Of a DNA stretch of 37,711 nucleotides, positions 1 through 37,711 are shown in pieces. The stretch comes from a virus (lineage: Duplodnaviria > Caudoviricetes), in IMG/VR virus record IMGVR_UViG_3300043391_000311, positions 1 through 37,711 of that record; one strand, given 5' to 3'. Made by a program: the position numbers and the translations under genes. Numbering within the stretch: the first letter of the stretch is position 1; each line of letters opens with the position of its first letter. The notes beneath the pieces are model-generated. The model ran no database searches. It saw only the letters and a program-made list of their open reading frames with translations, and was not told the origin of the DNA.

Positions 1-127
1 CACGAGTGAGAGGGTCGAGTTCCTTGATGGCGTCGAACGTCTCGCCTTTCTTCACTTGCCCCAGGTCGATGCGGGTTTTGATGTCGCGCCAAGCGTCGGA
101 GCTTTGGCCTGCCAAAATGTTCTTGGC
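1..127. repeat. 127-bp exact terminal direct repeat, left copy (circular-assembly overlap)
   Basis: 1-127 (CACGAGTGAG...GTTCTTGGC) is identical to 37585-37711, and an ORF reads in frame across the join. Confidence 0.95.
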
Positions 128-1003
128 TTGAACTTTCATCAATTCCCGGTCACCAATAGACACGAGCGAGAACTTGCCTGGATCATCAAGTTCTGTGAGC
201 GCTTTCTGCGGCTCTTGCAGGGACAATGCCTGGAACTCGTCTTTCTGCGCGTTGACGGCGTGCGTTGCGTCAATGCGGGCAAGTTGCGCGGCGCGGTCGA
301 TGTCTGAAAGATGCGGTGATTCTTGAACCATTGCCTTTGCGCTTTCGATGTCGCGCAGATCCAGCGCCGTTCCAACTTGCTTGCTCAGTTGATCGCGAGC
401 AACCGCTTTGGCTTTGCCGTCGAGTTCAAGTCGCAACGATTCACGTTCTTCGGGCGTCGTGTAATCGTCCGGCAGCAAAGAGAGCGCGGACTGGATTCCT
501 TGGAAATCACCCGAAGCCGCAGACTCGTTGGCGCGATTGACGACAGCTTGCTTTGCTCGCCCCACTGACTGCTTGAATGCTTCGCCCTGAATGGCAATGG
601 CATTGCTATCCGACCACCGCCCAAAGCTCGACGTGAGCCGAAGCCTTGCGCCATCGGTCAGCTTTAGGCCGTCCATTCGCTTTTGCATTTCGGTCTGGCG
701 CTTTTGCCACTCAGGTAGCCATTGGTCCTGATCCGTGGTCGTTTGCTGGAACTGCTGAAACTCCATCGCATGCCGACGCATGTCGCCCTCGGCCTCGATG
801 AGTTGGCGCGTGTCGTTTGCTTCCGCTGTCTTCTTCGCCATAACCTGGAACGCCTCCGACGCCTGCCCAAGAGCTTTCGCCCATTGCTCACCCTGGCGCG
901 GAATGGGAGTCTCGCCGATAGGCAGGTTTTGCGCCAGCGGAACACGAGCGCCTTGGGGGGCAGCGGGTAAAGCGCCGCCGTTTTGGAGAGGGATTCGAGC
1001 CAT
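1..1003 (-). CDS. Internal virion (ejection) protein, 5' part; continues across the circular junction into 37711-36803 (about 594 aa in total)
   Basis: Manual translation from ATG 1003 (MARIPLQNGGALPAAPQGARV...) is open to the window edge and runs into AGQSSDAWRDIK of the 36803-37699 ORF; lies between the small internal virion gene and the giant gene; missing from the ORF track. Confidence 0.8.
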   Translation of the reverse strand, partial: MARIPLQNGGALPAAPQGARVPLAQNLPIGETPIPRQGEQWAKALGQASEAFQVMAKKTAEANDTRQLIEAEGDMRRHAMEFQQFQQTTTDQDQWLPEWQKRQTEMQKRMDGLKLTDGARLRLTSSFGRWSDSNAIAIQGEAFKQSVGRAKQAVVNRANESAASGDFQGIQSALSLLPDDYTTPEERESLRLELDGKAKAVARDQLSKQVGTALDLRDIESAKAMVQESPHLSDIDRAAQLARIDATHAVNAQKDEFQALSLQEPQKALTELDDPGKFSLVSIGDRELMKVQAKNILAGQSSDAWRDIKTRIDLGQVKKGETFDAIKELDPLTR

Positions 1004-1007
1004 GTTG

Positions 1008-1601
1008 TTATTTCTTTGTGCCGCCAGCTGGCGCGGCGCTTGATGCTCTTGGCGCGGCGCTTGATGCTCTTGGTGCGCCGCTGTAGGCACTCATCGCAGT
1101 CGAAGCCGCAGAAAGTAATGTTGCCCCCAGACTTGGACCTTGTTGTTTTTGCATCAGTGCATTGTTCACGTTCACTTGTCCTAGAGCCAAAGCATTTTCA
1201 CGCTCATAGGCAAAGTTGCGCATGGTGACATCACGCTGATAAGCGGCATCGTTGAGTTCTTGCTGTTGCTGAACAGCGGTATTTGCTAGAATTTCCAACG
1301 GCGTGCCGGTGATTTGAATGCCCTGGCCGCTCATGGAAGCAAGCTGTGCAGAGCGAACGCGTTGCTGATCCAGCGCCATGCGGCGGCGAGCTTCCGCCGT
1401 TTCGTTCGCTGTTTGCGCAGCCTGCGCGTCAATCTGCTTTTGTTGTCCGATGGCATTCAGCCGCGCTTGTTCCGCTGCCTGTTGCGCGTTGCGGTTGGCA
1501 ATTTTGGTTTGCTGCTGTGCAGTGGCATAGCTCGCATAAGTGGCACCAGCCGATGCAAGGGCAGAAACGATTGCTACAATAGTAGATGCTTCAAGTCCCA
1601 T
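1008..1601 (-). CDS. Small internal virion protein (T7 gp14-like position)
   Basis: 197 aa; hydrophobic Ala-rich N-terminus, Gln/Ala coiled coil, QLASMSGQGIQITGTPLEIL motif typical of podovirus core proteins; synteny. Confidence 0.7.
   Translation of the reverse strand: MGLEASTIVAIVSALASAGATYASYATAQQQTKIANRNAQQAAEQARLNAIGQQKQIDAQAAQTANETAEARRRMALDQQRVRSAQLASMSGQGIQITGTPLEILANTAVQQQQELNDAAYQRDVTMRNFAYERENALALGQVNVNNALMQKQQGPSLGATLLSAASTAMSAYSGAPRASSAAPRASSAAPAGGTKK
1029..1077. repeat. 21-bp tandem repeat (about 2.3 copies) encoding (APRASSA)n
   Basis: TGGCGCGGCGCTTGATGCTCT twice plus a partial third copy. Confidence 0.85.
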
Positions 1602-1606
1602 GATGT

Positions 1607-2014
1607 TTAGAAAGGATACATGCAGTTGATGTGATGGCTATTTGCGACAAGACCTCCCGTTTTTTTGATGAACGGAATCATGTCGGGATTCGCTGAAATT
1701 TTGAATGCTTTTACCTGCCGCCCGCCAGCCTTGGCGATTTCTCCGGCAAGGTGGCGAAAAGAGCCGATGATCAATGACCAACATTCGATGGCGATCTTCT
1801 TGGTGAAACGCGGCGAAGCATAAACGTGATCGATCTCCATGAGCGCCGTGTCGAGGATGGTAGCTGCCCAGGCGCACAGCATAGGAACGTCATCATCTAA
1901 CGCCAACACGCCGAGGGGCGAGAGGGAATCATCGTCCAACACGCAGCCACGCCGCTTCGCCCACGTCCGCAGGAGCGGCATGTCGTCGGAGGTGATGAAG
2001 CGCACGGTAATCAT
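1607..2014 (-). CDS. Putative GNAT-fold virion-module protein (T7 gp13-like position)
   Basis: 135 aa, MITVRFITSDDMPLL start typical of GNAT folds; between nozzle and internal virion genes; ATGA overlap. Confidence 0.5.
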   Translation of the reverse strand: MITVRFITSDDMPLLRTWAKRRGCVLDDDSLSPLGVLALDDDVPMLCAWAATILDTALMEIDHVYASPRFTKKIAIECWSLIIGSFRHLAGEIAKAGGRQVKAFKISANPDMIPFIKKTGGLVANSHHINCMYPF

Positions 2015-5000
2015 GAGCCGGAAATCTCTGCTTTGAGCACGAAGCCCAGGAGGTTAAAAGGTGTCGGATCGGAATGCTTGAAGGTCAATTCAATGGCGTC
2101 TTTCCATTCGGGCGTGATGTGCTCTTCTAGCCTCCCGGTAAATGGAATGATTGGCCCGGCAATGCCGCCATTACCGCCACCTGTCACCTGACAGGTTTGA
2201 GCCACTGTGTAATCGGCCAAACTGCCGGACAATTCGGCCAGAAGCCCGGTTGCCGTGGTAGTAATGCGGACCGTATTCCCGACCACGGAGCGGAAAAATC
2301 CACTTGGCAAAACAGCCGCCAATGCCGTTGAAAGCGCGGCAGCGTATGCGGCAGCGTTTGCTAGGCTGGTTGTGTTTATCCAATTCGCCCCGCCTCCAGG
2401 ATCAGTGGCAGCCATGTCCCAGCCTAAAGAAGTCGTGTCGCCCTCAGTGTCTTTGAGCGTGAGACTGACAACGATGTTTTCACCAGCGACAGCGCCAGTG
2501 AAATCGACAATGAACGCAGCCGGAGACGTTCCAGGCTCAGGCGGGGTCTGTGAAAACTCAGGATAGCTTATCGCGTCGCCGGTCAAAGCCGGATCGTTGC
2601 CGATGGTGCCGCCGATGGACTCGTGAAGCAAGAGTTGCAATCGTTGCGCGTTGAACCTGCGTCCCTGTGCGGTGCCGTCTCGTAACACTTGCTCGATTGG
2701 TTCTGGCTGCAAAACTGAAACAATGGGAAGGCCGACAAAGAGCGATGTCGCAGAAGGATAATCAAGCGTGATGCTGCCGCCAGAAACCGCGTGAGTTTCG
2801 GTCGTCTTGCCATCTACTCGCGCCGTGACGGTTTTGCCCGCAAGATAGGATAAGCCAGTGACGGCAGTTCCAGCCAAAGTAATTTTCTTGGCACAATCAA
2901 GATAACAAAAATCCGTTGGCGATGAAAAGTCAAACTTCTGAGCAGTCGGGTAAAACCGTTCAATGTAGCGTTTCGTGACACCGTTGATGGTGCGCTTCAC
3001 TACCGTCCACACGCAGTCAGCGTCATTCTCCCCGCGAACTGTAGCTACAGCTTCAAACTCACCGCCGCTCGTTGTGCGACGGAACCATGCCGCAATCTGA
3101 CTTTCGCGATTGTAACTAAATCCCAAAAGTGTTCCGTTTGCCAGCACGCACCAAAGAACCGGGTCAGGCTCGTTTTGGAATACCATGTCCACGATTCCGC
3201 TCGTGCTGATATGCTCAGCACGAAGCGTCATGTCAGGTGATTTGTAGTCATCGGTTGAGAAGACATAAGCGAACTCGAACACTTTGCGCCCCGTGAGTGA
3301 TGCCCAAAGCAACGAGTCGCGAGTCTGAACTGCGCCAATGGATTTTGAGCCGGAACGGTTGCGCTGGATAGCTTGAATATTCGTCGGCTTCAGGACTTCT
3401 GATCCATCGCCAGCGCCTTGGATCGTCCATTCTTCGCCGTCGGTGCCAACCACCACTCCTTGCCGGAATGAAGCGATCCAGCGAACAGCATTTGATTCGC
3501 TAGAGTTTAGCGTGACGTCCATTCCATCACTGTCTTTGTCGCCAACGGCAAAGTTAAAAAGATCATCAACACATGAAGCGCGGACTTTGTTTGGCTCTTT
3601 AGCTGTCCCACCAAGCCATAGCCGCAAATTATGAATACCAATCGCAGAAGGGTATCCGTTGGAAGACGAAAAGCTTTGCTCGTAAAAAGTGGTTGCAGCA
3701 ACGCCAACGCAGTCAAGTGGGACCATGCCGCCACCTGGGAGGCGAGACACGAATTGGCCGCCGAGACCGACTGATTCCAACGGAATTTTCACCGTTGCAT
3801 CATTCGGCTCTATCTTGACTTTGGCGTCTGTCCTTGACGTGGTGATATTTGCACCGAGTCGATACCAAGCGCCTTCAACCGGAGCCGAATGCTCATAAAG
3901 TATATTTCCAGCCGTCGCCGATGATGAAAGCCACTCGTTGATTTTATCCCAAGTCAATCCTCCGTCTAGGCTGTGGTAAAGATAAATGGTGCCGATGGGA
4001 GCAACTCCGCTTGCCCATTCGGTCGAAACGGTGAAGCTGCCTTGATGGAACCTGCCTGGAGTAGGCGTAAGAACGCCTGTTGAAGAAAGCGCAAGAGAAA
4101 CACTAGTCACAGTTCCCTCAATGACAAAAATGTCCCCCTTAATTAGAGATGAAGTAATTGTGCCGATTGAAGCTGACAAGCTATAGCCACCGCCGTCATT
4201 TTGCTGGGACGGCCTCCAATAAGTTTGCCATGTTGCACCAACCAACGGTTCTGAAGTTGCGCTTGATGTGTGTGCAAGAATGCAAGTATAAAGCATTTCT
4301 CGACTTATTCGCATGACCGGGTTTGTCGTCGTGCTTAAAGCGTATGACGTCCCTGTTGCCCATGCTGTGGCTATATCAACGCTACGCACCACCGTCACAG
4401 TTGGTCCCGTACTTGAAAGTGGGTGTTCTTTAAGCGGCGGAAAAGTAAAAGACAAATTGCCGACCATAAACGAATAAGCCGGTTGTGTCGAATTTGCGTC
4501 TGACCATGCTATCCCATCAATAAATGGATTCGTCGATGTGGTCGAAACAGACTCAATAATTAGCGGTGGGCGATTGCCTTGCGTAATAATGACTGAGCGA
4601 CCGATTTGCTTCCATTGAAGTGTTGCCAACTCCGCCTCGGTGTAGGCGTTCGGCCATTCAATCAATGGCACAACATAATCTGTCATGTCCGACAAATTAA
4701 AAAACGTCACCGCAGGAAGCTCGTAGAAATTTTGAATCACACCAGCGAATGCGCCCGAGGCGTAATAGTGATCCGTGATGCAAACATAGTTTATGCCAAG
4801 ATTCTTCACCACCTTACCACGAACATAGCTCACGCCAGAAGTCCATGTCGGGACGGTATAACCAGACCGGATGCGGAGCCGAGCCGGAGTTCCTTCTTTG
4901 AAAAAACGAATGTAACCCGCGCCGACCTCAAGGACATAGTTCTCAGTGCGTGAAATCTTGAGAGGAACAAGACGCACCTTTTTTGTCGAGTCCTTTACCT

Positions 5001-5172
5001 CGCCCAGGTATTGCGTGCCGGGCACCTTGAACGCTCCACCGTAAGGGCGAACCATGAAGTTTTCCATCTGCACGCAGCCGGAACGGTAGCCGTCGAAGTC
5101 CACGCGGCCATTCATCAGCGGCGTGAGTTCGCCACCGTTGAAGTTGACGTTTAGATGGTGAAATTCAGGCAT
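2011..5172 (-). CDS. Tail tubular protein B / nozzle (T7 gp12-like) with inserted carbohydrate-binding-like modules
   Basis: 1053 aa; NFNGGELTPLMNGRVD...NFMVRPYGG start, GYPSAIGIHNLRLWLGG, DMTLRAEHI, QIAAWFR, VKRTINGVTKRYIE motifs. Confidence 0.9.
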   Translation of the reverse strand: MPEFHHLNVNFNGGELTPLMNGRVDFDGYRSGCVQMENFMVRPYGGAFKVPGTQYLGEVKDSTKKVRLVPLKISRTENYVLEVGAGYIRFFKEGTPARLRIRSGYTVPTWTSGVSYVRGKVVKNLGINYVCITDHYYASGAFAGVIQNFYELPAVTFFNLSDMTDYVVPLIEWPNAYTEAELATLQWKQIGRSVIITQGNRPPLIIESVSTTSTNPFIDGIAWSDANSTQPAYSFMVGNLSFTFPPLKEHPLSSTGPTVTVVRSVDIATAWATGTSYALSTTTNPVMRISREMLYTCILAHTSSATSEPLVGATWQTYWRPSQQNDGGGYSLSASIGTITSSLIKGDIFVIEGTVTSVSLALSSTGVLTPTPGRFHQGSFTVSTEWASGVAPIGTIYLYHSLDGGLTWDKINEWLSSSATAGNILYEHSAPVEGAWYRLGANITTSRTDAKVKIEPNDATVKIPLESVGLGGQFVSRLPGGGMVPLDCVGVAATTFYEQSFSSSNGYPSAIGIHNLRLWLGGTAKEPNKVRASCVDDLFNFAVGDKDSDGMDVTLNSSESNAVRWIASFRQGVVVGTDGEEWTIQGAGDGSEVLKPTNIQAIQRNRSGSKSIGAVQTRDSLLWASLTGRKVFEFAYVFSTDDYKSPDMTLRAEHISTSGIVDMVFQNEPDPVLWCVLANGTLLGFSYNRESQIAAWFRRTTSGGEFEAVATVRGENDADCVWTVVKRTINGVTKRYIERFYPTAQKFDFSSPTDFCYLDCAKKITLAGTAVTGLSYLAGKTVTARVDGKTTETHAVSGGSITLDYPSATSLFVGLPIVSVLQPEPIEQVLRDGTAQGRRFNAQRLQLLLHESIGGTIGNDPALTGDAISYPEFSQTPPEPGTSPAAFIVDFTGAVAGENIVVSLTLKDTEGDTTSLGWDMAATDPGGGANWINTTSLANAAAYAAALSTALAAVLPSGFFRSVVGNTVRITTTATGLLAELSGSLADYTVAQTCQVTGGGNGGIAGPIIPFTGRLEEHITPEWKDAIELTFKHSDPTPFNLLGFVLKAEISGS

Positions 5173-5175
5173 GGC

Positions 5176-6009
5176 TTATTGTGTGGAGATGAAGCCGCGA
5201 CGTGAGCGAACGAGCGCGGAGTCGTAGGACGGTGGAAGAGCGCGGCCTTTGCCTTGGCGTGAATCTTTTTGCTGAGCCGCTGGTCCGATCAGGCGCTCGA
5301 ACTGCCCTCGGAGTTCTGCGGCTCTTCCAGCCGGGCCGGTCAATTCCTGCGCAATGTAGGACGCCAGCACCAGGGCAAAGGCATTGACAAACTCCTGCGG
5401 CCAGTTGGCGGTGGTGGTTTCTTGGAAAACGTAGGAAAGCAGGATCTCGTCAGCGTCGCACAATATCTTCGATCCTTCGACCGCGTAGCGCTGTGAATCT
5501 TCCTCGTTGCCTTCCAGCCCGTTGACTTTGTTCACGCGAAGACAGTCCGCAGGCTTAGTATGCTGGTAGTCCCAGCCAAACAAAGGTGCCAGAATCCATT
5601 CGCCCGTGCCGCTTGTGTGAGCGCCGCTAAAGACGGATCCTTGCAGGTCGAAAGTGTTGGCGTTGATGACCGTCACATACCATGAACCGTTAGCCGCAGG
5701 TGCACCGGTTACTTTGCGGATGTGAACGCGGTTGCCAGTCGTCAGGCCGTGAGACGTGGCCGTGACGCGGATCTCGTCACTTGCCCCAGCGTCAGCCAGC
5801 GCCACGCCTGACAGCGCCGTCCAAGTCAGCGTCAAACGCGCACGCTTAGCAGCAAAGTTCCACGGGTGCGAAGCCAGCGCCTCGTCGCGTGCCGCATCGA
5901 ACCACTTGCGGCAGACTCGCGCCTGCTGCGTGGCATCGGTGTCGAGGTTTGTCATCTCCTTGGCAGAGATGAGCGACAGCGCAAGATTGGCGATTTCAGT
6001 TTCAGTCAT
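5176..6009 (-). CDS. Tail tubular protein A / head-tail adaptor (T7 gp11-like) with an inserted beta domain
   Basis: ETEIANLALSLI, RDEALASHPWNFAAKR, PADCLRV, F..AFALVLASYIA motifs. Confidence 0.88.
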   Translation of the reverse strand: MTETEIANLALSLISAKEMTNLDTDATQQARVCRKWFDAARDEALASHPWNFAAKRARLTLTWTALSGVALADAGASDEIRVTATSHGLTTGNRVHIRKVTGAPAANGSWYVTVINANTFDLQGSVFSGAHTSGTGEWILAPLFGWDYQHTKPADCLRVNKVNGLEGNEEDSQRYAVEGSKILCDADEILLSYVFQETTTANWPQEFVNAFALVLASYIAQELTGPAGRAAELRGQFERLIGPAAQQKDSRQGKGRALPPSYDSALVRSRRGFISTQ

Positions 6010-6024
6010 GGCGTTTCAAAATGA

Positions 6025-6059
6025 AGCCCTCGCCGCCCACATGAAAGACGACGAGGGCT
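6025..6059 (-). terminator. Stem-loop, probable intrinsic terminator after the capsid-associated gene
   Basis: minus strand AGCCCTCGTCGTC-loop-GGCGGCGAGGGCT followed by TCATTTT. Confidence 0.55.
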
Positions 6060-6086
6060 AAGGACTCCACCAACCACGAGGAGATT

Positions 6087-6566
6087 TTAAGCGAGGTCGT
6101 AAGTGATCGTCCAGACCTGCGTGTGAGAGATCGCCACGGTGGCCGTCGTCCAAGTGGCGACAATCCAAGCGTCTTGATCCAAGTTTGCTGGGGCCAGAAT
6201 GCCGGCGCCAACGGTGCCAGCTTCGGTGAAGTTCTTGCGACCAGCGGCAGAGCCGAGGGCAAGACCAGAACCGAAAACGTCATCATCAATCGCAACCGGA
6301 GTTGCGGCGACAGTGAACGTCCCGATTTTACCCGTGAGGGCGTCGCCAGGGTCACCGTAGTCCACAGAGCAGAGTTGCGGAATCAAACGCGCACCTTTTG
6401 GCAGGCGAGCGATGAACAGCGGATCAGCCGTTGCGGCGGTGTAGCCAGTCATGCGGACCTGAAGTGTTTTCAGGTTGCCGCCGTAAAGCTTGACGTTTGG
6501 AGCCTGCGAGATGTCAGAGACAGCCGAAGCTTGGAGAGTTGCGAAGTCAGTGAATACGTTAGCCAT
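6087..6566 (-). CDS. Capsid-associated/decoration protein (BPP-1 Bbp16-like position)
   Basis: 159 aa beta-rich protein with IARLPKGARL motif, directly after the major capsid gene. Confidence 0.6.
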   Translation of the reverse strand: MANVFTDFATLQASAVSDISQAPNVKLYGGNLKTLQVRMTGYTAATADPLFIARLPKGARLIPQLCSVDYGDPGDALTGKIGTFTVAATPVAIDDDVFGSGLALGSAAGRKNFTEAGTVGAGILAPANLDQDAWIVATWTTATVAISHTQVWTITYDLA

Positions 6567-6599
6567 AATCGTGAAGAGTAGAGTTTGAGAAAGGGAAGA

Positions 6600-6625
6600 G
6601 AGCGGGAGCCTTTCGACTCCCGCTC
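6600..6625 (-). terminator. GAAA-tetraloop hairpin after the major capsid gene (terminator or attenuator)
   Basis: minus strand GAGCGGGAGTC-GAAA-GGCTCCCGCTC followed by the pyrimidine tract TCTTCCCTTTCT. Confidence 0.65.
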
Positions 6626-6634
6626 AAGATTGGG

Positions 6635-7528
6635 TTACGGGCTTTCGTCCGCGTAGATGCGAACGACCTTTTCGTTTTCGGTGCGAACAGCACCGCAGCG
6701 ATAGACGCCACGGATTTGTTTGCAGTGGCGACGGCTTGGCAGCATGTCCATGTGGGTGTTGCGGCCACCTTCGGCGAACTTGATGCCGGACTTGTGCCAC
6801 GCGAAGCAGGTGCGGACATCGGTCGAAGTGTTCCGAGTCAGCAGTTCGGTGCGAACGAACTTGAAGCCAAGGAAGCGGTCGATCTTGCCGTCCACGAGAG
6901 CTTTCACGCTCGCGTAGTCTTCGGAGGTCATTTTGTCCACCAGCAGCATGTCTTGAAGCTGCTGTGAAGAGTGGGCAAAATAACGGTCGCCGTCATCGAC
7001 TTCCTGCTCGTCCAAGAGCTTCTTGGCGCGGCTGATCTTCGCCAGTGTCAGGCCGCTGTTAGCGGTCGAACCAGAGGCGACGTAATCAGCAGCGATGGAC
7101 ATTCCGCCAGAGAACGAGTTAGAGGTCGTGCCGTTCTCGCCGATGTAGCGAGTGCCATCGAATGCCTGGATGATGACGCGGTCTTTGGTGCGGTTAGAGG
7201 CCGCAGCCATAGAAGCCACTTCATCAGAGTCAGGCAAGGCGATGGTGCCAAGCTGGATTTCATCATCTTCATCAAAGACAATGACCTTCTCGAACTTGCG
7301 TCGGAAGATCCAGTAGCTATCGCCGGTCGAATCGCCGTCTGGCGTGTCGCCCTTGCGTTCGGTGACTTCGGACATTTCGCCTTCGTCGAGTTGGTTGAAC
7401 TTGCGGCGTTTGCCGGTGATGGTCGTCGGCGTCACGGCGGCGCCGAGACGGGAGTCCATCTGTTGTGCGAGCATTTCCCAGTTTTTGGAATACTCGGTTT
7501 CAAAGTATGTTGGCAGTTGATCGGGCAT
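6635..7528 (-). CDS. Major capsid protein (BPP-1 Bbp17-like)
   Basis: LAQQMDSRL, AAASNRTKDRVII, GLTLAKI..AKKLL, TSEDYASVKALVDGKIDRFLGFKF, GAVRTENEKVV motifs. Confidence 0.92.
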   Translation of the reverse strand: MPDQLPTYFETEYSKNWEMLAQQMDSRLGAAVTPTTITGKRRKFNQLDEGEMSEVTERKGDTPDGDSTGDSYWIFRRKFEKVIVFDEDDEIQLGTIALPDSDEVASMAAASNRTKDRVIIQAFDGTRYIGENGTTSNSFSGGMSIAADYVASGSTANSGLTLAKISRAKKLLDEQEVDDGDRYFAHSSQQLQDMLLVDKMTSEDYASVKALVDGKIDRFLGFKFVRTELLTRNTSTDVRTCFAWHKSGIKFAEGGRNTHMDMLPSRRHCKQIRGVYRCGAVRTENEKVVRIYADESP

Positions 7529-7569
7529 AGCGATAAAAGAGATTTAGATTTTGCGAGAATGGCTTTTCC

Positions 7570-7670
7570 GAGTCGTGGATTTGCCGGGTGTTACCCTCTC
7601 GCGGGTGTCTCTTTCGAGGCCGCTGCTTGGCTCTCGCGGGTATCCCTGGCAACAGGGGCCGCTTTGACTC
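7570..7670 (-). ncRNA. Putative structured 5' leader of the capsid gene with two tandem hairpin units
   Basis: units at 7596-7624 and 7631-7663 share AGCGGCC-[hairpin]-GAYACCCGCGAGAG on the minus strand; GAGTC/GACTC could close the element. Confidence 0.5.
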
Positions 7671-7715
7671 TGTGGTGAAGGGGCGGAACTCTTTGCCGAA
7701 TGTCAAACAAGAAAT

Positions 7716-8288
7716 TTACTCTGCCTTAAATCCACACACGGCACGAAGCGATTGCATGGGAAATGCCGGGCCAGGATCGACCTTCCGGCTTGGTGCAATG
7801 TCATCATGACCGACGACGTCGTCGAGCTTGTAGCGTGCAACGAGCGCTTTGGCCACTTCTTCGCAGGCGTTGAGTTGCGCGATGGGATAGGCTTCCCACT
7901 TCTTGAGTGTGCCACCGTTTTTGTGGCGGGCCTCGACCGGCGGGAACTGTGACCAGCGCTTCGTCAGACGCTCGTCATCGCCAGCGTTGGCTAGCTCGAT
8001 GCCGATGGAGCACGAGTTCAGATTGCTGAACTGTTGCCAGCGCGAGACTCCCGCATGCCCGCAGGTGACGTTGAACGGGCGGCACTGGTAAACGGTGCCG
8101 TTGCGGTCGATGACGATGTGAGCGGAGGCACCTTTAGCCGCTGGCGTGCGCCAAAACTCAATCGAGCTTTCGGCTGTCGCTCCACTCGTGAAATGAATCA
8201 CAAGGAAGCGACGAACGGGCATGGCTGCACCCCCAGGAATTGGTCGGCGTAAAGCTCCTTCGAGCCAATGGTCGGCGCTGATTTTCAT
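7716..8288 (-). CDS. Endolysin, N-acetylmuramoyl-L-alanine amidase (Amidase_2 family)
   Basis: LVIHFT, ASAHIVIDRNG..YQ, GHAG, NSCSIGIEL, VGHDDIAPSRKVDPGPAFP motifs. Confidence 0.93.
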   Translation of the reverse strand: MKISADHWLEGALRRPIPGGAAMPVRRFLVIHFTSGATAESSIEFWRTPAAKGASAHIVIDRNGTVYQCRPFNVTCGHAGVSRWQQFSNLNSCSIGIELANAGDDERLTKRWSQFPPVEARHKNGGTLKKWEAYPIAQLNACEEVAKALVARYKLDDVVGHDDIAPSRKVDPGPAFPMQSLRAVCGFKAE

Positions 8289-8437
8289 CTGCGCTTCACG
8301 CGAGGTTGAGTTCCGTTGCGCTTGTGAGCTTCGGCGAGCTTGCGGTCCACCCAGCGGTCAAACCTATGCATGACAAACATGACGAACAGCAAAAGGCACG
8401 CGCCGACGAATGTCCAAGCTAGCGTTTGCGCAATCAT
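8285..8437 (-). CDS. Small single-TM membrane protein (possible holin or lysis accessory)
   Basis: 50 aa from ATG 8437 (ATGA overlaps at both ends): MIAQTLAWTFVGACLLLFVMFVM then a basic tail. Confidence 0.55.
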   Translation of the reverse strand: MIAQTLAWTFVGACLLLFVMFVMHRFDRWVDRKLAEAHKRNGTQPRVKRR

Positions 8438-9399
8438 GCTTTGACCCCCTGGAGCCGCATCATAAGCGCTGCGGCTTCCTGTTGGCGTGCTGGTCCTTCT
8501 TTGCCAAAGTAAGCGGCATGCCACGGGTTATTCGTGTTGCGGCGGATGTCTTCAGCCTGCGCCTTGCCATCCATCACGATGCCTGCCTTGTCGTTGCCAA
8601 CGAGTGCGTCAGGCTTAATGAGATTCGATACGGTCAGCATCGCCTTCACGAACTTGGCGTTGTTGGCTAGTTCGTTGTCGTTGATGTCGAAGCCTGCCAT
8701 CTGCGCAGCCTTTGCAGCCTTGCCAAGATTCGCATCAAAGTCAGCGCCCCAGTCTTTGCGCAGTTCCGCTTCCTGCGACCGCACGAACTCATCGAGCTTT
8801 GCCTGCCCCGATTGATGCAGTTTCGCCATGCGCTGCGCGTCGAACTCGACGAGCTTTTGAGCCGCTGCGGATGGGATGTTCAGCGAGTGCGCCAATTTTG
8901 CAAACTCGCCGACTTCCGCTTCGTTCCACGTCAGACCGTCGGGCAGCTTGTCCGGCTTGGCGATCTTGTAATCCTCAACCTTTGCCGGGACGCCAAGCAC
9001 ATCGCGAATCTGCGCGTTGAACTTCTCCACCTCTTCCGGCTTCGCGTCTGGAGCAGGCGCTTTAAGCGTGGACTTCTGGCCGATGAGCTTTGATGCGTTG
9101 GCGTGGCCGCGCATGAGTTCAAGCGGATTCGGATACTTTGCCAGCGTAGCAGCCGAAGGCTTGAGATCGTCAGGCAAAGCGGCGTCCCAGCCCGCTCTAA
9201 AGTTGCCCTTGTCATCGAGCGCGGAACGAAAGTCCCAGGCGGACGATCCGCCATCGGCGTCGCCTTGTTGCGATTGTTGCGGTTGCTGCTGACTTGCGCC
9301 GCCGCCGTCGTTCGAAGCACGTCCAAGCAGAGTGCCGCCGCCTTGGCTACCACCGTCGCCGCCTTCGTCTTCAAGAATGAATCGTGGGTGAAGCTTCAT
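8434..9399 (-). CDS. Capsid scaffolding/assembly protein
   Basis: 321 aa; Gly/Gln-rich acidic N-terminus, LGVPAKVEDYKI, ELRKDWGADFDANL, NPWHAAYF C-terminal motif; between portal and capsid. Confidence 0.8.
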   Translation of the reverse strand: MKLHPRFILEDEGGDGGSQGGGTLLGRASNDGGGASQQQPQQSQQGDADGGSSAWDFRSALDDKGNFRAGWDAALPDDLKPSAATLAKYPNPLELMRGHANASKLIGQKSTLKAPAPDAKPEEVEKFNAQIRDVLGVPAKVEDYKIAKPDKLPDGLTWNEAEVGEFAKLAHSLNIPSAAAQKLVEFDAQRMAKLHQSGQAKLDEFVRSQEAELRKDWGADFDANLGKAAKAAQMAGFDINDNELANNAKFVKAMLTVSNLIKPDALVGNDKAGIVMDGKAQAEDIRRNTNNPWHAAYFGKEGPARQQEAAALMMRLQGVKA

Positions 9400-9402
9400 G
9401 GC

Positions 9403-10002
9403 TTATGCGTCCCCCTCTCCGGTGAAGTCGTTTTCCTTGGGCGTGTCCTTTTTCTCCCCTGGCAGTTGCTCTTGCAGCTTGGCTTCGGCTTTGAAGAATT
9501 CTGCCGTTGAAGCCGGGACGCGGCGGTTGGTAGGGTAGCGAGCGGCGATTTCCTCCAGCGTCGCATGAGCTTTGAACCATGCGACGTATTCGGGCGTCTT
9601 GTCACCCATAGCCGGGTGCTTCACTGGAGGCGTTGGAATCTGGCCTGCGTCAGCGAGCTTGTGAAGGCGCTCGACGGCAGAACTGCCCGGCTGAACTACG
9701 GAAGGCTCAACAATAGCGGGTGCTTCTGGCGCGTCTTGAATCAGTCCGCGCCGCACCATCTCGGCGGCAAGTTCGTCGTCGCTCATGTCGGCGAGAGATG
9801 GCAGCGCTTCGACCTTGTCCTCGTCTGCTTGTCCCGGTGCGTCGCCGGCAATGAATTGCAGGTCAACAATGCCCGATTCTTTGCGGATGGCTCCCTTGAC
9901 CGTCGGGCCGACTTTGTTTTTCAGGTGGCAAACATTGCCGTCAATGGTTCCGATGACAGCGCCGTCATTTGTGACGAAGCCTTCGTTGATTTCGATTTTC
10001 AT
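9403..10002 (-). CDS. Hypothetical head-module protein
   Basis: 199 aa ORF tightly packed in the operon, ACCACC leader before ATG. Confidence 0.7.
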   Translation of the reverse strand: MKIEINEGFVTNDGAVIGTIDGNVCHLKNKVGPTVKGAIRKESGIVDLQFIAGDAPGQADEDKVEALPSLADMSDDELAAEMVRRGLIQDAPEAPAIVEPSVVQPGSSAVERLHKLADAGQIPTPPVKHPAMGDKTPEYVAWFKAHATLEEIAARYPTNRRVPASTAEFFKAEAKLQEQLPGEKKDTPKENDFTGEGDA

Positions 10003-10011
10003 GGTGGTGGG

Positions 10012-10305
10012 TTAGAGTGCCCGCGTTGGTTTGTCGGAGGATTCGTCATCCTCCAACAGCTCCGCGCCGCGAGCTTGGCGGCGGAGAAAATAGGCCAGCA
10101 CATCTTTCTGGCCGTCGCGTTGAGCGGCAGCGTGCGGGTTGAAATTGTCGGTAGCCTGGAACACAGGCCGGAACATGCCGAAATGCTGCTGTGCCGCTGT
10201 GAGCACGACGTTAAACGCCTGCGAGCCTGCAAGCTCAGCCCATGCGGCATTCAGCTTTGCCGCGCGGTCCTTGCGCTTTGCTTCGATCTCTTCGGCAGCT
10301 GTCAT
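10012..10305 (-). CDS. Bbp19-like small protein
   Basis: 97 aa; F...FNPHAAAQRDGQKDVLAYF motif typical of the gene following the portal in BPP-1-like phages. Confidence 0.65.
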   Translation of the reverse strand: MTAAEEIEAKRKDRAAKLNAAWAELAGSQAFNVVLTAAQQHFGMFRPVFQATDNFNPHAAAQRDGQKDVLAYFLRRQARGAELLEDDESSDKPTRAL

Positions 10306-10547
10306 GCTTGCGTGTCGGCGATGAATGCTTCCACTTCGGATACGGCATTAATGTCTTCGTGTTTTTCCCAAAGGTAATCATCTCCAAACTGAAAGCGCCG
10401 GTCCTCGTATTCAGCCCACAGAGTGGCAAGCATCTTGTCACGGATTGCAAGTTGGCAAGCCATGTCGCAAAGCTCTTCGGTCATCGCGGCAACATGCCGA
10501 ATGTAGTGTTCGCCCAGGCTTTCGGAATCTTGTGGCGGGTAAATCAT
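10302..10547 (-). CDS. Hypothetical protein
   Basis: 81 aa, ATGA overlaps on both sides. Confidence 0.6.
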   Translation of the reverse strand: MIYPPQDSESLGEHYIRHVAAMTEELCDMACQLAIRDKMLATLWAEYEDRRFQFGDDYLWEKHEDINAVSEVEAFIADTQA

Positions 10548-10834
10548 GCGATGAGCTTGGAAACCGTGTTCAGGAACCGAGCGTGCGCGTGTTCCGCCAG
10601 TTCCAAAGCGTCGCGCTCGTCAAACCCAGCGGCATGCGGAAGGGCAAAGCGATCCTCAAACTTGCGTCCCTTAAACTGGAACTCAAAGCGGAAGCAGTTA
10701 AAGCCTTCGACGAAAGCGCGGAGAATGTCGGATTTCACCTTTTGCAAGTTAGAGGCGACGTCGAAACGGTAAACCAGCAGGTCATTCCCACGGGTGAACG
10801 ATTGCGCGAGATCTAATTGTGAACGCTCACTCAT
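10544..10834 (-). CDS. Hypothetical protein
   Basis: 96 aa, ATGA overlap with the portal stop. Confidence 0.6.
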   Translation of the reverse strand: MSERSQLDLAQSFTRGNDLLVYRFDVASNLQKVKSDILRAFVEGFNCFRFEFQFKGRKFEDRFALPHAAGFDERDALELAEHAHARFLNTVSKLIA

Positions 10835-12525
10835 GCTGCCATTGCTCCTTTCAGTGCCTCGACTCCACCCAGATTGCCAACGGCCTTGGCTCCCTGTTCC
10901 ACGGCTTGCATCTGCGCAGCTTGTGCTTGTGCCTGCGCCTGCGCCTCCATGCGCTGCTGGACGACTTCCTCGTCAAGAATGTAGTCGGTAGGAACGCCAG
11001 CGTCACGAGCGCTGCCACGCGCCCAACGAATCCAGTCGAACGGCTCCATGACTTCAGGCCGCAGAGGAGCGAGCGAGACAATGCGCTGAATGTGCCGGTC
11101 GGCGTCGATGTTCCGCAGCGATTTAATCGCCAGGGCGAGGCGAGACGAAAAGGTGACCATTGGATTCGGCACGATGCCGACGAACTCGGAGACGCGCTGA
11201 ATCGCCTCTTGCGGAGGCGTTGGCAGCATTCCGGATTCCATCCACAGGTTGAACAATCCTTGGAGCATCGGCGTGTGCTTCTCGTTTACGATCCGCGAGA
11301 AAGCCGGAGTGATGGCGGTGATCTTTTCGGCCGCACGCTCGTTGATTTCTGTGGCAGTGCGGATGCCGTCCAACCCTTCAAACATGTTGAAAAGTTGCGC
11401 GTGAAACTTCGCACGAATGGACTCTTGGCGCATCTTCACGCGATCCTGGCCGACGTTGTAGTCACCACCGATTTGCAGCGGTTTCGGCTCCATCATTCCC
11501 GTGTCGATGTAGGTGATGCCGCCAGCCGAGAGCACGATGTCACCCTCCATTCGGCTGTCAGCGATCATAGCCGGGCGCACGCGCTTCTCGGCCTCGCAGT
11601 CCATCATCATCTGGAGGAAGTTGATTTGCCGAGTGTCTGGCAATGCGGCAAAGCCAGGGCCGTAGCCGTAGGCGGTCTTGCCTTCCAGCGCCGTCCATTT
11701 CAGGAAGCGCCCGACGCTGAACGGGAAATAATCAAAGCCCGATTCCTTCAGCGTGTGTTTCTCACCAAGCTCGACGTAGTAGCTTGCGAACGCTTTGCCC
11801 CAGTCGGCCATGCGGGCAATCTCGTTGTCGGGGCGCTCGCTTTCTGGCCGTGGGTAAACGGCGTGTAGAATCTTGATCTTGGCGAGCTTCTTTGTGTCAT
11901 CGCCCAAAGCTTCGCGGGACTTGGTGGACAGGTTATCAGCGCCGAAATGCTTGGCGCTTTCTTCGATAGTCCACTCAAACTCGCGGAACAAAACATCGAC
12001 CACGCCAAAGCGATTCTCATCGATGCAGTAAGAGGCAGTCGGGAGATGCTCAAAGCGGAGCTTGCCATCTTCCAGCGCGTAGTAGAGCGCCGAAGTGCCG
12101 AACCCACAGTGCGAGAGCAGATCCTCATGCGCCTCGGTGTAATAACTGGAGTTGCTCAGGTATTCCCGCGCCAGTTCGGAACATTCCTGCGTCCACTTTT
12201 TGACACGGTCAGATCCGCGCAGTTCGCGGGTTGGGTCAAAGCCAAACCACGGCTCATTGGCTGGCATCATCCAGGACATCAGCCCGCCGGCCATTGTCAT
12301 GAGCGCATCGCCTGCCGTTGTGTCGAAGAGCAAACCTTCGCGAGAGGTGTCCGGCAGATTGACCTTGCTGGAGATGCCAGCCGAGCGGGGGGCCATCAAG
12401 TCGGCGATTTCCTGCCACTGGACAAGCCACGGCATTCGGTCGGCCTGCATTTGCTGCCACCGCTTGCTTAGCTTTTCTGCTTTTTGGGCAGAGTTAGAAG
12501 GTTCAAGGTTCACCGGTGTAAGCAT
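10831..12525 (-). CDS. Portal (head-to-tail connector) protein
   Basis: 564 aa; WQEIADLMAP, FDTTA..A...MAGGLMS..MP...PWF, FGTSALY, ESGFDYFPF...RF, YGYGPG..ALPD, RTATEI.ER..EK motifs. Confidence 0.95.
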   Translation of the reverse strand: MLTPVNLEPSNSAQKAEKLSKRWQQMQADRMPWLVQWQEIADLMAPRSAGISSKVNLPDTSREGLLFDTTAGDALMTMAGGLMSWMMPANEPWFGFDPTRELRGSDRVKKWTQECSELAREYLSNSSYYTEAHEDLLSHCGFGTSALYYALEDGKLRFEHLPTASYCIDENRFGVVDVLFREFEWTIEESAKHFGADNLSTKSREALGDDTKKLAKIKILHAVYPRPESERPDNEIARMADWGKAFASYYVELGEKHTLKESGFDYFPFSVGRFLKWTALEGKTAYGYGPGFAALPDTRQINFLQMMMDCEAEKRVRPAMIADSRMEGDIVLSAGGITYIDTGMMEPKPLQIGGDYNVGQDRVKMRQESIRAKFHAQLFNMFEGLDGIRTATEINERAAEKITAITPAFSRIVNEKHTPMLQGLFNLWMESGMLPTPPQEAIQRVSEFVGIVPNPMVTFSSRLALAIKSLRNIDADRHIQRIVSLAPLRPEVMEPFDWIRWARGSARDAGVPTDYILDEEVVQQRMEAQAQAQAQAAQMQAVEQGAKAVGNLGGVEALKGAMAA

Positions 12526-12799
12526 TGGCTGATCCGCCTAGAGTCGATGCAAAGCCACGGTTGCGGCTCATGCTGCCTAGCACGTCGCCTTGCATGGCGT
12601 CCATGCCGCCGATGCGGCGCTTGCTTGCGGCCTTGACGCTTCTTTTTGCGCCTTGCGAATCGGCACGCATAGGAGCGGCGACTGGCGCAGGTTCAGGAGG
12701 CGCGACTGGAGCAGGTGGTGCGCCACCACCGCCGCCGAAATAGAGGGGCCAGCCGAGGAGGCACTTTTGCAGGAAGGCGAAGAGTGAGATTGTCCGCAT
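12503..12799 (-). CDS. Small virion/tail assembly protein (T7 gp7.3-like position)
   Basis: probable start ATG 12799; FGGGGGAPPAP Pro-rich stretch and RNRGFASTLGG tail, directly before the portal. Confidence 0.6.
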   Translation of the reverse strand: MRTISLFAFLQKCLLGWPLYFGGGGGAPPAPVAPPEPAPVAAPMRADSQGAKRSVKAASKRRIGGMDAMQGDVLGSMSRNRGFASTLGGSANAYTGEP

Positions 12800-12806
12800 G
12801 GACAAC

Positions 12807-13175
12807 TTAGGGCGGAACTCGCCCAGGAATTGCAAGCGCTTTGTTTAGCAGGTTAGAAGCTTCGGCAAACCGGGCCGCTTTGCCGCGCCGGGCAAAGCCA
12901 AGCCAAGGCAGTGCTTGCGGAAGCCATCGAGCAGCTACGCTTAAATCGCCAGCCAGCACCCAGAGGAACCAGCAGTCGGCGCTATCCAACGGCTCCACGT
13001 CCCAAGGATCGTTCAGCCTGCCCGGCTCCCAATCACGGCGCACAGGTCGAGCCATGCCAAACGCCTGCGGAGTCGAGACAACGTATCCGCGCTCGAAGTG
13101 AGCAGCGAGATCTTGATCAAAGCTCATGCCGGGATGCAGCCGGTAGAGCTTGCGGACCTGCTCAATCGGAGTCAT
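12807..13175 (-). CDS. Hypothetical protein between TerL and portal
   Basis: 122 aa, GYVVSTPQAFGMARPV...DCWFLWVLAGD; ATGA overlap with the TerL stop. Confidence 0.65.
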   Translation of the reverse strand: MTPIEQVRKLYRLHPGMSFDQDLAAHFERGYVVSTPQAFGMARPVRRDWEPGRLNDPWDVEPLDSADCWFLWVLAGDLSVAARWLPQALPWLGFARRGKAARFAEASNLLNKALAIPGRVPP

Positions 13176-14773
13176 CGCCTGCCCACGAAGCTGAATTTTG
13201 CCGCTCCTCTCCGGCGCTCTCGTGGCTTGTCGTCGGCCTCCAGGTTGCTGTTGATGAATCCCTGCTCATCCGCCGCGCCAAAGGTAATCATGGCGTCAGC
13301 GCCGTGCGAGTTGATGTCGTGCAATGGCAGTGGTCGCAGCGCTCCGCTCGCCGCTTTTGGCTGCGTCCGGTAGTTGGACAAACAGCCGATGCCCGAAGGC
13401 AGCGACTCGCCGAACTCATCGACCTGGAGCGCCTCGCAAGCCGGGTCGAACCACATGCGCGGAAGCCGGTCACGAACGGCGTTGATTCCGTCCCATTTGT
13501 CGCCGGCGATGGGAATCGTAATGATCTTGTGGTTGGGAATGCCTGCTTCCGTCAACTGCTGACGGTAGGTCTTGGAATAGCCTCTGTCCCGGTAATCAAC
13601 GTCGTGCGGAAAGAAGTGTTTGGCGATGCTCTTCCCGACTTCCTGTTCAAGCTGGCGAATCCATTCCGCTGCCATGACGGCACCTTGCCCGGTGGTGAAC
13701 CGGAACCGATGCCATAGGATGTCGCGCCCGGCCTGCTGTCCAAGCCAGCACGAAAGCCCGTCGTTGCCGATGTCCCAGAAGGTCGAAAGCGGGTATTTGG
13801 CTTCAATGGCAAGCGAGCGAATGCGTCCGCCGCTCTTGATCGTCACCATGCCAGGGAAGATTTGGCCGCTGACAATCGACCTCACGCACTCATGCGCCAC
13901 GGTCGGGAACTGCGTCCAGATGTCGTCCTTCTGTTCCGCCTTTTTTTTCTCATACCATGCCCACCTGGAAGCAGGCAGGATGATGGCATGCTTCTCCTGC
14001 ATCTCGCGCATGTAGGCCAGCGTTTCCGGCTTCTCTGGCTCGTGTCCTGGCAGGTCGTAGGAGGGATGGCCGAACCACGCGAAGAAATGCAGCCGCCAGT
14101 CCATGCGCGTGAGCGGCTTTCCCACCATCGAAAGAGCGAGGTCGAAAATGTCGCGGGCAATCGTCCCTTCTCCGCCTTCCATTGTCGTCTCGATGTCGAT
14201 GATGCCCGCAGCGCCGATGGCATTGAGCGAGCCGCGTTTGACCTTCCTGGCCCGATCTGGCGCCTGCGCAGACATTGGCCCGGCCTCCGACCAGTGCAGA
14301 CGGCGCGGAGTGCCACCCATGAAGCTTGTTCCCGCCTCCTGCCTCGATCCATTTGCCCAGTTCAGACAGCCCTGCGCATCGCTCGCCAGCGGATTGACCT
14401 TGTGGATCTGTCGCCAGCACGCGGCAATGACAGGGTTCGGATGCAGCGGCCCGGCTTTCCACGCAGCGCGGGCGATGTCGAGCTTTTTGAAGGCGTCGTC
14501 CTCCTTGAAGTCAACATGAGCACAATGCGTCTTCGGCGTCGTCAGACACTCGTCCAGGTAGTCGAGCACGATCAGCGTGCTCATGCCCAGCTTGCGGGCT
14601 TTGGGCGTCATGTTGCGGCTGTGGCGTTCGCGCAGGTATTGCTCCTGCTCGCCGCGCAGGACGAACGGGATCATGCCTCCATCCGCATCATCTTCCGGCA
14701 GGATCTGGTAAAGGTTCCGCATCCTCCACTCTTTGGAGGCGAGGCAGGCGGCGATTTGTTCGGGCGGGATCAC
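13172..14773 (-). CDS. terL: Terminase large subunit
   Basis: WRMRNLYQI, KARKLGMST (Walker A), LHWSE (Walker B), IETTMEG, WDIG...FFPHD...HDINSHGADA RNase H-like nuclease domain. Confidence 0.95.
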   Translation of the reverse strand: MIPPEQIAACLASKEWRMRNLYQILPEDDADGGMIPFVLRGEQEQYLRERHSRNMTPKARKLGMSTLIVLDYLDECLTTPKTHCAHVDFKEDDAFKKLDIARAAWKAGPLHPNPVIAACWRQIHKVNPLASDAQGCLNWANGSRQEAGTSFMGGTPRRLHWSEAGPMSAQAPDRARKVKRGSLNAIGAAGIIDIETTMEGGEGTIARDIFDLALSMVGKPLTRMDWRLHFFAWFGHPSYDLPGHEPEKPETLAYMREMQEKHAIILPASRWAWYEKKKAEQKDDIWTQFPTVAHECVRSIVSGQIFPGMVTIKSGGRIRSLAIEAKYPLSTFWDIGNDGLSCWLGQQAGRDILWHRFRFTTGQGAVMAAEWIRQLEQEVGKSIAKHFFPHDVDYRDRGYSKTYRQQLTEAGIPNHKIITIPIAGDKWDGINAVRDRLPRMWFDPACEALQVDEFGESLPSGIGCLSNYRTQPKAASGALRPLPLHDINSHGADAMITFGAADEQGFINSNLEADDKPRERRRGAAKFSFVGRR

Positions 14774-15048
14774 AGCGTCACGAAATGGAACTCCTTTCCA
14801 AAAAGCAAGCTGCTGTTCGGGTGAAGAGCATCTCTTTGAAAATAGTTCATTAGCAGATAGGCCTAACGCTAATGAGCGATTGCGCTATATTAGCCCATTT
14901 TCAGACTTTTTAGCGCAATGGGCTGTTCGGGAACTTTTGACCATGGTGAGGTGCCACACGAAAAAGGGCGGTTTTTCGTGAGGCAGATTTAAGGCGACAA
15001 GATCAAGTGAGCACGCATCAAAAGCGCCGCCGCCTTTTCGACCCCTTG

Positions 15049-15138
15049 TTGTTGATTGCTCATTCCCTAGACGCACCGCAATCAACAATTAGCCCCCCCC
15101 CTTGTTGTTTGCATTGTTCATCGGCTGCAATCAACAAG
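15049..15138. repeat. Four copies of GCAATCAACAA arranged as two inverted-repeat pairs
   Basis: 15049-15059 pairs with 15078-15088; 15101-15113 pairs with 15126-15138 (one mismatch); separated by a C9 run. Confidence 0.8.
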
Positions 15139-15358
15139 CCTCCCCTCTTGCCGTAAAAAGCGCAGTTGACATCCTGCACCGAGTTCCGCCTTTTTGTCGC
15201 ACGGTTGCCGTTCGTGAGCAGCTGACAGCTATCAACGGCACCGACAGACGCGACGAGCGAGCGGATTGCTAGGCACTCACGGACCAGCACGCCAGCGTCA
15301 CAGGCTTCATTACGGCCTTACCCCCCCCTTGGGGAGGGCCGTGGGAGGGGCCGAGCGT

Positions 15359-15547
15359 TTACTTGCGCTTTTGCTCTATACGTCTGCGTAAAGGCTTCGT
15401 GATGGTAACCGTTTCATGTGTAACGCTGGCATGATTGATGGATTTAATGCGGCCAAGAATATCGGGGGCCTTGTCAGTCAGCCGGTTAATTGCAGCGAGA
15501 TTATTGCGGTTGTGTGGCAATGTAATCGTAAGTCGAATGTATTTCAT
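15359..15547 (-). CDS. Hypothetical basic protein
   Basis: 62 aa directly after TerS, ACCACACTAC leader. Confidence 0.5.
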   Translation of the reverse strand: MKYIRLTITLPHNRNNLAAINRLTDKAPDILGRIKSINHASVTHETVTITKPLRRRIEQKRK

Positions 15548-15558
15548 GTAGTGTGGTC

Positions 15559-15975
15559 TTACTTCCTTCCAAACGTGGCCGCAATCGCCTCAGACAAGCC
15601 AGGGATCTCCACGCTGCCAGAGTGCTTCACCTCATCTGGAGCATACCAAGCTGACGCTTTGCCGACTTCACGAAGGGCACCGGTCGCGGCAGAAAAGTCG
15701 CCGATCTCCTCGGCCTTCCCAGCGATTCCTTCGAGTCGATCGAGCCACTTATCCTTCGTAAGTCCAAATCTCTTATCAGCTGCCTCCGATACTTTCGCCT
15801 TCAGTGCTGCGATCCTGTCGCCGACATGCTTAGCCAGCGCTTTCCCCTCGGTCTTACCCGTTTCATACGAGCACTTGCCATTGCTGACGTGTTCGGTGTA
15901 AGCCTGGACAGCAGACATGCCCAGTGCGACCGCTTGCGCAAAGGCTTCGTGTTTTTGGTTTTTGAGTGCTGGCAT
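15559..15975 (-). CDS. terS: Terminase small subunit
   Basis: MPALKNQKHEAFAQAVALGMSAVQAY HTH-like start, AATGALREVGK, VKHSGSVEI tail; upstream of TerL. Confidence 0.85.
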   Translation of the reverse strand: MPALKNQKHEAFAQAVALGMSAVQAYTEHVSNGKCSYETGKTEGKALAKHVGDRIAALKAKVSEAADKRFGLTKDKWLDRLEGIAGKAEEIGDFSAATGALREVGKASAWYAPDEVKHSGSVEIPGLSEAIAATFGRK

Positions 15976-15980
15976 AGGTA

Positions 15981-16009
15981 ATGATGCGATACTCGCAAAT
16001 TGATGTCAA
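15981..16009 (-). promoter_or_regulatory. Sigma70-type promoter for terS (probably leaderless)
   Basis: minus strand TTGACA-17 nt-CATCAT, 5 nt before the terS ATG; abuts attC-1. Confidence 0.5.
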
Positions 16010-16010
16010 T

Positions 16011-16075
16011 GTCGAACGTCCGATGCAGCGAACTGCTTCGCTGAGGCTCAGTCGTCGCTGATCTTTTGGTTCTGG
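16011..16075 (+). mobile_element. Integron attC-like recombination site (attC-1)
   Basis: R'' GTCGAAC, 5 nt, L'' ATGCAGCG ... L' CGCTGAT, 6 nt, R' GTTCTGG; canonical spacing, arms pair with unpaired (extrahelical-type) bases. Confidence 0.8.
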
Positions 16076-16251
16076 GAAGAAATAGACCCGCCATCGAAGT
16101 CCTTTTGCAGTCCAAGCCTTTCGACCTGCTCCTGGCACCAAGTGGCAAAATAAGAAGCGGCATCCTTTCGCACATCCTTGATGTCCACTCCGTATTCATT
16201 CGCCCATTTCTCAGGGTCTATCTCGATTGTCTGCGTTATCTTGATTTTCAT
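16048..16251 (-). CDS. Hypothetical 67-aa cassette protein whose stop codon lies inside attC-1
   Basis: MKIKITQTIEIDPEKWANEYGVD...SQNQKISDD; TAATG overlap with the Mom-like stop (the ORF track over-extends it to 16731). Confidence 0.7.
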   Translation of the reverse strand: MKIKITQTIEIDPEKWANEYGVDIKDVRKDAASYFATWCQEQVERLGLQKDFDGGSISSQNQKISDD

Positions 16252-17002
16252 TACAGTAGGATTCCTTGTGTTTGCGGTTTGTGTGATGCGTCGTATCTGG
16301 AGTTGTTGCCTTTCGGGTAGGTCTTGATTTCGTATCGAAGGTCTTTCGCCATCGCTTTGCGTTCCTTTTTCGACCCATGAAAGAGAATGTATCGGTGCTT
16401 GCGGTCGCGTGGTTTCCAATACACGTCGTCGCCGTATTTCTCCTTCATCTGATCCTTGGTCATTCCGCGCCCCATTCCAGCCGTGCCGTGGTGCTTTCCT
16501 TCGTGGCCTTTCACCACGGGATCGTAAGTCAGCGTCGAGAGTCCCGTGTAGATGAAGTTGGTCGCCTGATACACGAACCCATGATGCCCCTTGCTGCTGT
16601 CTGCGTATGAGACGATGATCTTTGGTCGTGGCAGCATCGCCACGCATCGTGAGACGAAGAAGGAGGCGAGGTTTTTGCATCCGATTTCGTTTATCACGAG
16701 TCGGTTTAGTTCGCAGACATTCGCCGCCCATTCTTCACCGCATACGCCTTTTAGGAGAGTAGAGCTTACTGGCGTTCCGAAAGTGCAAACCCCTTGCAGA
16801 ATCATCTTTGCATCATACAGGCCGAATGCCCATGAGATTGAGGGTATCCGCTTCGCGTAGTGCTTCATCAGTAGCCATTCATAGGTTTCTTTGGAGTCGA
16901 TAGGCCGCACCGAAAAAGACCCAGAACAAGACGCTGCATGGAACGCCGAGGATCGTCCATCTTGAATCGGGCATTTAATGTCGGCGTCCATGAGCTTATG
17001 CG
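16070..17002 (+). mobile_element. Integron-type gene cassette (933 bp) carrying two inverted genes
   Basis: left junction G/TTCTGGG is the exact reverse complement of CCCAGAAC (16920-16927), the R'' end of its own attC. Confidence 0.78.
16251..16991 (-). CDS. Mom-like (GNAT-fold) DNA adenine modification enzyme
   Basis: KHY, FGLY...GVCTFG, ELNRL, SFFVSR, IIVSYAD..GHHGFVYQATNFIYTG, KHRY motifs match the Mu Mom-like family. Confidence 0.8.
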   Translation of the reverse strand: MDADIKCPIQDGRSSAFHAASCSGSFSVRPIDSKETYEWLLMKHYAKRIPSISWAFGLYDAKMILQGVCTFGTPVSSTLLKGVCGEEWAANVCELNRLVINEIGCKNLASFFVSRCVAMLPRPKIIVSYADSSKGHHGFVYQATNFIYTGLSTLTYDPVVKGHEGKHHGTAGMGRGMTKDQMKEKYGDDVYWKPRDRKHRYILFHGSKKERKAMAKDLRYEIKTYPKGNNSRYDASHKPQTQGILL

Positions 17003-17008
17003 TTCTCA
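16921..17008 (+). mobile_element. Integron attC-like recombination site (attC-2)
   Basis: R'' CCAGAAC, then GCTGCATGGAACGCCGA pairing with TCGGCGTCCATGAGC except for an extra G and an extra A, then R' GTTCTCA; spacers 6 and 7 nt. Confidence 0.85.
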
Positions 17009-17151
17009 GACTTAACCCATCGGGCTTTTGCGGCCTTCGACGCTGCCGCGCTTCGCGTTTTCTTCGTCGTGCCCTTCCATCGGGCCTTACCGCCTTTCGT
17101 GCGGCCTTTGTCTGGCGGCAGTTCGCCGCCGCAGTGCGGGCAAGTTTTCAT
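16996..17151 (-). CDS. Small basic putative DNA-binding protein (CxxC plus GGKARW...AAKARW); stop inside attC-2
   Basis: 51 aa from ATG 17151 (ATGA overlap): MKTCPHCGG...KGGKARW...AASKAAKARWVKSENA. Confidence 0.7.
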   Translation of the reverse strand: MKTCPHCGGELPPDKGRTKGGKARWKGTTKKTRSAAASKAAKARWVKSENA

Positions 17152-17420
17152 GCTGCGGAAAATGGACGCTTGGCAATATAAACGGAATGAGCCTTTGTTT
17201 CTGCATCTTTTTCTGACGGAAAGAATGCCCAGTTGCCAAGAGCAAACGATGCCTTGTAACCAAACACGCCATCCACCCAAGCAGGAATTGCCTCAACTGT
17301 TTTAACCTTGCTCGCCTTGCCATCTATCACATCCCACATCGTGAGCGCGTAGCGCGACACCCTGCAATTGTATGACAATCTCTCTGTTCCGATCTTGCGC
17401 ACGGTAAATGCTGTTTTCAT
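17148..17420 (-). CDS. Hypothetical protein
   Basis: 90 aa, directly behind its own promoter. Confidence 0.65.
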   Translation of the reverse strand: MKTAFTVRKIGTERLSYNCRVSRYALTMWDVIDGKASKVKTVEAIPAWVDGVFGYKASFALGNWAFFPSEKDAETKAHSVYIAKRPFSAA

Positions 17421-17426
17421 GTTCTG

Positions 17427-17454
17427 AGTATATGCGAGCTAGCACGCAGCGCAA
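17427..17454 (-). promoter_or_regulatory. Leaderless sigma70-type promoter with a palindromic spacer (possible operator)
   Basis: minus strand TTGCGC-16 nt-TATACT, 6 nt before ATG 17420; spacer TGCGTGCTAGCTCGCA is a near-palindrome. Confidence 0.65.
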
Positions 17455-17463
17455 GCCCTATTT

Positions 17464-18096
17464 TCAATAAGCCCACTTGGCATCGCCCAAGATTTCGTCT
17501 GAATCAGACCACCACTCATCCCACTGAGCGTTTGTCGCAACGCTCCAGCCTGGGATGGTTGCGGCTGCGTCCTTGCCGGTCAGCGACATCGGCATCCACT
17601 TGATGCGGTTGTTCGGGTAGATTGCGATTTGCCCGTTGGATAATTTGAGGACATTGCCCTCCTTGTGCTCTTCAAGAAGCTCACAATCGCCGATGTCCAA
17701 GGTGCCTGAACCTTGGGATTCTGGGAGGTAGTCAAGAGTGAACCAGTAGTGACCGCCGATGGGTGGCAATCCTTTGCCCAGATTCACGAGCACCGGCACA
17801 TCGCTCAACTGATCCTTGCGCCATAGTTCGATGGATCCTGACAGGCACTCCCACATCTGGACCTTGTGCAATGGCAATGCCGTGTGATCATCTTCCGGCT
17901 CAAACCAATAGACGCACTGCGGCGGCACTTTGTCGAAGCAGGCGGCGTATCGCTCCACCCACACTTGGAAGCACAAGGGTCGATTGCGCATCGCTCGAAC
18001 AGAGACAAGCCACGCGGGTTCAAATTCGTCTTCTGAGCCACCGAAGGCGTCACAGCGGATGAAGACTTTGGTTTTGGGTAAGTTGACGTTTCTCAT
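17464..18096 (-). CDS. Conserved hypothetical phage protein
   Basis: 210 aa; QMWECLS, GHYWFTLD, EEHKEGNVLKLSNGQIAIYPNNRI resemble a widespread uncharacterised phage family. Confidence 0.7.
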   Translation of the reverse strand: MRNVNLPKTKVFIRCDAFGGSEDEFEPAWLVSVRAMRNRPLCFQVWVERYAACFDKVPPQCVYWFEPEDDHTALPLHKVQMWECLSGSIELWRKDQLSDVPVLVNLGKGLPPIGGHYWFTLDYLPESQGSGTLDIGDCELLEEHKEGNVLKLSNGQIAIYPNNRIKWMPMSLTGKDAAATIPGWSVATNAQWDEWWSDSDEILGDAKWAY

Positions 18097-18144
18097 GCAG
18101 TTCGTGGGGTGGTTGTGGTAGTGGTCAGTGGTTGGCTCATTAGT

Positions 18145-18534
18145 TCAGGGACGGGCTGTTTTTTCACCGTGGCAGCGCGAACATGGTCGGTAGGTTTCGC
18201 CATCAGCGATTGAGACGCTGGCGAGAGTTTGGCCTGTGCCAGTGCAGCGGTAGCATCGGTTGTTTTTCTGCTCCCATGCCAGCTTCCAAGTAAGATGGTC
18301 GGCAATGCTGACCACGAACTCCCGGCGGGTTGATTTGTCCATTTTCCGCCAGTTGCGGCGGCCCTTCCTTGGGCCGCGTGTGATGAGCGGTGCCACGACC
18401 CCCGTGATGGAGAAATGCGTGGCGATGTAATCTTTCTGCCCGTCCTGGTGTCTGGGTAGGCAGGTAAACTGGTATCCCTCCCATTCAGCCGAGAGGTCGA
18501 GTGATTCGCGGGCTTGTAAAACGAGTAAGTTCAT
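18145..18534 (-). CDS. Hypothetical protein with DnaJ-type zinc finger
   Basis: CYRCTGTG...CSRCHG. Confidence 0.65.
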   Translation of the reverse strand: MNLLVLQARESLDLSAEWEGYQFTCLPRHQDGQKDYIATHFSITGVVAPLITRGPRKGRRNWRKMDKSTRREFVVSIADHLTWKLAWEQKNNRCYRCTGTGQTLASVSIADGETYRPCSRCHGEKTARP

Positions 18535-18540
18535 GTGGGA

Positions 18541-18909
18541 TTATTGGTGGCGCATGCATCGCATGCATTTGCGGACGCAGCCATCATGCGGAAACCAGAC
18601 GACGCCGGGGAGTTGGTGAACGCCGTTTGCTGCGTTGGCGCATGCGGCCTGCCCGTTGAGCAGAAAATGAGCCGAGTCGTGGTGAAGTGACTGCATCCAT
18701 TGGCCGGTTTTAGCCGATTCAGATGGTGGCGGCGTGGTTGCATGCAACGCAAATTTGTCTGGCGTCGTGGTGGTTGCATGGCGTCGATACAGCCAGGACT
18801 TAAGCGTGCTCACCGGCAACTGCAGTTCCTCGGCAATGGAAGCAAATGTCCGGCCTTGTCGCCGGGCCTGGACGGTGATCTCGCGGAGAATAGGCGAATG
18901 CGATTTCAT
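18541..18909 (-). CDS. HTH DNA-binding protein with C-terminal His/Cys cluster
   Basis: probable start 18909; QGRTFASIAEELQLPVSTLKSWLYR helix-turn-helix; H...C...CMRC. Confidence 0.65.
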   Translation of the reverse strand: MKSHSPILREITVQARRQGRTFASIAEELQLPVSTLKSWLYRRHATTTTPDKFALHATTPPPSESAKTGQWMQSLHHDSAHFLLNGQAACANAANGVHQLPGVVWFPHDGCVRKCMRCMRHQ

Positions 18910-19109
18910 CCGTGCCTCCTGTTCCATACGGCGATGAACTCCGAAAGCTTTAGCCCCTCACCGTCATTCATCCGGCAGGCGCATTTTTCGTGATCGCATT
19001 CGATGAAAGCACAGCCGGGCAGGTAACCGAGTTGCGGCTTGGCATCGCGCCTGCGCTTGCATTTGGCAGTTAGATTGAAGTGGTTCATGATGCGCTCGAA
19101 GTCGGTCAC
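18906..19109 (-). CDS. Small Cys-rich hypothetical protein
   Basis: probable GTG start 19109 (GTGA overlap); ends AVWNRR as in Lar-like zinc proteins. Confidence 0.5.
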   Translation of the reverse strand: MTDFERIMNHFNLTAKCKRRRDAKPQLGYLPGCAFIECDHEKCACRMNDGEGLKLSEFIAVWNRRHG

Positions 19110-19285
19110 AGTTTTGTGCCCTCCCATTCTGACAGCGCCTGCATGCCATTGCGGAAATGCGGCTTTGTTGGGCGAGGCGGTAGTGCAGGCAATCTGCGCA
19201 TGGTGGCGATGAGCTTGGCGAGCTTGCGCCCGAATGCGTGGTTGTTTGGATCGTGGTTCACAAGCGGATCGGGGATGAGGTTCAT
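19106..19285 (-). CDS. Hypothetical 59-aa protein
   Basis: manual translation MNLIPDPLVNHDP...EWEGTKL; ATGA and GTGA overlaps fill the gap exactly. Confidence 0.55.
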   Translation of the reverse strand: MNLIPDPLVNHDPNNHAFGRKLAKLIATMRRLPALPPRPTKPHFRNGMQALSEWEGTKL

Positions 19286-20613
19286 GATTCGGTGTGTTCT
19301 CTGAATTGGAAAATGGAGCCGAGGAACTTCAGCTTAAGCTCCCAGTGCCGTTTTCCGCCGCGGCTTTTGTCGCACCAAAGCGTCCGCATGGCGTCGTTCA
19401 AGCCGGTTTCAGAATTCTCGTCGGTGCATTTCTTGAGCATGAAGACCTTGTCGGCATCCTGGCCGATAGCCCTGGATTCGCGCAGCTTGCCCGAATCGTT
19501 GAGTTGGCTGGCTGTCAGGATCACTTTGCCGGTGCGGCGGGCGAGACGCTTCTGGCGCCGGGAGATGCTGGCAAGCACACCTTCACGGGTGTCTGACTTC
19601 CGAGCACTGCTGTCCTCCATGAGTTGCAGGTAATCGACCACTACCAAGTCGCAATCGGAGCGTTCAATGTCGGCAAAAATGTCGGTGGCGCTCGCATCCT
19701 CCACGTCCACGAGTTCGACGTTTGCGTTGCGTTTGAGTCGTGCCACGGCGCTCACAAGTGCTTGCTGCTCACCGTTGGTCAGAACGCCGTTGTAGAGACT
19801 GCCGTTGTCCACCTGGGCACTGCTGGCAAGGAGACGCAGCATTTGCTCGTTGTGGGGCATTTCGAGCGGATACCAGCGCACCTTGCGGCCATCCATCGCA
19901 GCGGCTTCCGCGCAGTTCTGGATGATCGTCGATTTGCCGTCTCCAGGTTCGCCGGCGAAAACCCAGACCTGTCCTGGCATCATGCCTCCCGTGTTTCGGT
20001 CGATGGTCGGAAATCCGGTGCAGATGCCGGGAAGCCTGCCAGGATGCTTTGACCTTTGCTCGATCTCGGCAAGCAGCGGGTCGATGGCTTCCATCAACGT
20101 GTGACTTTTGAGCAGTTGACCAGGGAGCTTGCCAGCTTCCTCCATCATGCCTTTGATGTCGTCCACGGTCGTTGCCACCTCGCCATCTTTGGCGTTGAAA
20201 AGGCGGTCGAGAGCGCGGGCGTGCGCCTCGATGTGCTTCCGCTGGCTGAACAGTTCGCGCAGGATTCCGAGATAATACGGGAAATGCGATGTAATCGGCA
20301 CGAAGCTGAAAAGCTCCGAGATGACCGCCGGGCCACCGACGTGGTCAATCCGTCCAAGCTGGCGCAAACGATGCGTTACATTGACGGGATCAATGGGACT
20401 GCCTTCAATAGCCTCGTCAACGAGCAGCACGAAGATCTCGCGATGTGCTGGGTGCTGGAATAGCCCTGGCGGCATTGTGTGCAGATTAGCGGCGATGCGG
20501 TTTGGATCTTGAAGCAGGCAGGAAAGAACGCCTTTCTCGGCCTCGTCGCTGAAAGGCATCGGGCGGTTGAAGGTGCCGAGAAGTTCTTCGGCGGATGGAA
20601 GTGGATTGGTCAC
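19282..20613 (-). CDS. dnaB: Replicative DnaB-like helicase
   Basis: PFSDEAEKGVL N-domain, TGFPTID, Walker A AGEPGDGKS, LEM, VVDYLQLM, SQLN, LRESRAIGQDAD. Confidence 0.93.
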   Translation of the reverse strand: MTNPLPSAEELLGTFNRPMPFSDEAEKGVLSCLLQDPNRIAANLHTMPPGLFQHPAHREIFVLLVDEAIEGSPIDPVNVTHRLRQLGRIDHVGGPAVISELFSFVPITSHFPYYLGILRELFSQRKHIEAHARALDRLFNAKDGEVATTVDDIKGMMEEAGKLPGQLLKSHTLMEAIDPLLAEIEQRSKHPGRLPGICTGFPTIDRNTGGMMPGQVWVFAGEPGDGKSTIIQNCAEAAAMDGRKVRWYPLEMPHNEQMLRLLASSAQVDNGSLYNGVLTNGEQQALVSAVARLKRNANVELVDVEDASATDIFADIERSDCDLVVVDYLQLMEDSSARKSDTREGVLASISRRQKRLARRTGKVILTASQLNDSGKLRESRAIGQDADKVFMLKKCTDENSETGLNDAMRTLWCDKSRGGKRHWELKLKFLGSIFQFREHTES

Positions 20614-21275
20614 AAGCAGGATTGGTATTTTGGTTTCGTCACAGTCGGCAAGGCTCCAAAGCCGGAATCACATTCTTCACGCAGTCCTTGCCATCCTTTG
20701 CTCACGGTGAAGTTAATCATCGCGATAGCTCGCTTCTCTCCCATCTTCAGCATGTCAGAGAATTGTGCTTCCATCATGGTTGGCGTGAGCTTCTTCTTGA
20801 GTTCGGTTCGGTGCTTCTGCCATTTCTTCCACGCTTCTTCAAATTCCTTTGAGGCGAAAGGGAGCGTCAGCGACTCTGTACTATGGTTCTGGTTCTGGTT
20901 CTGGTTAGAAGCGTTTGCTTGGCGTTCGCTTAGCGTTCGCTTAGCGTTCGCTTGCGGTGCTGCTTTTTTTGCCATTCCTCCTAGTGAACCGGCTTTTTTA
21001 GCCTTCTCAGATTTAGCCTGATACCTCTCAATTTCGCGGTCACAGCGACGGTGATGCCAGCCGTCTTCACGTTCCTCAAAGAACTCCTCCAGCACTTCGC
21101 TAAGCACGTCCTCATTTACTCGCAAGCGTTTGCTTAGCGATTGCTTAGCGTTCGCTAGCGGTGACTCGGTGTCATAGTAGAGGTCGAGGCAACGGCGATA
21201 GCAGAGATCGTGCAACGGCTCCAGATGGGCAGTCGCCATCATGTAGTCGCTCGGGTTGAAAGGGTAATGGTTCAT
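20610..21275 (-). CDS. Replication initiator (DUF1376/YdaU-like)
   Basis: HYPFNPSDYMMATAHL...YRRCLDLYYDTESPL...FF....GWHHRRCDREI, AGSLGG, NQNQNQN linker, KGWQGL tail; upstream of DnaB. Confidence 0.85.
   Translation of the reverse strand: MNHYPFNPSDYMMATAHLEPLHDLCYRRCLDLYYDTESPLANAKQSLSKRLRVNEDVLSEVLEEFFEEREDGWHHRRCDREIERYQAKSEKAKKAGSLGGMAKKAAPQANAKRTLSERQANASNQNQNQNHSTESLTLPFASKEFEEAWKKWQKHRTELKKKLTPTMMEAQFSDMLKMGEKRAIAMINFTVSKGWQGLREECDSGFGALPTVTKPKYQSCL
20911..20953. repeat. 11-bp iterons x4, putative replication origin
   Basis: GCGTTYGCTTR tandem units inside the initiator gene. Confidence 0.75.
21126..21160. repeat. Second iteron cluster x3
   Basis: GCGTTTGCTTA GCGATTGCTTA GCGTTCGCTAG. 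Confidence 0.7.
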
Positions 21276-21287
21276 TCAGAAAACGGC

Positions 21288-21393
21288 CCCGCCCACGATG
21301 TGAAGGCTGGAAACCGTATCGCTCGGCATTCCTTCACATGTGGGCGGGATTTGAGATTTCGTTTCCATTGCGATATGCCGTTTCCAGTCGGCA
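21288..21393 (-). ncRNA. Putative regulatory RNA in the initiator leader
   Basis: 18-bp stem 21288-21306/21331-21348; its loop is complementary to 21361-21367 and 21370-21387. Confidence 0.55.
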
Positions 21394-21429
21394 GGGTTAA
21401 AATGTAGCGTTTTGGCTGGGCTGCAAATT

Positions 21430-21717
21430 TTATGATCCGCGACCAGCTTTAATGCCGAGCTTGCTGCAAAACTTCACATGCTGGTTTTTCTCGTGTTTCA
21501 CGAGCGGCTTCTTCCGCACGACCCACGCGTATTTGCCGTGCATTACGATCTTTGCTCGTGGACAAGCCGCCCGCTGGTCGCGGTAGGATCTGACGCAGAG
21601 TGCTTTTTCGCATTGAGCTAGAGCTGTTTCTTTGAGGTTGACTGCAAACGGACCAGCCACGGCCACAAGGCCAGGGTTTGCGGCCTCGACCGCCTCAACA
21701 TTTTTAAAGATTTTCAT
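21430..21717 (-). CDS. Hypothetical basic protein
   Basis: probable start ATG 21717 (MKIFKNVEAV...), 95 aa. Confidence 0.55.
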   Translation of the reverse strand: MKIFKNVEAVEAANPGLVAVAGPFAVNLKETALAQCEKALCVRSYRDQRAACPRAKIVMHGKYAWVVRKKPLVKHEKNQHVKFCSKLGIKAGRGS

Positions 21718-22084
21718 GGTGTAAATAATTGATGATTTCAGTTTTTGCTTCTTCCCAACCTTTGCAGACGCGGACTCGGTAGCCGTGCATCGACAGCCGT
21801 TCGCGCCATGCCTGTTGCTCAGGCGATAACCTGCCGCCAACACGTCGTTTCATTTCGATGAATAGCCCAGGCATGCCGTTGCATGGAAAGGCCAGGAACA
21901 GGTCGGGAACTCCAGGCTTTACGCCTTCCGCTTTAAGCCTTGCGGCTGTGGCAGGGTGCCGCCAGCCGCCGTTTGCAACCGCAAACAGGCAACGCAGTTC
22001 AGGCATTGAACCGCTTTGCAGTTCAGCCCACTTCATGAGGCAAACCTGCTCGTGATGTTCGGAGTCGAGTGAGTAGGGTTTCAC
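21704..22084 (-). CDS. VRR-NUC domain nuclease (Holliday junction resolvase-like)
   Basis: SEHHEQ, FAVANGG, EGVKPGVPDLFL, LFIEMK...GRLSPEQ; probable GTG start 22084. Confidence 0.9.
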   Translation of the reverse strand: MKPYSLDSEHHEQVCLMKWAELQSGSMPELRCLFAVANGGWRHPATAARLKAEGVKPGVPDLFLAFPCNGMPGLFIEMKRRVGGRLSPEQQAWRERLSMHGYRVRVCKGWEEAKTEIINYLHHENL

Positions 22085-22257
22085 TCCTTCTCCTTTCGCA
22101 TCTCGCGTTCTGCCGCGCAGTCGGCGCACAAATCGCCGTCTTCGGTTTCATCCGCGACTGGATTCATTCGGCCAAACATTGCAGCGCAGTCGAGACAGCG
22201 GTGCCCGTGGTGAGCGTCGAATTTGGCGTCAGATGGAATCATGGAATTGCCATTCAT
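22081..22257 (-). CDS. Small zinc-finger protein (58 aa)
   Basis: manual translation with CLDC...CADC; ATGA and GTGA overlaps. Confidence 0.55.
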   Translation of the reverse strand: MNGNSMIPSDAKFDAHHGHRCLDCAAMFGRMNPVADETEDGDLCADCAAEREMRKEKE

Positions 22258-22448
22258 GCGCGTTTCAGCCCTCCTGTTTTGGCATCTTCCCAGCCTTTCG
22301 CATAGGCGTTCCGGCGGATCGTCTCGCGGGTGGAGACAATTTCGTCGTGAGCTTCCTGCGTCCGACGCGCCAGAACCACGCTGGCGAAGAACGACAGCAC
22401 GCTGCCACCGAACAGGGAGCCAAGGAAAAAAATGAGAACTGGACTCAT
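22254..22448 (-). CDS. Small membrane protein
   Basis: start ATG 22448; MSPVLIFFLGSLFGGSVLSFFASVVL TM segment, AYAKGWEDA tail. Confidence 0.6.
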   Translation of the reverse strand: MSPVLIFFLGSLFGGSVLSFFASVVLARRTQEAHDEIVSTRETIRRNAYAKGWEDAKTGGLKRA

Positions 22449-22861
22449 GCTTCGCACCCCCATTCTCCTAATCCCAAGGCAATACTACTTTTGAGCCTTG
22501 GAGCTACAGATAATTCATGGCGGCAGAAGTCGCTGCAAATAGTTCCATTGCGGTTGGTTTGGAAAGTGTTTTCGCAAACCCTACATTTAACTTCCTTGAT
22601 TGTTTTGCGTTGATAACCGTGGAATGCGATCTGACACGTTGACGAGCAAAATACTTTATTTGCCCGATCAGTGAGAAAACTAACGCCGCATTTTTTACAA
22701 ACCATCGTGCCTCTGTTTTCCTTGCGTGTTTCCGCCGCAAGAACAGCAGCTTCTCTTATCTTGCGATGCTTGTCATTTATGCGGCATGGGATGCAGCAAA
22801 ACTTTTGGACTTTAGTTGCTGGCTGAAATTCTGTTTTACAAAATGGACAGGTTGATTTCAT
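22445..22861 (-). CDS. Protein with three CxxC...F...CSxxC zinc-binding repeats
   Basis: CPFC...FCCIPC, CKKC...FCSSTC, CRVC...ICSDFC. Confidence 0.75.
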   Translation of the reverse strand: MKSTCPFCKTEFQPATKVQKFCCIPCRINDKHRKIREAAVLAAETRKENRGTMVCKKCGVSFLTDRANKVFCSSTCQIAFHGYQRKTIKEVKCRVCENTFQTNRNGTICSDFCRHELSVAPRLKSSIALGLGEWGCEA

Positions 22862-24087
22862 GGCTCGCCTCCTTCTACCTGGAAAACTTCAACCAACTCT
22901 TGCTTGTCTGCCTTACGACCCAGCGCACCGGCACGAGTCAGCGCCTCGTTGAGCCTATCCTTCGCCTCCTTGGACGTCAGGTTGTAAACGATGCGCTTCG
23001 GCGTCTGTGACGCGATGCCAGAGCGTTTGCGCACGGCTTCTTCCAACGCAGTGATGCTGACGCTGGCAGCTTCCAGCATGTCGCCGTCCGTGATTCCAAG
23101 CGGAGCCAGGGCAGCAAAAGCCTTTTGCGCGTCGGTAACCTCGCGGTTGCCGGGCTTCGTCTCGACCGTCCACCCAGGCATTTCGCCTGCTGTGACACGA
23201 GCGCGGAAAGCGCCTTCGATTGCAGCGGTCATGAGCTTGACCATTGCAAGGCCACGGTAAGCGCCGAGCAAGCGCTCAGGTGAAAGCTCCATTGCACGAG
23301 CAAAGAGAGCGGCGCGTTGCGTGTCGCCTTGCGGAGCCGTCGCCGAGTCGAGCACCTCGACCGTTTGCAGCGCCAGGGTGCGCAACGCAGGACATGACGC
23401 CTTAGCCTTACACCATTTGCACCACGCTCCAGCCCGCACGTCGTCGGGCGTAGAGTTTGCGGCAGCGTCTAGCGAAGCCACGAGCCATTCGTGAGCCACG
23501 GCCAGTGAGCTTGCATTGTAGTCGGCAACAGTCGGCTTGCCAGCCCACGGCTGCACGATGACAACGCGGATCTCGGCGACGCCGTAGCGCAACCAGACGA
23601 GCACCGTCAATGCCGCTAGCTGCGCGTTGTCGATAGCCTCGGCGGTATCGCCACGACCGGTCTTGTAATCAAGGACAAGAGCGCGGTCGCTTTGCACAAG
23701 GATCAAGTCGGCTTGACCCGTGAAGATGAAGTCAGCGGTCGCTTGCGGTGTCACGTCTATAACCTTGCCAAACGCGGTCAGCCCCAGGCGGCGTTCGTAG
23801 AGAGTCTGGTCAGGCGTCACCATGCCGGGTCCGCCATTCCATTCCTCAATGACCTGCGCGGCTGCATCGCTGCACATGTCGCAGGTTTGGAGTTCCGACA
23901 TGGAAAGCGTGCCGGCATCAGCCTCCAGGCCGAGCACCGCATGGATGCGCGTGCCGCTAGCTGCGTCCTCGCGGTGCTCCTCCGGAGGCGCAAAGCGTTC
24001 GAGGTCGAAAGAGGCAGGGCATTCATGGAGCCGCTGCATGCCGGAGGCGGAGGGCACTCCGCGTCGTTGGTCGGGTTGCGTGTTCAT
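22858..24087 (-). CDS. Cas4-like PD-(D/E)XK exonuclease (DUF2800-like)
   Basis: SASGMQR..ECPAS, GTRIH, GQADLI, LDYKTG, NAQL, GAWCKWCKAKASCP Fe-S cluster cysteines. Confidence 0.88.
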   Translation of the reverse strand: MNTQPDQRRGVPSASGMQRLHECPASFDLERFAPPEEHREDAASGTRIHAVLGLEADAGTLSMSELQTCDMCSDAAAQVIEEWNGGPGMVTPDQTLYERRLGLTAFGKVIDVTPQATADFIFTGQADLILVQSDRALVLDYKTGRGDTAEAIDNAQLAALTVLVWLRYGVAEIRVVIVQPWAGKPTVADYNASSLAVAHEWLVASLDAAANSTPDDVRAGAWCKWCKAKASCPALRTLALQTVEVLDSATAPQGDTQRAALFARAMELSPERLLGAYRGLAMVKLMTAAIEGAFRARVTAGEMPGWTVETKPGNREVTDAQKAFAALAPLGITDGDMLEAASVSITALEEAVRKRSGIASQTPKRIVYNLTSKEAKDRLNEALTRAGALGRKADKQELVEVFQVEGGEP

Positions 24088-24974
24088 TACTTCGCTCCTC
24101 CCTTCGTCGTCAGCTTCACAATGGACGGCCAGAACTTGATCGCGTGGGAAAGCGTTTCCTCGTCGGCCGTGTGGGGCGTGGCGGAATCTTTGTCCGTGAT
24201 ACCGTTGCGCTTGAGAACATCCAGCGCTTCCAACCAGTTAACGCCGCTGGACTTGATAAGATTTTCGATTTGATCTACGAGCGTCACGGGCGCGACATCA
24301 ACCAAGACCGGCGACTGCTCAGCGGCTTCCACCTCAACGACCTGCGCTGGCTGTGCTGCCTGCACTGGCTTGGCAAACAGCTTCGACTCAGCCAGAGGCG
24401 TCACGTCGCGTTCTGCGGTGTCGATAGCCTCCTCCGCCGTCATCATGCCCAGGGTAATGTCCGGCGCGTAGAGCCGCGCAAAGAACGCAGCGGCGCGATA
24501 GCGGAGCATCAACTCCGGCATGGTGATCCACTTTGACCCGTTCTTTGTGCTCCACCCCTCGGACTTCGCCATCTCAAGCGTGATCTTTGGTCCTTCGAGC
24601 GTAGTTTTGTCAGCCTTGCTTTTCGCCCAAGCGACGCAAGAACGGTCCGACTTGCCTTCGGTGCCTTCCATCTTGAACTGAAGCGGCTCGAAACGACCAC
24701 TGGAATTGACCATTGCGATAAGGAACGTGGCGCGGAAACTTGGCCGGCCATGAATGACGTCGATGTTCTGAAGCACCATGAATGGATCGGCACCGAGGCG
24801 TTTAGCGATGCTAAGGCCAATGGCGCAGTTGGCAAGATTCCCGCAGAATTCCTTGGGAACCAAGGAGGAGGAGGCAAACATCTTGGCTTGCCGTTGCAGC
24901 ATTTCAAAAGCCGCGTTTTCGCGGGCGATTTGGGCGTCGGATTCGACGTGGGTGGTGGTGAGTTCGGTATTCAT
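24087..24974 (-). CDS. RecT/Redbeta-like single-strand annealing protein
   Basis: probable start 24974; SSLVPKEF, PFMVLQNIDVIHGRPS, AKSEGW...SKW.TMPELMLRYRA..FFARLYAPD..LG; paired with the exonuclease. Confidence 0.85.
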   Translation of the reverse strand: MNTELTTTHVESDAQIARENAAFEMLQRQAKMFASSSLVPKEFCGNLANCAIGLSIAKRLGADPFMVLQNIDVIHGRPSFRATFLIAMVNSSGRFEPLQFKMEGTEGKSDRSCVAWAKSKADKTTLEGPKITLEMAKSEGWSTKNGSKWITMPELMLRYRAAAFFARLYAPDITLGMMTAEEAIDTAERDVTPLAESKLFAKPVQAAQPAQVVEVEAAEQSPVLVDVAPVTLVDQIENLIKSSGVNWLEALDVLKRNGITDKDSATPHTADEETLSHAIKFWPSIVKLTTKGGAK

Positions 24975-25013
24975 TATCGTGGTGGTGGTGATGTGTGGTG
25001 TGGTGGAGTGAAT

Positions 25014-25056
25014 CTCCCTCCTGCCATCTGCCGTGCAGCGGATGGCAGACGGGAAG
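25014..25056. other. Strong intergenic hairpin upstream of the RecT-like gene
   Basis: CTGCCATCTGC...GCGGATGGCAG; no U-tract, so function is unclear. Confidence 0.5.
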
Positions 25057-25057
25057 C

Positions 25058-25327
25058 TCATGCGGTGGCTTTTGCGACCGCTGCGCGTGCGGCGATTCGT
25101 GGAATATCCACGCTCAATTCTGGGTCAAGCTGGCGCGAGGAATTGTCGAACTCTGCAAGCATGGCCTTGAGGGCTTCGAGCAGGTCAGGGGCGGCAGATA
25201 TGAGGCGGGCGTTGGCGGCTTTTTCTGCATCTGCTTTGCCTGTAGAGGCATTCGTGTTTGCTATGCGATCACCGATAGGGCCGGTGACGGTGAGGTTATG
25301 GACGGTCCAAGGTGCGGGAGTGTGCAT
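25058..25327 (-). CDS. Common small phage early protein
   Basis: HTPAPW...ANARLISAAPDLLEALK...ARAAVAKA signature. Confidence 0.8.
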   Translation of the reverse strand: MHTPAPWTVHNLTVTGPIGDRIANTNASTGKADAEKAANARLISAAPDLLEALKAMLAEFDNSSRQLDPELSVDIPRIAARAAVAKATA

Positions 25328-25349
25328 GGTGGTGGTGGTGTTGTTTGGG

Positions 25350-25475
25350 TTAAGCCCACAGAATGAGGGCGACTGAGAAAAAAGCGACGGTGCCGAGAAT
25401 CCAAGCTGCCATCATGCCGCACACGGCGGCGCTGAACTCTTCGGCAGCGCGGTTAGTAGAAGGTGCAGTCTTCAT
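25350..25475 (-). CDS. 41-aa membrane peptide
   Basis: manual translation MKTAPSTNRAAEEFSAAVCGMMAAWILGTVAFFSVALILWA; ATGA overlap. Confidence 0.55.
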   Translation of the reverse strand: MKTAPSTNRAAEEFSAAVCGMMAAWILGTVAFFSVALILWA

Positions 25476-25732
25476 GGCTTAACCTCCTTCTGCTCGTTGG
25501 CCCAGATGCGCCAGCGTGCTGCCATCATGGCGACTTCTGACAGCTTATGCTCAAGCTCCGTCATGGTGGACAAGAAATCGTCCACGACGATCAAAGCGCC
25601 CTGCGTGTTGCCCATGTCGTGGTCGCTGGCAGCTTCGCGCAACTGACCGGAAGCCGTGCCGAGAAGTTCGAATAAGTCGTGAAACTCGCAACGAGCATCA
25701 AGCAGGAGGTCTGAGGTGAGTTCGTAGTTCAC
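25472..25732 (-). CDS. Hypothetical acidic helical protein
   Basis: 86 aa; GTGA overlap with the RHH gene. Confidence 0.6.
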   Translation of the reverse strand: MNYELTSDLLLDARCEFHDLFELLGTASGQLREAASDHDMGNTQGALIVVDDFLSTMTELEHKLSEVAMMAARWRIWANEQKEVKP

Positions 25733-25884
25733 TTCGCGCCTCCTTTCTTGGCGGACTTTGCAAGAAAGTCGGTGACCAGTTTTTTGAGGATTGAGGAAAC
25801 GGACTCGCCGCGTTCAGCAGCCAGGACGCGAAATGTCTTGTGCTGCTCCGATGGTATGTTTGTGCCGATGTAGATGAGCTTCAT
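25729..25884 (-). CDS. Ribbon-helix-helix (Arc/CopG/ParG-like) regulator, first gene of the early operon
   Basis: manual translation MKLIYIGTNIPSEQHKTFRVLAAERGESVSSILKKLVTDFLAK (51 aa). Confidence 0.75.
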   Translation of the reverse strand: MKLIYIGTNIPSEQHKTFRVLAAERGESVSSILKKLVTDFLAKSAKKGGAK

Positions 25885-25889
25885 TGCGC

Positions 25890-25958
25890 AGCATCCATTT
25901 CACATCGACCCCACCCCGTCAATCGCGGATTTTAGTTTTTTGCGATTTTGTTTTTATA
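25890..25958 (-). promoter_or_regulatory. Putative early promoter region
   Basis: A-tracts followed by TTGACG (25922-25917) upstream of the RHH gene; -10 element unclear. Confidence 0.4.
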
Positions 25959-25970
25959 GGCTCGCTTGCC

Positions 25971-26276
25971 TCATGGCATGTCAGGCGTGTAGGGTTGCAG
26001 GTGGTTTTGCGTCAGCCACTCCGCAGGAAAACCCGGCTGCGTGTCCAGGTCATACTCGTGACACTCCGCCCAGGGTAGAGCGGAGGCGAGTTGCTGGCAG
26101 GCTGCCAGCGCCACATCGGAGACTTGTCCTGAAAGCCAGTAACGTGTGTCGCCTTGATCGGCGCGGACAAAAGTATCAGCGGATTCTTTAGCCGAAAGAC
26201 TGAAAGGCGGTTTTTCCAGTAAAGCACGAGCCTCGTCAAGGTGGACTTTTTCAATAATAACAAGGATGCGCATCAT
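25971..26276 (-). CDS. Hypothetical protein, partner of the LamG-like gene
   Basis: 101 aa; ATGA overlap; last gene of the late operon. Confidence 0.6.
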   Translation of the reverse strand: MMRILVIIEKVHLDEARALLEKPPFSLSAKESADTFVRADQGDTRYWLSGQVSDVALAACQQLASALPWAECHEYDLDTQPGFPAEWLTQNHLQPYTPDMP

Positions 26277-27004
26277 GGCGTAGCAGGAATGGAGGTGCCG
26301 TAACGGGTGTTGAAGTAGGTCCAGATGGTCGTGCGGTCGGTGGTGCCCAGCACGCTTGGGTAAAACAATAGCTCGGCTATTTCATAGCTTGAAAACAAAC
26401 CATCTCCGCGCCGAAACAAACGCATATTTGCCAGCGCCTTGGAATAGTTGGCAGACGTGCTGCCGCCCGTGTTATTGTAAGCACGGATTGTGCCGGTTGT
26501 TGCGTTTCCTGTGAGGCAATATGACGAAGCAACGTTTACTGACATTGTTGACTGATTAACAGCGCCAACATTAGAGTTAATCACGGCGTTTGAACTACCG
26601 TCATATTGCCACAAAATATAAGCGCTATCAGGGTTATAATCATCAATCGAAAGAACGTTTTGTTGCGTTCCAGCCGTTGAAATTAATCGCCCCACATAAA
26701 ACAAACTCCATGCCGTTTTGGCTGCAAAGGAAGACAAAAGCAAGCTGTCATCCACACCGTCCGCCTGCACGGTGGGCCGCGAGTTGATCCGGCCTGTTTT
26801 GAATGTTGGCCGCGCGGTGCCGCTGCTGGTAAAGTGATTTCCATTTCCACTCCAGTCCGTGAACTGCCCCACCGGATCATTGTTGGCGAAGGACTCCCTG
26901 TTTGCATCCAGCCAAATGAGCGGTCCCGCTACGGGTGGAAGGATGGACGCACCGCTGCGAAAGCGCGTTTTCGACAATCCCAGACCGTTGGCAAGTGCGG
27001 GCAT
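26273..27004 (-). CDS. LamG/concanavalin A-like domain protein (candidate receptor-binding protein)
   Basis: IWLDA, DWSGNGNH, RPTF...INSRPTVQADGVDD, IAELLFY...L....R..IWTYFNTRYG. Confidence 0.75.
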   Translation of the reverse strand: MPALANGLGLSKTRFRSGASILPPVAGPLIWLDANRESFANNDPVGQFTDWSGNGNHFTSSGTARPTFKTGRINSRPTVQADGVDDSLLLSSFAAKTAWSLFYVGRLISTAGTQQNVLSIDDYNPDSAYILWQYDGSSNAVINSNVGAVNQSTMSVNVASSYCLTGNATTGTIRAYNNTGGSTSANYSKALANMRLFRRGDGLFSSYEIAELLFYPSVLGTTDRTTIWTYFNTRYGTSIPATP

Positions 27005-27007
27005 AGG

Positions 27008-27262
27008 TTATTCCTTCCAGAGAATGACCTTGCCGCTGGTGAGGTCGATTACGCTGCCGCGAATCGGGTAATAGCCGACGGGAAGCGTTGTCGCCAGCCC
27101 GGCCTCGTCGCCATCGTAAGCGCCTTCGGGATTGCCCGCTGTCGGGGCCGTGATGGCGTTGATAACCGCCTCCGCGATGACCGTAAAGCCGTAGAAATTA
27201 AAGGTCACGGCGTCCGTGCCAGTGACGACCTTGTACCCTTTGCTGGCGTGTTCTCGATTCAT
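27008..27262 (-). CDS. Small beta-rich putative structural protein
   Basis: 84 aa; TLPVGYYPIRGSVIDLTSGKVILW. Confidence 0.6.
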   Translation of the reverse strand: MNREHASKGYKVVTGTDAVTFNFYGFTVIAEAVINAITAPTAGNPEGAYDGDEAGLATTLPVGYYPIRGSVIDLTSGKVILWKE

Positions 27263-27660
27263 GGTTTGATGGTGATAGGGTTTTTAGCGGATGCTTTGGC
27301 GCGTTCATTCAGCGCCACAGGAACAGCAGCAACGGCAGCGGATTTGCCCACGTTGAGCCAGCCAGAGGACGTGATGCCGATGAAGGTTTTCTCGCCGCTT
27401 GGCAACGTGCCGCAAGAGCAAAGCAGCAGAGCCAGACATGGGACGGCGATGCGGGATGCCAGCTTCGAAAGGCCAATCTCCGCGCCCCAAGAAAGGACGG
27501 CGGCGACGCCTGCCACGACCGCAGCGGTTGTGTGCTCCGGCACTCCTTGACCGGCCAAGAATGCCGTCATGGAAACCGAGGCCGCAGCAATGAGCTTGAG
27601 CACTTGGCGAAATAGCCAGCCGCTATTGGTGGCGGTGAGAGAGAGAAGTAGAGCGTTCAT
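27259..27660 (-). CDS. Membrane protein with two TM segments and an internal lipobox (holin/spanin-like)
   Basis: two hydrophobic helices then CLALLLCSC. Confidence 0.55.
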   Translation of the reverse strand: MNALLLSLTATNSGWLFRQVLKLIAAASVSMTAFLAGQGVPEHTTAAVVAGVAAVLSWGAEIGLSKLASRIAVPCLALLLCSCGTLPSGEKTFIGITSSGWLNVGKSAAVAAVPVALNERAKASAKNPITIKP

Positions 27661-27905
27661 TTTGGATGGGTGGACAAAATTTCATGCGAGGCGCCAAGGT
27701 GGCGCAGGAGCATGTTGCGAAGTTCTTTGCGATCCGTGTCGCATTCGGAAATGTGCTTCTCCATCACGTCGAGCCGTTCGGTTCGCTCCGCGTTGAGCAC
27801 CTCGACAAGTTGCTGGTTGCTTTTGGAAAGCCACCAGACGGCGATCCCCATGAGAAGCGCGGGAAGTCCGGCGGATGCAATTGATGTCCAAAGGTCGGGC
27901 GGCAT
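27657..27905 (-). CDS. Holin-like protein (single TM plus coiled coil)
   Basis: probable start 27905; IASAGLPALLMGIAVWWL then a charged coiled coil. Confidence 0.55.
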   Translation of the reverse strand: MPPDLWTSIASAGLPALLMGIAVWWLSKSNQQLVEVLNAERTERLDVMEKHISECDTDRKELRNMLLRHLGASHEILSTHPK

Positions 27906-27942
27906 TGTGCAAAAAGGGTGGAACTCGGTGGTGAAAATCAAA

Positions 27943-30900
27943 TTATTTTTTGTCGCCAAGGTTCTGAATCACCTTGGCCGCATCCAGGCCAGCATGCGAA
28001 AGCGACGCTGCCGCTGCCGCTGTATCGTTAATTAAACCAAGCGTTGAAAGCAGGGTGTCAACGTCGCGCATGTCACCTTCACCGCTGGCGATGTCTTTGA
28101 GCGCAGGCCACGCCCAGGCCACGCCGGAAAGCATTCCCTGATCTCCCATGAGTTCAGATGCCAACGGCACGCCGTGAAGTGGCCCGGTCAGAGCCGCAAG
28201 TGTCAGGCGTTCCGCACTCCATTTCTTTTCGTCGTCGTCCCCTTTGGCCTCGCGCCATAGACCTTTCAAAACCTGAGTCAGCAAACCGCCGACGCCGAAC
28301 ACGAGGAAAGCCGTTTTGGCAAACTGCGCAGGTTCGCTTTTTGCCTTTGTCGCCGCCCAAGCCATGAGCGCGATTTTCTGGCGAGCTTCGGAAGCGTAGG
28401 CCCAGGACACTTTGGCGAGCGGATTTGTGCTCGTGACCTCTGCCAGCGACCGCGCCGCCATGCGGGTAGGCTGTGCCACTTGCTCAGTGTCTCGCTGCGC
28501 TTCTGTGTGCGCGTGTTCTTCGAGATCCGCACCAGTCAAGCCGAGTGCCCGGCCTGTGCCGCGATGGTAATCCAATAGCAGCGCGTAGGTGCCAGCGGTG
28601 AAGAGCGCGTCCGTGCCGCTCAACAGCTGCCCCAGGGCGCGAGTTGCGCGTTTGATTTGATTTGGCCTCGATGCCGCCGCAAGTCCTTCCATAGCTTGCC
28701 GCACGATGGGAGGCGCGGACTTGTAGCGCCGCTGAATGAACGGCGAATTGATAGCATCACGATACCCCAGGTTGCCGGTGAGCAGCTTGGATATGCCAAC
28801 AAGGTAGGAACCGAGCGGCATCTTGACCGACGCCGCCGCCAGCTGCGTTGATTGCACAAGCAGCGTCGAGAAGCGTCCCAAAAGGCCGACGCTTGCAGCC
28901 CGCCCGGTCATGCGTTGAAGCATCTTGTTCATTTCCAGCGAGGACGAGGCATCGCGGAAACCACCTTGAGCAATGGCGTCGATCCACTTCCGCAGAGCCG
29001 TTGCTGCCTGTTCGCCGCCCTTGGCCTTTACCGCGTTGAGCACTTCTCGGTTGCCAAGGATGGCCGACGACTCAAGCGCGAGGTCATAATACGCCTTCCA
29101 GTATTCAAGCTGGCGAGTGTGCATCAGTAGCGTTTGAAGCGCATCGCGGAACTCCGGCTCAGCAATCGCGTTGCGTGAGCGGGTGCGCAGGCTCCCCGGC
29201 GTGAGGATTGAGCCGCTCGACATCGACGCGCCCGATACCGGGTCGATTACCTCGCCCGCCTTTGCTTGGACAGGCTGGACGGTGATCGGCGCATAGTTGT
29301 CATGCGCAGGCATGTTCACGCCGTAGCGCTGGCGGTAGAGCGGATTCAACACAGCATGCTCAGCGCCGTATTTCTGCATGATCCAAGCCATGACGCTTTG
29401 CGCTTCCGGCGTGAGTTGCCCGGTGATTTCGTCGATCCAGGCTTGGTCATAGCTCCACGAGGAAATCGGTTTCCCATCCTCGCCAAGCTGACCTTCCATG
29501 TGCCGCCGCCCGTCTTCTTGCCGCCACATTAGCAAAGCCTGGATGGCCCCAAGCTGCGACAATTCACCTTTGGCAGTCTGAATCGTGCGTTGCGCCATGT
29601 CATAGCGGAGCTTTTCGCCGGCGAGAACTTTGCCGCCCGCGAGCGTGGTGAACAAATTTTGCACCTCGTCAGCGAGCGCCTGATTCACGTCCTCGTATTG
29701 GCCGGATGCTTCGCGCTCCGCATCGACCAGTGATTTCACGCGGGCGGACGTCGAGCCGAAAGCATAGCTCAGAACCTCGTGGAACGACGACAGCGAGAGG
29801 AAGCCGCCCTTGATCTTGCCAAGCAGGGTTTCTGCCTCACGTTCCGCCGCGTCGCGTTCCGGCTTCACGCCAGACTTGCCCGTGTCGGCGATGAATGCCG
29901 CCCGCATGCCTGCGCGTTCCTCGCGCTTCTCGATCTGCGCCAGTTTCCACTTGATCCATCCGCCTTCGTAGATGTCGCGCAAAGTATCCAGCGCTGAGAA
30001 CACGCGGCCAGCATCAGCGTTCTTCAAGTCGCCCACAAGTTCCACGATGCCGCGCTCCGTAATGGCAAGCGCCTCTTGCTCTGGTGTCAGCGTGTCGCCA
30101 CCGATAAGGGAATCAAGCCGTGCCAGTTCACCCGCCACAGCCACCTCGTCCATCTTCGCCGCACGTTCAGCGGCGGCGAATAGCGCGTGCATATCGGCAT
30201 CCTTGCCCTTGCCGCGCTTGCCCGCTTCACTATCAGGACGCGCTTTCTTGAACAGCTTTTCAATCTCTGCGACACCTTCCTTCTTGAGCCACTTTTCAAG
30301 CTCCGCGTTGAGCTTTTCAATCCGGCGCTCGATCTCGTCAAGCATGGCCTCGTCAGTCGCCAGCCCAGCGAGCTTGACGTAGCCGCCCACGCGGGCGCGG
30401 ACTTCGGGCGGAGCAGCAGCAAGGATTCCATCAAGCAGCCGCAGAGCGGCTTTCAGGTTCTCGCGTTGAGCCTTCGGACTTCCGGCCTTCTTTTTGGCGC
30501 CTTCCGCCCATTGGTCAGCTTCCGCCCGGCTGGCATCCTTGGCGTATTTCTGCGCGGCTTTGTAAGCGGCCACGGCTTCACGGTGCGCGGTCTTGTCCTT
30601 TTTCGTGGAGGCGATGCGCTTGCCGAGTTCGTTCCAGAGCGTGTCCGCATAGGCGTCCGGCAAAAGCCCGGCGTCATTCATCGCCTGCGCCATTTGGTCA
30701 GGCATGATGCCAGCGCCCTTAGAATAAAACGACGGCGGCAGCCAAGGGACGCCGTCATAGTCGCCCGCTTTGGCGTCCACCTTGCCCGCCTTCTTGGCGT
30801 TCGTGAACGACATGAGCTTGCCGAAATCCAGCATGGCCGAAACAAGCGGATCATCTTCGAGCGCCAATGGCTCAAATTCCAACGTCTGACGCGCATTAGG

Positions 30901-33900
30901 CGTCAGGCCGTCCATGTAATCATTCATCCGCGCCTCGTAGGCCAGGGCTTCACGCATCCGCGCTTCCTTGCCAATGTCGCCAGCGCCACGAATCACAGCA
31001 GCTTTCTCGATCCATTCCGCGCCGAGTTTTTGCGCCCGCGCTTTTGCCACCTGCGCAATCGCCAACCGCAGTTCAGGGTTGCGCCGGAAGGGAGAAAACG
31101 CGGCAGACATCCGCGACTCGAAGTCGCCGCTACGAATGGAAAACGTAATCCGATTGTCCGCAGGATTGAACCGCTGGCTCAATGGGATGACATTACCTTG
31201 ATCGTCACGGGTGACGGGGTCGGCTGATTTGATTTGGTTGGGGTCTAAAACGATAACCTCATCCGCTTTAGACTCATGCGCGAAACCTTTATTGTATATC
31301 TCAATTGAGTCATAGTCGCCCTTAACGAAATCATAAGCCTCATTGGTTAAGATTCTTGGGAACTCTTTGTTTCCATCGCCAAAAACCTCAATTGCCCACT
31401 CCTTTGTATCCTTATCAAAAACCAATGGGTTTCTGTATTTTAGATAGACGTTGAGAATCTTTTCTCCGGTTTTCTTCTGGTTGTGGTATGCGGGAGTGTT
31501 CTCTTTATCCAGAGAGAAAAAGAACCCCTTTCCAGACTTCCCAATAAGTGTTCTGGTATTACCATTCTTTCCAAGCCATTGACGTGTTTCTTGAAGGTTT
31601 CCACCTTGGATAAACTCATTGAAACTCTCCCAAGTCTTATGGTATGCCTTGGTTTTGTATCCAGCTTTTTCAGCCGCCGCGTCCACCATCGCCTGCTGCT
31701 TGGCAACGTCGCCAGCTTCAACTGCCGCCATGTACTCGGCGTCCATCGCCGGAGAGACGGCGCGGATGGAGAAGGTTGGGCCTTCTACATTTGCGCCTGC
31801 TCCTGCGGCTCCGCTGCCGTTGCCAACATCGCCTCGTCCCCCGCTTCGATTATCATCGAAATCAATTCCGAGATATTGTTTGGCTGCGAGTTGAGCGTAG
31901 TCTGAGATTGTTCCTGAAGTGCTTCCATATTTGTAACCCGCTTCGCGGCTTTTGAATATCATATAGAACCAACGAACTGCTTGCAAGGCTGAAGGTTCAA
32001 AATCTTGGCCCATCTTTACCTCAATTGTTCGCTTGAATGCTGATGCAAAATTTTGGAAAATTTCATGCTCCATTCCATTTGTTGGCAATCCAGTTCCGTT
32101 TTCAAACATCTGTGGGAAGTAGGATCGAATAAATCGACTTTCCCAAATGTCGGTGGTTGTAAAACGAGAATCACCTGTGGCGTTGAGGGTGTAAGCTCCA
32201 ACCTTTGGGCCAAATATAAACATTCTAGGAATGAGCTTATCCTGGCCAGTGGCTTCATTCACTACCCGTCGAATGTCGCCAATGTCAGAAACTCCGCCAG
32301 CATAACCCATTTCTTTATTAAATGCGTGCAACTCTTTGCTGGTGATGCCTTCATGTAAATAAAAGTTTACAGCTTCCCAGTTTCCAAGCTTTTTAAATAA
32401 TCCCTCAATTACTTTTAGGGTAAATATCTTGTTCGCTCCTGTGTTTGATTGAAGTTTAAAAGGATTTCCATCCTTCACCTTTCGGTTACCTTTTTCAGAT
32501 CGTTCAAGCTCAAGCTTTCCAAAAGACTTTTCTGACTGCCAAAGGTTCATCACTTGCATGGCATCAGCCAGATTCCCGCGCAAAGGCGTGGCTGGAGATG
32601 TTAATCCAGTGAACAATCTAAACCCAACAAAATCATCATTTGTGAAATTTGGGAAAGTGATATCAAGGATGTTCCTTGTAGTGTTCCAGTCGTCGGCATA
32701 GTAATTGAGATACTTTGGATTCTCTTTTAACCATCCAAGAATATCATCGACCGATCTGCGTGCCGCTTCATTAATGTTTCGCAGCGATGGCTTAAGCCGT
32801 TGCCCTGCGGCTTTCATTAACTCAGGCCAAAAAACATTAAAGAAATCATCATCAGCCTCCTCAAGAGCTTTGCCCATTTCTTCTCTTGATTTTTTCCACT
32901 TGTTAATTTTCCGCTGCATAAGCGGATCATTTCGTTTTGATTCTGCTAAATTCGTTGCTGCACTAATAGAGAAAGTCGGCCCATCCACCGGCTTCTCGTT
33001 CTCTTCAAGGATCTTCACCAGCGACTCGTCAAAAATAACATAGTTGCTCGTGCCTTCACCTGCTCCTCGTGAGCCGCCGTCAAGGTAGCGAATGCCGGGA
33101 ATGCCAAGGGAGGCAAGATATTGAGATGCGCTAGGCGCTGATTTGCGAGAAAGAAACGCAGCCGGATCATCAGTAGAGAGGCTTTCGTAAAACTTTGCGC
33201 CTGTATTGTTCTCAAAAGTGAACCGCGACGATTTGGTCTTTGCTAAAATGAGTTCAATCGCCGCCTTCACCTTGTCGCTCTGCTCACTCAGCGGCTTGTC
33301 CCAGTCGAGGAAGTCAGCCTCGTCCGGCAAGAGTTCCACGGTGTAGAGGTTACCGCCGCCACCTTCGGCTGTGTCGATCAAATAAATAGCTTCATCGGCC
33401 ACCTCTTGGCTAATGATGCCGTCACGAAGTTCTGACCGGATTTCTCTTTTAGCCTCCAGCTTGTTGCCTTTATAGCCAAGAGTTCCTTTGGCTTTATAGG
33501 CTGCCTCTGCGCTCACACTTGGGTATTCTGCAATGAGTTTCCAAGCAGTAGCGCCGAGGCGTTTTTGGTACTCTGCTGCCACGGCCTTTTCCTGCGCAAA
33601 ATACAGCCCCCAGCCATAAGCCTGGGCACCTTCGCCCGTGCCGATCTTAGCCATGCGAAAACGATCCACTTGATACGGCGTGCCGTGGTAGGCGCGGACG
33701 CTAAACGTGGTCGGCCCGACAAGTCGCGCACCGTCAGGCATTTGCACGATCTTCGAAGCGTCAGCGGGAACGGCGCGAGACATCGAAAACGTCTCGCCAT
33801 TCGGACCTGGCGCTTCTTCCGAATAGGTCGCGCCGCCCACGTTCAGCGCCTCGTTGGCGATGGCTTCGGCGTCCGCTGATGCTTCGCGCTCGAACTTGGC

Positions 33901-36819
33901 TTGCTGATCCACGCCGAGCAAGTCGTCAATGTACGCGTCGTATTCGTCGCCCAGTTTGCCAGTCTTTCGAGCTTCGCGGATTCTCTTCGCCGTTTGCAGC
34001 ACGGAAGCCAGAAGGCGCTTAAATGCGCGAACCCACGCCACCAAAGGCGAGTTGTTTTCTTCGAGCGATTTCGTGATTGATCCGCTTCCAATACGCCGAC
34101 CATCTTGCAACCTGCCGAGCACATCAGCCACGACGATACGTGAGACGGCCTCCACAAGCGCACGCGGGGCAAAGTCTGGCGATGCGTTCACCGCGTCAGA
34201 CGTGGAGCCAATGAGAAACTTTTCGCCCGTCGCTTCTTCGGCTTGCTGGATGAGTCCGAGCCAATCGCTTTTTTTGTAGCGGCCAAGTCGCAGCCCTTCC
34301 TTCAGTCGCCCCTCGCTCGTTTCTTCAATAAGAGTGGTTAGGTTCGCGCTTTTAAATAGCTTCGACTTCGACACTCCACCCTCAACCACATTGGAACCGA
34401 GAATGATGGCTCTTTCGACAGCATCACGCATGATCTTGATGCGCTCTTCCTGCGACTCTCCAAAGACGTCCGCCGCGATCTTGCGGGCCTCGTCAATATT
34501 TACGCCTTGTATGACGTTGGCCGCGATTGCCGCCTTGATGGCGTCCTCTGGAGACATGGAACCACCGCGAACGCGAGTCGCCAAAGAATCTGACGGACGA
34601 GGTGACACAGTGACCTCTTCGCCCTTTTGCAAAATGTCGTCTGCGATTCGGAGAATGGAATCATTGTTGATCCGCTCCATCTCGTTCATGTTCTGCTCAA
34701 TAACTGGTTGAGCATCGCGCCATGAGTCGAAGGTTGCTTTGCTGCCATCGTTCAAATCCGTCACGACCACTTTGCCACCAGGGAGGAGCGTGTACTCAGG
34801 AATCAGACCTTGGCGAGTCACTTCAACGACGGCCTCGGCGACCGCTTTTTGTTGTGTATCAAGTTTGTCTTGATACTCCGCCGCAACTTCAGGCGAACGG
34901 TGCGTGAAAGCTTCACGGTAAAGCGCCTGCGCCTCATCCATTTTCCCGGCTCTAGCCGCCTCTAAAATCGGCACCGCCTTCACTTCAATGATGCCCTGCT
35001 CTCCAAGCCTGTCACGACTACTGAGCAAGTTTTGCGCATCTTTGATGTCGCGATGTGTGGCAATGCCAGCGCCAAGAAGAATGAGCGGAATGCTGGCGAT
35101 TGCCACCGTTCCGCGAGAGTTCTTCCATCGTTCCCATTCAGAAGCCATATCCAGCCCGGTATCTATGCCAACGGCCTCAAACACAGCCCGCGTGAACGGC
35201 ATCGTCAAATCTTGAACGCCTTCTTGAGCTTGCTCAAAAACAAAAGTTGCCCCAAGCCTTGCGCCAGCATTTCGCCACGCCGCACTTGTGCCGCTTTTCA
35301 GCACGGCTGCGACACTCGGCAGTTTGCGTAGAATATTAATCTCAAAGGCATCAAGTGCGGCCTCGCCAGCGCCAGACACTCTTGAAATCAACCGCGCCTC
35401 GGAAGGTTCAAGCGATGGATTCTCAAGCCTTAACTGATCGTAATTGGCTTCTGAATACAACTGCCAGGAAATCGGCAGGGTTTTGCCGCGCGTCAAGACG
35501 TTCACCGCCGCCATAGCGACGGTGCTTCCAATCGCGCCGGAGATCTCGCCAACGGGATCGGAGCTTTCTGCGATGGACCGCAATTCACGGGCAATCTGGT
35601 TTTTCTTAAACTCTCTTTTTTGAGCCGCTTCAATGAGCTTCTTTTCATCGGCATCAAGTTCGCGGTATTGCTTGGCAGTTTGACTTGCTTCATCAACGTC
35701 CGCTCTTGTCACATCTGATGCCACCGTTCCAAAGGTCGTCACTTTCCATTCTTTAATGAAATCTGCCGCTTTCTCGGCGCTGTCGATTTTTTCCATTGAT
35801 GTGTAAGCCACACCGGAAGCGATAGGATGCCGAGCCTTTGCCGCATCCGTAATTAACGGCAGCGTTGGCATGTTCGACATGCTTTCAAGTTCCTCGTCTT
35901 TGGCAATCCCTCCAAACTTGCCAACGTATCGACCGCCGCTTTCTCCGATTTCTTGGAAAAATCCCGTGATGGCGTTGATTGCAGCGCCAGCTCCGCCCAT
36001 AGGGCCAGACTCACGAGCGCCGATGCCTTTCACTGCTTTCTCACCTCTTGCTTGAGCCATCATCGTTGCGGCTGTCAAAACGGCTTTTCGTTTTGCCCCT
36101 GGCAAATCCAGCAGAAGACCCTCGAAATCTTTCAGCGTTTCTTTGTCACCGTCTTTCGGCAATCCCTGCATGGTTCGCTGGTAAGCGTCAACAGCGTCGG
36201 ATAAACCGACGCCGGCAATGACTTCCCGTGCCTGCAAAAAGCCACGCGTGTACTCGGTGGAATCTGGCAGTCGGTCGAGATTCTTGGCCTGCCATGCCTG
36301 GAGCGCCGGAATGACATCGTCACCAAGCAACGCTGCTTTCTGGCCTTCCGCCTCGGTGTCCTCTTTCTGCTTCACGCGCTGGAGTTCCTTTGCGGCAGAT
36401 GCATAGAAGGCAAGATCGTCCAAGCCCTTTGGAGCCTGAAGAAACCGCGTTGCGTAGTCGTTGCGATAAAGATCAAGTGACGCGTTGATTTCGTCAGCCG
36501 TCTTGCCGTAGCGAGATGCGAGGTAGGCGGTATTTGCGACTCGTGCCCGGTCGGCGTCAGGATTGTCCGAATAAGGTAGGATGGCAGCTAGCGAAGGCGC
36601 GATGGCATCGACCGTCTTCAAGTCATTGAACATCCCGCGCAGGCGGTCTTTCTTCTCTTGTTCGGCCTGCGCCTGCGACGGCCATTCAGGCTCGCCGTTG
36701 TCGTCCTGCTGCCGCTTGTAGCGGGCGAGGATGTCGAGTGCCTGCGGGCGTTGCACTTCGTCCATGGCATCAATTCCACGGGCGAGGGCGAAGGCGTCAG
36801 TTTCAAGGATTCGGGGCAT
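27943..36819 (-). CDS. Large polyvalent internal virion (ejection) protein, 2958 aa, with two ART-like and one HhH-glycosylase-like modules
   Basis: position after the internal virion genes; YHGT...GWGLYFA...YVIFD and YHKT...GFFFS...EVIVLDPNQIKS ADP-ribosyltransferase-like motifs; hydrophobic C-terminal region. Confidence 0.85.
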   Translation of the reverse strand: MPRILETDAFALARGIDAMDEVQRPQALDILARYKRQQDDNGEPEWPSQAQAEQEKKDRLRGMFNDLKTVDAIAPSLAAILPYSDNPDADRARVANTAYLASRYGKTADEINASLDLYRNDYATRFLQAPKGLDDLAFYASAAKELQRVKQKEDTEAEGQKAALLGDDVIPALQAWQAKNLDRLPDSTEYTRGFLQAREVIAGVGLSDAVDAYQRTMQGLPKDGDKETLKDFEGLLLDLPGAKRKAVLTAATMMAQARGEKAVKGIGARESGPMGGAGAAINAITGFFQEIGESGGRYVGKFGGIAKDEELESMSNMPTLPLITDAAKARHPIASGVAYTSMEKIDSAEKAADFIKEWKVTTFGTVASDVTRADVDEASQTAKQYRELDADEKKLIEAAQKREFKKNQIARELRSIAESSDPVGEISGAIGSTVAMAAVNVLTRGKTLPISWQLYSEANYDQLRLENPSLEPSEARLISRVSGAGEAALDAFEINILRKLPSVAAVLKSGTSAAWRNAGARLGATFVFEQAQEGVQDLTMPFTRAVFEAVGIDTGLDMASEWERWKNSRGTVAIASIPLILLGAGIATHRDIKDAQNLLSSRDRLGEQGIIEVKAVPILEAARAGKMDEAQALYREAFTHRSPEVAAEYQDKLDTQQKAVAEAVVEVTRQGLIPEYTLLPGGKVVVTDLNDGSKATFDSWRDAQPVIEQNMNEMERINNDSILRIADDILQKGEEVTVSPRPSDSLATRVRGGSMSPEDAIKAAIAANVIQGVNIDEARKIAADVFGESQEERIKIMRDAVERAIILGSNVVEGGVSKSKLFKSANLTTLIEETSEGRLKEGLRLGRYKKSDWLGLIQQAEEATGEKFLIGSTSDAVNASPDFAPRALVEAVSRIVVADVLGRLQDGRRIGSGSITKSLEENNSPLVAWVRAFKRLLASVLQTAKRIREARKTGKLGDEYDAYIDDLLGVDQQAKFEREASADAEAIANEALNVGGATYSEEAPGPNGETFSMSRAVPADASKIVQMPDGARLVGPTTFSVRAYHGTPYQVDRFRMAKIGTGEGAQAYGWGLYFAQEKAVAAEYQKRLGATAWKLIAEYPSVSAEAAYKAKGTLGYKGNKLEAKREIRSELRDGIISQEVADEAIYLIDTAEGGGGNLYTVELLPDEADFLDWDKPLSEQSDKVKAAIELILAKTKSSRFTFENNTGAKFYESLSTDDPAAFLSRKSAPSASQYLASLGIPGIRYLDGGSRGAGEGTSNYVIFDESLVKILEENEKPVDGPTFSISAATNLAESKRNDPLMQRKINKWKKSREEMGKALEEADDDFFNVFWPELMKAAGQRLKPSLRNINEAARRSVDDILGWLKENPKYLNYYADDWNTTRNILDITFPNFTNDDFVGFRLFTGLTSPATPLRGNLADAMQVMNLWQSEKSFGKLELERSEKGNRKVKDGNPFKLQSNTGANKIFTLKVIEGLFKKLGNWEAVNFYLHEGITSKELHAFNKEMGYAGGVSDIGDIRRVVNEATGQDKLIPRMFIFGPKVGAYTLNATGDSRFTTTDIWESRFIRSYFPQMFENGTGLPTNGMEHEIFQNFASAFKRTIEVKMGQDFEPSALQAVRWFYMIFKSREAGYKYGSTSGTISDYAQLAAKQYLGIDFDDNRSGGRGDVGNGSGAAGAGANVEGPTFSIRAVSPAMDAEYMAAVEAGDVAKQQAMVDAAAEKAGYKTKAYHKTWESFNEFIQGGNLQETRQWLGKNGNTRTLIGKSGKGFFFSLDKENTPAYHNQKKTGEKILNVYLKYRNPLVFDKDTKEWAIEVFGDGNKEFPRILTNEAYDFVKGDYDSIEIYNKGFAHESKADEVIVLDPNQIKSADPVTRDDQGNVIPLSQRFNPADNRITFSIRSGDFESRMSAAFSPFRRNPELRLAIAQVAKARAQKLGAEWIEKAAVIRGAGDIGKEARMREALAYEARMNDYMDGLTPNARQTLEFEPLALEDDPLVSAMLDFGKLMSFTNAKKAGKVDAKAGDYDGVPWLPPSFYSKGAGIMPDQMAQAMNDAGLLPDAYADTLWNELGKRIASTKKDKTAHREAVAAYKAAQKYAKDASRAEADQWAEGAKKKAGSPKAQRENLKAALRLLDGILAAAPPEVRARVGGYVKLAGLATDEAMLDEIERRIEKLNAELEKWLKKEGVAEIEKLFKKARPDSEAGKRGKGKDADMHALFAAAERAAKMDEVAVAGELARLDSLIGGDTLTPEQEALAITERGIVELVGDLKNADAGRVFSALDTLRDIYEGGWIKWKLAQIEKREERAGMRAAFIADTGKSGVKPERDAAEREAETLLGKIKGGFLSLSSFHEVLSYAFGSTSARVKSLVDAEREASGQYEDVNQALADEVQNLFTTLAGGKVLAGEKLRYDMAQRTIQTAKGELSQLGAIQALLMWRQEDGRRHMEGQLGEDGKPISSWSYDQAWIDEITGQLTPEAQSVMAWIMQKYGAEHAVLNPLYRQRYGVNMPAHDNYAPITVQPVQAKAGEVIDPVSGASMSSGSILTPGSLRTRSRNAIAEPEFRDALQTLLMHTRQLEYWKAYYDLALESSAILGNREVLNAVKAKGGEQAATALRKWIDAIAQGGFRDASSSLEMNKMLQRMTGRAASVGLLGRFSTLLVQSTQLAAASVKMPLGSYLVGISKLLTGNLGYRDAINSPFIQRRYKSAPPIVRQAMEGLAAASRPNQIKRATRALGQLLSGTDALFTAGTYALLLDYHRGTGRALGLTGADLEEHAHTEAQRDTEQVAQPTRMAARSLAEVTSTNPLAKVSWAYASEARQKIALMAWAATKAKSEPAQFAKTAFLVFGVGGLLTQVLKGLWREAKGDDDEKKWSAERLTLAALTGPLHGVPLASELMGDQGMLSGVAWAWPALKDIASGEGDMRDVDTLLSTLGLINDTAAAAASLSHAGLDAAKVIQNLGDKK

Positions 36820-37711
36820 AGCGTTTCAGAAGTTCGTTAATATCAATCTTTGGAGCGTCGAGAACTGGGACTAATGGATTAGCAACCGCTTCCTGAAGGC
36901 CGTTGACCAAAGGCATTGCCCCGCTCATGGTTGGGGCGCTTGACGCTTCAACGGATGCTTGTTTCACAAACGGCATTTTGGCTAGTTCGGCCATGCGCTT
37001 CATTGCGCCTTCTGGCGTCTTCACCTCGCCGGACTGAACGTCTTTTTCTAACTGGACTCGGATCATGCCGATTTGAGCGGCAATCTTGTCACGCTTGGCA
37101 GGATCGTCCTGCATGACCGGCTTGATCTGCTTTGTCACCTGTTCAATGACGGTCGAAGTTCCAGTCGGAACTGGCCCGCCCATCCAAGGCAAACGACGCC
37201 ACCAAAGGAAGCCGCTGCTCGTATCAGGAACGGCGGTCTTGACCGTGGTCTCTGTGACAATCGGGTTGCCATCCGGCCCAAGTGCAGGCTTCTCAAACTC
37301 GCCTAATCGCTTTTCATCAAATGCCCAGCGGTGAAGTTGCGCCAACGGCTCCTTCAGAATCTCGGCTTGATTCGGCGCGGTGAATCGTGCGTCGAGGCGC
37401 TTCTTCAACTGTTCCTCGTAAGCACCGGAGAATCGCGACTCAATGCCCGCTTCAAGTTGAGCACGAGGTAGGCCGGAGCCGTCGTCTTTCAGGTTGTCAA
37501 TGGATGCCACCGCAGCCTCGTATTCTGAGGTCGAGTTCATTCCGGCTTTGTTGTGATAGTCCGCATTGTAAAACTTCGCCACATCACGAGTGAGAGGGTC
37601 GAGTTCCTTGATGGCGTCGAACGTCTCGCCTTTCTTCACTTGCCCCAGGTCGATGCGGGTTTTGATGTCGCGCCAAGCGTCGGAGCTTTGGCCTGCCAAA
37701 ATGTTCTTGGC
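36803..37711 (-). CDS. Internal virion protein, 3' part of the gene starting at 1003
   Basis: same reading frame across the 127-bp overlap. Confidence 0.8.
   Translation of the reverse strand, partial: AKNILAGQSSDAWRDIKTRIDLGQVKKGETFDAIKELDPLTRDVAKFYNADYHNKAGMNSTSEYEAAVASIDNLKDDGSGLPRAQLEAGIESRFSGAYEEQLKKRLDARFTAPNQAEILKEPLAQLHRWAFDEKRLGEFEKPALGPDGNPIVTETTVKTAVPDTSSGFLWWRRLPWMGGPVPTGTSTVIEQVTKQIKPVMQDDPAKRDKIAAQIGMIRVQLEKDVQSGEVKTPEGAMKRMAELAKMPFVKQASVEASSAPTMSGAMPLVNGLQEAVANPLVPVLDAPKIDINELLKRYAPNP
37585..37711. repeat. 127-bp exact terminal direct repeat, right copy
   Basis: identical to 1-127. Confidence 0.95.

Follow-up and report, generated by a model that had tools for sequence, protein, structure and literature searches.

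Integron cassettes are taught as promoterless genes that stand before their attC, all in one orientation, and are read by a bacterial promoter; to our knowledge, how such cassettes are made is an open question. In sedentary chromosomal integrons, such as those of MAG contigs L276 and L262 used here for comparison, the genes run in the sense direction, start after the G/TT crossover and end near R'', with intI divergent from them. Phages carry integron elements as well. In the available text of Qi et al. 2023 (PMC9892861), complete integrons (intI and an attC array within the phage genome) are given for Shewanella M16-3, Vibrio p16 and P1, together with 17 phage CALINs, virulent phages (TJE1, PH101 and P12002L) included, and methyltransferases among the cargo; five of the six phage attC sites tested recombined with IntI1. 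According to the accessible portions of the structural literature, the top strand of attC is the one with extrahelical bases on the AAC arm (PMC5027507), and the bottom strand folds into the recombinogenic form (PMC5027507, PMC5371416). In the available part of Nivina et al. 2020 (PMC7439510), a designed attC was placed inside coding sequence, so that the folded site was also protein-coding. Mu Mom, in the accessible text of PMC13219725, modifies adenine and protects against restriction.

The DNA analyzed here (the window, 37,711 bases) is a complete virus genome with direct terminal repeats (DTR). Like the phage CALINs, as far as the available text of PMC9892861 describes them, it has at least two attC, no intI and DNA-modification cargo, with an integrase that would act in trans. 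Its two sites lie 0.9 kb apart with no integron integrase nearby, which corresponds to a CALIN, with the reservation that attC1 could fail a strict score threshold. It is not a complete integron, with neither an intI nor a matching junction to the left of attC1 (the junction expected there was not found within 12000-16015). The cassette array announced in an earlier note on this DNA thus stands as regards its attC sites and CALIN character and falls short of a long array, consisting of two sites and one intact cassette. Nor is this a conventional cassette, in which the ORF would precede its attC on the top strand; here the ORF is antisense and overlaps attC. The unusual part of the locus is the reversed cassette, not the presence of attC, and that main oddity, a gene antisense to the sites and likely starting inside attC2, was overlooked in the note. 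Its suspicion that attC in lytic phages might be new has to be dropped, since CALINs in virulent phages, with IntI1-active sites, are described in the text available of PMC9892861. On the other hand, we found no published class of reversed, site-starting cassettes: searches of the literature outside subscription journals yielded no description of such a phage class or of genes starting inside attC, and the available text of PMC9892861 mentions divergent attC directions for P12002L and no reversed cassette class.

Comparison with individual systems followed the same lines. TJE1 has conventional cassettes, whereas the window has an antisense gene with its likely start in the site. P12002L (L269, 29229-30059) has an antisense methyltransferase cassette with a 9-nt junction footprint, but there the start lies outside the site. 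The cassettes of Shewanella M16-3 are conventional, and the window, in contrast, has no intI. In Virus Rctr41k (KX853513; L288, 4680-10100), an IntI-like gene annotated xerD is followed, in the same direction, by ca. six attC sites with sense cassettes, two methyltransferases among them. Sedentary chromosomal integrons are alike in R and L boxes, AAC-arm extra bases, G/TT crossover and intI-attI-attC order, and phage-type integrons differ from them in having genes and intI co-directional. Compared with the designed sites in the accessible part of PMC7439510, attC2 appears to be natural and to code for an N-terminal part, from the antisense strand.

By PHROGs matches, the cassette region is flanked by tail, head, portal and terminase genes on the left and by helicase, replication, RecT-like and exonuclease genes on the right, all on the minus strand. 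The metagenome runs containing most of the stretch were from freshwater or lakes, and no similar DNA was found among GenBank phages. In the complete genome, profile searches gave no match to the tyrosine recombinase family PF00589 (0/1, E up to 10) or to the serine recombinase families PF00239 and PF07508, and tblastn with two IntI proteins gave zero matches, in agreement with the integrase-less genome of the note; PF00589 was also absent from five related viral records, all incomplete. A strictly lytic life of the phage would be plausible. The terS gene occupies the spot held by intI in related complete phage integrons, as seen in the comparison with the IntI loci, and its predicted promoter abuts attC1, which supports the position beside a terS promoter that had been noted before. 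This promoter was the sole match of the promoter scan, a result that alone is not significant (1 found versus 1.8 expected), and a similar -35 box was visible by eye in loci L082, L083 and L085-L088. The features of the region are collected in Table 1.

Table 1. Features of the terS-cassette region (window coordinates; L086, L087 and L177 are compared loci, and X6 is a metagenome run).
Feature	Position	Strand	Basis
terS (terminase small subunit)	15559..15975	-	phrog_51, E 3e-6
Predicted terS promoter (-35/17 nt/-10), abutting attC1	15981..16009	-	Promoter scan
attC1, orphan first site without cassette body	16011..16075	+	Anatomy, covariance model, L087 ortholog
67-aa ORF, function unassigned	16048..16251	-	ORF call; predicted start overlaps Mom stop
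Mobile unit, 933-bp cassette from G/TT to G/TT including attC2	16070..17002	+	Recurs in L086 and run X6
Mom-family DNA modification gene, 246 aa, antisense to attC sites	16251..16991	-	PF25680, phrog_1384, frame test
attC2, canonical attC, 5/6-nt spacers	16921..17008	+	Structural rule, fold, covariance model
Likely relic of next cassette, attC lost	17003..17456	+	L177 comparison

The right-hand site, attC2, is an attC site, with its AAC at 16925-27, its GTT at 17002-04, and the extra G and extra A both on the AAC arm. In place of IntegronFinder or HattCI, we used our own covariance model (R1) made from 20 conventional attC sites of class 1 plasmids, Shewanella M16-3, TJE1 and MAG chromosomal integrons; 20 of 34 candidates were retained after removal of sites inside ORFs, long sites and near-duplicates, and E-values are rough. 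Five matches were found in the genome, headed by attC2 (22.6 bits, E 0.007 as a rough value) and attC1 (12.4 bits, E 1.2, equally rough), and the coordinates previously given for two real attC sites proved to be exact. The claim that the extra G and A are equivalent in both sites was correct for their spacing, which is the same, and not for their distance from AAC, which differs. The probability of the recombinogenic fold (pfold), calculated after the method in the available text of PMC5371416, was 0.76 for the bottom strand of attC2 and 0.54 for the top strand, the former bracketed by the validated TJE1 sites (0.65 and 0.84). A plain repeat search singled out neither site. The attC2 family had matches at 79 viral loci and 14 genome loci, part of the latter being chance.

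The case for attC1 as an attC site rests on comparison; its L087 ortholog scores 19.3 bits and has common sequence as far as the GTT. Its anatomy would comprise R'' (16011-17, with AAC at 16015-17), L'' (16022-29), L' (16057-63) and GTT (16069-71), with the G/TT crossover at 16069/16070. The 4/5-nt spacers are atypical (0 of 74 cassette attC sites have them), the lowest-energy fold is a competing inner hairpin, and pfold was 0.03 versus 0.76 for attC2. An attC1-like piece in metagenome run X12 departs from the window sequence after 16072. Sites of this kind, with short 4/5 spacers, were seen at three loci (window 16011-16075, L087 4901-4965 and L273 1990-2060), always as orphan first sites without a cassette body; they adjoin the terS promoter in the window and L087, and in L273 the site lies at the end of a long, by eye terminase-like gene. 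The L273 homolog was missed by the covariance model and has a pfold of 2e-5. These short-spacer orphan sites may stand in for attI.

The 933-bp unit has the marks of an integron gene cassette, being discrete from G/TT to G/TT, with an R'/R'' footprint and differing contexts. At the left junction, GTTCTGGG (16069-76) and CCCAGAAC (16920-27) are perfect reverse complements of each other, as reported earlier; the right junction, said there to match less well, pairs with R'' at only two of four variable positions. The accompanying interpretation, insertion of a circular cassette at G/TT, gained support from footprint statistics and from three left contexts. Among 114 distinct adjacent site pairs from viral loci, R'' matched the left junction at 4/4 positions in 74 and the right junction in 5 (permuted mean, 5.3; maximum, 15 in 2000), with 40 pairs lacking a perfect footprint; these counts, like the cluster counts given below, are not independent, because cassettes are shared among related phages and an attC2 pattern served to choose many of the loci. 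The unit itself was found at ca. 99% identity beside three different left sites, in the window, L086 and a run X6 contig, and in each of the three contexts it breaks at the G of GTT. In locus L086, 16069-17500 is shared at 99%, and the G is preceded by the right half of a different attC. The X6 contig (1650 nt, from a separate study) matches 16069-17003 with four differences, is flanked on the left by a third attC arm, and on the right by unrelated sequence that begins with GTG, not GTT. Along the same lines, L087 has the terS promoter and attC1 as in the window up to the GTT, followed by other cassettes. Three unrelated left sites, the same break base and no homology leftward point to recent site-specific events. 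At a larger scale, 161 units gave 14 clusters of near-identical cassettes, in which the left flank differed in 9 and the right flank in 9, with the flank switches falling at G/TT; another Mom cassette was found in five contexts. Runs X1 and X3 may be the source of the window DNA. No excision joint or circle joint was present in eight of 24 metagenome runs, represented by contigs, from which rare forms drop out, and a metagenome scan with the cassette-start motif gave three matches, all with unrelated flanks.

To the right of the unit, the likely relic (Table 1) contains minus-strand ORFs at 16996-17151 and 17148-17420 and a conserved promoter-like stretch at 17425-17456 that was not detected by the promoter scan. 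Its counterpart in L177 shares the junction, includes a homolog of the 51-aa ORF and, at 97%, the 33-nt promoter-like stretch, and keeps an intact attC whose R'' matches.

The cargo gene was assigned to the Mom family with PF25680 (E 2e-33, 116 bits with a cut-off of 27.1, residues 26-227) and phrog_1384 (E 1e-49). In comparison to Mu Mom (PF25680), the window protein would have attC-encoded residues in place of the N-terminus, and its activity is a prediction. The first ATG sits in the L' arm of attC2, and the gene likely starts there, in which case attC2 would supply the codons for about 23 N-terminal residues. On the minus strand of this site, the TAA (16998-96) that ends the upstream 51-aa ORF comes 4 nt before the ATG (16991-89). 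An in-frame GTG just beyond R'' is an alternative start. Close Mom homologs mostly have no attC (3 of 65 loci have one, in one case weakly). The stop of the 67-aa ORF falls in the neighboring attC1, and in L086 a different neighbor provides an earlier stop; this ORF had no Pfam match and, among the loci compared, occurs only with the 933-bp cassette.

This layout recurs in related phage loci. Within the 74 footprint-positive cassettes (of 114 pairs) that the orientation counts cover, the gene was antisense in 68, the first ATG was inside attC in 49, and in 57 the stop fell within the left site or at the junction. We also followed the reading frame through 57 attC2-family sites, i.e., 70 distinct matches less 3 close to the end of a contig and 10 in which AAC was not where expected. 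The L'-arm ATG opened the longest frame in 56 of the 57, despite site lengths from 71 to 76 nt; the attC2 pattern fixes the ATG itself and not its frame, and changes in length alter the frame in which the arms are read. A TAA was found 4-10 nt upstream of this ATG in 42 of the 57, and 30 of 63 attC2-family ORFs matched DNA-modification Pfam families (Mom, N6/N4, C5 or MT-A70).

As for the source of the integrase, IntI-like genes adjoined arrays, within the flanks examined, at ten loci, eight viral plus MAG contigs L262 and L264 (L258/L209 and L250/L180 were counted once each, and two matches are partial). At these ten loci, IntI always lies leftward of the first site and is transcribed in the direction of the reversed genes, and an attI-like junction near the IntI start matches the first R'' at 7/7 bases in 10/10. 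TIGR02249 was the best family for all eight IntI proteins scanned and was over its cut-off in three. The L262 contig (Lentisphaerae MAG, 5773-8700) holds a chromosomal-looking integron, judged from its neighbors by eye, in which a reversed methyltransferase cassette of the attC2 family comes first, at attI, and a conventional cassette next. The ORF of that reversed cassette continues past the junction because the neighbor provides no stop. The chromosomal array of L276 (Spartobacteria MAG) has sense genes only, and its host-type sites carry the L box of attC1. IntI was over the cut-off in 5/5 MAGs searched and in 48 of 151 genomes of the class of this Spartobacteria MAG; terL relatives at 30-35% identity were present in 19 of 201 bacterial genomes of the same class, a figure that stands without a control class. 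Sites like attC2 were found in MAGs whose titles give Verrucomicrobiota, Spartobacteria, Terrimicrobiaceae, Kiritimatiellae or Lentisphaerae, as well as in two more; part of these matches are chance. On such sequence comparisons, the host of the phage may be Verrucomicrobiota-related. A prophage-like region in a Spartobacteria MAG (L258, 5795-8078), with genes that by eye look like head morphogenesis genes, has the same IntI as viral locus L209 and carries an attI-like junction and reversed cassettes; a related IntI is found in L218. Given IntI at ten related loci and a chromosomal integron with such a cassette, the integrase for the window's cassette may have been supplied by the host or by another phage or prophage. 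The host IntI invoked earlier is thus one possible source, and related phage and prophage loci with their own IntI are a second.

The explanation that we consider quite probable is a two-site phage-type integron remnant, with a reversed Mom cassette that likely starts in attC2 and was likely inserted by an outside IntI. In this mechanism, an integron integrase from the host chromosome, a prophage or a co-infecting phage would insert the cassette at G/TT, recombining the folded bottom strand while the phage DNA replicates, and the circular cassette would enter at attC1 via attC x attC recombination. Early transcription of the phage proceeds opposite to the array, so each attC precedes its gene and would act as a translation joint, in which 4 nt separate the upstream gene's stop from the start of the gene belonging to the site. 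The Mom cargo would protect phage DNA against restriction. Complete versions have intI downstream in the same operon plus an attI-like junction, and in this phage the terS promoter and attC1 occupy that place.

It is conceivable, and in our view unlikely, that IntI built the cassette in the past and that its sites now ride as fossils in modules swapped by RecT/exonuclease or illegitimate recombination, with attC2 kept for its start and stop codons. The RecT-like and exonuclease genes of this genome, the right-hand cassette without its attC and the pfold of attC1 would fit such a history, as would part of what is seen in relatives. From 12 terS loci, two identical to the window (100%) were set aside and ten were compared. 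The five closest relatives diverge from the window at 15988, and three of them rejoin at 17464, neither point being at a GTT, while half or decayed attC sites are found in L086, L083 and L085. Intact attC near terS (model matches) was present in only 4 of the 10; together with the breakpoints off GTT, this indicates that other recombination reshapes the interval. The 15988 breakpoint is inside the spacer of the terS promoter, and the alternative variant occurs in five relatives as well as in runs X3 and X10, the former of which also has the window form. A purely fossil cassette, however, would hardly occur at 99% identity beside three unrelated left sites, with the same break base and no homology leftward, and the pfold of attC2 is comparable with those of the validated TJE1 sites. 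Along with the remnant and its IntI-mediated insertion, which we prefer, cassette traffic and cruder module swaps both appear to act at the terS interval. Switches at G/TT, the pattern that the note proposed to look for in relatives, are seen in L086, L087 and X6; the five closest relatives break at 15988 and 17464. The idea that the phage keeps attC1 as a landing pad fared poorly, with attC1 kept in one of the ten terS relatives and in none of the five closest, and the case for it is weak.

The footprint is symmetric and alone cannot set polarity, and the match between the two junction sequences fits equally a reading in which the minus strand is the top strand, the gene has normal orientation and its own site is attC1. 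Occasional exchange on the R'' side would be in keeping with this: in P0001, a 91%-identical Mom body has a different N-terminus up to the R'' position, and 3 of 38 body-sharing pairs have unlike right sites. Against it, the right-hand site travels with the body in L086, in X6 and in 35 of the 38 pairs (a sample biased toward the attC2 family). The extra bases are on the AAC arm of the plus strand, which makes it the top strand by the available text of PMC5027507, and the covariance model matches both sites on the plus strand only. The IntI genes, the attI-like junctions and the conventional cassette of L262 give the same polarity. We regard this wrong-strand reading as very improbable and largely refuted. 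Near-identical gene bodies with different attC-encoded N-termini were also observed in L162/L210 and L191/L240, besides P0001; this suggests exchange at the R'' side now and then, or repeated cassette births.

A structural rule that recovers all three TJE1 sites gave attC2 a score of 13/13, which none of 60 dinucleotide-shuffled versions of the genome attained; in its strict form the rule misses attC1 and the L276 host sites (8-nt spacers), for both of which looser rules were used. The score of attC1 was 11/13, within the range of chance, as shuffled genomes yield 0.48 such sites per genome. That the hairpins are chance, or RNA structures for translation control or termination unconnected with integrons, is scarcely credible and is refuted for attC2: the folding-energy z-scores are weak (-0.4 to -1.6 versus shuffles, not significant), attC1 is within the shuffle range and a terminator-like match, itself within chance, overlaps attC2, but the attC2 score, the covariance matches, the junction statistics and the adjacency of IntI at ten loci speak against it, as does Rfam with 0 matches up to E 5 in 14500-19500.

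Beyond this locus, we lean slightly toward a broader proposal, that Verrucomicrobiota-related phages have their own reversed-cassette integron system, with attC as a translation joint, cargo consisting mostly of DNA-modification genes, and a phage IntI and attI, used in trans by phages that, like this one, lack an integrase, and with cassettes exchanged with the chromosomal integrons of hosts, its cassettes being born when an attC start module fuses to the native start of a phage gene. The fusion step would be visible in the comparison of the cassette Mom with an 88%-identical Mom without attC, which has its own ATG at the position equivalent to R''. If true, in the reversed phage class the same recombination chemistry would serve an operon of opposite polarity, and phages would be able to exchange anti-restriction genes quickly, a counterpart to the anti-phage cassettes known from bacterial integrons. 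The point at which the site was joined can be read from close gene pairs with and without attC, which thereby offer a handle on cassette making. The yield of this locus alone is modest, with one cassette and two sites, one of them weak.

Some other features of the genome were observed in passing. In the terS/terL interval, ca. 200 bases (window 15367-15568) are missing from L083, L084, L086 and the run X10 contig. A low-GC stretch is located near 31000-33000 of the window, and a 2958-aa protein (27943-36819) has an ART-PolyVal ADP-ribosyltransferase domain at residues 1722-1867 (E 3e-18).

Follow-up and report, generated by a model that had tools for sequence, protein, structure and literature searches.

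A phage gene cassette lying antisense and in a fixed frame between two attC sites

The stretch of DNA analysed here (the window) spans 37,711 bases, has direct terminal repeats and represents a whole phage genome. It carries T7-like virion genes, a terminase, DnaB, RecT and an exonuclease, with nearly all genes on the minus strand. Two attC sites and a cassette occupy a slot bordered by replication genes on one side and by the terminase small subunit on the other. The content of this slot is variable: relatives whose terminase small subunit is 98-100% identical nevertheless carry other genes there, the near-identical phages L002-L004 lack both attC sites as well as the Mom/67-aa cassette, and L005 has a different site. 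The features of the locus are as follows.

15559..15975, minus strand: terminase small subunit (phrog_51), the fixed neighbour of the array
15981..16009, minus strand: motif resembling a sigma-70 promoter (TTGACA-17-CATCAT), immediately following the attC-1 R'' box
16011..16075, plus strand: attC-1 (R'' 16011-16017, R' 16069-16075; spacers of 4 and 5 nt), a short anchor site by the terminase promoter
16048..16251, minus strand: 67-aa ORF without a known family; attC-1 contains its final 7 codons and its stop
16070..17002, plus strand: cassette unit delimited by two successive G/TT crossovers, holding the 67-aa gene, the Mom gene and the attC-2 core
16251..16991, minus strand: predicted Mom-family DNA-modification gene, 246 aa, its first ~24 codons from attC-2
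16921..17008, plus strand: attC-2 (R'' 16921-16927, L'' 16933-16939, L' 16990-16995, R' 17002-17008)
16996..17151, minus strand: KARW ORF, basic, 51 aa, ending Glu-Asn-Ala-stop in attC-2
17425..17456, minus strand: promoter-like motif before the 90-aa and KARW ORFs, with 33 nt at 97% identity to the start of the KARW cassette of L157

Every gene local to the two attC sites lies on the minus strand, while both attC top strands are on the plus strand. The Mom ORF is a member of the Mom family and a predicted DNA-modification gene, as it matched Pfam PF25680 over residues 26-227 (E 2e-33, 116 bits against a cut-off of 27.1), phrog_1384, and Mom in PDB 8bv8 at E 1e-5. Mom has an anti-restriction role. 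The NCBIfam search gave no match for six local proteins. The sigma-70-like motif search found 1 motif against 2.1 expected, which is weak alone, and TTGAC is kept at that position in many relatives; the motif at 17425..17456 is a putative promoter. Elsewhere in the window, the approximately 800 nt between the terminase genes (14774-15558) hold no identified protein-coding gene, and segments of them are absent from close relatives; this is possibly a packaging or regulatory region. A 2958-aa protein (27943-36819) with an ART-PolyVal domain is a phage protein of the polyvalent type.

Both sites display the box anatomy of attC. In attC-2, R'' ends in AAC, R' begins with GTT and the L'' and L' boxes pair; the spacers measure 5 and 6 nt, the R''-L'' arm leaves bases unpaired at site positions 16 and 23, and there is a 6-bp stem. 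The first unpaired base is a C on the bottom strand and not the usual G, as is also the case in related bacterial sites. attC-1 has the same AAC and GTT ends, paired L''/L' boxes, an L box identical to that of attC-2, and unpaired bases at 15 and 22. Site calls come from a structural scanner whose stricter versions missed attC-1; on shuffled loci it gave 1 match in 557 kb (viral) and none in 496 kb (bacterial). The attC-2 family has 23 viral matches, and a search of the cultured-phage collection gave no match to attC-2; an alignment of 30 attC sites was poor in the loop. Folding speaks less clearly and would suit hairpins that are RNA signals or chance inverted repeats instead of recombination sites: attC-2 folded as an attC hairpin is modestly better than shuffles (z -1.7), the lowest-energy fold of attC-1 differs from the attC hairpin (z -1.5), and attC-2 contains a terminator-like match, within chance. 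We consider this reading highly improbable in view of the box anatomy, the near-zero scanner null, the window's lack of any Rfam match, and the end complementarity, crossover-exact swaps and adjoining IntI-like genes of relatives described below.

On the terminase side of attC-1, the small-subunit ATG lies 36 nt beyond the site, behind the promoter-like motif, and attC-1 therefore supplies no start. In relatives, the place held here by attC-1 and the terminase gene with its promoter is held by intI and an attI-like site. Homologues of attC-1 have three different neighbours after GTT (in the window, in L007 and in run X6 record 19). An attC-like site often stands directly before the terminase TTGAC motif (window 15975-16075, L007, L047, L048, L051-L055, L057 and L058) and is absent there from L002-L006 and L008-L011; it may be a fixed landing site.

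Read on the minus strand, both sites are coding. The 67-aa ORF (16251-16048) reads through attC-1 as CAG AAC CAA AAG ATC AGC GAC GAC TGA, and the KARW ORF (17151-16996) runs into attC-2 as GAG AAC GCA TAA, where the TAA at 16998-16996 is followed by GCTC and then an ATG (16991). Backwards, attC-2 spells Asn-Ala-stop, 4 nt, ATG and the Mom leader. The codon readings that the first-pass annotation gave for the two junctions are all present in the sequence; its description of the sites as stop/start punctuation holds in full for attC-2, whereas attC-1 furnishes the stop only. Within the cassette, the start of the 67-aa ORF overlaps the Mom stop (TAATG). This ORF has a 43% homologue in the attC-free locus L230. 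Its family precedes Mom in attC-free phages, whole or truncated (L230:1278-1430, and upstream of Mom in L227 and L228), while in the cassette it follows Mom, so that the order is circularly permuted relative to those phages; going by the sequences, the permutation is a possible trace of cassette formation. The KARW gene has a homologue in a complete cassette of L157, which ends Glu-Asn-Asp-stop in another attC, and the gene together with its promoter-like motif (window 17009-17460) matches that complete cassette (L157:2514-3158). The KARW ORF probably represents the end of an earlier cassette; no attC belonging to that cassette is seen in the window.

The unit between the two crossovers is a cassette in its ends and in its distribution. 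It runs from crossover to crossover, its first bases after the attC-1 crossover are complementary in 8/8 positions to the R'' end of its own attC-2, which is the signature of a unit that was once a circle, and it occurs in several contexts (the window, L006 and X6). In X6, a separate sequencing run whose study is not marked as a source of this DNA, a contig of 1650 nt agrees with 16069-17003 except at 4 positions, and the DNA to either side of the match is different. Its left flank is another attC-2-family arm and its right flank is unrelated DNA, so that the 67-aa ORF there ends Gln-Asn-Ala-stop. The same ending is found in L006 behind a related arm, although the DNA downstream looks mosaic and may be misassembled. 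The earlier expectation that both products stay terminated after excision was thus borne out for this QNA-stop; the ENQKISDD-stop of KARW follows by deduction and was seen in none of the sequences. At the right junction of run X6 record 20 (window 17003), GTG stands in place of GTT, reflecting either a non-standard target or a later change.

End complementarity was found in 37/58 viral neighbour pairs, against a shuffle mean of 5.2 and a maximum of 13, and in 18/20 bacterial pairs. The eighth complementary base is present in 29/35 viral and 10/17 bacterial cassettes, with background beyond it. A target duplication from the 10/11-base direct repeat near the cassette ends was rejected, such a repeat occurring in 1/35 viral cassettes against 1.0 in shuffled ones.

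Recombinant pairs establish the polarity of exchange. Among 121 unique viral sites we identified 18 such pairs, 14 of which break at the GTT of R'. The shared part was the distal flank only in 9 pairs, body and core in 5, the body only in 4 (in one of these the cores differ modestly, being 80% alike), and core plus distal flank in 0. The core thus travels with the gene that starts in it, which sets the polarity; the reversed polarity, with the crossover at the R'' box, is ruled out by the lack of any pair sharing core and distal flank. Consistent with this, the same site motif as in attC-2 flanks sense genes in bacteria. Moreover, in two related phages (L159:3226-5980 and L197:3997-4834) one methyltransferase cassette is placed differently, exactly at GTT. 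The Mom junction of the window also occurs behind an eroded site with the leader still in frame (L223:2600-2750) and behind a different leader (protein P0001), from which it appears that attC cores can decay or be replaced while the frame is kept; together with the body-only pairs, these cases indicate that other exchange routes exist. No excised circle or empty-site joint was found among four contig sets, and contigs drop rare forms.

These observations bear on whether the cassettes still move. They might once have been moved by an integrase and now be frozen in the lineage, with attC serving as stop/start linkers and as short homology for RecT-type recombination. The genome has no tyrosine recombinase (0 PF00589 matches over its full length), it carries RecT and exonuclease genes at 22858-25061, attC-1 is non-canonical, and the eroded site of L223 and the mosaic DNA past the junction in L006 would fit as well. 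However, the X6 cassette has only 4 differences and different neighbours, with both breaks at the crossover, and in 9 pairs unrelated cores join the same distal flank at GTT, which homology alone would not predict. We therefore regard frozen cassettes as unlikely.

We then consider how general the arrangement is. Viral loci were gathered through homology to the terminase and Mom as well as through attC patterns, and a similar pattern yielded 91 bacterial loci; the coding frame of each flank was called from amino-acid log-odds over the 150 nt adjoining the site. In total there were 186 viral and 57 bacterial calls, the majority of the bacterial pattern matches having been excluded because they did not pass the pairing test. 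Because the locus patterns were built on attC-2, one site family is over-represented in the sample; related contigs are partly dependent, and a few scanner matches in long genes are probably false. Two viral pattern scans gave no matches, the gap range of the second being too short for known long sites.

The distal flanks were antisense, sense and uncalled in 78, 4 and 30 of 112 unique viral cases and in 3, 27 and 18 of 48 bacterial cases (p 2e-18). Among called flanks, 78/82 viral ones were antisense compared with 3/30 bacterial ones, so that the antisense orientation first noticed in the window extends to most called viral flanks of this sample. For verified cassettes only, the corresponding counts were 26/1/8 (viral) and 1/11/5 (bacterial). 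A general statement that all phage arrays are inverted is ruled out by phage TJE1, whose genes are sense. In TJE1 (L249, 240-300 and 1015-1080), sense genes enter attC, read the AAC of R'' as an in-frame Asn codon and end within the site.

The frame at the crossover is fixed as well. The viral antisense genes are distributed 62/12/4 over the three frames at R', 62/78 crossing with AAC in frame where one third would be expected if junction frames were random. When pattern-matched sites were removed, the distribution was 43/12/4 (p 6e-10). At R'' the counts were 28/32/12, that is, not locked, indicating that the lock is limited to the junction that is shuffled. In GAAC-type sites, 59/66 genes are in the Asn frame and 52 of those 59 stop inside the site; in TAAC-type sites, 5/7 stop on the TAA of R'. 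The fixed Asn frame and the stop borrowed at the crossover, proposed from two junctions, are therefore the rule in many phages. As for starts, an ATG inside attC that is open across R'' was present in 53/73 coding frames as opposed to 23/146 control frames. The in-frame ATG described for attC-2 recurs throughout its family, the L' ATG lying in the longest open frame in 19/19 members despite site lengths of 87-91 nt. The distance from stop to ATG falls within -11..+10 nt at 25/47 sites, and at 22/47 more than 10 nt separate the two codons.

The bacterial sites show how much of this is older. In bacterial GTTC-type sites an antisense stop in the Asn frame is present in 23/33 (15 and 13 in the other frames), and in 98/104 viral sites (Fisher p 5e-4). 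Sites of a sister family in Prosthecobacter and other Verrucomicrobia read backwards as Asn-Val-stop. Since the antisense stop already exists in bacterial sites, the grammar is partly inherited and not purely phage-made, and on these comparisons the stop looks like an inherited feature tightened by selection. Calling the arrangement phage-adapted was hence an overstatement. The further claim that it differs from ordinary cassettes, whose genes would stop before R'', was too strong: of 14 sense genes called at bacterial GAAC-type sites, 9 have their stop within attC, as do the two TJE1 sense genes. Three features remain distinctive here, namely that the genes are inverted, that their frame is locked where the crossover falls, and that the likely start lies within the site. 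Site similarity also allows a guess at a Verrucomicrobia host. Sites of the attC-2 family with antisense genes occur in bacterial genome bins (L082:685-774 and L151:298-387), L082 being a 1.2-kb contig in a Verrucomicrobiota bin; they are probably phage DNA and hint weakly at the host.

Where translation of Mom begins decides whether attC-2 also supplies a start. As first noted, the initial ~24 codons are attC: codons 1-23 and two bases of codon 24 lie inside attC-2. In 111/120 Mom homologues, 6-15 residues are predicted up to an aligned Ile, against 31 in the window. The far shorter lengths up to the Ile in these homologues mark the leader as foreign to the family. Homologues at 90% identity that are free of attC begin MTSVFSV where the window has attC-CSGSFSV, so that between attC-bearing and attC-free Mom about three codons are replaced by the site. 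In L206, a C5-methylase domain begins at residue 24, and all upstream start codons are inside attC.

The alternative is that inversion and borrowed stop are real, with Mom starting at the in-frame GTG of codon 28 (Val28), 4 codons past R'', the leader being untranslated and there being no coupling. Such a start would agree with the short N-termini of 111/120 homologues, and the predicted mRNA fold pairs the AUG. However, it would leave 4 residues up to the Ile, fewer than in any of the 120 homologues, it would lose the Phe-Ser shared with the 90% homologue, and the GTG has no Shine-Dalgarno-like purine run upstream when read by eye; the leader is moreover in frame and open in 19/19 family members. 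The pairing itself can be taken another way, since a paired AUG 4 nt past a stop fits reinitiation. We thus hold a GTG start to be quite unlikely, and Mom probably starts at the internal ATG of attC-2, as judged from these alignments.

The window has no intI gene and is not a complete integron. A CALIN is defined as at least two attC sites within 3 kb without intI (Qi 2023, PMC9892861), and the array corresponds in number, spacing and lack of intI, with two same-strand sites 845 nt apart. Its cassette is not of the canonical Pc-expressed type, as both genes are antisense. Integrase genes do accompany such arrays in relatives: an IntI-like gene of almost full length is present in 6/34 related viral records (at 194-281 bits, with 1 exceeding the TIGR02249 cut-off), with an integron-type insertion judged by eye against bacterial IntI. 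In the four mapped loci that contain it (L159, L181, L215 and L220), the IntI-like gene occupies the R'' end of the array and shares its strand with the cassette genes. In L235-L240 (viral records G003, G005, G012, G019, G027 and G028), IntI-like genes stand by inverted arrays and are co-directional with them. In L235, L238 and L239, the last cassette gene reads across an attI-like site, keeping AAC in frame, and reaches its stop within 2-6 codons, and the attI-like sites of L239 and L240 are common up to GTT and differ after it. Among 12 bacterial genomes chosen for related sites, 8 have an IntI over the cut-off.

Taken together, we propose that the locus holds a phage-type, inverted, frame-fixed integron cassette that takes its stop from the neighbouring attC, likely has its start in its own attC, and would be moved by an integrase from outside; we put the probability of this reading at roughly 0.78. 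It builds directly on the anatomy and polarity of the sites, on cassette ends that recur exactly among other neighbours, and on a frame rule that holds in many phages. In the proposed mechanism, IntI from the host or from a co-infecting phage would move the units, cutting the folded bottom strand at the AAC of R'. The array would be transcribed not from Pc but from a phage promoter at its far end, toward the terminase genes. In the mRNA, a hairpin would sequester the AUG until a ribosome terminating at the TAA, which lies 4 nt upstream, opens it and reinitiates. The Asn frame may have become fixed because host attC sites often already had a stop in that frame; shuffling would then have favoured sites and genes that keep to it, so that each gene stays ended and started after any swap. 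The cargo would protect phage DNA from restriction, the family-matched cargo being mostly DNA-modifying enzymes. Anti-restriction is the likely benefit because 9/18 other attC-2-family genes match DNA/RNA methyltransferase families, 8 of them over the cut-off.

A broader picture can be put forward tentatively, with somewhat less than even confidence: a shared pool of phage-gene cassettes, inverted and frame-locked, in which attC and attI act as stop/start linkers, phage or host IntI moves the units, and inversion works as a firewall. One idea is that inversion silences host and phage cassettes mutually. Host cassettes are reported often to encode phage defence (bioRxiv 10.1101/2024.07.02.601686 and 10.1101/2024.07.02.601719). 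If the picture holds, host defence cassettes in phage arrays, and phage cassettes in host arrays, would face away from the promoter, and near-identical genes with and without attC would make cassette origin traceable. The Mom genes at 90% identity with and without attC are a rare before-and-after pair for how cassettes are made. A large class of phages that inverts its cassettes and uses attC as coding punctuation would represent a second way to run the integron machine, and would give phages a site-specific route to exchange anti-restriction genes without breaking operons. Gene callers also take attC-derived tails as protein sequence, which affects the annotation of many phage proteins.

Compared with known systems, the array resembles the CALINs reported in virulent phages by Qi 2023 (PMC9892861), which have at least two attC sites, no integrase and DNA methyltransferase cargo, and of which 5/6 tested sites recombined with IntI1. 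That paper also notes divergent attC sites in P12002L. In its accessible text, antisense genes, frame-locking and starts inside attC are not reported for these CALINs, and at the two sites tested in its phage TJE1 the genes run in the sense direction of attC, in contrast to the antisense genes here. The accessible text of Cury 2016 (PMC4889954) contains nothing on cassette gene orientation, and our literature search, with most subscription papers outside it, found no account of inverted or frame-locked cassettes. Canonical attC sites (Nivina 2016, PMC5027507) share the R and L boxes, the unpaired bases at 16 and 23, the 6-bp stem, the crossover at the AAC of R' and the circle signature. Canonical cassettes, however, are described as requiring the sense orientation toward Pc, the gene being silenced when inverted (PMC5027507), whereas here the cassettes are inverted as a rule and would be expressed from the array's far end. 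In class 1 integrons, ORF-11 in attI1 and short ORFs inside attC encode sense-strand leader peptides (PMC8876359). As at our junctions, ORF-11 extends over the crossover and depends on the incoming cassette for its stop, and translational coupling via attC hairpins is described there as it is proposed here; unlike it, the proteins that end and probably begin in attC here are the cargo itself, on the antisense strand and in one frame across the pool. Relative to the Mom family of phage Mu (PF25680, 8bv8), residues 26-227 match and the N-terminal leader appears to be derived from attC. Clusters of attC in phages are thus known from Qi 2023, and what is new relative to the literature found is their inversion and frame-locking.
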